From Candidatus Oleincola secundus (GTDB taxonomy: Bacteria > Atribacterota > Phoenicimicrobiia > Phoenicimicrobiales > Stramentimicrobiaceae), in the NCBI GenBank assembly GCA_018400815.1, contig JAGYLS010000007.1, forward strand, positions 1-44,611: a stretch of DNA of 44,611 nt. The letters are read 5' to 3'. Under the pieces are notes generated by a model. The model saw nothing but the letters and a program-made list of their open reading frames with translations, searched no databases and was not told the DNA's origin. Shown piece by piece: positions 1-44,611 of the stretch (position 1 is its first letter; every line of letters begins with the position of its first letter). The position numbers were made by a program, and so were the translations under genes.

Positions 1-7
1 TAATTAT

Positions 8-973
8 TTAATTATTCTCCTGGGGGAAAAGTAATTTCCTAAAATCAAACCAGACATCAAATATACCAACCCAGGTAATCGCTAAAGAAAAGACTGGTTG
101 AATAAAGATAATAATATAAATTATCCAACATAAAAATGATTTTACTTTGTAATGACGTAAAATATAAGAAACAACTGCCAAGCCGGTAATCAAAAATATA
201 ATCGAGAATAATAGTTGAATATTTACACCAATTCTTCCCAGTACTGGTAAATTATATTTAGTATTTATCAATAGGATAAGTAATCCAAACAGGTAGCTCC
301 AAAAAAAAGACTTACTTGCCCGCCATTTATAAAAGGGCACAAAAGGCGCCAGATGATAACCAAATCGGCTCAATATTTTTCCAGCAACCCAATAATTAAT
401 TAAAGTATCAAATACCGAAGCAACAACCAGCATCGCCGGAAAAGCTATTTTAATTAACTCCACAGATTGCAAAAGAGAATTCTTAAGATCTGCTATTTGC
501 TCCGGATTCAAACCCATATTACCATAAAACGACAGACTTTGGTTGATACTTTGATCAATCTGTTCTAAACCCAGCAACAAAGGATTGACATCCATTAACC
601 ATAAACCAATCAACATTAAAAATATCTTTGAAATAAACGAAGTTATACTTCCGATAAGAAGTATTTCCAACAAAGAAAATTTTCTTTTGATGGCTACACC
701 CAGTGCAATCCCTAATGTTCCAAAACCCAACACACCAATCAATCCCTGGAAAGGTCCGGCTAACATACTAACCAGAAAAAAGGCTATTACTAAGGAAAGA
801 AAGGCAATCTTTATATTATGCCGTAAACACAAAATAATAATCGGTAAAGGGCATAAAAAACTAATCAAGGTCCCAAACAAAGGTATATACAGGCTGGCTA
901 AAAATAATATTACTGTAATCGCTGAAAGAAAGGCACCTTCAACAATTGACTTGGTCGGAATGCGCTCTTTCAA
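8..973 (-). CDS. yybS: YybS family (DUF2232) membrane protein
   Basis: 321 aa, multiple TM helices; N-terminal 'SIVEGAFLSAITVILFL' and C-terminal 'GIFDVWFDFRK' are typical; lies downstream of rpsR as in Firmicutes. Confidence 0.85.
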   Translation of the reverse strand: MKERIPTKSIVEGAFLSAITVILFLASLYIPLFGTLISFLCPLPIIILCLRHNIKIAFLSLVIAFFLVSMLAGPFQGLIGVLGFGTLGIALGVAIKRKFSLLEILLIGSITSFISKIFLMLIGLWLMDVNPLLLGLEQIDQSINQSLSFYGNMGLNPEQIADLKNSLLQSVELIKIAFPAMLVVASVFDTLINYWVAGKILSRFGYHLAPFVPFYKWRASKSFFWSYLFGLLILLINTKYNLPVLGRIGVNIQLLFSIIFLITGLAVVSYILRHYKVKSFLCWIIYIIIFIQPVFSLAITWVGIFDVWFDFRKLLFPQENN

Positions 974-1119
974 TGATTAAAACCCCTTTTATATTGCCCG
1001 TATTGCTTGTTAAAACCGTAAACAAGTTGTCATTTTGGCAACTTATAAAAATAAATTAATAATTTGTTCAATTTCTATTTCATTCTGCTAAATTTGCATT
1101 TAACCGAAAACCCAAATAA

Positions 1120-1356
1120 TTAACGATTAACATAAGGTAGCAAGGCAACTTCTCTGGCACGTTTAATAGCAATAGCCAAAGATCTCTGATGTTTCGCGCA
1201 ATTCCCCGTAACTCTTCGGGGCAATATTTTTCCCTGGTCGCTGATAAAACGATCTAGCAATTCAATACTTTTGTAATCTGCTACTTTTTTTTCGGCGCAA
1301 AAATAGCATACTTTTCTTCTTCTGCGAAATCCTCTATATGATTCTCTTCTTACCAT
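1120..1356 (-). CDS. rpsR: 30S ribosomal protein S18 (Zn-binding, CxxC form)
   Basis: 'RRRKVCYFC...DYK...[28 protein letters not shown]'. Confidence 0.98.
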
Positions 1357-1371
1357 TCATTATTTCCTTCC

Positions 1372-1466
1372 TATATCAATGATAGTAATAAATATCGCAC
1401 CCGCATAGCGGGTGACTTTAACCATTACCACCTTCTTAGAAGGTGTTTTTTTCATGGTTAAATAAA
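1372..1466 (-). mobile_element. Miniature IS200/IS605-like palindromic element, copy 1 (two end hairpins fused)
   Basis: Hairpin CACCCGC-ATA-GCGGGTG directly followed by hairpin CACCTTC-TTA-GAAGGTG and ...CATGGTTAAATAAA; both parts recur at 1893-1946 and 2103-2159. Confidence 0.6.
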
Positions 1467-1486
1467 ATAATTTTTTTATCCATTGT

Positions 1487-1804
1487 TTATTGTTTTTGTT
1501 CTTTTTTAGAAAGAACTTTTTCTTGTCCAAGAACTAATAAATATCTGATTATTTTTTCTTCAAATTTAATACTTTTTTCGATATTAGCAATATTCTCAGG
1601 TTCTAACTCAAAATCAATGATAACATAAAAAGCTTCTCGGAATTTCTTAATATCGTAAGCTAATGTTCTTTTACCCCATTGATTTACTTTGATAATTTTA
1701 CCTTGATTATTTGCAATAGTTTGTTGGACTTCTTTAAGCAGAGCAGATATTTCTTCTTCTTGAAGATTGGGATCCAATAAGATCATCAGTTCATAATTTC
1801 GCAT
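1487..1804 (-). CDS. rpsF: 30S ribosomal protein S6
   Basis: 'MRNYELMILLDP...WGKRTLAYDIKK..EAFY...IIRYL'; SD AGGAGGTG upstream. Confidence 0.97.
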   Translation of the reverse strand: MRNYELMILLDPNLQEEEISALLKEVQQTIANNQGKIIKVNQWGKRTLAYDIKKFREAFYVIIDFELEPENIANIEKSIKFEEKIIRYLLVLGQEKVLSKKEQKQ

Positions 1805-1860
1805 TTGTTCACCTCCTTTTGGTCAAAATAGCCCCCACCTTTTTGGAAGGAGCAAGGAAA
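1805..1860 (-). promoter_or_regulatory. S6:S18 ribosomal protein leader (rpsF leader RNA)
   Basis: Minus strand reads UUUCCUUGCUCC...GGGGC...GACCAAAAGGAGGUGA; 5' UCCUU can sequester the SD and a CCA motif precedes it, as in the B. subtilis rpsF leader. Confidence 0.75.
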
Positions 1861-1871
1861 AATGCTTTCCT

Positions 1872-1900
1872 ATTATAGCACTGTGTTTTTTATATATCAA
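1872..1900 (-). promoter_or_regulatory. sigma70-type promoter of rpsF
   Basis: TTGATA (1900-1895), 17 bp spacer, TATAAT (1877-1872) with extended -10 TGc. Confidence 0.7.
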
Positions 1901-2159
1901 GATAGTAATAGAATAAATATCGCACCCGCATAGCGGGTGGCTTTAAAAACCTATAAAAGAGGTTTAACTTTTTAGCTTTTTTTATTTCGATTTTTGATTT
2001 AACCTTTAGCTATAATACTTCTTAAGTAATAGTACTTCCAACTTTGGACTTCAGGTGAAAAATTATCATATAGCTACTCATAATCTTTTTATGGTAAAAC
2101 CATTTATTTAACCATAAAAAACCAACTTCTTAGAAGATGGTTTTTTATGGTTAAATAAA
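1893..2159 (-). mobile_element. Miniature IS200/IS605-like element, copy 2 (end hairpins ~155 bp apart, no intact tnpA)
   Basis: Minus strand TTAAAGCCACCCGCTATGCGGGTGCGATATTTA at one end; 57-bp near-perfect palindrome TTTATTTAACCATAAAAAACCA...TGGTTTTTTATGGTTAAATAAA at the other. Confidence 0.6.
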
Positions 2160-2199
2160 CTCTCTTAAAACTAATATTATCTGTTAATATGCCTCAATA

Positions 2200-2388
2200 T
2201 TAATCTCTTTTAATTATTTGTTTTATTCTTTTCTCAATCTTTACTCGGGGAACCAACACTTTGCGCCCACAACAAAGACATTTTAATCCGATATCTATAC
2301 CAGTTCTGGTTACCTCCCAGTGGTAACCTCCACATGGATGTTTCTTTTTCAATTTAATAATATCGCCAATTCTTAATTCAAGTGGCAT
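2200..2388 (-). CDS. DUF951 (YyzM-like) protein
   Basis: 'GDIIKLKKKHPCGG..WEVTRTGIDIGLKC..CGR'. Confidence 0.92.
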   Translation of the reverse strand: MPLELRIGDIIKLKKKHPCGGYHWEVTRTGIDIGLKCLCCGRKVLVPRVKIEKRIKQIIKRD

Positions 2389-2406
2389 CTATAACACCTA
2401 TTATTT

Positions 2407-3690
2407 CTAAATTTCCAGATTTTTAATTAAACTGTTTTTATTAATTTTTCTTTCATTTGGATAGAAAATGACCAGATTGATTTTATTGCTTAGAAAAATA
2501 TTTTCTGCTAGTTTTCTTATATCTTCGGATTGAACATTTTCAATTCTCTCCATCAATTCTTGGTATCGATACTCTTTTTTATATAACAATAGATGGCTTC
2601 CAATTCGAAAGGCATGGTTGAGTGTATTTTCCAACCCTAACAAGATGCTGCCTTTATACATTTCCTTAGCTTTTCGAAGCTCCTTAGTATTGATTTTATT
2701 ATCCTTAAGTTTTTTTAATTCCAATAATATTTTTTCAATACTAGAGACCATTTTCTCGGGGTCTACACCAGCATAGATGTTGAAAGAACCTGTTTGATCA
2801 AAATACTGGGTATAGGAATGAATATCATAGGCTAGCCCTTCTTTTACACGAATTTCCTGAAATAATCTCGAGCTAAGACCTGCGCCCAGGATAATATTGA
2901 GTAGATCCATGGCAATTTTATCCGGATGAAATCTGGAAACACCTTCAAAAGCAAAACATAAATGAGTTTGATTTACTTTTTTTGGTGATACCAATAACTC
3001 AGGAGCTATCTGTTCTTTAAAATAAATTTTTGGTACATTTTCATGTATTGTCTTCTTTGGAACAAAAGGTGAACTCTTAATTACCTCTTGAACTATTTGC
3101 GAAGAAATATTACCAGTAATACCAATAACCATATTTTTTGGTTGATACATTCCATTAAAATATTGTAATATTTTCGTACGATTAAATTCTCTGACTGTCT
3201 TTTTTTCCCCCAAAACATTCTGACCTAACACAGTGTCCTTCCATAATAATTGGTTTATTAAAAAACTTATCCAATCTTCAGGTATATCCTGATATTTATT
3301 AATTTCTTCAATGATAACAGGCTTTTCATGAGCAATATCTTCTTCTCTAAAAAGAGAATAATTTAAGATATCAGACATTACTTCGAAGGCACTGGCAAAA
3401 TTCTTGTAGAGTACTTTGCTATACAAAAAAGTAGATTCTTCTGAAGTAGAGGCATTGATTTCTCCGCCTAATTCTTCAATACATTGAGATATTTCCAGGG
3501 TATTTCTTCTTTTCTCAGTTCCTTTAAAAAGCATATGTTCAATAAAATGAGAAATACCTCGCTGTGTACTATTTTCATATAATGAACCGGCCTTAATCCC
3601 TATTACGATTGACACTGAACGCATATGAGGTATTGAGCAGCTGATTACATTTAATCCATTGTCCAACTTAATTAATTCTGTCTTGCACAT
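2407..3690 (-). CDS. M16 family (pitrilysin-like) zinc peptidase
   Basis: HxxEH motif 'SHFIEHMLFKGT'; 'SSRLFQEIR..GLAY'. Confidence 0.93.
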   Translation of the reverse strand: MCKTELIKLDNGLNVISCSIPHMRSVSIVIGIKAGSLYENSTQRGISHFIEHMLFKGTEKRRNTLEISQCIEELGGEINASTSEESTFLYSKVLYKNFASAFEVMSDILNYSLFREEDIAHEKPVIIEEINKYQDIPEDWISFLINQLLWKDTVLGQNVLGEKKTVREFNRTKILQYFNGMYQPKNMVIGITGNISSQIVQEVIKSSPFVPKKTIHENVPKIYFKEQIAPELLVSPKKVNQTHLCFAFEGVSRFHPDKIAMDLLNIILGAGLSSRLFQEIRVKEGLAYDIHSYTQYFDQTGSFNIYAGVDPEKMVSSIEKILLELKKLKDNKINTKELRKAKEMYKGSILLGLENTLNHAFRIGSHLLLYKKEYRYQELMERIENVQSEDIRKLAENIFLSNKINLVIFYPNERKINKNSLIKNLEI

Positions 3691-3721
3691 ATTTACTTAA
3701 TTTCTCCTAAATCTTATAATT

Positions 3722-4561
3722 TTAATCTAGCCTTTTTACCACAAAAACTTCTTCCAATTTATTAAAATCCACTTCCGGTTTTACTAATATTCTCTGGAAA
3801 AGATCATGTTTTTCTTTTTTAATAGCCATAACACGACCGATTATAATACCCTTTGGTACCGAACTTCCCATCCCGGAAGTAACAACAATATCATTTATTT
3901 GGATATCTGCATCATGAGCTATATAATCAAGGAAACAATAGACACCATCCGTTCCCCCTTTAATTACACCAATTTCCCGGGAACGTTGTACCATAGCACC
4001 TACGGAACATCCCTGATCTAATAATAAAAGCACCTTTGAAGTATTTTCTTCTGACTGAATCACCTTTCCTACAAGACCATTATAAGTAGCTACCCCCATA
4101 TCAGTTTCTACTTCATCCTTAATTCCTCTATCAATAATAACGCTGTGGAACCAATTGCTGGGTTCTCTCCCAATCACTTGAGCTCCAATCATATCATAAG
4201 AATAGTATTCTTTAAACTCTACCATCTTTATTAATCGGTCATAGGCTGCCAATTTCTCCATCGCAATAGCATTTTCTTGAGAAATAAGTTGATTTTCACT
4301 GCGTAATTGTTCATTTTCCTGACGAATTTTCTCTATTTCGGTAAATATATGAAAATAATTGATAAAATTATTAACGGTTTGATAGATAGTTCTGTTTATG
4401 GGTTTAAAAATCATTATACCCACATCTTCAACTAATCCAAAAAATCCTTTGTCATGATAATCTACTGTTATAATCAGGGCAGACAAGAGAAATAAGCATA
4501 TAAACAAGATGAGCGCCCTTCGTTCTTTAGAAAACCTATACAATTTACACACTCCATTCAT
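3722..4561 (-). CDS. mreC: Rod shape-determining protein MreC
   Basis: N-terminal TM plus coiled coil; 'IIDRG...GLVGKV', 'VVTSGMG..PKGI.IGRV', 'KPEVDFNKLEEV'; follows mreB. Confidence 0.95.
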   Translation of the reverse strand: MNGVCKLYRFSKERRALILFICLFLLSALIITVDYHDKGFFGLVEDVGIMIFKPINRTIYQTVNNFINYFHIFTEIEKIRQENEQLRSENQLISQENAIAMEKLAAYDRLIKMVEFKEYYSYDMIGAQVIGREPSNWFHSVIIDRGIKDEVETDMGVATYNGLVGKVIQSEENTSKVLLLLDQGCSVGAMVQRSREIGVIKGGTDGVYCFLDYIAHDADIQINDIVVTSGMGSSVPKGIIIGRVMAIKKEKHDLFQRILVKPEVDFNKLEEVFVVKRLD

Positions 4562-4602
4562 AGCTGTAAGAATTGTAGTTCTGTCACTATAACTATTTTG
4601 AG

Positions 4603-5640
4603 TTACCTGCTTTTTATACTTCTTTGTAAAACCCGATGGTATTTTTCAAAATTTTCCAAAGCTTCCCCTGTACCTTTAACCACACAATATAACGGTTCCT
4701 TTGATAAAAAAACTGGAATTTCAATCTGTTCCTGCAACACCTCATCCAAACCAGCCAATAACGAACCTCCACCTGTCATAATTAATCCTTTATTGATTAT
4801 ATCTGATACAAGTTCGGGAGGGGTTTTTTCAAGGGTTAATTTCACTGTATTAGCAATTGTCTTTACTGAATCAGAAAGTGCTTCCTTTAATTCACTTTTG
4901 GCCAATTTTATTCTTATAGGTAACCCGCTGAGGCGATCTCTGCCTTTTACTTCGTAATAATCATTTTCATCTTTGGAATTCTTATTGGAAAGTGATATTT
5001 TTAATGATTCAGCTGTTAAATCACCTACAAATAAACCATGTTTATCTTTGATATACTTACTAATTTGTTGATTTAGATAGTCGCCTGCTACCTTTGACAT
5101 TTCATTTACCACAATTCCTCCCAAAGAAATAACGGCAACTTCAGTTGTCCCTCCACCAATATCTATAATTAAATTACCCATAGGTTCAAAGATAGGCAAT
5201 CCTGCACCTATGGCTGCTGCAATAGGTTCTTCTATTAAAAATACCCGATGGGAACCACACTCATAAGCAACTTCAGAAACTGCCCTTTTTTCTACCTCAG
5301 TAACCCCTGAAGGAACGCAAATAGTAATTGACGGTTTGATAAACTGATTTCTTTTGAATATTTTTTTTATAAAATATCGTATCATTGCTGCTGTCACTTC
5401 AAAATTAGCAATCACACCATACTGTAATGGGCGGACAGTGTAAACACCCCGGGGTGTCCTTCCAATCATTGCCCTGGCTTCTTTTCCGACCTTCAAAATA
5501 TGATTATCTTTTTTTTCAAAAGCTACTACAGAAGGCTCCTCTAAGATAATACCCCTTCCTTTGACATAAACCAGCGTTGTGGCAGTGCCCAGATCGATAC
5601 CGATATTCCGGGAAAAAGAGGAAAAAAGAATATTAAACAT
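4603..5640 (-). CDS. mreB: Rod shape-determining protein MreB/Mbl
   Basis: 'IGIDLGTAT', 'EEPIAAAIGAG', 'IDIGGGTTE', 'TGGGSLL'; start placed at ATG 5640 behind SD AAGGAG. Confidence 0.95.
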   Translation of the reverse strand: MFNILFSSFSRNIGIDLGTATTLVYVKGRGIILEEPSVVAFEKKDNHILKVGKEARAMIGRTPRGVYTVRPLQYGVIANFEVTAAMIRYFIKKIFKRNQFIKPSITICVPSGVTEVEKRAVSEVAYECGSHRVFLIEEPIAAAIGAGLPIFEPMGNLIIDIGGGTTEVAVISLGGIVVNEMSKVAGDYLNQQISKYIKDKHGLFVGDLTAESLKISLSNKNSKDENDYYEVKGRDRLSGLPIRIKLAKSELKEALSDSVKTIANTVKLTLEKTPPELVSDIINKGLIMTGGGSLLAGLDEVLQEQIEIPVFLSKEPLYCVVKGTGEALENFEKYHRVLQRSIKSR

Positions 5641-5977
5641 CAATTGAACTCCTTTGATATATATTAAGCAATAAAAGTTTTCAAATCTTGGCTGCACTAA
5701 ATTATTTTTTATGTTATTATATTATAAATATTTACGTCTACGGGTCTCCCGTAATTATATAATAAAATATAAAATTTTAGCAATTGATCCTTGATAATTT
5801 TAACACATCTAATAAATAATTTTTTGGATAAATACTATACTAACATAGACCTAGAGGAAAAAGAACTAATATCATATTAGCAATCATATTATAAAATGAA
5901 AATTATCCCAAATAATAAAAAAAATAAAATTAAATTTTTCAATTTTTAATTTAATTTTTTAAGTAGGTATTTGATTT

Positions 5978-7264
5978 ATGAATCAATTATTTTTAACTAT
6001 TTTAATCATCAGGTATTGTTTATTTTTTTTATTTTTACCAATAGACGCCTCCGAACAACTTCCTCATTCTTAGAGCAATAGTGGTTATTTTCCTGGCCTG
6101 CACTTCCTTGATGCTGCTGTTAGTTATATCGATTTTACAAAGTTGGGAATTATTATCGGGATGATGATTCTAACCACTACTGTTAAAGATAAGTGGACTA
6201 TTCCAGTTCTTGGAAGTAATTAGAATGATGCGTCTTAGCTATGGCAATCCATGGACTTTATCTGTTCTCCTGTCAATCTTAACAGGTATCTATCATCCGT
6301 TTTTGATTGAAATTACCACACTACTTTTATGACAAATATCACTCTGCAATAACCTCTATTTTAGAAATATCATCAGTACCTTCTTAATATCACAAATTAT
6401 TTTTAAAATATTGGTGGCATGGCTACTATCTGGGAACACCTGCTAATATTATGATTGGCTCAGCAGCTACAATTTTTGCTTTTTTTGATTTTGTATTTTA
6501 TCACACTGCGCCTATTGCTGTTATTTTTCCTTAACTATAATCAGTATCTATTATTTCAAAAATAATTTTTGGAAAAATAATCCTAAAAATAAAGCTCCCT
6601 TGAAATTATTGAAAATTTTGATAAAATTAATGAAAGGGATGTAATTGTTAATCAAGGACTATTCAGAAAGACAATATTTTGTTATTTCACCTTCATATTT
6701 TTCTTGCATTGTTTTCTCACATCTTTCAGCTTTAATTTGTAGTAATTGTTCTCTGGCAGCTCTTGTACTTCTATTCTTAACTCCTGAAAAAAATGTACAC
6801 TCAATTTATTCACAAATAGACTGTAGCTATCATTTTATAATTGGTCTCAATATACTTGTTTCGGCACACTAGAAGAGCATGGAATTATTAACATATTATT
6901 GAAAAATTTATTGCAAATAATCAAAGAAAATCCCATTTCTAACTTCCTCTTTTCACTTCTAATACTTTTTATCATCTTTTTGGATAATATTCCTATTATC
7001 AACTTTGCATATATTCCTATTGCTAAAGATATTATGTGTAAGAAATACCTATGCTAGACCCTATCATTTCTGATTACAATGTTCATTGCATCAAACATCG
7101 GGGCAAATGGAACTCTTGTCGGAACAGCTTCCAACTTAATTGTTGCCGATATTGCTGAAAAATAATCAACGCATTTATTTCTGGTATTTCTTCCGAATTG
7201 ATTTCCCCTATATTATCCATTCTATACTCTATTCATTTATATTTATTTGCGCTATTTATCTTAA
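5978..7264 (+). pseudogene. Degraded ArsB/NhaD/SLC13 (ion transporter superfamily) permease
   Basis: Fragments in changing frames: 'NIGGMAT..GTPANIMIGSAA' (~6408-6470), 'ASNIGANGTLVGTASNLIVADIAEK' (~7087-7162), C-terminal 'YIYLRYLS*'; many stops and frameshifts. Confidence 0.8.
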
Positions 7265-7377
7265 AAACAAATTTAATCCTTATCAGCAGATAAATATTTT
7301 AAAATATATTAAATAAATGTTAAAATATCTTCTTATGACTCTTTTTTATCTAACTAGAACTTAACTAAATTTACTAA

Positions 7378-7905
7378 TTAGTGATATCGTTTTACTTCAA
7401 ACCTGGACAATTGTATTTTTTCTCCCGGAAAAATTCCAGCTTTTCGTTTGGCAATTTCTATCTGATATTCTGCAGAATCAACCCCCTCTAAATTTGGTAA
7501 AAGAAGGCCTTTTTTAAAGCCACTACTAACAATAACACCATATTTCCTGGGATCGAGCAGGGAAATATCATCAATCTCTTCCGGGGGAGACAAAATATCC
7601 ACTGAGATTGACAAGAAATCAACCTCTTCCATAGTTACCGGAGGAAATCTAGGGTCACGAGTAGCAGCACTAACCGCATTTTCAATAATTTCCAAAGCAA
7701 TATTATTTTGGGTTGGCATAAAGGTGCCAATACAGCCACGCAAATGTCCATCCTTTTTTAAAGAAACAAAAACACCGGCTTGATTTTGGGTTAATTCTGC
7801 AGAAAGATGTTCAGGTTGTTTTAACATTTTGCTTGTTTTTAAGTAGCATATAATGCTTTCCCTGGCTAATTGAACCGGTATACTTTCTTCTCTTTTTTTA
7901 CTCAT
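7378..7905 (-). CDS. AMMECR1-domain protein (AmmeMemoRadiSam protein A)
   Basis: 'GVFVSL..G.LRGCIGT', 'AATRDPRFPPV', 'GLLLP'; start placed at ATG 7905 behind AGGAG. Confidence 0.93.
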   Translation of the reverse strand: MSKKREESIPVQLARESIICYLKTSKMLKQPEHLSAELTQNQAGVFVSLKKDGHLRGCIGTFMPTQNNIALEIIENAVSAATRDPRFPPVTMEEVDFLSISVDILSPPEEIDDISLLDPRKYGVIVSSGFKKGLLLPNLEGVDSAEYQIEIAKRKAGIFPGEKIQLSRFEVKRYH

Positions 7906-7983
7906 TATAGGCCAACTCCTTTTCAATAAATTAGTTGATTTAGTTATTTAAATCAGATTCAAAAATTATTTATCTGTATATAT

Positions 7984-8993
7984 TTAACATATTCTGGGTA
8001 ATTGCTGTCCACTGAGCATTCCTATCACTCTTTTTCCACCAATGTCTGTTCTAAGATAAACTTCACTCCGGTCTTCTGATACTACCCTTCCGATAATTTT
8101 AGATTGCTCTCCGTATTGACAGTTTTTCATTTTTTTCAGTATTTTTCGGCATGCTTTTCTGGCACAAATGCAATTAATTTACCCTCATTGGCCAAATATA
8201 GAGGATCATAGCCCAAAATTTCACAAGTGTCTTTTACCATTTCCTGAATAGGAATCTTTTCTTCCTCAATTTCAATTTCTACCTTAGATGACTGAGCAAT
8301 TTCGTTCAAAGCTGTAGCCAAACCTCCGCGGGTAGGATCTCTCAAAACATGTATTTCTTTAGTTACAGATAACATTTGATAAACTAAATCGGACAAAGGG
8401 GCTGTGTCACTTGAAATTGCCTGATCAAGTTGAAGATTCTCGCGGGAAGCTAAAATACTAATGCCATGATTGCCTATTGGTCCATTTACGATAATTATAT
8501 CCCCTTCCCGGGCTTGTTTGGCATTTATATTAACATCCAAATCAATATAACCAATTCCGGTTGTATTAATAAATATCCCGTCAACATCGCCCTTATTGAC
8601 TACCTTGGTGTCTCCGGTAACCACATTAACGCCGACCTTCTTTGCCGCTTCAGCCATACTGCAGGTAATTTGCTCCAAAAGCTCAATAGAAACTCCTTCT
8701 TCTATAATAAAAGAAGTACTGAGATATTTTGGCCTTGCCCCACACATGGCTACATCATTAACCGTTCCATGAATCGCCAAATGACCAATATTACCTCCTG
8801 AAAAAAACAAGGGGCTGATGGTGTAAGAATCGGTTGACAAAGCTATTTTTTTATCCGTTGGTGGCAAAACGGCACCATCGTGAAGTTGATTTAAAATGGG
8901 ATTGTTGAAATATTTTAGGAAGACCGAATGAATCAACTGATTGGAAACCTTTCCACCGCTTCCGTGATCAAGAGTTATTATTTGTGTGTTCAT
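7984..8993 (-). pseudogene. hypE: Hydrogenase maturation protein HypE, 1-bp frameshift near the 3' end
   Basis: 'HGSGG', 'TDSY..PLFF.GG.IG.LA.HGTVND', 'RDPTRGGL', 'LANEGK'; frame stops at 8136, but another frame continues to '...GQQLPRIC*' ending at 7984. Confidence 0.9.
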
Positions 8994-9051
8994 TATTTAC
9001 TCTCCTATTATTGCAATGGCTATGTTTGTAGATTCTATTTTTGATAAAATT

Positions 9052-9082
9052 AGTATTCAGTATCGGGTATCGTGTATCGAGT
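9052..9082 (+). repeat. Heptamer tandem array (NGTATCG)x4
   Basis: agtattc agtatcg ggtatcg tgtatcg agt. Confidence 0.85.
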
Positions 9083-9351
9083 CCAAATACTAAGAAACAA
9101 GGCAAACTTTTAAATATCTTTCTGATTATATTGCTTGTCTAATCTAATTCCTGGATTAGTTTTAAATTATTCGATAAAATATATTAATTTACTGATTTTT
9201 TCCACTTTTATTTTCATTTATTGGATGTAAAGTATAAGAAAAAGATAATTTTATAATAATTAAATTAATAAAATGTCTTTTTGGAGAGTTTGTAAGTTGA
9301 CTTTTGATACAGCATCTCGATACTAGCTTGCTTTCATTTATCCTTACAGTA

Positions 9352-9386
9352 TTTTACTACATACCCGATACTCATGACCCGATACT
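9352..9386 (-). repeat. Heptamer tandem array, inverted relative to 9052-9082, overlapping the hypD stop
   Basis: ttttact acatacc cgatact catgacc cgatact. Confidence 0.8.
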
Positions 9387-10457
9387 ATATTTATAATACG
9401 CTGCACATGACCCTTCACCAGAGACCATGCAGGCCCCAATGGGATTTTCCGGTGTACAGACTTTTTTAAAAAGAGGGCATTGTAAGGGGGTTATCAGTCC
9501 CCTTAAAACTTCTCCGCATCGGCACCGTGGATTTTCTTGAGATTTTTCAATTTCAACTGCGAAATTTCTGGCATTCATGAAAGAGAATTCAGGCTTCAAA
9601 TCCAACCCGCTTTTTTCTACTTTGCCTATCCCACGCCACCGGCTATCGATAGGGGAAAATACTTCTTCAATTTTTTTAAGAGCAACGGGGTTCCCCTCTT
9701 CCCTAACTGCCCGACGATACTGGTTTTCTACAAAGGGTTTTTGCTCTATCTTCTGCTTAATAAGGTGATAAATAGCTATAAGAATATCAACCGGTTCAAA
9801 TCCGGCGATTACACAGGGAACAGAATATTGTTGAGGTATAAATTGATAAGGTTGTGTCCCAATAATTGTGCTGACGTGACCGGGACATAAAAATCCATCG
9901 ATTTTAGCTTCTCTGCTTTGAAGTAATTCTCTCATAATAGGAGGCATTACCTTGGCCATGCTTAATAAGTAAAAATTTTGCAAAGACTTTTTGGTAGCTT
10001 CCAGAACAACACTAGCTAATAACGGTATTGTTGTTTCAAAACCGATTCCAATAAGAATAATCTTTTTCTGCGGAAACCGGTAAGCTAATTCCAAAGCCTG
10101 CAAAGGTGTATAAATTACCTGAACATCAGCCCCTTTGGCTTTCTCCTGCTTAAGACTGGATGAACTACCCGGAACATTAATCATATCACCAAATGTAGCT
10201 ATGATGACTTCATCCATTCTTGCCAAAGCAACAATATGGTCAATACCTGAAATTGGTGTAACACAAACCGGACATCCGGGACCGGAGATTAGATGAATAT
10301 TTTCCGGTAACATGTCTTTCAGCCCGGAACGAAAAATTGAAACAGTATGCGTACCGCATACTTCCATCAAGTTTATCTTTTTTTTCGTTAATTTTCTTAT
10401 TTCTTGGATGAGAGATTGACAAAGAGCTTTATCCCGATATTCATCTCTATACTTCAA
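9372..10457 (-). CDS. hypD: Hydrogenase maturation protein HypD
   Basis: 'MEVCGTHT', 'GPGCPVCV', 'GFETT', 'PGHVS', 'GACMVSGEGSCAAYY'. Confidence 0.98.
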   Translation of the reverse strand: MKYRDEYRDKALCQSLIQEIRKLTKKKINLMEVCGTHTVSIFRSGLKDMLPENIHLISGPGCPVCVTPISGIDHIVALARMDEVIIATFGDMINVPGSSSSLKQEKAKGADVQVIYTPLQALELAYRFPQKKIILIGIGFETTIPLLASVVLEATKKSLQNFYLLSMAKVMPPIMRELLQSREAKIDGFLCPGHVSTIIGTQPYQFIPQQYSVPCVIAGFEPVDILIAIYHLIKQKIEQKPFVENQYRRAVREEGNPVALKKIEEVFSPIDSRWRGIGKVEKSGLDLKPEFSFMNARNFAVEIEKSQENPRCRCGEVLRGLITPLQCPLFKKVCTPENPIGACMVSGEGSCAAYYKYSIGS

Positions 10458-10669
10458 AGCCCTATTTCCTCCCAGGCGCGATTAACTTCATTGGCCTCTT
10501 TTGCATTAATTTTAGTAATTGCATATCCGGCATGAATAAGAACATAATCACCTTTGCTAACATCAGGCAAAAGGTCTAATCTGATAGTTTTTTTTATTCC
10601 TCCTAAAAGTACTTCCGCCTGCTCCGAATTTATTTTTTTTGTTATTTTCCCAGGTATGGCTAGACACAT
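10454..10669 (-). CDS. hypC: Hydrogenase chaperone HypC
   Basis: 'MCLAIPGKI', 'GDYVLIHAGYA'. Confidence 0.98.
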   Translation of the reverse strand: MCLAIPGKITKKINSEQAEVLLGGIKKTIRLDLLPDVSKGDYVLIHAGYAITKINAKEANEVNRAWEEIGL

Positions 10670-10742
10670 TCAAATTACCTCTTTTAAAATATTTTTTATA
10701 TTTTCACATTCACTGTTACTATATGCCCATATAATGACTATC

Positions 10743-13019
10743 TCATGTTTTGGCATTGGCAATTACTGCCTGTCCTAATGAGATGCAGGCATCATTGGGT
10801 GGCATCTTTTGGTGAATATAAATCTTAAAATCCTCTTCTTTTAATTTTCCTATAATTCGATTCAACAAGAAACTATTTTGAAAAACTCCTCCACTTAGAA
10901 CAACCAAATTAATGTTATATTTATTTCTCATTTTAACACACATGGAAAGCGTTAAATCAGCAATGGTATTATGAAATTTGGTGGCTATTTTCTCCATATT
11001 TTCATGTTTTTCCATTTCATGGATGATCTGAAGAAACATCGCTTCTGTATTGACAATCCAGTTGGATGCTTCTTCTTCAATAGAATATGAATAATGATCC
11101 CTATACTTTGATTGGCACATAGCTTCCAATTCCACGGCTGCTTGTCCTTCAAAATTCACCTCGTCCTTTAAGTTTATCAGGGCAGCAATTGCATCAAATA
11201 ATCTACCGCAACTGGAAGTAAAAGGTGAATTAATTCTTTTATCTAGCATTTGATTTAACAGGTACAGCTCTTTGCTGGTCCTTCTTTTAATTAATTCTAA
11301 ATTAGAATTAGCAATCTTCTCTCCAAAGATAGAATAAAGATAACTGTATGCCATCCTCCATGGTTGGCTAATCGCCTGCTCTCCACCTGGCATAGCCTGA
11401 TATTGTAAATGACCCACTCTGCAATAATCCTTTAAATTGGCAACTAAAAACTCCCCACCCCAAATATGATTGTCTTTACCCAAACCGCTTCCATCAAAGG
11501 CAATACCAATTACCTTTTCAGTCAAGTGATTTTCCGCCATGCAACTGGCAATATGTGCATGATGGTGTTGAATCCTTAACAAAGGCAATCCTTTTTTTTG
11601 GGCTACTTGTTCTGCATAAGATGTGGATAAATAATCAGGATGCAGGTCGCAAGCAATAATTTCAGGATTAAATTGAAAAACTCTACTTAAACGATTAACT
11701 GCTTCCTGATATGCTTCAAAACTATCCTTATTCTTCAAGTCACCAAGATGTTGGCTGGGGAAGGCATAATGGTCGCGGGTAAAACAAACTGTATTTTTTT
11801 GCTCAGGTCCTACGCCAAGAATCTGTTTACTATTTTTAGATAGAACAATAGGAAAAGGCGCATATCCTCTGGATCTTCGTATAAATATTGGTCGATTGTA
11901 AGATATTTTCAGAACAGAATCATCGCAACGATTGTAAATCGCCCGATTATGAATAAGCAAAAAATCAACCCGATGAGCTAACTTTTGAAAAGCTTCTTCA
12001 TTTTGAATAATAATCGGTTCATCAGAAAAATTAGCACTAGTCATAACCAATACCAAACCACTTTTTTGCAGTAATAAAAAATGTAAGGGAGTGTAAGGCA
12101 ACATTACTCCAATACAATCATTACCCGGAGCAATTTCAGGTGACAGATAGTTATCTTTTTGCTTTTTTAAGATAACTATCGGTTTTTCCTTACTTTCCAG
12201 ATATTCCCTAGCATATTCTGAAAGATGACAAAAAGTTCGCACTCTATCGCTATTCTCAACCATGACTGCAAATGGTTTTTCATCTCTTTGTTTAATTTCT
12301 CTTAATCTTAGTACGGCTGAGCAATTACTTGCATCACAAGCCAGATGAAATCCACCTAATCCTTTTATGGCACCAATCTGACCTTTAATTAACCTATTTT
12401 GTGCTTCCTCAATAGGGTCTTTAGTTACTATTTTTTTATTACCTTCATACAAACAAACCTCAGGCCCACAGACCGGACAAGCATTTGGTTGAGCATGGTA
12501 GCGACGATTATTTATATCATTATACTCTGCATTACAGTCGGGACACATGGAAAAATTTTTCATAGTAGTTTTCCCACGATCATATGGCATGTCTTCAATA
12601 ATAGTAAAACGAGGCCCGCAATTAGTACAATTAATAAAAGGATAACGATAACGACGATCAGCAGGATTGTTTAATTCCCTTAAACAATCTTCGCAAACGG
12701 AGACATCAGGCGGCATAAGGATTATGGGATGCTCATGATTGTTATTGCTTTCCTTTATTTTAAAGTTAGCATAACCCAACCATGGTAATTTCTTAACTTT
12801 AATATCCTCAATAATTGCCAATGGAGGAAGATTGTCTTTAAAATTTTCGAGAAAAAATTTAATATTATTTTCTTCTCCTTCTATTTCCATTTCAACACCC
12901 TGGTTAGAATTACAAACCCAACCAGCCAAATGATATTTCTGAACTAATTTATGGATATAAGGGCGAAACCCAACTCCCTGAACAATCCCATGTATTGTGA
13001 TACGATTTCTTATTTTCAT
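10743..13019 (-). CDS. hypF: Carbamoyltransferase HypF
   Basis: Acylphosphatase domain 'GIVQGVGFRP', two Zn fingers, 'QHHHAH', 'TSSCGRLFD', 'PPNDACISLGQ'. Confidence 0.98.
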   Translation of the reverse strand: MKIRNRITIHGIVQGVGFRPYIHKLVQKYHLAGWVCNSNQGVEMEIEGEENNIKFFLENFKDNLPPLAIIEDIKVKKLPWLGYANFKIKESNNNHEHPIILMPPDVSVCEDCLRELNNPADRRYRYPFINCTNCGPRFTIIEDMPYDRGKTTMKNFSMCPDCNAEYNDINNRRYHAQPNACPVCGPEVCLYEGNKKIVTKDPIEEAQNRLIKGQIGAIKGLGGFHLACDASNCSAVLRLREIKQRDEKPFAVMVENSDRVRTFCHLSEYAREYLESKEKPIVILKKQKDNYLSPEIAPGNDCIGVMLPYTPLHFLLLQKSGLVLVMTSANFSDEPIIIQNEEAFQKLAHRVDFLLIHNRAIYNRCDDSVLKISYNRPIFIRRSRGYAPFPIVLSKNSKQILGVGPEQKNTVCFTRDHYAFPSQHLGDLKNKDSFEAYQEAVNRLSRVFQFNPEIIACDLHPDYLSTSYAEQVAQKKGLPLLRIQHHHAHIASCMAENHLTEKVIGIAFDGSGLGKDNHIWGGEFLVANLKDYCRVGHLQYQAMPGGEQAISQPWRMAYSYLYSIFGEKIANSNLELIKRRTSKELYLLNQMLDKRINSPFTSSCGRLFDAIAALINLKDEVNFEGQAAVELEAMCQSKYRDHYSYSIEEEASNWIVNTEAMFLQIIHEMEKHENMEKIATKFHNTIADLTLSMCVKMRNKYNINLVVLSGGVFQNSFLLNRIIGKLKEEDFKIYIHQKMPPNDACISLGQAVIANAKT

Positions 13020-13053
13020 TTTTCTTTTCCTGGAATATTTGTGTGTGTAAATC

Positions 13054-13085
13054 AGTATCGTGTATCGAGTATATAGTATCGAGTC
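13054..13085 (+). repeat. Heptamer tandem array (NGTATCG)x4
   Basis: agtatcg tgtatcg agtatat agtatcg agtc. Confidence 0.85.
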
Positions 13086-13340
13086 AAAAAACCAAAACTA
13101 TAAAAAAATAAGTGCAATCTAAGTTAAGGATTCACCTAAAGCTATTTTATAAAAATATTTTTTAACTATTAACTGTTTATTTTTATTTTGCCATTAACGT
13201 ATTCTAATCCATTAACAATATAATTTATTTTTTTTGTTCTATTCATTGTCTTTTTTGTTTTTTAATTTTTCTGCCATACTCAACCTTTGCCTAAAAATAT
13301 TTCTACATATGGTAAATTTATATCTTGATTCTGAATTTTT

Positions 13341-13375
13341 CTTTACTACATACTACATACCCGATACTCGATACT
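13341..13375 (-). repeat. Heptamer tandem array, inverted relative to 13054-13085
   Basis: ctttact acatact acatacc cgatact cgatact. Confidence 0.85.
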
Positions 13376-13384
13376 ATTGTACTT

Positions 13385-14038
13385 TCATTTATTCCTTACA
13401 ATCTTTTCAATCCAATCATACCAGCTTTGCATTCCCTTGTTAGTCAGACATGATATTTCAATAATTTTCATGTCAAGTCTAATATTTAAAGCTTCATTTT
13501 TCAAGCGTTCGAGATTAAAAGAAATATAAGGCAATAAGTCTACTTTGTTAATCAGTAGAACATCACATTTTCTGAAAATAACCGGATATTTAATAACTTT
13601 ATCATCACCTTCGGGAACACTGACCAGATTGACCCGATACTTTTCTCCTAAATCAAAACCTGCCGGGCAAACCAAATTACCTACATTTTCAATAAAGAAT
13701 ATATCAATTTTAGTAAAGTCAAATGCCGACAATGCTTTGTTTACCATATTGGCATCTAAATGACAGGCACCATCAGTGTTGATCTGGGCAACTTGAACAT
13801 CATATTTACCGATGCGCTGTGCATCACGGTCTGTTTGTAAATCTCCTTCTAAAACTGCGATATTTATTTTCTCTCCAAGTTTATTAATTGTTTTTTCTAA
13901 TAAACTGGTTTTTCCTGAACCCGGAGAGCTCATCATATTAATTACCGGTATATGGTAATGACTGAAAACCTGTCTGTTTTTCAAAGCCATATCTTCGTTA
14001 CTTTTCATAATATTTGAAAATACTTTAATCCTGGTCAA
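13385..14038 (-). CDS. hypB: Hydrogenase nickel incorporation GTPase HypB
   Basis: 'SSPGSGKTSL', 'EGD', 'ACHLDA', 'ENVGNLVCP', 'NKVD'; TTG start; no His-rich N-terminus. Confidence 0.97.
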   Translation of the reverse strand: MTRIKVFSNIMKSNEDMALKNRQVFSHYHIPVINMMSSPGSGKTSLLEKTINKLGEKINIAVLEGDLQTDRDAQRIGKYDVQVAQINTDGACHLDANMVNKALSAFDFTKIDIFFIENVGNLVCPAGFDLGEKYRVNLVSVPEGDDKVIKYPVIFRKCDVLLINKVDLLPYISFNLERLKNEALNIRLDMKIIEISCLTNKGMQSWYDWIEKIVRNK

Positions 14039-14099
14039 CTTTATCTCCTCTCAAGGATTTATTATAATTTGCTTCAGTTTCTTTAATAATACAATATCT

Positions 14100-14519
14100 T
14101 CAATACCTGTCGTTATAGCAGCACTTCTTAAAAAACCTTTCTGCAATTAGCAAAGCTGCAAAATCATCATAAGGACAAGGGGGAATAAGAAAAGATATAG
14201 GAAAAATTCTCAATAAGCCAGTTGGTGGATGATAATCAAAATAACGCTTTCTTGCCTGCATAGTAGTATATTTTTCAACTACCTTTATTACCTTAATACT
14301 GGGAAATCTTTTTTCAATATTTCTTATGATTTCTCCAGAGTTAGTTCCACTGCCAATTAAGACATTATTTATCTTATATTTTTGCAAATATATTTCTATT
14401 TTTTGAATCAACTCTTCCGTATCAACTACTTCGCCTGCAATAAAACATAATTGGTTATCAACAACAGCAATACCGCATTTCTTTTTCCCCGGATCAATCG
14501 CTAAAACAATTCTAATCAT
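14100..14519 (-). CDS. YqgF/RNase H-fold nuclease-like protein
   Basis: 'VLAIDPGKKKCGIAV', 'VEKYTT..AR.RYF', 'YDDFAA'. Confidence 0.8.
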   Translation of the reverse strand: MIRIVLAIDPGKKKCGIAVVDNQLCFIAGEVVDTEELIQKIEIYLQKYKINNVLIGSGTNSGEIIRNIEKRFPSIKVIKVVEKYTTMQARKRYFDYHPPTGLLRIFPISFLIPPCPYDDFAALLIAERFFKKCCYNDRY

Positions 14520-14598
14520 CTATTATCAATCCTGTCCAAATAGTTAATGTATAATTATACCATTTATGTCCAGAATTACTTCGCTTGGGGAAATTTGG

Positions 14599-15372
14599 CT
14601 AAAGAGTAATACGCTCAGGATGAGTATAAATATTCATCCTTTTCCCACGGGTAAAGCCAATTAGGGTTATGCAGTATAAATTTGCCATCCTAACTGCACT
14701 ATCAGTAACGGCTGCCCTAGAAATAACAATTGGAATATCTGCATTAATTATTTTCTTAATAATTCCCGAGGTAATGCGGCAAGAGGTTAGCATAATCTTA
14801 TCATTGGTATCAATATCTTTTAACAATGCCTCTCCCAAAACTCTATCTATGGTATTATAACGACTGATATCCTCGCTAAACAATATAATTGTACCATCTG
14901 TATCTGCCAAAGCACAGCTGTGTACACCACCACTTAATTTAAAAAAAGAAGCTTTTTCTTGCATCTCATTAATAAGTTTATAAATAATACGGGAACTTAC
15001 TTTAGGACTATTTTGCATTTTAGAATGTAAATTTGATAACTTTCTATCTTTGGGCTGATTTTCAACTATGGAAGAAATATAGCTAATCTCCTTTAGTGAC
15101 CAAGAAGGATTTTTTACCTCTATATCAATTGATTTCCTATTTGTCTTAATTGAAATTATATCCTTCTTATTTAGCAAGATACCTGTGCTAAACAGGAATC
15201 CTACTCCTAAATACTTATAATTTCCGGGGCTGCAATTTAAGGTGATTAGTTTTTTTTGATTTATAATTATAGTTAATTCTTTTTCCCTAGCAACCAAATC
15301 TGGTACTTCTTTTTTATTATTTTCTTCAAGTCTGGTTATATTTATTTTTACTCCCTTATTATTTTTTAACAA
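14599..15372 (-). CDS. fdhD: Formate dehydrogenase accessory sulfurtransferase FdhD (divergent motifs)
   Basis: 'VARE..LTI..N', 'GFLFS.G', 'GGVHSCAL', 'LIGFTRGKRMNIYTHPERI'; next to mobA and fdhF. Confidence 0.88.
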   Translation of the reverse strand: MLKNNKGVKINITRLEENNKKEVPDLVAREKELTIIINQKKLITLNCSPGNYKYLGVGFLFSTGILLNKKDIISIKTNRKSIDIEVKNPSWSLKEISYISSIVENQPKDRKLSNLHSKMQNSPKVSSRIIYKLINEMQEKASFFKLSGGVHSCALADTDGTIILFSEDISRYNTIDRVLGEALLKDIDTNDKIMLTSCRITSGIIKKIINADIPIVISRAAVTDSAVRMANLYCITLIGFTRGKRMNIYTHPERITL

Positions 15373-16019
15373 TTATCCTTGCTCCTTTTTCGGTCTAACT
15401 CTTCTGCCCTGGTAAAATCATTTTTAAAATTAATATTAAAGAATGAATGCAAACTTGGGTCATATCTCTTAATTTCTTCTTCTTCAATAAGACGTATCTT
15501 TAAAAAGGGAAAGATACATCTTACTGATAATTTTCCCATTTTTATATTGTTTTCCATTGTTTCCAAGCAATTTTTGCTATATATTGCACATAAGGGTTCA
15601 AACAAGCCCTGACTATGGCTTGGAATAACAGCATCATAATTATCAATGTTTTTTAGCATATAACGAATTAATTTAGGCTCAATAAATGGCATATCATAAC
15701 CTATTACCAGATTATAAAAAGTTTGAGAAGAATATAAGCCAGAAAAAATACCACCTAACGGTCCCTTTTTAGGATAAATATCTTCTATTACTCTCTTAAA
15801 ACTAGGAAATCTTTTCTTCGGACCCACAATAAGAATGTCTTTTTCTGAAAAAACTCCAACTGAAAGAATATTGGAAATTACCCTATCCATGAGGTTAGTA
15901 CCCAATAATTTCATTTTCCCCTTGTCTTTATTTAAGCCGATTCTACTGCTTTTCCCACCTGCTAAAATGAGTACAGTAATTGGAAAAAGGTTTTTAATAT
16001 CATGGTGGTCTTTTTTCAT
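15366..16019 (-). CDS. mobA: Molybdenum cofactor guanylyltransferase
   Basis: 'LAGGKSSR.G..K', 'GPLGGI', 'DMPF', 'EPLCAIY', 'FFNIN'. Confidence 0.95.
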   Translation of the reverse strand: MKKDHHDIKNLFPITVLILAGGKSSRIGLNKDKGKMKLLGTNLMDRVISNILSVGVFSEKDILIVGPKKRFPSFKRVIEDIYPKKGPLGGIFSGLYSSQTFYNLVIGYDMPFIEPKLIRYMLKNIDNYDAVIPSHSQGLFEPLCAIYSKNCLETMENNIKMGKLSVRCIFPFLKIRLIEEEEIKRYDPSLHSFFNINFKNDFTRAEELDRKRSKDNC

Positions 16020-16058
16020 TTTTTACCAAAATATAAGAAGTATCTTTTAAAAATTCTT

Positions 16059-18755
16059 TCAGGAAGATATTTTTTTAACTTTAACAGCACATACTTTGTA
16101 TTCAGGTATTTTGGCAACCGGATCCAAAGCAGCATTGGTTAATAAATTAGCTGCGGCTTCATGGAAATGAAAACTCATAAAAACTACGCCTTTATCAGAT
16201 TTTTCAGTCACTTTAGCCTTTGCCTGAATTTTTCCTCTTCGAGAAGCAACTTCAATCTTTTCTCCATCTTCAATATTTAATTCCTGAGCATCCTTAGGAC
16301 TTATTTCAACCAAAGCTTCCGGATAAATCTCATTTAATCCTTTGGATCTTCTGGTAACTGTACCAGTATGGAAATGATATAAGACCCGACCTGTAGTAAA
16401 CATTAGTGGATATTCTTCATCTGGAAGTTCAGCAGCTTCTCTGAATTCTACTGCAAAAAATTTTCCTTTTCCTCTGGTAAATTTACCCTTGTGTAAAAAT
16501 TTAGTTCCCGGGTGATTAGCATCAAGACAAGGCCATTGTAATCCTTCTTTATCCAGTCTCGGGTAAAATATTCCACCATAAATAGGAGTAAGTCTGGCAA
16601 TTTCTTCCATAATTTCCGATGGATGGTTATAACTCATTTGGTAACCCATTTTCTGGGCTAAATCAGATATCATTTGCCATTCCGGTCTTGCTTCTCCAAT
16701 CGGTTCAATTGCCTTTCTTATCCTTTGTACCCGTCTTTCAGTATTAGTAATTGTACCGTCTTTTTCTGCAAAGCTTACTCCGGGCAAAACTACATCCGCC
16801 AGCTCAGCAGTTTCAGTCATAAACATATCAGAGACTACTAAAAAATCTGTTTTCTTTAATGCCTCTCGAGCATGATTTAGATCAGGGTCAGACATGGCTG
16901 GGTTTTCAGCCATAATAAAGACACCTTTAACCTTTCCTTCATAGGTCGCATTTAGTATTTCAACAACTGTCAAGCCTACTTTGTCAGACAAAGGCACTCC
17001 CCATGCTTTAGAAAACTTTTCATTAATTTTGGGGTCAATTATTTTCTGGTAACCGGAATACACATCGGGCAATGCTCCCAAATCACACGCACCCTGAACA
17101 TTACTTTGACCGCGTAATGGGTTTACTCCCGTATTTTCTTTTCCTACATTTCCTGTCAACATTGCTATATTTGCAGTAGAAAGCACATTGTCTGTGCCGG
17201 TGGTATGTTGAGTAATCCCCATTGAATAAATCAATGAAGTACTATCTGATTTTGCGTAAATGCGAGCTGCTTTTCTGATATCCTCAGCAGCTACACCAGT
17301 AATCTTTTCTACTATTTCCGGCTTATACTTCAACACAACTTCTTTAAGCTTTTCATAATCCTCAGTTCTTTCTTTAATAAAATCTTTGTCTTCTAATCCT
17401 TCACTAATAATAACATTCATCAACCCATTAAATAGTGCCACATCTGTACCAGGTTTTTGTCTTAACCATAAAGTTGCATATTTGGTTAATTCTATTTCTC
17501 TGGGATCCGCAACAATTAACTTTGCCCCGTTCTTAGTTACTGCCTCTTTGATTTCCAAAGCAATAATCGGGTGGTTTTCAGTAGTATTGGAGCCAGTTAG
17601 ATAAATTGCTGAAGCATTGGCAATTTCTTTGATAGAGTTGGTCATAGCCCCGCTTCCAAACGATTGTGCTAGTCCGGCCACAGTGGCAGAATGACAAAGG
17701 CGAGCGCAATGGTCTACATTATTAGTCCCTAAAACAGCCCTGGCAAATTTCATTAAGAGAAAATTTTCTTCATTAGTACATTTAGCAGAAGAAAGAACTG
17801 CCAAACTATTACTGCCATTTTCTTTTTTAATCTCCTTAAACCTATTGCTAATTAACTGAAGGGCATCTTCCCATGATGCCGGTTCTAATTTTCCATTTTT
17901 TCTAATTAAAGGGGTTGTTAAGCGATCGTCTCTATGAATGTAGTCATTACCAAAACGGCCTTTAACACATAGATTGATTCCATTTACTACACTATCAGCA
18001 TTGGAAGTAACCTTTACTACTTTTCCATCTTTGACATTGAGATCAAAACCACAACCACATCCACAATAATTACAGGTAGTATGAACTTTCTGGAATTCCC
18101 AGACTCTGCCTTTCCCCTGGGCTTCTTTATCAATAAGCGCTCCTACAGGGCAAACCGCTTCACATTGACCGCAAAATTCGCACCTTGAATTGATTAAATC
18201 AACTCCCCCCTCAACTACAATTTCTGTTTTATTACCACGATGAGCAAAATCAATGACATGGGATCGTTGGATTTCATTACACATTTCTACACATCGACCA
18301 CATAACACACATTTATTCATGTCTCTTAATATAAAGGGGTTGCTATCATCAATTAACTTTTGCTCTTTATTTTGGAGGAACTGAGATTGCTTGACACCTA
18401 ATTCATAAGCATATTTTTCTAATAAACACGATCCACTCTTCTCACAAGTCATACAATCCAGGGGATGATTAGCTAAAAGTAACTCCAGAATCATCCTTCG
18501 TGCTTCTAAAACTCTATTACTATGTGTATATATTTTCATATTCCTTCTGACAGGATATACACACGAGGCAACTAAAGCAGGATTACCAATAACTTCTACC
18601 ACACAAATACGACAGGCACCCGGTTGAAACCCGAGTTCAGGCATGGAACATAAAGCCGGTATCTTGATACCCAATTGCTTTGCAGCATCCATGATAGTTA
18701 TTCCTTCTTTAACACTTACAGGCTGATCATTTATAGTAATATTAATATAGGACAC
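16059..18755 (-). CDS. fdhF: Formate dehydrogenase alpha subunit (Mo/W-bisPGD, Cys-ligated) with NuoG-like Fe-S N-terminus
   Basis: 2Fe-2S, His-Cys3 and 2x4Fe-4S N-terminal motifs; 'CNYCGCGC', 'DHCARLCHS', 'PLRGQSNVQG', 'PEYK'; GTG start. Confidence 0.96.
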   Translation of the reverse strand: MSYINITINDQPVSVKEGITIMDAAKQLGIKIPALCSMPELGFQPGACRICVVEVIGNPALVASCVYPVRRNMKIYTHSNRVLEARRMILELLLANHPLDCMTCEKSGSCLLEKYAYELGVKQSQFLQNKEQKLIDDSNPFILRDMNKCVLCGRCVEMCNEIQRSHVIDFAHRGNKTEIVVEGGVDLINSRCEFCGQCEAVCPVGALIDKEAQGKGRVWEFQKVHTTCNYCGCGCGFDLNVKDGKVVKVTSNADSVVNGINLCVKGRFGNDYIHRDDRLTTPLIRKNGKLEPASWEDALQLISNRFKEIKKENGSNSLAVLSSAKCTNEENFLLMKFARAVLGTNNVDHCARLCHSATVAGLAQSFGSGAMTNSIKEIANASAIYLTGSNTTENHPIIALEIKEAVTKNGAKLIVADPREIELTKYATLWLRQKPGTDVALFNGLMNVIISEGLEDKDFIKERTEDYEKLKEVVLKYKPEIVEKITGVAAEDIRKAARIYAKSDSTSLIYSMGITQHTTGTDNVLSTANIAMLTGNVGKENTGVNPLRGQSNVQGACDLGALPDVYSGYQKIIDPKINEKFSKAWGVPLSDKVGLTVVEILNATYEGKVKGVFIMAENPAMSDPDLNHAREALKKTDFLVVSDMFMTETAELADVVLPGVSFAEKDGTITNTERRVQRIRKAIEPIGEARPEWQMISDLAQKMGYQMSYNHPSEIMEEIARLTPIYGGIFYPRLDKEGLQWPCLDANHPGTKFLHKGKFTRGKGKFFAVEFREAAELPDEEYPLMFTTGRVLYHFHTGTVTRRSKGLNEIYPEALVEISPKDAQELNIEDGEKIEVASRRGKIQAKAKVTEKSDKGVVFMSFHFHEAAANLLTNAALDPVAKIPEYKVCAVKVKKISS

Positions 18756-18947
18756 TGCTTAAATCACCTCTTTCAAATTTTGTAACAGTTTGTTCTTATA
18801 TCAGTAATATAAATTTAAATAGTTGTTGTCTTTTATTTATTTAGTACATTTATAAAACTTAAATCTTTTATGTTTACTATCAATCGATAGTCATTATAAT
18901 TATCTTATTTCCTTTAAGTTAACATCATACCAATATTAACAATACTT

Positions 18948-20702
18948 TTAATGATAAAGGGTAAACTTTTTATGTCTCTTTTTCCCCCCGATTTGGGCCT
19001 CGTATTCTTCTCTAAAGTATCGAATAGTAGTTAAAACCGGATTTGGTGCAGTTTGTCCCAATCCACAAAGAGCAGTGTCTTTGAGAATATTTGCCAGTTT
19101 TTCTAGAAGTTCAATATCCCCTTCTTTGCCTTTTCCTTCCCAGATATTGTTGAGAATTTCTGACAACCTCTTGGTGCCTTCCCGGCAAGGAGTACATTTG
19201 CCGCAGGATTCTTCCTGACAAAAATCCATAAAGAAGCGAGCTATATCTACCGCACTTTTATCCTCATTTATAACAATCAAACCCCCGGATCCCATAATAG
19301 CACCCAGCTCTTTAATTGTCTCATAATCAATTGGGGCATTAAGATGTTGAGATGGGATACAACCTCCAGAAGGTCCTCCGATCTGGGCTGCCTTGAATTT
19401 TTTACCTTCAGGTATTCCACCCCCAATGTTAAAAATAATTGTCTCTAAGGTTGTACCAATAGGCACTTCGACTAAACCTACATTATTGACATCACCTGTC
19501 AATGCAAAAATTTTAGTACCTTTACTTTTTTCTGTGCCAACGCTGGCAAACCATGTGCTACCATTGAGAATAATCTGTGGAATATTAGCTAAGGTCTCAG
19601 TATTATTTAAAACGGTTGGCTTCTCCCATAAACCAGCCTTGGCAGGAAAAGGAGGACGAGGCCTTGGTACACCTCTTTTCCCTTCAATGGACCTCATTAA
19701 GGCAGTCTCTTCTCCACAAACAAAGGCCCCGGCCCCACGGTAAATCTTTAAGTCAAAATCAAAACCTGTTCCCAATATATCAACCCCTATTAGCCCCCAT
19801 TCTTTAGCCTGATCAATGGCTTTGTTTAATATTTTTATGGCCAGAGGATACTCTGCCCGACAGTAAATATATCCCTGATGCGCACCGATTGCTTTAGCCG
19901 CAATGACCATGCCTTCAATTACAGAATGAGGATCCCCTTCTAAGATACTTCGATTCATATAAGCACCCGGGTCACCCTCATCAGCATTACAAATAACATA
20001 TTTAGTCTCACTTTTTTCCCTGGCCGTAAATTGCCATTTAAGACCGGTGGGAAATCCTGCTCCACCTCTTCCTCTCAAACCTGAAGTCATTACTTCACTA
20101 ATAATTTCATCCGGGTTCATGGCAGTAAGTGCTTGGGCCATTCCCTTATATCCGTCCCTTGCAATATAGTCTTCGATTTTTTCAGGGTCAATCAAGCCAC
20201 GATTTCTTAATACTCTTAATTCCTGATTACGGTAAAAAGGTATTTCCTCTATGCCGGGAATCAATTTTTCTGTTATCGCCTCACTAGGTAATTCCCTTTT
20301 TTGCTTGATTCTTTCCTTAACTTGCTGTTGTCTTCCTCTGGCTAAAGCATAACTGGATAAAGGTTGGCCTCTCAAAATATGTTGTTCAAAAATTTCCAGT
20401 ATTTTTTCCTGATTCAACTCCTGGTAAATAACCGGTTCCTGCCCCGACATCTCTATGGTTACCATAGGTTCTCTTCCACAAAATCCTATACACCCGGTTC
20501 TAGAGATCATTATTTCTTTGCTTATTTTTGACTCAGCAATTTTTTTTAAAAGAGTGTCTAAAATTCTTTGGGCACCTGAGGCAATGCCACAAGTGCCCAT
20601 ATGAACAATGACATTAATTTTCTTACTTTGTCTTAAGATTAATTCCTGGTTAATAATATCTTTTTTTATTTTTACTATATCTTTTACTTGCAGTTTTTTC
20701 AT
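18948..20702 (-). CDS. NuoF/HydB-like FMN/NAD subunit of the FDH complex, lacking a C-terminal ferredoxin domain
   Basis: Thioredoxin-like 2Fe-2S N-terminus; 'GLRGRGGAGFPTG', 'NADEGDPGAYMNR', 'CGEETAL', 'ESCGKCTPCREG', 'LCGLG'. Confidence 0.93.
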   Translation of the reverse strand: MKKLQVKDIVKIKKDIINQELILRQSKKINVIVHMGTCGIASGAQRILDTLLKKIAESKISKEIMISRTGCIGFCGREPMVTIEMSGQEPVIYQELNQEKILEIFEQHILRGQPLSSYALARGRQQQVKERIKQKRELPSEAITEKLIPGIEEIPFYRNQELRVLRNRGLIDPEKIEDYIARDGYKGMAQALTAMNPDEIISEVMTSGLRGRGGAGFPTGLKWQFTAREKSETKYVICNADEGDPGAYMNRSILEGDPHSVIEGMVIAAKAIGAHQGYIYCRAEYPLAIKILNKAIDQAKEWGLIGVDILGTGFDFDLKIYRGAGAFVCGEETALMRSIEGKRGVPRPRPPFPAKAGLWEKPTVLNNTETLANIPQIILNGSTWFASVGTEKSKGTKIFALTGDVNNVGLVEVPIGTTLETIIFNIGGGIPEGKKFKAAQIGGPSGGCIPSQHLNAPIDYETIKELGAIMGSGGLIVINEDKSAVDIARFFMDFCQEESCGKCTPCREGTKRLSEILNNIWEGKGKEGDIELLEKLANILKDTALCGLGQTAPNPVLTTIRYFREEYEAQIGGKKRHKKFTLYH

Positions 20703-20738
20703 ATCAAAATAATTACCATATAATTTAATTAATTTGAG

Positions 20739-21236
20739 CTATTTATATTTCTCCAATATCTCAATTACTTTTGATGGTTGAACTCTTCCATATACTTCTC
20801 CATCAACTACCATTACCGGTGCCAGTCCACAAACTCCTAAACATCTGACCGTTTCATAAGTAAACCTTCTATCTAAAGTCGTTTCTCCAGGCTTTACCTG
20901 ATATTCTTTTTCAATGACTTGGGCATTTTCTTTGCCCCCTTTAACATAACAGGCAGTCCCTAAACAGATCTGAATAGTATGTCTACCTCGAAGTTTCATA
21001 GTAAAAAAGGAATAAAAAGTCACTACACCATAAATTTGACTCAAAGGAATATCTGTTTCGTAAGCTATCTTTTTCAGCACTATCATTGGTAAATACCCAA
21101 TAATATCCTGGGCATCTTCAAGCAAAAGAATTAAACCACCAGGTTCTTTCCGGTATTTGGCAATAATTTCATCCAATTGAATGAGCTGTTTAGAACTAAA
21201 TTCTTGCAATAACACCTTATTCATCTGATCTTCCAT
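20739..21236 (-). CDS. NuoE/HydC-like 2Fe-2S subunit
   Basis: 'VVTFYSFF', 'CLGTAC', 'CLGVC'. Confidence 0.93.
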   Translation of the reverse strand: MEDQMNKVLLQEFSSKQLIQLDEIIAKYRKEPGGLILLLEDAQDIIGYLPMIVLKKIAYETDIPLSQIYGVVTFYSFFTMKLRGRHTIQICLGTACYVKGGKENAQVIEKEYQVKPGETTLDRRFTYETVRCLGVCGLAPVMVVDGEVYGRVQPSKVIEILEKYK

Positions 21237-21412
21237 ATTTTCTCTGCCTTCAAGCTCTTATTAAGATAATCTACTATCCAATACTCCAAGTTTATCAATA
21301 TTTTTTAAAAAAGAAGCACCTTTTCTAACGATATACCGATTAGGATTACTCCTATGCTTTTGGTTGTAAATATTTTTTTCAATATAAACTTATTTTAAAC
21401 TTCTTTTCCATT

Positions 21413-21904
21413 TTAATCAAATATATTAAGACCTGAAGCCTTTAGTGCCCTTTCAGCTAATAAAGCAATAACTCCTCCTGCCAGTGCTGTTAAAAATTGA
21501 GGAAAACTCATCATTTGGGCAACTGGCGGTGGAACCTGAACTAATAAATTTACTGCTGTAACCAGGATTAAAAATTTAACAACAGAAGCAATAATAATAC
21601 CCAAGATTTTACTTTTAGATTTTAAGCAAAAGAATAAAGCTACCAGAGCACCATTACCTAAAGCAATAAATGGTATCAATGGAGCCAAAGGAGGTGGAAG
21701 TATTCCTCGCATAGCTGCAATTACGGGAGTAAAAATGCCAATAAATACACCACCCGGCCAACCTACAATCATAGCTGAAAGATAAAGTACGGTATTTACC
21801 AATGGACCGGTAATTAATTGAGGAAAACCTCCCATTTGAAACACCAAAGCAATGGCTAATAAAATGCCTGTTCTAGTTATCCACCTGATTCCGGTATTTT
21901 GCAT
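21413..21904 (-). CDS. ECF transporter S component, substrate unknown
   Basis: 163 aa, 5-6 TM; 'ITRTGILLAIALVFQ', 'QLITGPLVN'. Confidence 0.8.
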   Translation of the reverse strand: MQNTGIRWITRTGILLAIALVFQMGGFPQLITGPLVNTVLYLSAMIVGWPGGVFIGIFTPVIAAMRGILPPPLAPLIPFIALGNGALVALFFCLKSKSKILGIIIASVVKFLILVTAVNLLVQVPPPVAQMMSFPQFLTALAGGVIALLAERALKASGLNIFD

Positions 21905-21930
21905 TATTTCTTCCTCTCTTTCTTAAATAA

Positions 21931-22185
21931 TTATTCTTTAGATTTGTATAGACAGGATTTCACCTGGGTACCGGATAATAATCCCAATTTTCCGGTAAGA
22001 GAACCTACCTTATCAGTATCTCCATAAATAATAAGACAAATTACGTTGATTTTTTGCTGTGAATTGGGTATGCCAATCCTTCCTAATATCATCTCTGCAT
22101 GTTGACTCAAAATGTCATTTACTTCTCTTATTGAGCATTTTTCCGGTTTGATGAATATACTTACTGTTCCAAAACGATACTCCAT
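21931..22185 (-). CDS. TM1266 family 'iron-only hydrogenase system regulator' (ACT-like fold)
   Basis: 'VN.ILS.H..MILGRIGIP', 'VI.LII.GDTD.VGSLTGKLG.L.G..VKS'. Confidence 0.9.
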   Translation of the reverse strand: MEYRFGTVSIFIKPEKCSIREVNDILSQHAEMILGRIGIPNSQQKINVICLIIYGDTDKVGSLTGKLGLLSGTQVKSCLYKSKE

Positions 22186-22217
22186 GATAACCCCTCTATA
22201 CTCTTTTGCCCTTAAAG

Positions 22218-22257
22218 AAAAAAGGATTAACCTTCAAGAAAGAAGATTAATCCTTTT
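22218..22257 (-). terminator. Intrinsic terminator/attenuator between hydA and the TM1266 gene
   Basis: Minus strand AAAAGGATTAATCTTC-TTTCTT-GAAGGTTAATCCTTTTTT (16-bp stem with one G-U pair, U tract). Confidence 0.85.
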
Positions 22258-22281
22258 ATAAATATATAAATATTCTTTTAG

Positions 22282-22329
22282 TCTTCCCCTTGAGGTCAAA
22301 ATTCACTTTTCTTCCTCACAGGTCAAAAT
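22282..22329 (-). promoter_or_regulatory. Tandem conserved hairpin motif, candidate cis-regulatory RNA
   Basis: ATTTTGACCTGTGAGGAAGA and ATTTTGACCTCAAGGGGAAGA, just upstream of the terminator. Confidence 0.55.
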
Positions 22330-22359
22330 ATTATATTTTTAGCTTATATTTCTTAGTGT

Positions 22360-24150
22360 TTATACCTCTTCTTTTTTCTTTTTCTTATCGAAATAATGAG
22401 TATGAAGGAGATGATGCGATTTTTCTCCCAATGGTTGTCCTAAGAATTCATCATATAGTTGTTTAATTGCAGGGTTTTCATGAGATTTTCGGAATTCACG
22501 ACCTTCATCCTCTTTATAAATTGCCTGAATCCTTGCCATTCTCACTTCATCAGTAGTTAAACGAGGCTGTCCTCCACCACCAATACAACCACCGGGGCAG
22601 GTCATAATTTCAATAAAATGATATTCTTTTTCTCCTTTTAGAATAGATTCAATTACTTTATTAGCATTTCCCAACCCATGTGCTACCGCTACCTTAAGTG
22701 TGACACCTTCTAAAAATTTCCAATCCGGCAATGTTTCTTTAATGGTTAGCTCGGCTTCTTTAACTCCATCTAACCCCTGGACTGGCGTAACATGCAATTT
22801 ATCGAAAGGGAGATCTCCTCCAGTAACAATTGCATAAGCCGTACGTAGCGCGGCTTCCATTACACCACCGGTATTGGCGAAGATATCCGCTGCACCAGTA
22901 GAAATACCCATAGGGGCATCCATTTCTTCATCTGGTAAATTAACAAAATCAATACCAGCTTGTTTTATCATTTTTCCAAGTTCTCTTGTTGTCAGGACAT
23001 AATCAACATCTTTTGCACCACTATCATACATTTCATCCCGATTACATTCAAACTTCTTGGCGGTACAGGGCATGATAGAAACAACAACCATTTCTTCCTT
23101 TTTCTTACCGATTTTATCAGCGAAATAAGTTTTAGCTACTGCACCAAACATTTGCTGTGGCGACTTACAGGTCGAAACATTATTTTTCAATTCCGGATAA
23201 AAATTTTCAATATAGTTAATCCAACCGGGGGAACAGGAAGTAAACATGGGCAATTTTGTTTTTTCATCCTTATCTACCAATTTTTTCTTTAACCGGGTTA
23301 ATAATTCCGTACCTTCTTCCATGATGGTCAAATCGGCAGCAAAATTGGTATCAAATACCTGTTTAAATCCCAACATCTTCAATGCTGCAACCATACGACC
23401 TTTTACCAATGTACCCGGCGGCAAGTCAAAACATTCACCTAATGCAGCCCGAATAGCCGGAGCTGTTTGGACTACCACAAATTTTTCAGGATCTTCTAAG
23501 ATTTCCCAAACCTTTTCAGTATCATCACATTCACTAATAGCACCTACCGGACAGACCGCGGCACATTGACCACATTGCACACAGACAGCCTCATCCAAAA
23601 AATCTCCCTGTCCAGGTGCAATAATTGTTTCGAATCCCCTGGCTCTTGGCGCCAAAGTACTGACACCCTGGACTTCCTGACACACGGTTACACATCTTCG
23701 GCACAAAATACATTTATTTGGATCCCGAATAATTCCAGGTGTACTCTTATCTAAGGGCAATTTTTCCTTAACAGATTGAAATCTTACTTCTCTTATGCCG
23801 TATTCATCTGCCAGTTTTTGTAATTCACAGCTTTGATTTCGATCACAGGTGTTACATTCCCAGGGATGGTCACATAGCAATAATTCTAATATTGTTTTTC
23901 TGGCATTTCTTACTCTTTTATTATTTGTTTTAATCTTCATTCCTTCATTCACTTCGGTTACACAGGCAGGTTGTAAGGTGTTTGCGCCTTCTACTTCCAC
24001 CACACATACACGACAGGAACCAGGATTTTGAAGCCCTTCCAGATAACAAAGTGTTGGAATTTTGATTCCTACCTTTTTTGCGGCATCCAGAATAGTTGTT
24101 CCTTTCTCTACCTCTAAAGGCATATTGTTTATTTCAATTTTTACTCCCAT
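22360..24150 (-). CDS. hydA: [FeFe]-hydrogenase group A catalytic subunit (multimeric, NAD-linked type)
   Basis: H-cluster motifs 'FTSCSPGW', 'MPCTAKKFE', 'EIMTCPGGCIGGGGQP'; 2Fe-2S, His-Cys3 and 2x4Fe-4S N-terminus. Confidence 0.97.
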   Translation of the reverse strand: MGVKIEINNMPLEVEKGTTILDAAKKVGIKIPTLCYLEGLQNPGSCRVCVVEVEGANTLQPACVTEVNEGMKIKTNNKRVRNARKTILELLLCDHPWECNTCDRNQSCELQKLADEYGIREVRFQSVKEKLPLDKSTPGIIRDPNKCILCRRCVTVCQEVQGVSTLAPRARGFETIIAPGQGDFLDEAVCVQCGQCAAVCPVGAISECDDTEKVWEILEDPEKFVVVQTAPAIRAALGECFDLPPGTLVKGRMVAALKMLGFKQVFDTNFAADLTIMEEGTELLTRLKKKLVDKDEKTKLPMFTSCSPGWINYIENFYPELKNNVSTCKSPQQMFGAVAKTYFADKIGKKKEEMVVVSIMPCTAKKFECNRDEMYDSGAKDVDYVLTTRELGKMIKQAGIDFVNLPDEEMDAPMGISTGAADIFANTGGVMEAALRTAYAIVTGGDLPFDKLHVTPVQGLDGVKEAELTIKETLPDWKFLEGVTLKVAVAHGLGNANKVIESILKGEKEYHFIEIMTCPGGCIGGGGQPRLTTDEVRMARIQAIYKEDEGREFRKSHENPAIKQLYDEFLGQPLGEKSHHLLHTHYFDKKKKKEEV

Positions 24151-24172
24151 TATTTAACTCCTTATCTTATCT

Positions 24173-25816
24173 TTATGAATAGTATACGACTTTTTCGTTT
24201 TGCTCTCTGGTTGGAGACTTACGTTTCTTTTCCGTATTTATACCTTCTCTCAATTCGCCTCCAAAATATTTCAAAGCAGACAGAACCGGTTGGGCAACCG
24301 ACTGTCCCAATGGGCAAAAAGCAGTTAATTTAAGAATGCTGGCAATATCCTGAATATTTTCTAACTCATCAAAATAACCTTCCTTTTTATTTAGCCTTTT
24401 AAAAGCTTCATATATATGTTTGGTCCCAATTCGGCAAACAGAACATCTTCCACAGGATTCGTGAACAAAAAATTTCATACAGCTTGCCAGGAAATCAGAA
24501 ACCGAGACAGAATCATTCATAATAAGCAAAGCACCTGAACCAAGATTGTGCCCTAACTCCTGTAAAGAACTATATTCTAATGGTGTATCCAGCAACTGTT
24601 TAGAAAATACATCACCGGCAGCACCGCCAATTTGTGCCATTTTAAATTGACCGGATGATATTCCACCTGCATAATCATAAATAATTTCCCTTAGGGTAAT
24701 ACCCATAGGCACTTCGATTAATCCAGGACGGTTTACATGCCCTAAAACCGTATAAACTTTTGTACCCGGTGTACTCTTAGCACCAAATCTCCTGAACCAT
24801 TCTGCACCATTTAATATAATAGAAGGGATATTAGCAAGAGTTTCTACATTATTAATGAGCGTAGGTTGTTGTAAAAATCCCTGTTGTGCGGGATAAGGAG
24901 GTTTGATGCGTGGTTCTCCGCGATACCCCTCCATGGAACTGAGCAAAGCTGTTTCTTCTCCACAAACATAGGAACCTGCCCCAATTTTAATCTGAATATT
25001 GAAATTAAATCCTGAACCAAATATATTCTTTCCTAAAAGGCCCATTCCTTTTGCCTGTTTGATGGCATTCTGTAAGCGTTCTATTGATAACTTATATTCC
25101 CCCCTGATGTAGATGTATCCAAATTCAGATTCTACGGCATAGCCGGCAATTGTCATTGCCTCAATTATTTTATGGGGATCTCCTTCCATAATCAAACGGT
25201 CTTTGAAGGTACCAGGTTCTCCTTCATCAGCATTACAAATAACATACTTAGGATATTTTTTTTCTCCAAAGGTGAAAGACCACTTTAAACCTGTGGGAAA
25301 TCCTGCTCCACCTCTTCCTCGTAAACCTGATTCTTTAATAATTTCAATAATTTCTTCCGGTGATTTTTCTTGCAAAACATGACCTAACGCTTCATACCCC
25401 CCTACACCAATATATTCATTGATGTCATCAGGGCTAATCCTTCCACAGTTATTCAGGACTATACGGCCATAATGCTGGGTTTTCCTGGAATCATATTCTA
25501 ATAATCTTAATTCATCCGGTAATGTTCCTGACATTAGTCTTTTTTGATATGTTCTTCCCTTAATAAATTTTTCCTGAATAAATTCCTCGATATCGTCTTC
25601 GGTTATATTGGCATACATTTCTCCACCGGGAAAAACTCCTAACACAACACCCTGGTTCGTAGGACCAATGCTACCAGTTTCAATTACTTTAATCTGCTCG
25701 GAAAGCCCATGGCTACTTAGTTCAGTAATTAATTTTGTTTTAACCTTCCTGGCACCAGAAAGGACAGTATTACTATCAATTCCTACCAAAATTTGGGCAA
25801 TATTTTTGTCAGTCAT
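24173..25816 (-). CDS. hydB: HydB/NuoF-like diaphorase subunit, non-bifurcating type
   Basis: 'NADEGEPGTFKDR', 'GTKVY', 'GGAAG'; Cys-free thioredoxin-like N-terminus; no C-terminal ferredoxin domain. Confidence 0.88.
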   Translation of the reverse strand: MTDKNIAQILVGIDSNTVLSGARKVKTKLITELSSHGLSEQIKVIETGSIGPTNQGVVLGVFPGGEMYANITEDDIEEFIQEKFIKGRTYQKRLMSGTLPDELRLLEYDSRKTQHYGRIVLNNCGRISPDDINEYIGVGGYEALGHVLQEKSPEEIIEIIKESGLRGRGGAGFPTGLKWSFTFGEKKYPKYVICNADEGEPGTFKDRLIMEGDPHKIIEAMTIAGYAVESEFGYIYIRGEYKLSIERLQNAIKQAKGMGLLGKNIFGSGFNFNIQIKIGAGSYVCGEETALLSSMEGYRGEPRIKPPYPAQQGFLQQPTLINNVETLANIPSIILNGAEWFRRFGAKSTPGTKVYTVLGHVNRPGLIEVPMGITLREIIYDYAGGISSGQFKMAQIGGAAGDVFSKQLLDTPLEYSSLQELGHNLGSGALLIMNDSVSVSDFLASCMKFFVHESCGRCSVCRIGTKHIYEAFKRLNKKEGYFDELENIQDIASILKLTAFCPLGQSVAQPVLSALKYFGGELREGINTEKKRKSPTREQNEKVVYYS

Positions 25817-25819
25817 ACT

Positions 25820-26284
25820 CTATTTGCCCTCCTTTTTCTTGATTTGTTCTATAATATTTTTAATCTTTTCACCGGTTAAGTTTCCATAGACAGTATCATT
25901 TATCATAACAGCAGGAGCAACAGAACAGACCCCCAAACAACTGGTTTCTTCCAAGGTAAACAATCCGTCAGTTGTTGTTTCGCTTTTGTCGATCTGCAAT
26001 TCTCTAGAAATAACTTCAAAAATTGTTTCTGCACCCATAATATGACAGGGAGGACTGGCACAAACTCGAATAATATATTTCCCCCTGGGCTGAAAGCTAA
26101 ACATGCTGTAAAATGAAGCAGTCCCGGTAATATCAGATAATGGAATTCTCATTTCCTCACTTAATACAGTAATATTTGCTTTACTAATATAATTCTGCGG
26201 GTCATTGTCTTGAATTTCATGTAAGATCTGCAAAAGGTTTTCTCTTTTTCCTTCATATTTTCTTACAATTTCCCTTACTTTCAT
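25820..26284 (-). CDS. hydC: HydC/NuoE-like 2Fe-2S subunit
   Basis: 'SFYSMF', 'CASPPC', 'CLGVC'. Confidence 0.9.
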   Translation of the reverse strand: MKVREIVRKYEGKRENLLQILHEIQDNDPQNYISKANITVLSEEMRIPLSDITGTASFYSMFSFQPRGKYIIRVCASPPCHIMGAETIFEVISRELQIDKSETTTDGLFTLEETSCLGVCSVAPAVMINDTVYGNLTGEKIKNIIEQIKKKEGK

Positions 26285-29200
26285 AACCCCTCCTCTTCTT
26301 CCTTATATTCACAACGAAGACATCTTTCAGACTCCCTTTGTGCTACAGAGGATTCCCAGGTATTCTCTACTTCCGTATTTCCTTTTCTTTCATCTACTGG
26401 AATTAAATGATGACTTTCTCTACCCCAACTTACCGGTTCATCCTCAGGATTAAATGATACTTCAATGGGATCTTTTACTCTCCAAGGATAGTACACTTCT
26501 TCTTTCTTTCCGGTTAAATAGCTATCAATTTCTTCTGCTGCGTTTTGAGCTGCACCAATAGCTTCAACCACTGTGGCCGGGCCTGAAACAACATCTCCAC
26601 CGGCAAAAATATCTTTTACTGAAGTCTGCCCGTTATCAGAATCTGATTTGACAGTATCATTTCTATTCAAGGTAATCGATTCTGCTTCTGCAATTTCTTT
26701 TATCTTAGTTTTTTGTCCCAATGCAAGTATTAGTGTGTCAATCTCTTTTGAGAAAGGGGAAGCCTGGATTTCAATTGGCCTTCGTCTGCCTGAACTATCA
26801 AATTCACCAAGTCGCATCTTGACCATTTCTACCTTAAGTTTTCCGTTATTCTCAGAAACTGACTTGATATTCTGCAAAACAAAAATATTTACTCCTTCTA
26901 TTTCGGCTTGTTCAATTTCTTCAATATCTGCCGGCATTTCACTGCGGGTTCTGCGATAAACAATAGATACATTTGCTCCTAATCGTTTAGCGGTTCTGGC
27001 TGCATCGATAGCAGTGTTTCCTCCGCCTATGACAACAACCTCATCACCAACATTGATTTTTTCACCGCTATTAACCTTAAAAAGGAAATCGAGTCCGGAC
27101 ATTACTTTATCATTCTCTAAACCACTAACGGGTGGAACCACGCAATCCCAGGCACCTGCAGCCAGATAGAAAGCCTGATATCCTTCCTTACGTAATTGTT
27201 CGATAGTAACATCCTTACCGATACTTGTATTAGTTTTCACCTTAATACCATATTTGATCAAATCTTCTATTTCTTTTCTAACAATCTCTTTAGGTAGTCT
27301 ATATTCCGGAATGGCATAGGTTAACATTCCTCCTGGTTCGGGGAGTGCCTCAAAAACGGCTACTTCATAACCTATCATTGTTAAGAAATAAGCACAGGAG
27401 AGTCCGGAAGGACCAGCACCGATAACAGCTACTTTTTTACCATTGGATTCCTTTTTATCAGGATAAGAAGGTTGATATTTTTTAACCTCATCCGCCATAA
27501 AGCGTTTAACTGCTCTAATATTAATTGCCTCATCAATGTCCCTTCTTCTACATCTTGACTCACAAAATGCCGGACAAACTCTACCACAAACAGCTGGGAA
27601 AGGGTTTGTTTTCATATGGGCCTTTAAGGCTCTCTCGTATTGACCAATCTTAGTATAGGCAAGATAAGCAGGTACATCTACCGAAGCCGGACAACTATTG
27701 GAACAAGGTGCATAGACCAGATCAGCACAAACACCTGCTCGACACTTTTTATCCCGAATATGTTCAATATATTCTTCCCTAAAATACTTAAGTGTGGACA
27801 AAATCGGGTTAGGAGCAGTCTGCCCCAACCCACATAAAGCAGTATCCTTAATTTCGTAAGCAAGTTGTTCAAGATTATCCAAGTCTTCCATAGTCCCCTT
27901 GCCCTGACAAATTCTGGTTAGGATATTAAACATGATGCGAGTCCCCTCTCGACAGGGGGTACACTTACCACAGGACTCTTCCTGAATAAATTCCATGAAA
28001 TAACGGGCTATGTCAACCATACAGGTATCTTCATCCATTACAATTAGTCCACCGGAACCCATAATGGCCCCTAGCTCTTTTAATGATTCATAGTCAACTT
28101 TTACATTAAGATGTTCAACTGGAATACAACCACCGGAAGGACCGCCTATCTGAACTGCTTTCAACTTCTTATTATTTGGAATTCCTCCCCCGATATCATA
28201 AATAATGGTACCAAGAGGAATACCCATAGGTACTTCAATTAAGCCGGTATTATTGATATCTCCCGCCAGGGCAAATACCTTGGTTCCTTTACTTTTTTCT
28301 GTACCTAAAGAGGAAAATTCCTTTGGTCCTTTTAAAATAATATAAGGAACATTGGCATAAGTCTCTACATTATTTAAAACAGTGGGACAGTCAAAAAGTC
28401 CTTTTTGAGCAGGGAAAGGAGGTTTTGGCCTTGGTTCTCCTCTTTTACCTTCGATAGAATGAATTAAGGCTGTTTCCTCACCGCAAACAAAGGCACCGGC
28501 ACCCATTCTAATCTCTAAATTAAAATTAAAATTGGTTCCCAAAATATTATTGCCCAATAACTGGTTGTTTTGGGCATCTTTTATAGCCCGGGACAGTCTT
28601 TCAATAGCAAGAGGGTATTCTGCTCTAACATAAACATATCCCTGATCCGCACCAATAGCATAACCACAAATCATCATAGCCTCAATAATGCTATGGGGAT
28701 CCCCCTCTAAGAGACTCCGATCCATAAAGGCACCAGGATCACCCTCGTCCGCATTGCATAGAACATACTTTTGTGAACCAGGAGCCGCAGCAGTAAACTG
28801 CCACTTTAAACCTGTAGGAAATCCTGCCCCACCTCGCCCTCTCAAACCGGATTCTTTTATAAATTCTATTACCTCTTCTGGTTTTAGCTCTGTTAGGGCC
28901 TTCCCTAAAGACATATACCCATCGGCAGCAATATACTCCTCAATATCCAATGGATTTATATTTCCACAATTCCTTAAAGCAATTTTTTTCTGTAGCTTAA
29001 AGAAATCAATGTCATTAAACATTGCGATAAGTTCATCTTTTTCAGGTTTTTTATATAATAAACGCTTAACTATTCTCCCTTTCAGTAAATGCTCTTGAAC
29101 AATCTCCGGGACGTCTTCAGGCAATACCCTTTGATAGAAAATACCTTCGGGATAAACCACCATAACCGGCCCTAATTCACATGTCCCCATACAACCGGTA

Positions 29201-29334
29201 GCAATGATGTCAATTTCATTATGCAGCCCTACTTTGCCTAATTCGGTTTCTAATGCTTCTTTTACCTTATCAGCCCCTGAGGACAAACAGGCACCACCAT
29301 AACACAACAGTATATGTGCTCTATAATTATCCAT
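26281..29334 (-). CDS. HydB/NuoF fused to a GltD/NfnB-like FAD/NADP(H) oxidoreductase
   Basis: NuoF motifs ('NADEGDPGAFMDR', 'GGPSG', 'CRAGVC'), then 'APCSNSCP', 'CGRVCPAFCESRC', 'VIGAGPSG', 'GGGNTA..YRR', 'FAGGD', 'RCLRC'. Confidence 0.92.
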   Translation of the reverse strand: MDNYRAHILLCYGGACLSSGADKVKEALETELGKVGLHNEIDIIATGCMGTCELGPVMVVYPEGIFYQRVLPEDVPEIVQEHLLKGRIVKRLLYKKPEKDELIAMFNDIDFFKLQKKIALRNCGNINPLDIEEYIAADGYMSLGKALTELKPEEVIEFIKESGLRGRGGAGFPTGLKWQFTAAAPGSQKYVLCNADEGDPGAFMDRSLLEGDPHSIIEAMMICGYAIGADQGYVYVRAEYPLAIERLSRAIKDAQNNQLLGNNILGTNFNFNLEIRMGAGAFVCGEETALIHSIEGKRGEPRPKPPFPAQKGLFDCPTVLNNVETYANVPYIILKGPKEFSSLGTEKSKGTKVFALAGDINNTGLIEVPMGIPLGTIIYDIGGGIPNNKKLKAVQIGGPSGGCIPVEHLNVKVDYESLKELGAIMGSGGLIVMDEDTCMVDIARYFMEFIQEESCGKCTPCREGTRIMFNILTRICQGKGTMEDLDNLEQLAYEIKDTALCGLGQTAPNPILSTLKYFREEYIEHIRDKKCRAGVCADLVYAPCSNSCPASVDVPAYLAYTKIGQYERALKAHMKTNPFPAVCGRVCPAFCESRCRRRDIDEAINIRAVKRFMADEVKKYQPSYPDKKESNGKKVAVIGAGPSGLSCAYFLTMIGYEVAVFEALPEPGGMLTYAIPEYRLPKEIVRKEIEDLIKYGIKVKTNTSIGKDVTIEQLRKEGYQAFYLAAGAWDCVVPPVSGLENDKVMSGLDFLFKVNSGEKINVGDEVVVIGGGNTAIDAARTAKRLGANVSIVYRRTRSEMPADIEEIEQAEIEGVNIFVLQNIKSVSENNGKLKVEMVKMRLGEFDSSGRRRPIEIQASPFSKEIDTLILALGQKTKIKEIAEAESITLNRNDTVKSDSDNGQTSVKDIFAGGDVVSGPATVVEAIGAAQNAAEEIDSYLTGKKEEVYYPWRVKDPIEVSFNPEDEPVSWGRESHHLIPVDERKGNTEVENTWESSVAQRESERCLRCEYKEEEEGL

Positions 29335-29357
29335 AATCTACCTACCTTATCCCTTCA

Positions 29358-29849
29358 TTACTTATATAATTCTAAAACTTGATCAAGTTTTTTCGGCGTC
29401 ATTCTACCATGTACATCATTATCAATCATGATAACCGGAGCCAAGCCACATGCCCCCAAACATCGCTGAATTCCCAAAGAAAATCTTCGGTCTTCTGTAG
29501 TTTCACCTGGCTTAATGTCCAATGTCTTTTCAACTGCCTCCATTATCTTCTTGGCTCCCCTAACATAACAGGCTGTGCCCATGCAAACAGTTATAGTATG
29601 CCTGCCTACTGGGTTCATTCTAAAGAAAGAATAAAAAGTTACTACACCCATAACCATGCTTACCGGTATATTCATTTTTTCGGCTACAAATTCACGGACT
29701 TCAGCCGGTAAATAGCCAAAAATTTCCTGAGCTTTGTGTAATACCGGAATAAGAAATCCTTTTTTATCACTGTTATTTTTTATAAACTCTTTCAGTTTTT
29801 GATATTTTTCTTCCTGTGATAGTTCTTTTTCCTGAATCTTGGTTGTCAT
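29358..29849 (-). CDS. hydC: HydC/NuoE-like 2Fe-2S subunit
   Basis: 'LIPVLHKAQEIFGYLP', 'CMGTAC', 'CLGAC'. Confidence 0.92.
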   Translation of the reverse strand: MTTKIQEKELSQEEKYQKLKEFIKNNSDKKGFLIPVLHKAQEIFGYLPAEVREFVAEKMNIPVSMVMGVVTFYSFFRMNPVGRHTITVCMGTACYVRGAKKIMEAVEKTLDIKPGETTEDRRFSLGIQRCLGACGLAPVIMIDNDVHGRMTPKKLDQVLELYK

Positions 29850-29851
29850 AA

Positions 29852-30217
29852 TTATTCTCCCTTTGAAAATAAATATTTTTCAACGATATTCCCTTTTAAG
29901 ACATGTTGGTTAAAAATTTCTTCGGCAGCAGCAACATCAACATGACCATAGGTAACCGGTTCTTTATCTTTTTCCTGGACTTTAATCATAGGTTCCTGTT
30001 CACAAAAACCAGCACATCCGGTAGTAGAAATAACAATATCAGATCTGCCGCTTTGAGCACTTAAATCAGCTAACTTATTCATGGTCTGCCTCGCTCCAGC
30101 AGCGATACCACAGGTTCCCAGACATACAATTATCTTCACTCCAAAGTCTCCTGATCGCATATCAAGGTTTCTACGAACTCTCTCCCTTATCTGTTTTAAT
30201 TCCTCTAAATTCTTCAT
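29852..30217 (-). CDS. Thioredoxin-like (2Fe-2S) ferredoxin, HydD/HndB-like small subunit
   Basis: 'CLGTCGIAAGA', 'TGCAGFCEQEP', 'QHVLKG'. Confidence 0.9.
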   Translation of the reverse strand: MKNLEELKQIRERVRRNLDMRSGDFGVKIIVCLGTCGIAAGARQTMNKLADLSAQSGRSDIVISTTGCAGFCEQEPMIKVQEKDKEPVTYGHVDVAAAEEIFNQHVLKGNIVEKYLFSKGE

Positions 30218-30283
30218 TCCTGGTATCTATTCCTCCTTAACAATTTTTAATAAATAGTCTGTAATCTTAAGTAATGTGATTTT

Positions 30284-30838
30284 TTAGGAAACACCAAATT
30301 GCTGATTTATGCCAATTTTAAGTAATTCTTTTCTCAATTGCTCTTTAACAAAATTTAATATTTCTATATCCTGTAAAATATTGACATCTAAAAGTTCTTT
30401 TAATTCAATAGTATCTAATATTTTTTTCTCCTCCTTTGATTTAAGGACGATTATCTCAAAATCAATACCAGGCCAGCTACGAAGTACATCTGTAAACACA
30501 ACCGATATATCACCAAAAGGACGAGCATCAATATGCGTCATGTTTACGACAAATTCCAAACTGGTTCCTGCTCTTTTTCCCAGTTTAGACATTTTTAAAT
30601 AGCCACCTGTCCCTTCTGTAGTTGCTTTTAAAAGGGGTAAGCCCAAGCCTACTTTTCTAGTTTTTCTAGAAGTAACAAAAGGATCTGTTATATTTTCCAA
30701 ACTTGTAGCTATCCCATTATCGATAACACGGCATAAAAAAAGGTTTTTACAAAAGGAAAAAGTAACCATTATTTTATTAGCATGAGCATTGACTGAATTC
30801 TCTAAAATATCAAAAAGATGGTCTGCGATAGTTCTCAT
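30284..30838 (-). CDS. Stand-alone HATPase_c (histidine-kinase-like ATPase), hydrogenase-associated
   Basis: 'DILENSV.A.A', 'DNG', 'DPFVTSRKTRKVGLGLPL'. Confidence 0.88.
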   Translation of the reverse strand: MRTIADHLFDILENSVNAHANKIMVTFSFCKNLFLCRVIDNGIATSLENITDPFVTSRKTRKVGLGLPLLKATTEGTGGYLKMSKLGKRAGTSLEFVVNMTHIDARPFGDISVVFTDVLRSWPGIDFEIIVLKSKEEKKILDTIELKELLDVNILQDIEILNFVKEQLRKELLKIGINQQFGVS

Positions 30839-31553
30839 TTTTCCTCTCATGTAAATATTTTTTTAAAATATTGAAATTAATTAATTCATCACTGTTTGCT
30901 TCCAAATAGAATAAACCGATATCATCCGGGTTATGACTGTCAGAACCACAAATAACTGGGAATCCAGATAAGGTATCCCCAAATTGATATTTGTCTTTAT
31001 GCCACTTATATTTAGAGACCTCTACCGCATCAAAGGGGGCCTTTTCATCAAGAAAACCCAGCTGACTGTTTAGACTGAATCGATTTTTATCAATATGAGC
31101 CGGAATTGCTATGCCTTTCAGTCTATGTATCTCATCAACTAACTTCTCCAGGCTCATGTTTATAGCCGATTGTCTTAATCTATGGTCTAAATCGACAATC
31201 TCTCCTGTATTATCATATATCACCTGATGACCAAAAAATTCCGGTTTATTTTCCAAGTCTGGTAGTAATCTTTCAACTAATTCCCCTAATTTTAAAAGAG
31301 CCGTTATGTCATCAAAATAAGCTAGCATATGTACTTCTTCTCGACTGGTTAATTCAACACCAGGAAGAATTTTTATGTCCTCTTTTTTGCTTATTTGGCA
31401 GGCTAAAAGAGAATGCTTTATTGCATTGTGATCAGCAATAGAAATAAGTTTTAACCCGCTTTTCATTGCCTCTTTTATAATAAAAGAAGGGGACATCTCA
31501 TCAGCCCCGCATGCCGAAAGAGAAGAATGAATATGTAAATCAATCTTTATCAG
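30810..31553 (-). CDS. PHP-domain phosphoesterase, inferred CTG start
   Basis: 'DLHIHS' lies upstream of the first ATG (31496); 'ADHN', 'GVE', 'PAHID', 'GSDSH'. Confidence 0.85.
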   Translation of the reverse strand: MIKIDLHIHSSLSACGADEMSPSFIIKEAMKSGLKLISIADHNAIKHSLLACQISKKEDIKILPGVELTSREEVHMLAYFDDITALLKLGELVERLLPDLENKPEFFGHQVIYDNTGEIVDLDHRLRQSAINMSLEKLVDEIHRLKGIAIPAHIDKNRFSLNSQLGFLDEKAPFDAVEVSKYKWHKDKYQFGDTLSGFPVICGSDSHNPDDIGLFYLEANSDELINFNILKKYLHERKNENYRRPSF

Positions 31554-31884
31554 AATTGCCCTCCAAAAGTTGGTATATCATACCGGAAATATAAAAAGAG
31601 TTCTTCTCACTTCTCAATAGATTGATTTTTTCTTCCCTGGCTTTCTCAATTAGATCCTGATTTATTTCTACATTATTTGAAAACACTATTGCCTTTATAT
31701 CCTTAATCAAAGCGACTGCAATACTGTTCTTATGAGCCTGAATAGTAATCCAGATACTACTGCTATCTGCATTGGCAATAACATCTGACATCAGATCTCC
31801 ACAATAACCTGTTTCTATCTCATCGTCTGAACAAAACACTACTTTTTGTAAAGAACATTTGTCGGCAATTTGTTTTAATCTCAT
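31540..31884 (-). CDS. DRTGG-domain protein
   Basis: 'GYCGDLMSDVIA', 'WITIQAH.N.IAVA'. Confidence 0.88.
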   Translation of the reverse strand: MRLKQIADKCSLQKVVFCSDDEIETGYCGDLMSDVIANADSSSIWITIQAHKNSIAVALIKDIKAIVFSNNVEINQDLIEKAREEKINLLRSEKNSFYISGMIYQLLEGNSDKD

Positions 31885-31886
31885 CT

Positions 31887-32819
31887 TTACCCCCCTAAAT
31901 AAATAGTAGCCTTTAATATCGTACCGGTCTCCATAGAAGATTCCAGATCTAGATGGTCAGCACACTTTTTAATATTTGGCAAACCCATACCTGCACCAAA
32001 TCCCAAAGCCCTGATTTGTTCGGAGGCAGTGGTGAAACCAGGTTTCATTGCCTCTTCTACGTCCGGAATACCGGGGCCATAATCAATTGCTGTAATCATA
32101 ATATTCGATTCATCTACTTCAACAGTAATATATCCACCCAAAGAGTGTATATTAATGTTCATCTCTGCTTCGTAGCAAATAATTGCTACTCTTCGGAGGA
32201 TTTGTTTGTCAATATTTAATTTTTGAAGGTACTTTCGAATGATACTAGCTACTCTGCCTGCATTATCAAAATCTGCCTTTTTAACTTCGAAACGTAAATG
32301 TTTCTTATGGGCTTGTTTAATCATTTTTTCTGATAACCGGGTATTTTGGGCTTCCTTTTTCTCAACTTTCTCGGCAATGGTTTGAATACTTACCAATAAA
32401 CAATTCAAAATATCACCCATTGTTAAAATACCTATAATTTCATTAGAACGAGCATTCTTTGTTACTGGTAATCGTCCAAACTTATAATGTTCAAATTTTT
32501 TAATAGCTGAGACCAGGGAATAATTTTGAGGTATTGTTATTACCTGCCTGGTCATGTAATTTTTTACTTTATTATTTATATAATCTTTATCAAACGCAGT
32601 AATTACATTATCTATGCTGACTATGCCAACGATATTTTTCGTTTTATCCAGGATGGGAACCCCAGATATCCTATTTTTTTTTAATGATGATTGTATTTCC
32701 CGAAAAGTTGCATCCTGACTAAAAAAAATAAGTTTTCTAGTCATGGCGTCTTTGACTTTTATTTCATAAATCAGCTCATTGGCTAATGTTAATTTTTCTC
32801 TGGAATGTAATACTGTCAT
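31887..32819 (-). CDS. CBS-pair fused to an RsbT/RsbW-like Ser/Thr kinase (HATPase) domain
   Basis: Two CBS domains ('RISGVPI', 'FGRLPV'), then 'DFDNAG', 'YEAEMN..IH..GG', 'D.GPGIPD..AM.PGFTTA', 'GFGAGMGLPN'. Confidence 0.9.
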   Translation of the reverse strand: MTVLHSREKLTLANELIYEIKVKDAMTRKLIFFSQDATFREIQSSLKKNRISGVPILDKTKNIVGIVSIDNVITAFDKDYINNKVKNYMTRQVITIPQNYSLVSAIKKFEHYKFGRLPVTKNARSNEIIGILTMGDILNCLLVSIQTIAEKVEKKEAQNTRLSEKMIKQAHKKHLRFEVKKADFDNAGRVASIIRKYLQKLNIDKQILRRVAIICYEAEMNINIHSLGGYITVEVDESNIMITAIDYGPGIPDVEEAMKPGFTTASEQIRALGFGAGMGLPNIKKCADHLDLESSMETGTILKATIYLGG

Positions 32820-33163
32820 AATTTTTCTTGTTTATTTTTTTCCTCTACAATTTTACAGCAAGCATCGAATGTTGATTTAGAAGTCATTAGAAGGGGAATA
32901 TGATGTGATCGGGCTAATCCAATGGCTTCTTGTTCGGGGGCTTTACCTCTAACAAAAACAACCCCTATCCCTCCCGCGATTTCCGCGGTCCTGACTACCT
33001 GTTGAGAAGTTAAACTGGTTAGTAATAAAAAATTATCTTTACTTAGAGCAAGAACATCACTCAATAAGTCACTAGCTGCAAATTCTTCGATTTCCTGATC
33101 GAGATAACTTTCTCCTGTTAACACTTCAGCATCTAAAATCGCCACTATGTCTCTGATTTTCAT
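32816..33163 (-). CDS. DRTGG-domain protein
   Basis: 'ASDLLSDVL', 'QVVRTAE', 'FVRGK.P'; start placed at ATG 33163. Confidence 0.88.
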   Translation of the reverse strand: MKIRDIVAILDAEVLTGESYLDQEIEEFAASDLLSDVLALSKDNFLLLTSLTSQQVVRTAEIAGGIGVVFVRGKAPEQEAIGLARSHHIPLLMTSKSTFDACCKIVEEKNKQEKL

Positions 33164-33244
33164 CGCAAACCCCTGATTTGGAATAATTATTAGCAAGCAG
33201 TAATTATTTATTCCATTATCTATTTTGAAAATATAGTTAATATA

Positions 33245-33262
33245 TTGTGAAAAATATCACAA
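33245..33262. promoter_or_regulatory. Rex operator
   Basis: TTGTGAAAAATATCACAA against consensus TTGTGAA-N4-TTCACAA; adjacent to rex and upstream of the hydrogenase operon. Confidence 0.88.
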
Positions 33263-33275
33263 GCTACACCAAGAA

Positions 33276-33305
33276 ATTCTAACACATACCCAACTCCGAT
33301 GTCAA
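33276..33305 (-). promoter_or_regulatory. sigma70-type promoter of the [FeFe]-hydrogenase operon
   Basis: TTGACA (33305-33300), 18 bp spacer, TAGAAT (33281-33276) with extended -10 TGt. Confidence 0.72.
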
Positions 33306-33354
33306 CTATATCTTAAATACTTACACTTACATAGCTGGGAATTTGTGCAATATT

Positions 33355-34032
33355 TTAATCATTAATCTTGGGTCCGGAGGATAAAAAATAAACCAATCTT
33401 TCCAGTTCAACGGAAATATCTATTGTATTTACCTTTACATAATGGGGGTATTTGAGAGTAATGGGAGCAAAATTTAAAATAGACTTAACTCCCCCAGCAA
33501 CCATACAATCAACAACCTCTTGTGCAGAGGAAACAGGAACAGTTATAATGCCTACTTTTATATTTTTTTTCTTAATATAATTTTCCATATATTTTACATT
33601 CATAATCTTAATATCATTTACCATTTTTCCAATTTTAGATATGTCACTATCAAATACAGCTTTAATTCTAAAACCTCGCTTTTGGAAGCCTTTATAACGA
33701 AGCAATGCTTCCCCTAGGCTTCCTGCACCTACTATAATAATATCCCACTTTCTGCTTGATCCTAATATATACCCTAAGGTATTTATAAGATCTTGAACGG
33801 GATAACCAATTCCTCTTCTCCCGAATTTTCCAAAATATGCTAAATCTTTACGGATTTGATTAGAATTAATACCTGTTATCTCTGAAATTTCCGATGATGA
33901 AATTGTTTTAAATTTTCTACCCTTTTCTGTTTCGGCAAACAATTCCAAACATCTATGGCAAATAGATAAACGATGAATAGTAGCTTGTGGAATGTTTTTC
34001 TTGTTATTATTAATTGTATGATATCCTTTCAT
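33355..34032 (-). CDS. rex: Redox-sensing transcriptional repressor Rex
   Basis: 'IPQATIHRL', 'ISS.E', 'QIRKDLAYFG.FG.RG.GY', 'VGAG.LG.AL', 'ILNFAP'. Confidence 0.96.
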   Translation of the reverse strand: MKGYHTINNNKKNIPQATIHRLSICHRCLELFAETEKGRKFKTISSSEISEITGINSNQIRKDLAYFGKFGRRGIGYPVQDLINTLGYILGSSRKWDIIIVGAGSLGEALLRYKGFQKRGFRIKAVFDSDISKIGKMVNDIKIMNVKYMENYIKKKNIKVGIITVPVSSAQEVVDCMVAGGVKSILNFAPITLKYPHYVKVNTIDISVELERLVYFLSSGPKIND

Positions 34033-34135
34033 TTGAAATAATTTTTTATCGAAATTAATAAAATTAAGCCAATCAATTAATCATTATTTTGATATAAAAA
34101 TATGACTATAATTTTGCATCAGTTATTTATTTAAA

Positions 34136-34801
34136 TTATCTTTGGGTCACCCAAATTTCATAACCAATATTTTTTAATTCTTGTGATGCTTCCTTAGCCT
34201 GTTCTTCTCGTTGGTAAGCTCCCACTTGAACCTTATATGCACCATCGTGTATTACTACATATGTTTGAAATCCATAATTTTCAATTTCTTCTGCCAAACC
34301 CCTGGCATTGTTTTCAACAGAAAAATAACCTACCTGAACAGTATATACCATAGTAGATTCGTTTGATTCCGTTTCTTCAGTATAGGTTTGTTCTGGTTCT
34401 TTTTCTTCGGCGACCACCTGATTTTCTATAATGTTACTCTCTCTTTCTAAAGACTGCTCCGTTGACTGAACTGGCACCTCTGCTTCAGCATCCCTTCCTT
34501 GTTCTTGTGCAGGACTGACTTCGGGTTGCTTCAACGCTACCTGCTCATCTGAACCTACCTGGGCAGGAGTACTTTGACTTAAGAATTCATCTATGGTTTC
34601 TTGATCGGCTTCACTTTTCTGCACGGTTTCTTCTTCAAAATTATCTTGTTCTTCAATTGTTATTTCATCGGGAGGTAAATAACTTTTTTCTTTTGCCATG
34701 TAAAAAGCAACGGATAAGATAATAATTGCACCAACCAAAATAATTAAAGTTTCCAGGTTGCTTCTGGACTTTCGTTTATAAATCCGCCTTGACCGTCTCA
34801 A
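34136..34801 (-). CDS. SPOR-domain (FtsN-like) membrane-anchored protein
   Basis: Basic N-terminus, one TM, acidic linker, C-terminal 'YTVQVGYFS..NA', 'YKVQVGAY'. Confidence 0.88.
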   Translation of the reverse strand: MRRSRRIYKRKSRSNLETLIILVGAIIILSVAFYMAKEKSYLPPDEITIEEQDNFEEETVQKSEADQETIDEFLSQSTPAQVGSDEQVALKQPEVSPAQEQGRDAEAEVPVQSTEQSLERESNIIENQVVAEEKEPEQTYTEETESNESTMVYTVQVGYFSVENNARGLAEEIENYGFQTYVVIHDGAYKVQVGAYQREEQAKEASQELKNIGYEIWVTQR

Positions 34802-35094
34802 AAATACATACCCCCTTTAAATCATGATAATAATTCTAAATGATTTCTTAAAATTATTATGCTGCTAATACTTTTTTAGCAATATATTTTTTCAGAACAA
34901 TTCTGTAAAATAGTATAGTATTACTAATTTCTTATTTCTAAAAATAGAATTAAATTAAATATCCTTTTATAATATTACAATTCTTTATAGTTTCCTGCAA
35001 ATTTTTATACTAATTTACAAAAAAATATTTTATATTTTTTCTATTCATTTTTGTGTTATGATATTTTATAATTCTTAAAAAGGAAATTCATTTT

Positions 35095-35547
35095 ATGACA
35101 AAACAACCTAAAAATATTTTACTGGGTACAGGAAACCCTTTAAGAAGCGATGATGGAGCAGGTTCCTTTATTGCACAAAACTTTCAACACTGCTCTTGGA
35201 TTAGTCTGGATGGGAAATCTGCACCCGAAAATTATACCTCATCAATTAAGAAAATTCATCCGCAACTACTTGTCATAATTGATATTGCCTGGATGAACCT
35301 TGAAGCAGGAAATTTCCGAATAATTCCCTATGATAAAATCGTTTCTCTTCAACTATCCACCCATTCAATGCCGCTTCATTTTCTAATAGAATACCTAGCG
35401 CCATATTGTCAAAAAGTTATATTAATCGGAATTCAGCCTCTCTCTACTAAACTAGGTGAGAATTTGAGCAAAACGGTATTAAAAAGTTGTTACATAATAA
35501 TCAGATTGTTAAAAGAAAATCGCTTAGAAGAAATCAAACAACTCTAG
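35095..35547 (+). CDS. hycI: Hydrogenase maturation endopeptidase, HycI-like
   Basis: 'LGTGNPLRSDDGAG', 'APEN', 'STHSMPL', 'IGIQP'. Confidence 0.92.
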   Translation: MTKQPKNILLGTGNPLRSDDGAGSFIAQNFQHCSWISLDGKSAPENYTSSIKKIHPQLLVIIDIAWMNLEAGNFRIIPYDKIVSLQLSTHSMPLHFLIEYLAPYCQKVILIGIQPLSTKLGENLSKTVLKSCYIIIRLLKENRLEEIKQL

Positions 35548-35566
35548 TAAAATTAACTTCTAAAAA

Positions 35567-35598
35567 ATGAATACCACGTTTTTTAACGTGGTATTCAT
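35567..35598. terminator. Probable bidirectional terminator between convergent hycI and mbhN
   Basis: Perfect 14-bp inverted repeat ATGAATACCACGTT-TTTT-AACGTGGTATTCAT; U tract on the minus strand. Confidence 0.75.
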
Positions 35599-35649
35599 CA
35601 AAAATACTTATCTATTTAAAAAATATTTTTATATTTTATATTAAATGTC

Positions 35650-36066
35650 TTATTCAACAATCATTTCTGAGTCAAAACGATCTTCATTTGCCAGAAGAAA
35701 GTTTTCAGACATATGCAAACAATTTACCGGACATACATCATTACATTGCGAGCAAAAGATACAACGGTCAATTCTTATTTTTATTTTCTTCTCTTCAGGA
35801 AGAAATTGTATTGCACGTGAAGGACAAACTCTGACACAAAGCTTGCAACCAATGCATTTTTCTCGCTCATAGATAATTTTTCCTCTAAATTTTTCTGGTA
35901 TTTCTACCGGTGAATTAATTTTAACCTCACCATCCTGAACCTTTTTCATAAGTTCTGTAACTGTAGTTTTATCAGGATAATATTTTACAGGAAAACAATT
36001 AGTTGCCGGTTTATGAAATAACTGCCTGATTAATTCAAATCCCATTGGAGTTGGCATACTTTTCAC
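35650..36066 (-). CDS. mbhN: Mbh subunit N (2x[4Fe-4S], NuoI-like)
   Basis: 'KPATN.FP', 'CIGCKLCVRVCP', 'CIFCSQCNDVCP'. Confidence 0.9.
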   Translation of the reverse strand: MKSMPTPMGFELIRQLFHKPATNCFPVKYYPDKTTVTELMKKVQDGEVKINSPVEIPEKFRGKIIYEREKCIGCKLCVRVCPSRAIQFLPEEKKIKIRIDRCIFCSQCNDVCPVNCLHMSENFLLANEDRFDSEMIVE

Positions 36067-36072
36067 CTCGTA

Positions 36073-37080
36073 CTATATTATATAATCAATAGCTATTAAC
36101 AACAAGCCCATCAAGCCAATTGTAGAGAGAAATATCAAGTAGCTTACGGAGGCTTGATTTATTTTTAAACGAGCTACTGCAACCCGAATAAATGTTGCCT
36201 CAAAAAATATTACAACAAACAATTTTACAAAAAAGAATAGTATATCGATAATTGTGGCCAGAAAACCACTAACGGAAAATAACTGGGCAATATTATAAGG
36301 AAAAAATAGAACAACTGTCAAAGAAGCCATTACAACCATTTTAACGGCATTGGCTAATTCAAACAAGGCCAAATTACGACCGGAATATTCCACCAGTATA
36401 CCACCCGCCAGCTCTGTTTCCGCTTCTGGAATATCAAAAGGAACAATAGATAATTCTGCCGGAGTTACAATGGCAAGGGTAAACAGTAAAAAGAAAGCCC
36501 CTATAAAGCCTAATGGTCCAACTATATTCCAAATAGGATTAGCACTCAATATTTCTAAGGAAAACACATTTATTCCAGGATAGGCCAGGCTCAATCGCCA
36601 TCCTAATGCAATAATGGTCGTTACTAAAGGTAGTTCATAACTCATCATCATGACCATCTCTCTTTGAGCACCGATGCTGGCATAAGTTGATCCAGATGAA
36701 AAACCTCCAGCTACCAAAGCAATAGCAGGTAAGGCTAAAAGATAAGCAATCAATATCAAATCACCCGAGTCTCCCAGTAAAGCAGGTATGGAGGCAAAGG
36801 GAATATAATATAAAATAGTAACCGTTGAAACAAGGGCAAGAACTGGTGCACCATTAAAAACCCATGGCACAGCATTCTCCGGGACAATATTTTCCTTTAC
36901 CATTAGTTTAAAAAAATCAAGAAAAGGTTGTCGAATGGGAGGCCCTACTCGAGATTGCATTAATGCTGCCAATTTTCGGTCAACACCCTTGTAAAATAGC
37001 CCGATAATTACTCCCAGGACAGCTATGACTAACGCACCAACAATTTTAAGAAGAAAAATCAACATACCGCTTCCACTCAT
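36073..37080 (-). CDS. mbhM: Mbh subunit M (NuoH-like)
   Basis: 'DRKL.A.MQSRVGPP..QP..D..KL', 'PFDIPEAETEL..G...EYSG'. Confidence 0.92.
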   Translation of the reverse strand: MSGSGMLIFLLKIVGALVIAVLGVIIGLFYKGVDRKLAALMQSRVGPPIRQPFLDFFKLMVKENIVPENAVPWVFNGAPVLALVSTVTILYYIPFASIPALLGDSGDLILIAYLLALPAIALVAGGFSSGSTYASIGAQREMVMMMSYELPLVTTIIALGWRLSLAYPGINVFSLEILSANPIWNIVGPLGFIGAFFLLFTLAIVTPAELSIVPFDIPEAETELAGGILVEYSGRNLALFELANAVKMVVMASLTVVLFFPYNIAQLFSVSGFLATIIDILFFFVKLFVVIFFEATFIRVAVARLKINQASVSYLIFLSTIGLMGLLLIAIDYII

Positions 37081-38300
37081 TGCATCATCCTCCTGGTTTT
37101 TTCAATACTTAATTTTCTCAATTCTTCTCTTGTTAATACCTGTTTCTGATAAGTGTTTGCATCAACAAGAGTAGCTCTATCCATACATCCTATGCAGGGA
37201 TCAATTGAAGCAACGACAATGGGTATATCGGCAACTTCCTGATTTTGCAGCATAGGTACCCAGGACATTAGATTATTATAAGTAGGAGCCCTGGCTTTCC
37301 AGACTTCTGGGCTTTCTCCTTCACCCAGTTTTACATAATGGATAACTTCACCCCGGGGAGCTTCATGTCTGCCAACACCTTCACCTTCGGCTTTCTTTAA
37401 TATACCCAACAACTTGGCAATTTTTTTCTCAGATAATATTTCTCCATCAGGCAAATGGTTTAAACAATATTCTATAATTTCAACAGATTGCTTGACTTCC
37501 AGAACTCTAACAATAATCCTGTCATAAACATCACCATTAACTTTTCCTGAAAACATGTCAGGAGTAATAGCCTTGATATCCATATCTGCATAAGCAGAAT
37601 ATGGTTGATCTTGTCTAACATCCTTCTTAACGCCTGAAGCTCTTGCTGTTGGACCTACGCTAGCTAAATTCAAGGCCTCTTCATAGGTCAAAACGCCAAC
37701 ATTTTTGGTTCTTATGGCAATGCTCGGGTCCTGTAAAAAAACATCTTCTAATTTTTGATAGGCTTCCTTGTAATATTCTATTGTTTTTTCGATACGTGGA
37801 ATTTGCTCTTTAGAAATATCCCTTCTTACTCCACCAATCATAAACATTCCATAATTAACCCGGTTCCCGGTTAATATTTCCAATATATCCATGACTTCTT
37901 CACGTACCTTCCAGGAAAGATACAATACCGAGTCAAAACCTAGCTCATGAGCAGCAACTCCTGCCCAAAGAATATGTGAATGAATGCGCTCTAATTCTGC
38001 TATAATGACCCGTATATATTCTGCTCTGGGTGGAACGCTGATTCCAGCTGCATTTTCGACAGCCCGGCAAAAGGCGAAAGGATGAGAAGCAGAACAAATA
38101 CCACAAATTCTTTCTGCAAGATAGATAATCTGAATTATATTTCTATTTCTACCCATAAATTCGATGCCCCTATGATTGTCTCCGGGCGCCAAATCAATTG
38201 ATTTAATCTTTTCCCCAGAGATCTCAAAATTAAAAGTCATAGGTTCCTCTAATGATGGATGAATGGGACCAATAGGAACTTTATATGTTGATTTACTCAC
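37077..38300 (-). CDS. mbhL: Mbh [NiFe]-hydrogenase large subunit (group 4)
   Basis: L1 'ERICGIC' and L2 'DPCIGCMDR' (all four Cys present) plus a cleavable C-terminal extension. Confidence 0.95.
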   Translation of the reverse strand: MSKSTYKVPIGPIHPSLEEPMTFNFEISGEKIKSIDLAPGDNHRGIEFMGRNRNIIQIIYLAERICGICSASHPFAFCRAVENAAGISVPPRAEYIRVIIAELERIHSHILWAGVAAHELGFDSVLYLSWKVREEVMDILEILTGNRVNYGMFMIGGVRRDISKEQIPRIEKTIEYYKEAYQKLEDVFLQDPSIAIRTKNVGVLTYEEALNLASVGPTARASGVKKDVRQDQPYSAYADMDIKAITPDMFSGKVNGDVYDRIIVRVLEVKQSVEIIEYCLNHLPDGEILSEKKIAKLLGILKKAEGEGVGRHEAPRGEVIHYVKLGEGESPEVWKARAPTYNNLMSWVPMLQNQEVADIPIVVASIDPCIGCMDRATLVDANTYQKQVLTREELRKLSIEKTRRMMQ

Positions 38301-38311
38301 TTTTTGTCACC

Positions 38312-38827
38312 TCAACTTTCATTTTGAACAAGTTCATCCAAACCTTTTTCATTTTTTCTAAAGGGGAAGACGTTTTTTGGAAAATCTTCCGGTAAGAATA
38401 TATTATGCATATCCGGTAGCCCTACAAATTCCACCCCAAACATTTCTTTTGTTTCCCTTTCTGTTGTTTGTGCACCGGGAATTAAATCAGTAATAGTACC
38501 AATTGATGGTTTTTTTCTATCTAAGCTTACCTTTATATTGATAGAAATTTCTTTAAATTTCTCTCCATAGTAAATTGAAAAAAGATAGAGCAAATCAATT
38601 GATTCACCGGTATCATTTCCAGCAATAATCGCAATATGAGGATATTGTAGAGTAGCAAGTAATTTTATAGTATCCCTAAATTTACTCTGCTCAACTTCTA
38701 ACCAGATATTATTAAATTCTTCTTGCTTGATTCCCTCTTTATTTGTATCAATACGGCTATCTAAAATAGATTCTTTTAAATTTTTTTTCAGAAAAGATAA
38801 TAATTCTTTCGGACTCATATATTCCAT
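38312..38827 (-). CDS. mbhK: Mbh subunit K (NuoC-like)
   Basis: 'I.G.DTG', 'ERETKEMFGVEF.G', 'FLPEDFP...PFRK'. Confidence 0.9.
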   Translation of the reverse strand: MEYMSPKELLSFLKKNLKESILDSRIDTNKEGIKQEEFNNIWLEVEQSKFRDTIKLLATLQYPHIAIIAGNDTGESIDLLYLFSIYYGEKFKEISINIKVSLDRKKPSIGTITDLIPGAQTTERETKEMFGVEFVGLPDMHNIFLPEDFPKNVFPFRKNEKGLDELVQNES

Positions 38828-38886
38828 ATCCTCACCAAACCTTTATGTTATATTATAATATCAATCAATTAAATTACCTGCATTTC

Positions 38887-39354
38887 TCATGCACTTGTCT
38901 TTTGCACTTTTTCTGCAGAAGATGCGGAGGCACCTCTTACCCTTTCCAATTTTAGCCAGGCTTTTAAAACTCCATCGATTATTGCTTCGGGTCTGATTGG
39001 ACAGCCGGGAACATATACATCTACTGGAATATGTTTATCGACAGGACCTACAATATTATAAGAATCATAAAAAACACCTCCGCTGGTCCCACAAGTTCCT
39101 ACAACTATTACAGCTTTTGGATCAGGAGTCTGCTCATATATTAATTTTAATCTTGGTAACATTTTTCTGTTAACCGGGCCCGTAACCAGCAATACGTCGG
39201 CATGCTTGGGACTGCCTACCAGCTTAATACCAAATCTTTCTACATCATATCTTGGTGTTAATAAGGCAACAATTTCAATATCACAACCATTACATGAACC
39301 TGTATTCAAATGGAATACCCATAAAGAACGATCTAAATATTTATCTAACTTCAT
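38887..39354 (-). CDS. mbhJ: Mbh small subunit J (NuoB-like)
   Basis: 'GSCNGCDIE', 'HADVLLVTG', 'GTC', 'VPGCP.RPE'. Confidence 0.95.
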   Translation of the reverse strand: MKLDKYLDRSLWVFHLNTGSCNGCDIEIVALLTPRYDVERFGIKLVGSPKHADVLLVTGPVNRKMLPRLKLIYEQTPDPKAVIVVGTCGTSGGVFYDSYNIVGPVDKHIPVDVYVPGCPIRPEAIIDGVLKAWLKLERVRGASASSAEKVQKTSA

Positions 39355-39358
39355 TGAA

Positions 39359-39697
39359 TTAACTCACTCCTACTACAATAAAAATAATAGCCATTACCAA
39401 AACAATCCAGCCACTATAATCATTAATATTTCCTGTATGTAACTTTATTAAAGGTTGATAATAATGCTTTAATGCTTCGGTAAACCCCCAGTAGATATGA
39501 CTAGCACTAACATGGGAATCTTCTTTGCTTATTTCAGGATTTCCTGAAAGAAAAGGTTTTGTCTGATCTGTGTCTTTTTTATATTTATCTTCTCCATGGT
39601 TTCTTAACCAAATAACAGCAGCTCCAACAGCTATTACCATTATTACCCATGTAATAGCATTCCAATAACCGCTTCCTGTTTCTAATAAACCTATCAT
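39359..39697 (-). CDS. mbhI: Mbh subunit I
   Basis: 'GSGYWN', 'KPFLSGN', 'YWGF', 'HTG..NDY'; position between mbhH and mbhJ. Confidence 0.85.
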   Translation of the reverse strand: MIGLLETGSGYWNAITWVIMVIAVGAAVIWLRNHGEDKYKKDTDQTKPFLSGNPEISKEDSHVSASHIYWGFTEALKHYYQPLIKLHTGNINDYSGWIVLVMAIIFIVVGVS

Positions 39698-39701
39698 TAT
39701 A

Positions 39702-41270
39702 TTAAATTCCTCCCAATATAGTTGCAGTATAGTTTGTTTGATTAATTAATGCCATAACTGCAGGATGAACTAAATTTTTAACAATGACATCGGGAAATAA
39801 ACCAAAAAGAACGATGATACAGGCCAGAGTAGCCATTGCAAATAGCATACTTTTCGGGACTTCCTGAACCTTTTTATATTGCTCAAGTTTTGGACCTAAG
39901 AAAGCACTGTGAAAAACTTTTACGAAAGAAGCCAAAGTTAAAATGCTAACTAACATGGCAATGATTGATAATAAGGGATTAAATTTATAGACAGATTCAT
40001 AAATCATCAATTTTGAGGCAAAACCATTAAATGGCGGTATTCCCGCAATAGCAGCAGCACCTATAATAAAAAATATAGTGGTATAAAACATATTATTTGC
40101 CAAACCACCCATTTTATTTAAATCTCTGGTACCTGTTCTATAAAACAAAGCGCCTGCTGTTAAAAATAATAGTCCCTTATACATTGCATGATTCATAATA
40201 TGAAAGATACTACCTTCCATAGCCTTGATACCGAAACTGTTCAGGGCTACAGGATTAGCCAGAACAGCCAGGCCTACACCTACTCCTAAAAGCATATAAC
40301 CAGTCTGAGAAATAGCATGATAAGCCATTAAGCGTTTTATGTCTTTTTGAATTATTGCCATGGTAACACCAATAAACATTGATAATACACCGAGGATAAT
40401 AATAATCCATCCAATGGTTACAGTATTCAAGGAAATATTATATAAAGAAAAACATACCCTAAAAAGAGCATACAAACTGGCCTGGCTGGCAGCAACCAAA
40501 ACCATAGTAATAGCTGCGGGTGCTTCCGAGTAGGCATCAGGAGTCCACATATGCATAGGAACTGATCCGGCTTTCATTGACAAAACTGTTACCAAAAGTA
40601 TCAGGGCAATTTTATCCAGCTGAGTAAATTGCATAACACTGGCAATGGTAGCCATGTTTAAAACATCATATTGACCATAAAATAAGCCTATTGCAAATAA
40701 TACCATTAATGCAGATATTGAACTTACCACCATATATTTAAAACCAGCTTCAGCCGGTTCTCCGGAAAAATTACTTCTAAAAGCAATCAAAGCAACTGAA
40801 GAAATTGAAGCGATTTCCAGGAAAACAAAAAAATTAAAGATGTCTCCAGTAAATTCCATTCCAAACATTCCGGTTGCCAATAAAAGCAAAAGAGCATAAT
40901 ACTTTTCAAGTCCACTCTCTTTTTGCATAAAAGACAAAGAGTAAATAGCTGCCAAAAAAGAAACAACTGCAGTAATTAATCCCATAAATATTCCCATACC
41001 ATCAATATGAAAAATGATTCGTATGGGCACAGTATAACCAGAGGGTAGGGTTAATCCGGCGTCACCTCCACCAAAAACATAAATCATCGAACCATTAGTA
41101 AGTATCTGAATAGCCATCAATATAGTAATTCCCAGAGTCAACCCCAATATAGCTGATATAAACCAGCCTAATATCTTTCGATTAAAACGACCTACAACAG
41201 GCGTTAAAAAGGCTGCTAATAGAGGCAAAGCCATTACTAAGGCAGGAGAATGTGTCAAAATGCTGCTCAT
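39702..41270 (-). CDS. mbhH: Mbh subunit H (MrpD/NuoN-like antiporter subunit)
   Basis: 'GDIFN.FVF.EI', 'KAG.VP.H.W.PDAY', 'KRLMAY', 'HAMYKGLLFL', 'G.PPFNGF.SK'. Confidence 0.92.
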   Translation of the reverse strand: MSSILTHSPALVMALPLLAAFLTPVVGRFNRKILGWFISAILGLTLGITILMAIQILTNGSMIYVFGGGDAGLTLPSGYTVPIRIIFHIDGMGIFMGLITAVVSFLAAIYSLSFMQKESGLEKYYALLLLLATGMFGMEFTGDIFNFFVFLEIASISSVALIAFRSNFSGEPAEAGFKYMVVSSISALMVLFAIGLFYGQYDVLNMATIASVMQFTQLDKIALILLVTVLSMKAGSVPMHMWTPDAYSEAPAAITMVLVAASQASLYALFRVCFSLYNISLNTVTIGWIIIILGVLSMFIGVTMAIIQKDIKRLMAYHAISQTGYMLLGVGVGLAVLANPVALNSFGIKAMEGSIFHIMNHAMYKGLLFLTAGALFYRTGTRDLNKMGGLANNMFYTTIFFIIGAAAIAGIPPFNGFASKLMIYESVYKFNPLLSIIAMLVSILTLASFVKVFHSAFLGPKLEQYKKVQEVPKSMLFAMATLACIIVLFGLFPDVIVKNLVHPAVMALINQTNYTATILGGI

Positions 41271-41614
41271 TCTTTTAACCTCCTCACTTCATCGGTATTT
41301 ATCGTTCCGTATTTTTTATAAATAATCATAGCAATAGAAAGAATCAGAGCAGTCGTTGCTACACCAATAACAATACTGGTTAGAGTCAAGGCCTGAGGAG
41401 TTGGTAAAACCATATTCATTCCCTCCGGTGCTTGCGTATATATAGGTGCAACCGATCCCTTTCTGTATCCCAGGGTAATGAGAAATAAATTAGCACCGCA
41501 CTCAATCAATGTTATGCCTATGGCAATTTTTATCAGGTTCTTCTTAAATATTAGAGTGTAGAAACCCAATCCTATCAAAATCGCAACTGCAACATAAGGA
41601 AAATTTCCAATCAT
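41267..41614 (-). CDS. mbhG: Mbh subunit G (MrpC)
   Basis: 'NLIK', 'PQALTLTSIVIG'. Confidence 0.92.
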   Translation of the reverse strand: MIGNFPYVAVAILIGLGFYTLIFKKNLIKIAIGITLIECGANLFLITLGYRKGSVAPIYTQAPEGMNMVLPTPQALTLTSIVIGVATTALILSIAMIIYKKYGTINTDEVRRLKE

Positions 41615-41615
41615 A

Positions 41616-42095
41616 TTACGAATTCTCCTTTTTCTTTGTATTTTTTGATCCTGCAGACATAGTTAGAATAATGACTCCCAATGCTGCTAAGACTTCTAGG
41701 CCAACAGCAATATTCATAATCGGTATGGTACCACCTGTGTTGAGGTCACCTGGATTAATACCGATAATGGCTGAATTACCAAATAATCCTCCGCTGTTTG
41801 CCATAAAATTATAAAAGAAAGTTACACCCAGGCCAAAAAAGGCAAAGGCAATAAAGAGGACAAGTCCGGTGCTTTCAACCAGAGAAAGAATATCTTTTTT
41901 TAAAAAATCTTTAACTCCCTGATCACCATAAGTTACCACCAATAAAGCAAAGGCTGAAGCAGCAATTGCTCCACCCTGGAAACCCCCGCCAGGGGTTAGG
42001 TGACCATGTGCAATGACATAAAAGCCATAAACAATGATAAATCCATAAATCAGCGTTGTCACTGTTCTAACAATGCGAGACATTTCATTTTTCAT
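41616..42095 (-). CDS. mbhF: Mbh subunit F (MrpB)
   Basis: 'HGHLTPGGGFQGG', 'NIAVGLEV'. Confidence 0.92.
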   Translation of the reverse strand: MKNEMSRIVRTVTTLIYGFIIVYGFYVIAHGHLTPGGGFQGGAIAASAFALLVVTYGDQGVKDFLKKDILSLVESTGLVLFIAFAFFGLGVTFFYNFMANSGGLFGNSAIIGINPGDLNTGGTIPIMNIAVGLEVLAALGVIILTMSAGSKNTKKKENS

Positions 42096-42358
42096 TTAGC
42101 CGCCTCCCTGAATAATGCAGTAATACCCAGTACAGCCGTAAATAAGACAGTGGCTTCTCCAAGTGTGTCAAAACCTCGATAATCAAAAACAATAGTAGTG
42201 ACTACATTATTAGCTCCTGTTTCAGCCTGGGCATTTTGAATATAATAATCATCCATTTCACTAATAATTGGTTCTCCAAAAAGCCTCATGCCAAAAGCTG
42301 CTACAATCATAAAAGCCACAAAAAAAACTAAGGCTATCGCAAAAATTGATTTTTTCAT
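42092..42358 (-). CDS. mbhE: Mbh subunit E
   Basis: 'N.VT.IVFDYRGFDTLGEATVLF'; start placed at ATG 42358. Confidence 0.9.
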   Translation of the reverse strand: MKKSIFAIALVFFVAFMIVAAFGMRLFGEPIISEMDDYYIQNAQAETGANNVVTTIVFDYRGFDTLGEATVLFTAVLGITALFREAAK

Positions 42359-42369
42359 TATCTCACCCC

Positions 42370-42612
42370 TCACTTTCTGGTTGCTCTTATTGCAAAAATA
42401 TAGATTGCCATCGTTAAAGCTGCTCCAATCCCGGCTTCCGCGATTGCTACATCCGGTGCATGTAATAAATAAAATTCCAGTGAAAGCAATAAACTAACAA
42501 CAGCTAGAGCAATAACTGCAGGTAATAAATCTTTAAACATAACTGCCAAAAATGCCGCAATGATCATAATCACCAATACGGCGATATGGGCAAAACTTAC
42601 CAATAAACTCAT
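42370..42612 (-). CDS. mbhD: Mbh subunit D (DUF4040)
   Basis: 'L.APDVAIAEA.IG'. Confidence 0.9.
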   Translation of the reverse strand: MSLLVSFAHIAVLVIMIIAAFLAVMFKDLLPAVIALAVVSLLLSLEFYLLHAPDVAIAEAGIGAALTMAIYIFAIRATRK

Positions 42613-42971
42613 TTTAAGTCTGCCTCCTTTAATTCGTCGATTACTGCCTGTTTGGGCATAACACCACTACGATGAGCAGCCCGGGCAATTGCATGGGCTC
42701 CGGTTGGATTGGTTATAATCAAACAACCCAGGGCTACAATAGTATGTAATGCCAGAACACCGTACTTTGAGTCACCGCTTACTTTCCAAAAATAAAAACC
42801 AAAAATGATAACCGCCAACGAGGTAAATATGGACCCAAAAGTAGTGCATTTTGTGGCTGCGTGTAGTCTGGTGTAAACATCCGGGAACCTCATAAGTCCA
42901 ATGGAACCCAATCCATTAAAGAATATTCCAATTATCAGAAATATAAATAATATAATAGATAAAACTGTCAC
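42609..42971 (-). CDS. mbhC: Mbh subunit C (MrpG)
   Basis: 'RFPDVYTRLHAATK', 'P.GAHAIARAA'. Confidence 0.93.
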   Translation of the reverse strand: MTVLSIILFIFLIIGIFFNGLGSIGLMRFPDVYTRLHAATKCTTFGSIFTSLAVIIFGFYFWKVSGDSKYGVLALHTIVALGCLIITNPTGAHAIARAAHRSGVMPKQAVIDELKEADLK

Positions 42972-43243
42972 TTATCTTTCGACCTCCTCTCCATATGTTT
43001 TGCAATATATAATGTGGCAATATATGATAATAATGCATATACAATTGCAACATCAATATATATCACTTCTTCCATTGCTGCGCCAAATAATATCATTCCG
43101 GCAATTATCAATGTATTAATGGTATCCAGAGCTACTACACGATCCGGTACTGTTGGCCCTAAAACAAGACGAAACAAAGAAATCAACATAAAGAGCAACA
43201 ATAATACGGATGTAATCAAAAAAATATTAAATAATTGAGTCAT
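42968..43243 (-). CDS. mbhB: Mbh subunit B (MrpF)
   Basis: 'R...GPTVPDRVVALD', 'IDVAIVYALL'. Confidence 0.93.
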   Translation of the reverse strand: MTQLFNIFLITSVLLLLFMLISLFRLVLGPTVPDRVVALDTINTLIIAGMILFGAAMEEVIYIDVAIVYALLSYIATLYIAKHMERRSKDK

Positions 43244-43752
43244 TCTGCAATCCTCCTAGCCCAGGTTGGGAAACTACCACAAATATCCTCTATCGCGGGT
43301 TTAAGATTGGTAACATTAATCCAATGTATATAGAGATCATTATTACTTTCATCAATATCCACACTTAATGTTCCGGGTGTTAAGGTAATAGAGTTTGCCA
43401 ATAAGGTAATAGCTGCATCACTCTTCAAATTAGGAGATATTTTTACAATACCAGGGTTAATCTTACCGGTAATAACCCGATAGGCAACATCAATATTAGC
43501 TTTAGCCATAGCAATAAAGAAAGGGCCAATCAAGTAAAACAAAAAAATAACCCATCTCAATGGGTTAAGTAAACGGTAACGTTTTTTCTGAAACAAGACC
43601 TTTGTCGAAATCATGGCCACAATCAAGGAAATGATTACTGCAAAAATCATTTCATATTGACTCCACAAACCTAGAATATCTCCCTGATTGGCAGTTAAAA
43701 ATAAATAAGCAAAAAAACTTAATACAAAACTCGCAATAAAACCAATCATCAC
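43240..43752 (-). CDS. mbhA: Mbh subunit A (MrpE)
   Basis: 'ANIDVAYRV', 'PGIV', 'ANSITLTPGT', 'LYIHW'. Confidence 0.93.
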   Translation of the reverse strand: MMIGFIASFVLSFFAYLFLTANQGDILGLWSQYEMIFAVIISLIVAMISTKVLFQKKRYRLLNPLRWVIFLFYLIGPFFIAMAKANIDVAYRVITGKINPGIVKISPNLKSDAAITLLANSITLTPGTLSVDIDESNNDLYIHWINVTNLKPAIEDICGSFPTWARRIAE

Positions 43753-43924
43753 TTCACCTCACTTTAAGTCTTTAATTTCTTTTTGTATTTCTAACAATAC
43801 TTCTTTAAATATTTTTTTCTCTGAAGATATTTACACAAATTTTTCAATGTTATATTATAAAACTATGGTAATACAAAAATACTTCAAAAATTATACCATA
43901 TTTGAACTGTTACATGCAATTTAT

Positions 43925-44284
43925 TTAACAAAAATCATTATCATTTAACTGAATATCTTGGATAAATAACTCATCTCCACTAATAATTTGAATTGAGCTA
44001 CTTCCACAATAAGGACATTTAAAATACTCTTTATTCAAGGTAAATTCTTTTTGGCAATCCTGACATTTGCCTTTTAAGGGGGAGTGGGTAATCTCAATCT
44101 TTGCTTTTTCTGCCACTGTTGATTTTGATAATTGGTAGAAGGCAGACACTAAAAGCTCCTCATTAATCATGGTAAATTCTCCCATAACAATACGAATTAA
44201 CTCCACTTCTTTTTGCTTACCAGCAATAATCGCCTTCTCTAAAACAATACTTAATAAATTATTAGCAACAGATCTCTCATGCAT
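43925..44284 (-). CDS. hypA: Hydrogenase nickel metallochaperone HypA
   Basis: 'MHE.S', 'CQDC', 'CPYCGS', 'GDEL'. Confidence 0.96.
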   Translation of the reverse strand: MHERSVANNLLSIVLEKAIIAGKQKEVELIRIVMGEFTMINEELLVSAFYQLSKSTVAEKAKIEITHSPLKGKCQDCQKEFTLNKEYFKCPYCGSSSIQIISGDELFIQDIQLNDNDFC

Positions 44285-44410
44285 TAGATTTTATTCTTCT
44301 TTTAAGATAAGAATGTAGGAATGAATACTTAACTACATTAAAAAAGGAAGTATAAACCTCCCCTAAAAACATATTTATACTCTATTTATTTTTTATACTC
44401 AAAAAAACAG

Positions 44411-44498
44411 TGGTGCCGGGAGGGGGATTTGAACCCCCACAAGCAATTTGCCCACCAGCCCCTCAAGCTGGCGCGTCTACCTATTCCGCCATCCCGGC
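44411..44498 (-). tRNA. tRNA-Leu(GAG)
   Basis: GCCGGGA...CCAGC-TTGAGGG-GCTGG, long variable arm, GGTTCAAATCC, TCCCGGC-ACCA with encoded CCA. Confidence 0.97.
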
Positions 44499-44505
44499 AT
44501 TTTTT

Positions 44506-44560
44506 AGTATCGAGTATTGAGTCTAAAAACAGTATTAACTATGGAGTATCAGGTATCGAG
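44506..44560 (+). repeat. Heptamer array (NGTATCG family) upstream of tRNA-Leu
   Basis: agtatcg agtattg agtc ... agtatta ... agtatca ggtatcg ag. Confidence 0.7.
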
Positions 44561-44611
44561 GAAAAAAAATAAATACTGATAAAAAAATTGTTCCCAGAAC
44601 AATCTTTCTGT

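Follow-up and report, generated by a model that had tools for sequence, protein, structure and literature searches.

A putative [FeFe]-hydrogenase with two different HydBC modules, one of them predicted to use NADPH in the place of ferredoxin, in an Atribacterota genome

Why should a single HydA be encoded together with two different HydBC modules? The question is raised by six genes, hydD-hydC1-hydB1::GltD-hydC2-hydB2-hydA, on the minus strand of a MAG from Atribacterota (22360..30217, all six open reading frames; Table 1) in the window, the whole 44,611-nucleotide stretch of DNA that was analysed. In all characterised bifurcating HydABC/Bfu enzymes compared, the low-potential partner is ferredoxin. 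We consider it an even call that here one HydA serves both modules, each likely docking on a predicted HydA dimer, with module 1 (C1-B1) coupling NADH and, in ferredoxin's place, NADPH to H2, and module 2 (C2-B2) working with NADH alone.

Table 1. Positions of the hyd genes and flanking features in the window
Feature	Position	Strand	Length	Remark
ECF S-component-like membrane protein	21413..21904	-		HymD-like by Atlas cluster name
TM1266-family 'iron-only hydrogenase system regulator'	21931..22185	-
Terminator-like hairpin 3' of hydA	22220..22257	-		16-bp stem, U-rich tail
hydA	22360..24150	-	596 aa	group A3-type; predicted homodimer
hydB2	24173..25816	-	547 aa	putative NADH-only type
hydC2	25820..26284	-	154 aa	NuoE-like; B2 partner by gene context
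hydB1::GltD	26281..29334	-	1017 aa	Bfu-type core and Stn/NfnABC-type NADP-FAD module
hydC1	29358..29849	-	163 aa	NuoE-like, C1 cluster; B1 partner by gene context
hydD	29852..30217	-	121 aa	thioredoxin-like [2Fe-2S] protein; Cys C32, C36, C68, C72
DRTGG, CBS-HATPase, DRTGG, PHP-like, HATPase cassette	30284..33196	-
Rex operator-like palindrome	33245..33262	.		1 mismatch to TTGTGAA-W4-TTCACAA
rex, NADH/NAD+-sensing repressor	33355..34032	-

Gene order and distribution of the tandem

The order, the tight packing and the ATGA overlap of hydB1 with hydC2 (4 nt) given in the preliminary description of this DNA are all confirmed. Its reading of the first gene as a [2Fe-2S] ferredoxin stands for the cluster only, as the product is HydD, a thioredoxin-like protein and not a bacterial 2x[4Fe-4S] ferredoxin. 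The role of HydD in the complex is uncertain; the gene is retained in both D-C1-B::G-Fdh and D-C2-B2-A operons (B::G, the B::GltD fusion). HydC2 is 34% identical to HydC1, and C1-like genes stay beside B::G where C2-B2 is absent. Mis-assembly, named at the outset as an outcome that would undo the arrangement, does not account for it: the stretch lies inside one contig of run X1 (possibly the source of the sequence), nearly identical contigs that come from an independent study run across the C2-B2 and B2-A junctions, and the tandem is present in 4/4 single-contig genomes searched. These are among at least 31 of 63 genomes of the phylum with the tandem (among the matches listed), and it also occurs in several other phyla, so that the proposed synteny is indeed conserved. 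The last gene is HydA or Fdh, the latter often replacing HydA in the order of this genome. A literature search found no paper on the two-module tandem.

The two modules also occur apart. Among the 80 matches listed there are 36 B2-type loci, of which 17 come after B::GltD and 8 after a ferredoxin-tailed B, with 3 solitary loci, 1 placed opposite a canonical operon and 7 incomplete; B2 alone lies beside an A-type subunit in L008, L036 and L081. This distribution bears on an option of the preliminary description, in which C1 and B1 form a free NADPH:NAD+ transhydrogenase of two subunits that is simply co-expressed with an NADH-dependent A-B2-C2 hydrogenase. The single B1 chain does hold two nucleotide sites, and five of six Fdh-linked B2 proteins together with that of L006 form their own clade, separate from HydA-linked B2, while the B1 phylogeny tracks host kinship, as might be expected if B2 alone contacted A. 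However, L097, L098, L105-L109 and L119 have B::G as their sole B beside HydA or Fdh, as in sub-type I of Zheng & Huang 2024; in L105-L109 and L119 close B1 orthologues lie directly before the A-type gene and a second module is lacking. Moreover, L111 pairs a HydA-type B2 with Fdh, and across 36 operons the distances between HydA N-terminal regions correlate with those of B1 (Spearman 0.91) no less closely than with those of B2 (0.77), kin not being independent in this comparison. The transhydrogenase option is thereby weakened, and we think it improbable.

Residues of the two modules and of HydA

The B1 core carries PGAFM (AFM at 202-204), GTKVF, F282 (equivalent to F281 of Thermococcus sibiricus NfnB) and GGPSG, together with four Cys ligands each for B5 and B1 and the B2/Zn site C438/C476/H525/C531/C536. 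Directly after this site, where the ferredoxin-docking B3/B4 domain usually starts, DPD_II and Pyr_redox_2 domains replace the 2x[4Fe-4S] domain, with GGGNTA at 770 and YRR at 793; the preliminary description had read the PGAFM, GTKVF and GGPSG motifs of the core and the replaced domain in the same way. The best PDB matches of the tail are NfnA and StnC, and alignment to them would place a permuted distal cluster at C544/C595/C1005/C1008 and a proximal cluster at C548/C587/C591/K610, along with R679; K610 corresponds to K170 of StnC, an enzyme in which this Lys is essential and the FAD is non-bifurcating. In 50 B::GltD sequences, AFM, GGPSG, C438/H525/C531/C536 and the B1 Cys are present in 50/50, as are the NAD-site residues D196, F282 and E287, and K610, R679 and YRR in 49/50. 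The tail is thus an NADP-FAD module of the Stn/NfnABC type and likely binds NADPH. It is not placed with confidence in the AlphaFold model of B1 (pTM 0.55, SLBB region with pLDDT <50). In the core tree, ferredoxin and GltD tails interleave (L116, ferredoxin-tailed, is sister to L113, GltD-tailed, at 0.94; ferredoxin-tailed L114/L115/L118 group with six GltD cores at 1.0), a sequence pattern in which the two tails swap among close relatives.

It has been proposed for sub-type I that the tail FAD is a second, Nfn-type bifurcating flavin (Zheng & Huang 2024). Although the tail is homologous to NfnL/NfnB and the conserved Arg lies near the FAD, StnC has this Arg too without bifurcating there, the ligand of the proximal cluster is Lys as in StnC/NfnA rather than the Glu of NfnB/NfnL, and the operon holds no NfnS/PyrK-like partner, all of which make a bifurcating tail very unlikely.

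B2 has PGTFK (TFK), GTKVY and GGAAG, a Cys-free N-terminal domain and no ferredoxin domain, as the preliminary description had stated; it also has GAGSY, its first Cys comes no earlier than residue 124, and it ends in a Cys-free tail of 17 aa. It retains the FMN/NADH motifs and the B1 cluster, has no B5, B2 site or B3/B4 and has lost the low-potential arm, consistent with an NADH-only type. The 'NADH-only' label is less clean in the other Atribacterota families, where B2 retains the ligands of the B2/Zn site as well as GGP[S/T]G in 15/15 operons examined. The use of Phe versus Tyr to separate the B types stands for GAGA[F/Y]xCGEET (Phe in 111/111 AxM-type, Tyr in 63/63 TFK-type) and only partly for GTKV[F/Y], where 63 TFK-type sequences have Tyr in 44, Phe in 18 and Leu in 1; for B1 and B2 of the window the two positions agree in direction.

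HydA matches NF040763 above its cut-off and has the N-terminal FeS domains, intact H-cluster motifs P1-P3 and a His-ligated cluster (H95/C99/C102/C108). It is predicted to dimerise through an interface that includes this cluster (score 0.68 against 0.00 for the best control, pLDDT >=77, at least 98% contact agreement between runs), the score mark used being attained by 20/30 solved homodimers and 1/23 single chains. Solved complexes resembling the HydA dimer exist, and the homodimer score may reflect memory of them.

Coupling, regulation and cofactor supply

By analogy with solved HydABC, each HydA protomer would offer one B-docking site, and given a dimer, the 'supercomplex' and 'swappable modules' of the preliminary description are probably the same thing, with homo- and hetero-loaded dimers probably coexisting. 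T. kivui HydABC from which the His-ligated cluster has been deleted is monomeric and still active, and simulations make it unlikely that electrons cross from one half of the dimer to the other, so a mixed HydA dimer need not be wired internally. In module 1, electrons would pass from NADPH via FAD, the Lys-ligated cluster, the distal cluster and C1 to FMN/B1, where those from NADH would join before both reach HydA and the H-cluster, with a net reaction of NADH + NADPH + 2H+ <> 2H2. At -280 mV for NADH and -370 mV for NADPH, the computed equilibrium lies at ~100 Pa H2 for module 1 versus 3 Pa for NADH alone, so module 1 would extend H2 release about 30-fold without ferredoxin. The membrane [NiFe] hydrogenase, whose genes lie upstream, would then have ferredoxin to itself. 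At 3-100 Pa H2, ungated modules would together drain NADPH into NADH via H2. The ferredoxin-independent H2/NADH/NADPH idea with two modules thus holds insofar as synteny is conserved and residues fit.

With no more than some 90 mV between NADH and NADPH, strict coupling may not be needed. This small gap, leaving little energy to couple, would also suit a simpler division of labour, in which B1 is an NADPH entry (FAD to clusters to C1 to FMN to HydA) and B2 an NADH entry, as independent inputs to one HydA, and which would explain the retention of two modules. On the other hand, the NAD site of B1 is invariant, and B2 also lies beside a ferredoxin-tailed B in 8 loci and so is not supplying an NADH site that B1 lacks. 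We regard uncoupled inputs as unlikely, albeit the least so of the rival readings. The block, which is widespread in syntrophic and subsurface anaerobes, would set the H2 limit for electron dumping there (about 3 versus about 100 Pa). A natural version ending in NADPH would allow the coupled reaction to be followed with two ordinary pyridine nucleotides and would directly test what the FMN-C1-B1 site needs for coupling; the NADH-only module, working on that HydA too, would serve as an internal control.

The complex would be under Rex control. The Rex-like palindrome lies 14 bp downstream of the region's best sigma70-like promoter (33305-33276, minus strand), and a Rex-like site with <=2 mismatches was found in 10/10 distinct same-order genomes whose upstream region was covered, which suggests induction upon NADH build-up and hence an electron sink. 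Judging by spacing, the DRTGG-to-HATPase cassette is probably the 5' part of the hyd transcript. At the 3' end, position is the sole support for the terminator-like hairpin, since the region holds 9 such hairpins against 9.0 expected. RNA-library contigs of close relatives (4 runs) cover 27-30 of 30 bins, these being contigs only that may include DNA and come without a silent-stretch control.

The word 'hydrogenase' must be qualified for this genome, since HydE, HydF and HydG were each found above cut-off in 0/42 genomes of the order (all fragmented assemblies, 80-100% complete), and tblastn with a relative's HydE/F/G against genome G000 (86% complete) gave generic GTPases only. Possibly, then, HydA of this order is never matured and serves as iron-sulfur wire and scaffold in an H2-independent NADPH-to-NAD+ transhydrogenase, which would fit the frequent substitution by Fdh and an apparently frameshifted NfnB in G000. 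However, HydA with an intact active-site pocket is present in 21 of the 42 genomes, the pocket motifs are all conserved in 18/18 HydA of the order, the H-domain has a median dN/dS of 0.05 (17 usable pairs) and TSCSPGW also occurs in the HydA of A. woodii, an active enzyme. The incompleteness of the assemblies also tells against the unmatured reading, as does the lack of HydEFG in most [FeFe]-hydrogenase-encoding archaea and some eukaryotes (PMC11216029), and we hold it to be improbable. What is new here is that HydEFG were not found in the order despite a conserved HydA, to which the gene of an ECF S-component-like protein (Pfam match to ECF S-component; Atlas look-alike cluster named HymD, score 0.92) is linked, being present in 20/21 of the order's genomes with HydA and directly behind hydA at every locus inspected. 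In maturase-bearing relatives (L125, L128) the TM1266-family regulator gene heads the hydE/F/G cluster. It is conceivable, though a long shot, that ferredoxin-free NAD/NADP bifurcation by the two-module hydrogenase goes together with a lineage that has lost hydEFG and imports a ready-made H-cluster precursor through this S-component, a vitamin-like cofactor auxotrophy. By keeping a conserved HydA with a linked transporter-like gene but no detectable HydEFG, the order offers a tangible candidate for how archaea and some eukaryotes might manage without the maturases, a route so far unexplained.

Comparison with known systems

The operon of the P. acidaminophilum Hym hydrogenase has a gene for a small membrane protein, HymD, after hydA. 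Such a gene follows hydA in both systems; here its product matches an ECF S-component family in Pfam, and it goes along with the lack of hydEFG. Of the hallmarks of group A3-type hydrogenases, the present HydA has the motifs P1-P3 and the N-terminal FeS domains, while the maturases HydEFG were found in 0/42 genomes of its order.

For the parts, the novelty first claimed was overstated, as Zheng & Huang 2024 (PMC11406978) already list HydB::DPD_II-FAD fusions as sub-type I and truncated HydB as sub-type II; they described the B::GltD fusion in silico as sub-type I BfuABDC of Hydrogenedentota. Shared with sub-type I, a likeness of B1 defined by domain content, are a BfuB with DPD_II and FAD/NAD(P) domains in place of B3/B4, an M3a HydA with Ser in P1, and HydD. 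There, the cluster has only one B, along with a single C, D and A, whereas here the order is D-C1-B1-C2-B2-A, the second C-B pair between B1 and hydA being of the sub-type II kind. In contrast to the bifurcating FAD put forward by those authors, the Lys ligand here speaks for a plain NADP site.

B1 residues 1-533 align gap-free with HydB of A. mobile NiFe-HydABCSL (7T2R), with the same AFM, GGPSG and B1, B5 and B2-site ligands. A HydA dimer via the His-ligated cluster, here predicted, is common to Bfu/HydABC enzymes (7T2R; A. woodii 7Q4V; T. kivui 8A6T; T. maritima 7P5H), which differ in having the B3/B4 ferredoxin-docking domain and in lacking two different BC pairs per A. By the definition of Schut 2022, module 1 has the BfuB FMN/NADH signature, the B1, B2 and B5 ligands and C1 in BfuC. 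In place of the C-terminal B3/B4 domain (IPR017896 in BfuB) it has DPD_II and Pyr_redox_2, so it is not filed as a strict Bfu member, although it likely works like one.

B2 agrees with the non-bifurcating S. wolfei Hyd1ABC and S. aciditrophicus HydAB (Losey 2020, PMC7311640), for which T/S at 232 and K/S/A at 234 are diagnostic: it has Thr and Lys there, Tyr near FMN, no GGPSG and fewer clusters (only B1 ligands). This likeness is one of residues; unlike those enzymes, B2 has a Bfu-type module in the same operon and retains an N-terminal domain free of Cys.

StnABC (8OH5) and NfnABC (9N5U, 9BOV) share the permuted GltD-like NADP-FAD module, the Lys-ligated cluster and the Bfu core, whereas in NfnAB/NfnSL a Glu ligates the proximal cluster and the small subunit resembles PyrK. 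In StnABC and NfnABC, however, the module belongs to the A subunit, where it supplies the mid-potential arm, B keeps B3/B4, ferredoxin is still a substrate and there is no H-cluster, whereas here the module sits in B, where it would replace ferredoxin on the low-potential arm, and A carries the H-cluster domain.

Gene order, conservation and expression

The operon consists of six genuine ORFs on the minus strand, all in the same direction and closely packed (hydD-hydC1-hydB1::GltD-hydC2-hydB2-hydA), with the end of hydB1 and the start of hydC2 sharing an ATGA overlap. Pfam assigns NuoF domains, DPD_II and Pyr_redox_2 to HydB1 (module 1, with HydC1), nothing beyond NuoF domains to HydB2 (module 2, with HydC2), and FeS domains at the N-terminus plus an H-cluster domain to HydA. 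The nearest named relatives of HydB2 are from Atribacterota (65-71% identity); the host belongs to the order Phoenicimicrobiales (42 genomes, hereafter the order), which we take to be the JS1 lineage. Given the [NiFe] cluster and the hyp-like genes listed in the table, the contig is a hydrogen/formate hub.

Features of the contig around the tandem hydrogenase operon
Feature	Position	Strand	Remarks
hypB/F/D/E-like genes	8136-14038		downstream
HydC3-HydB3 pair, then formate dehydrogenase (898 aa)	16059-21236		third BC pair
TM1266 and ECF S-component region	21413-22185		ECF S-component gene after hydA where relatives have hydEFG after TM1266
Tandem hydrogenase operon	30217-22360	minus	hydD to hydA
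Rex-type palindrome	33245-33262		1 mismatch; just downstream of the region's best promoter-like site
Membrane [NiFe] hydrogenase cluster, Mbh/Mrp-type	35650-43752		upstream; large subunit RICGIC/DPCIGC, Ni-binding motifs intact
tRNA gene	44414-44498	minus	Rfam

The preliminary description left the conservation of the order hydC-hydB::gltD-hydC-hydB-hydA to a synteny search, and this order is indeed conserved: among the matches listed (47 further matches are unlisted), at least 31 of 63 genomes of the phylum carry a pair of NuoF-type genes that share a strand and are spaced about 3.5 kb. Mis-assembly of one module, raised there as a way in which the arrangement could prove spurious, is ruled out by the presence of the tandem in all four single-contig genomes of the phylum. 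A recent duplication of the BC pair is likewise ruled out, as HydB1 and HydB2 are 48% and HydC1 and HydC2 34% identical and the split between the AFM and TFK types of HydB has a support of 1.0.

In a set of 40 chosen regions and 80 loci of HydB2 relatives, 44 complete B1-C2-B2-A operons were found, picked by similarity so that the counts are not a frequency: a GltD tail was combined with HydA in 34 and with formate dehydrogenase (Fdh) in 7, and a ferredoxin tail with HydA in 2 and with Fdh in 1. Named hosts of the GltD form include Kiritimatiellae, Lentisphaerae/Victivallales, Verrucomicrobiota, Aminicenantes and Thermodesulfobacteriota; those of the ferredoxin form include Cloacimonadota and Thermotogota. 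Either module is also found by itself beside an A-type subunit, which makes it likely that both can dock on such a subunit.

The Rex-type palindrome, identified with a published consensus (PMC2883068), was matched in 2 of 100 shuffles and is the sole site with one mismatch or fewer in the host genome. An equivalent site with 0-2 mismatches occurs in 10 of 10 distinct genomes of the same order for which upstream sequence was available, versus 1 of 25 other loci. In close relatives, RNA-library contigs (4 runs, 2 studies) cover nearly the whole block and span the B1-C2-B2, B2-A and C1-D junctions; being contigs without a silent control, they indicate presence only.

The two HydB types and their tails

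Residues 1-533 of HydB1 align without gaps to the HydB of A. mobile, and all five ligands of its B2 cluster (C438, C476, H525, C531 and C536; PMC8880783) are found in HydB1 with identical numbering. Across 50 HydB::GltD sequences there is no variation in the AFM residues, GGPSG, the cysteines of the B1 site or C438/H525/C531/C536, while 48-49 of them have the B5 cysteines, namely all in which the N-terminus is covered. The tail begins immediately past C536, the usual start of the B3/B4 ferredoxin-docking domain. Its best solved relatives are NfnA (9N5U, 9BOV) and StnC (8OH5), ranking above NfnL/NfnB, and as in NfnA/StnC the distal-cluster CxxC is relocated to the C-terminus. HydB1 K610, retained in 49 of 50 HydB::GltD sequences, aligns with StnC K170, an essential ligand of the cluster proximal to a non-bifurcating FAD, a position at which NfnB has a glutamate (PMC10482914, PMC12018979). 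On this residue evidence, a plain NADP site is the best reading of the tail. No solved chain unites both halves of HydB1 in the structure comparison, and the core of its AlphaFold model is too uncertain for positioning the tail.

On a FastTree tree of 141 of 174 HydB cores (12 random generic Bacillota kept, cores below 380 aa dropped), ferredoxin-tailed and GltD-tailed proteins are intermixed; locus L116 groups with L113 (support 0.94), and L114/L115/L118 with six GltD cores (support 1.0). Because the tails interleave, they look like interchangeable exits of one arm. L116 (G025:C12) itself encodes a ferredoxin-tailed HydB placed inside the GltD-tailed cores, then a 184-aa HydB2 remnant and then Fdh, as if the tail had recently been swapped and module 2 lost. 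At L011/L139 (G037:C59) the GltD tail lies in two ORFs (620 and 370 aa), either by natural fission or by a frameshift. HydB3 of the third BC pair has PGAYM and GGPSG and lacks both the B2 cluster site and the ferredoxin tail; the L110 orthologue retains the tail.

HydB2 agrees with every criterion in Losey et al. (PMC7311640) and retains only the ligands of the B1 site. The preliminary description took GTKV[F/Y] as diagnostic of the two types, which is valid only in part: the Phe/Tyr that separates them sits in GAGA[F/Y]xCGEET (F in 111 of 111, Y in 63 of 63). The TFK type forms its own cluster on the tree (support 1.0), within which loss is graded, the B2/Zn ligands being retained in 23 and GGPSG in 15 of 63 sequences, and this gradation suggests descent from a bifurcating-type HydB. 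Both are gone from HydB2. Locus L117 (G031:C67), directly before Fdh, encodes a TFK-type HydB with B5, the B2 site and GGPSG all kept, which may stand midway between the two types.

HydA, missing maturases and an ECF S-component

HydA is present in 21 of the 42 genomes of the order, and all 18 HydA proteins examined retain the motifs of the H-cluster pocket. The H-domain of HydA is under purifying selection according to dN/dS, for which the number of unsaturated pairs was small (17 and 12 for the order, 3-4 for the comparison set). HydG was found in none of the order's 42 genomes versus 27 of 28 in the other Atribacterota families f3-f6, HydF above cut-off in 0 of 42 versus 22 of 28, and HydE above cut-off in 0 of 42; tblastn of the host genome with a relative's HydE/F/G agrees with their absence. 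Among archaea and some eukaryotes, [FeFe] hydrogenases are known to occur without these maturases (PMC11216029).

In relatives, TM1266 stands at the head of a hydE/F/G cluster. An ECF S-component gene follows hydA immediately or after an intervening TM1266-like gene in the window and in 17 further genomes whose locus was read, an adjacency that inflates the co-occurrence of the two (ECF S-component in 20 of 21 HydA-bearing genomes of the order and 0 of 21 without HydA). In G011, the one HydA-bearing genome without the S-component, HydA is more divergent. We speculate that the S-component imports a cofactor precursor. Two genomes outside the order, with HydB1, HydB2 and HydA 74-85% identical, encode HydG and lack any match to the ECF protein, and among five genomes tested for both, four had HydG without an ECF match and one had neither. 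Counting against a specific link, an ECF homologue also occurs in 27 of 30 genomes of other families; in maturase-bearing families it lies away from hydA in the 5 loci read of 10 fetched, which gave no clue to the substrate. No riboswitch was found near the ECF gene. At L131-L138 (G004, G006, G009, G015-G018, G020) hydA and the ECF S-component gene stand alone, and several of these genomes carry D-C1-B-Fdh elsewhere, so that HydA and Fdh may share this D-C1-B module in trans. A second HydA operon of the host (G000:C213:1-4937) comprises hydA, a histidine kinase, a response-regulator::HydC fusion and a PGAYM-bearing HydB that is truncated where the contig ends.

Proposed electron flow and comparison with known systems

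For two copies of HydA residues 1-500 with a 45-row alignment, a dimer is predicted with a score of 0.68 (best control 0.00), contact agreement of at least 98% and pLDDT of at least 77, with the interface at the His-ligated cluster; this score mark is one that 20 of 30 solved homodimers attain, against 1 of 23 monomers, and the prediction may reflect memorised structures of HydABC dimers. In T. maritima HydABC the His-ligated clusters are 9 A from each other (PMC9499530), and in T. kivui bifurcation still works without the dimer, the data suggesting little cross-talk (PMC10021017). Mixed HydA dimers are therefore plausible, yet the two modules may be connected mainly via H2.

With potentials of -414 mV for H2 and -280 mV for NADH (PMC9304861) and -370 mV for NADPH (PMC6288185), H2 at equilibrium is computed as 3 Pa with NADH as sole donor, 99 Pa with NADH plus NADPH and 15.6 kPa with NADH plus ferredoxin. 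Through module 1, H2 release would be possible over a wider range with ferredoxin not being spent, and ferredoxin could go to the upstream membrane [NiFe] hydrogenase. At H2 between 3 and 100 Pa both modules together would move electrons from NADPH to NAD+; net uphill transfer from NADH to NADPH would not be available to this pair. The best mechanism proposed for the operon, in which module 1 would couple NADH plus NADPH to H2 and module 2 would work with NADH alone, we consider evenly poised between right and wrong. RnfC had no match above cut-off in the host genome, a weak negative in an 86% complete MAG. In the same genome, G000:C176:920-4430 holds an intact NfnA-like gene, an NfnB-like gene that breaks off after about 190 aa and a stretch resembling glutamate dehydrogenase and interrupted by stops, the broken genes being pseudogenes or a poor-quality assembly stretch.

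Literature searches, with most subscription journals outside their reach, found no description of the tandem. A six-gene hydrogenase of Moorella might match it; a literature search with its locus tags found no paper. Passages of Atribacterota papers give the enzymes only as 'trimeric', 'tetrameric' or group A3, and a term search of the supplements of Zheng & Huang found no match to Atribacter, ABCB, BCBC or three Thermotogae names, figure trees being unsearchable. Zheng & Huang 2024 describe both HydB types as separate operons (PMC11406978), and the Bfu core definition of Schut 2022 includes B3/B4 (PMC9304861). The tandem is real, conserved and uncharacterised, with known parts in a new arrangement.
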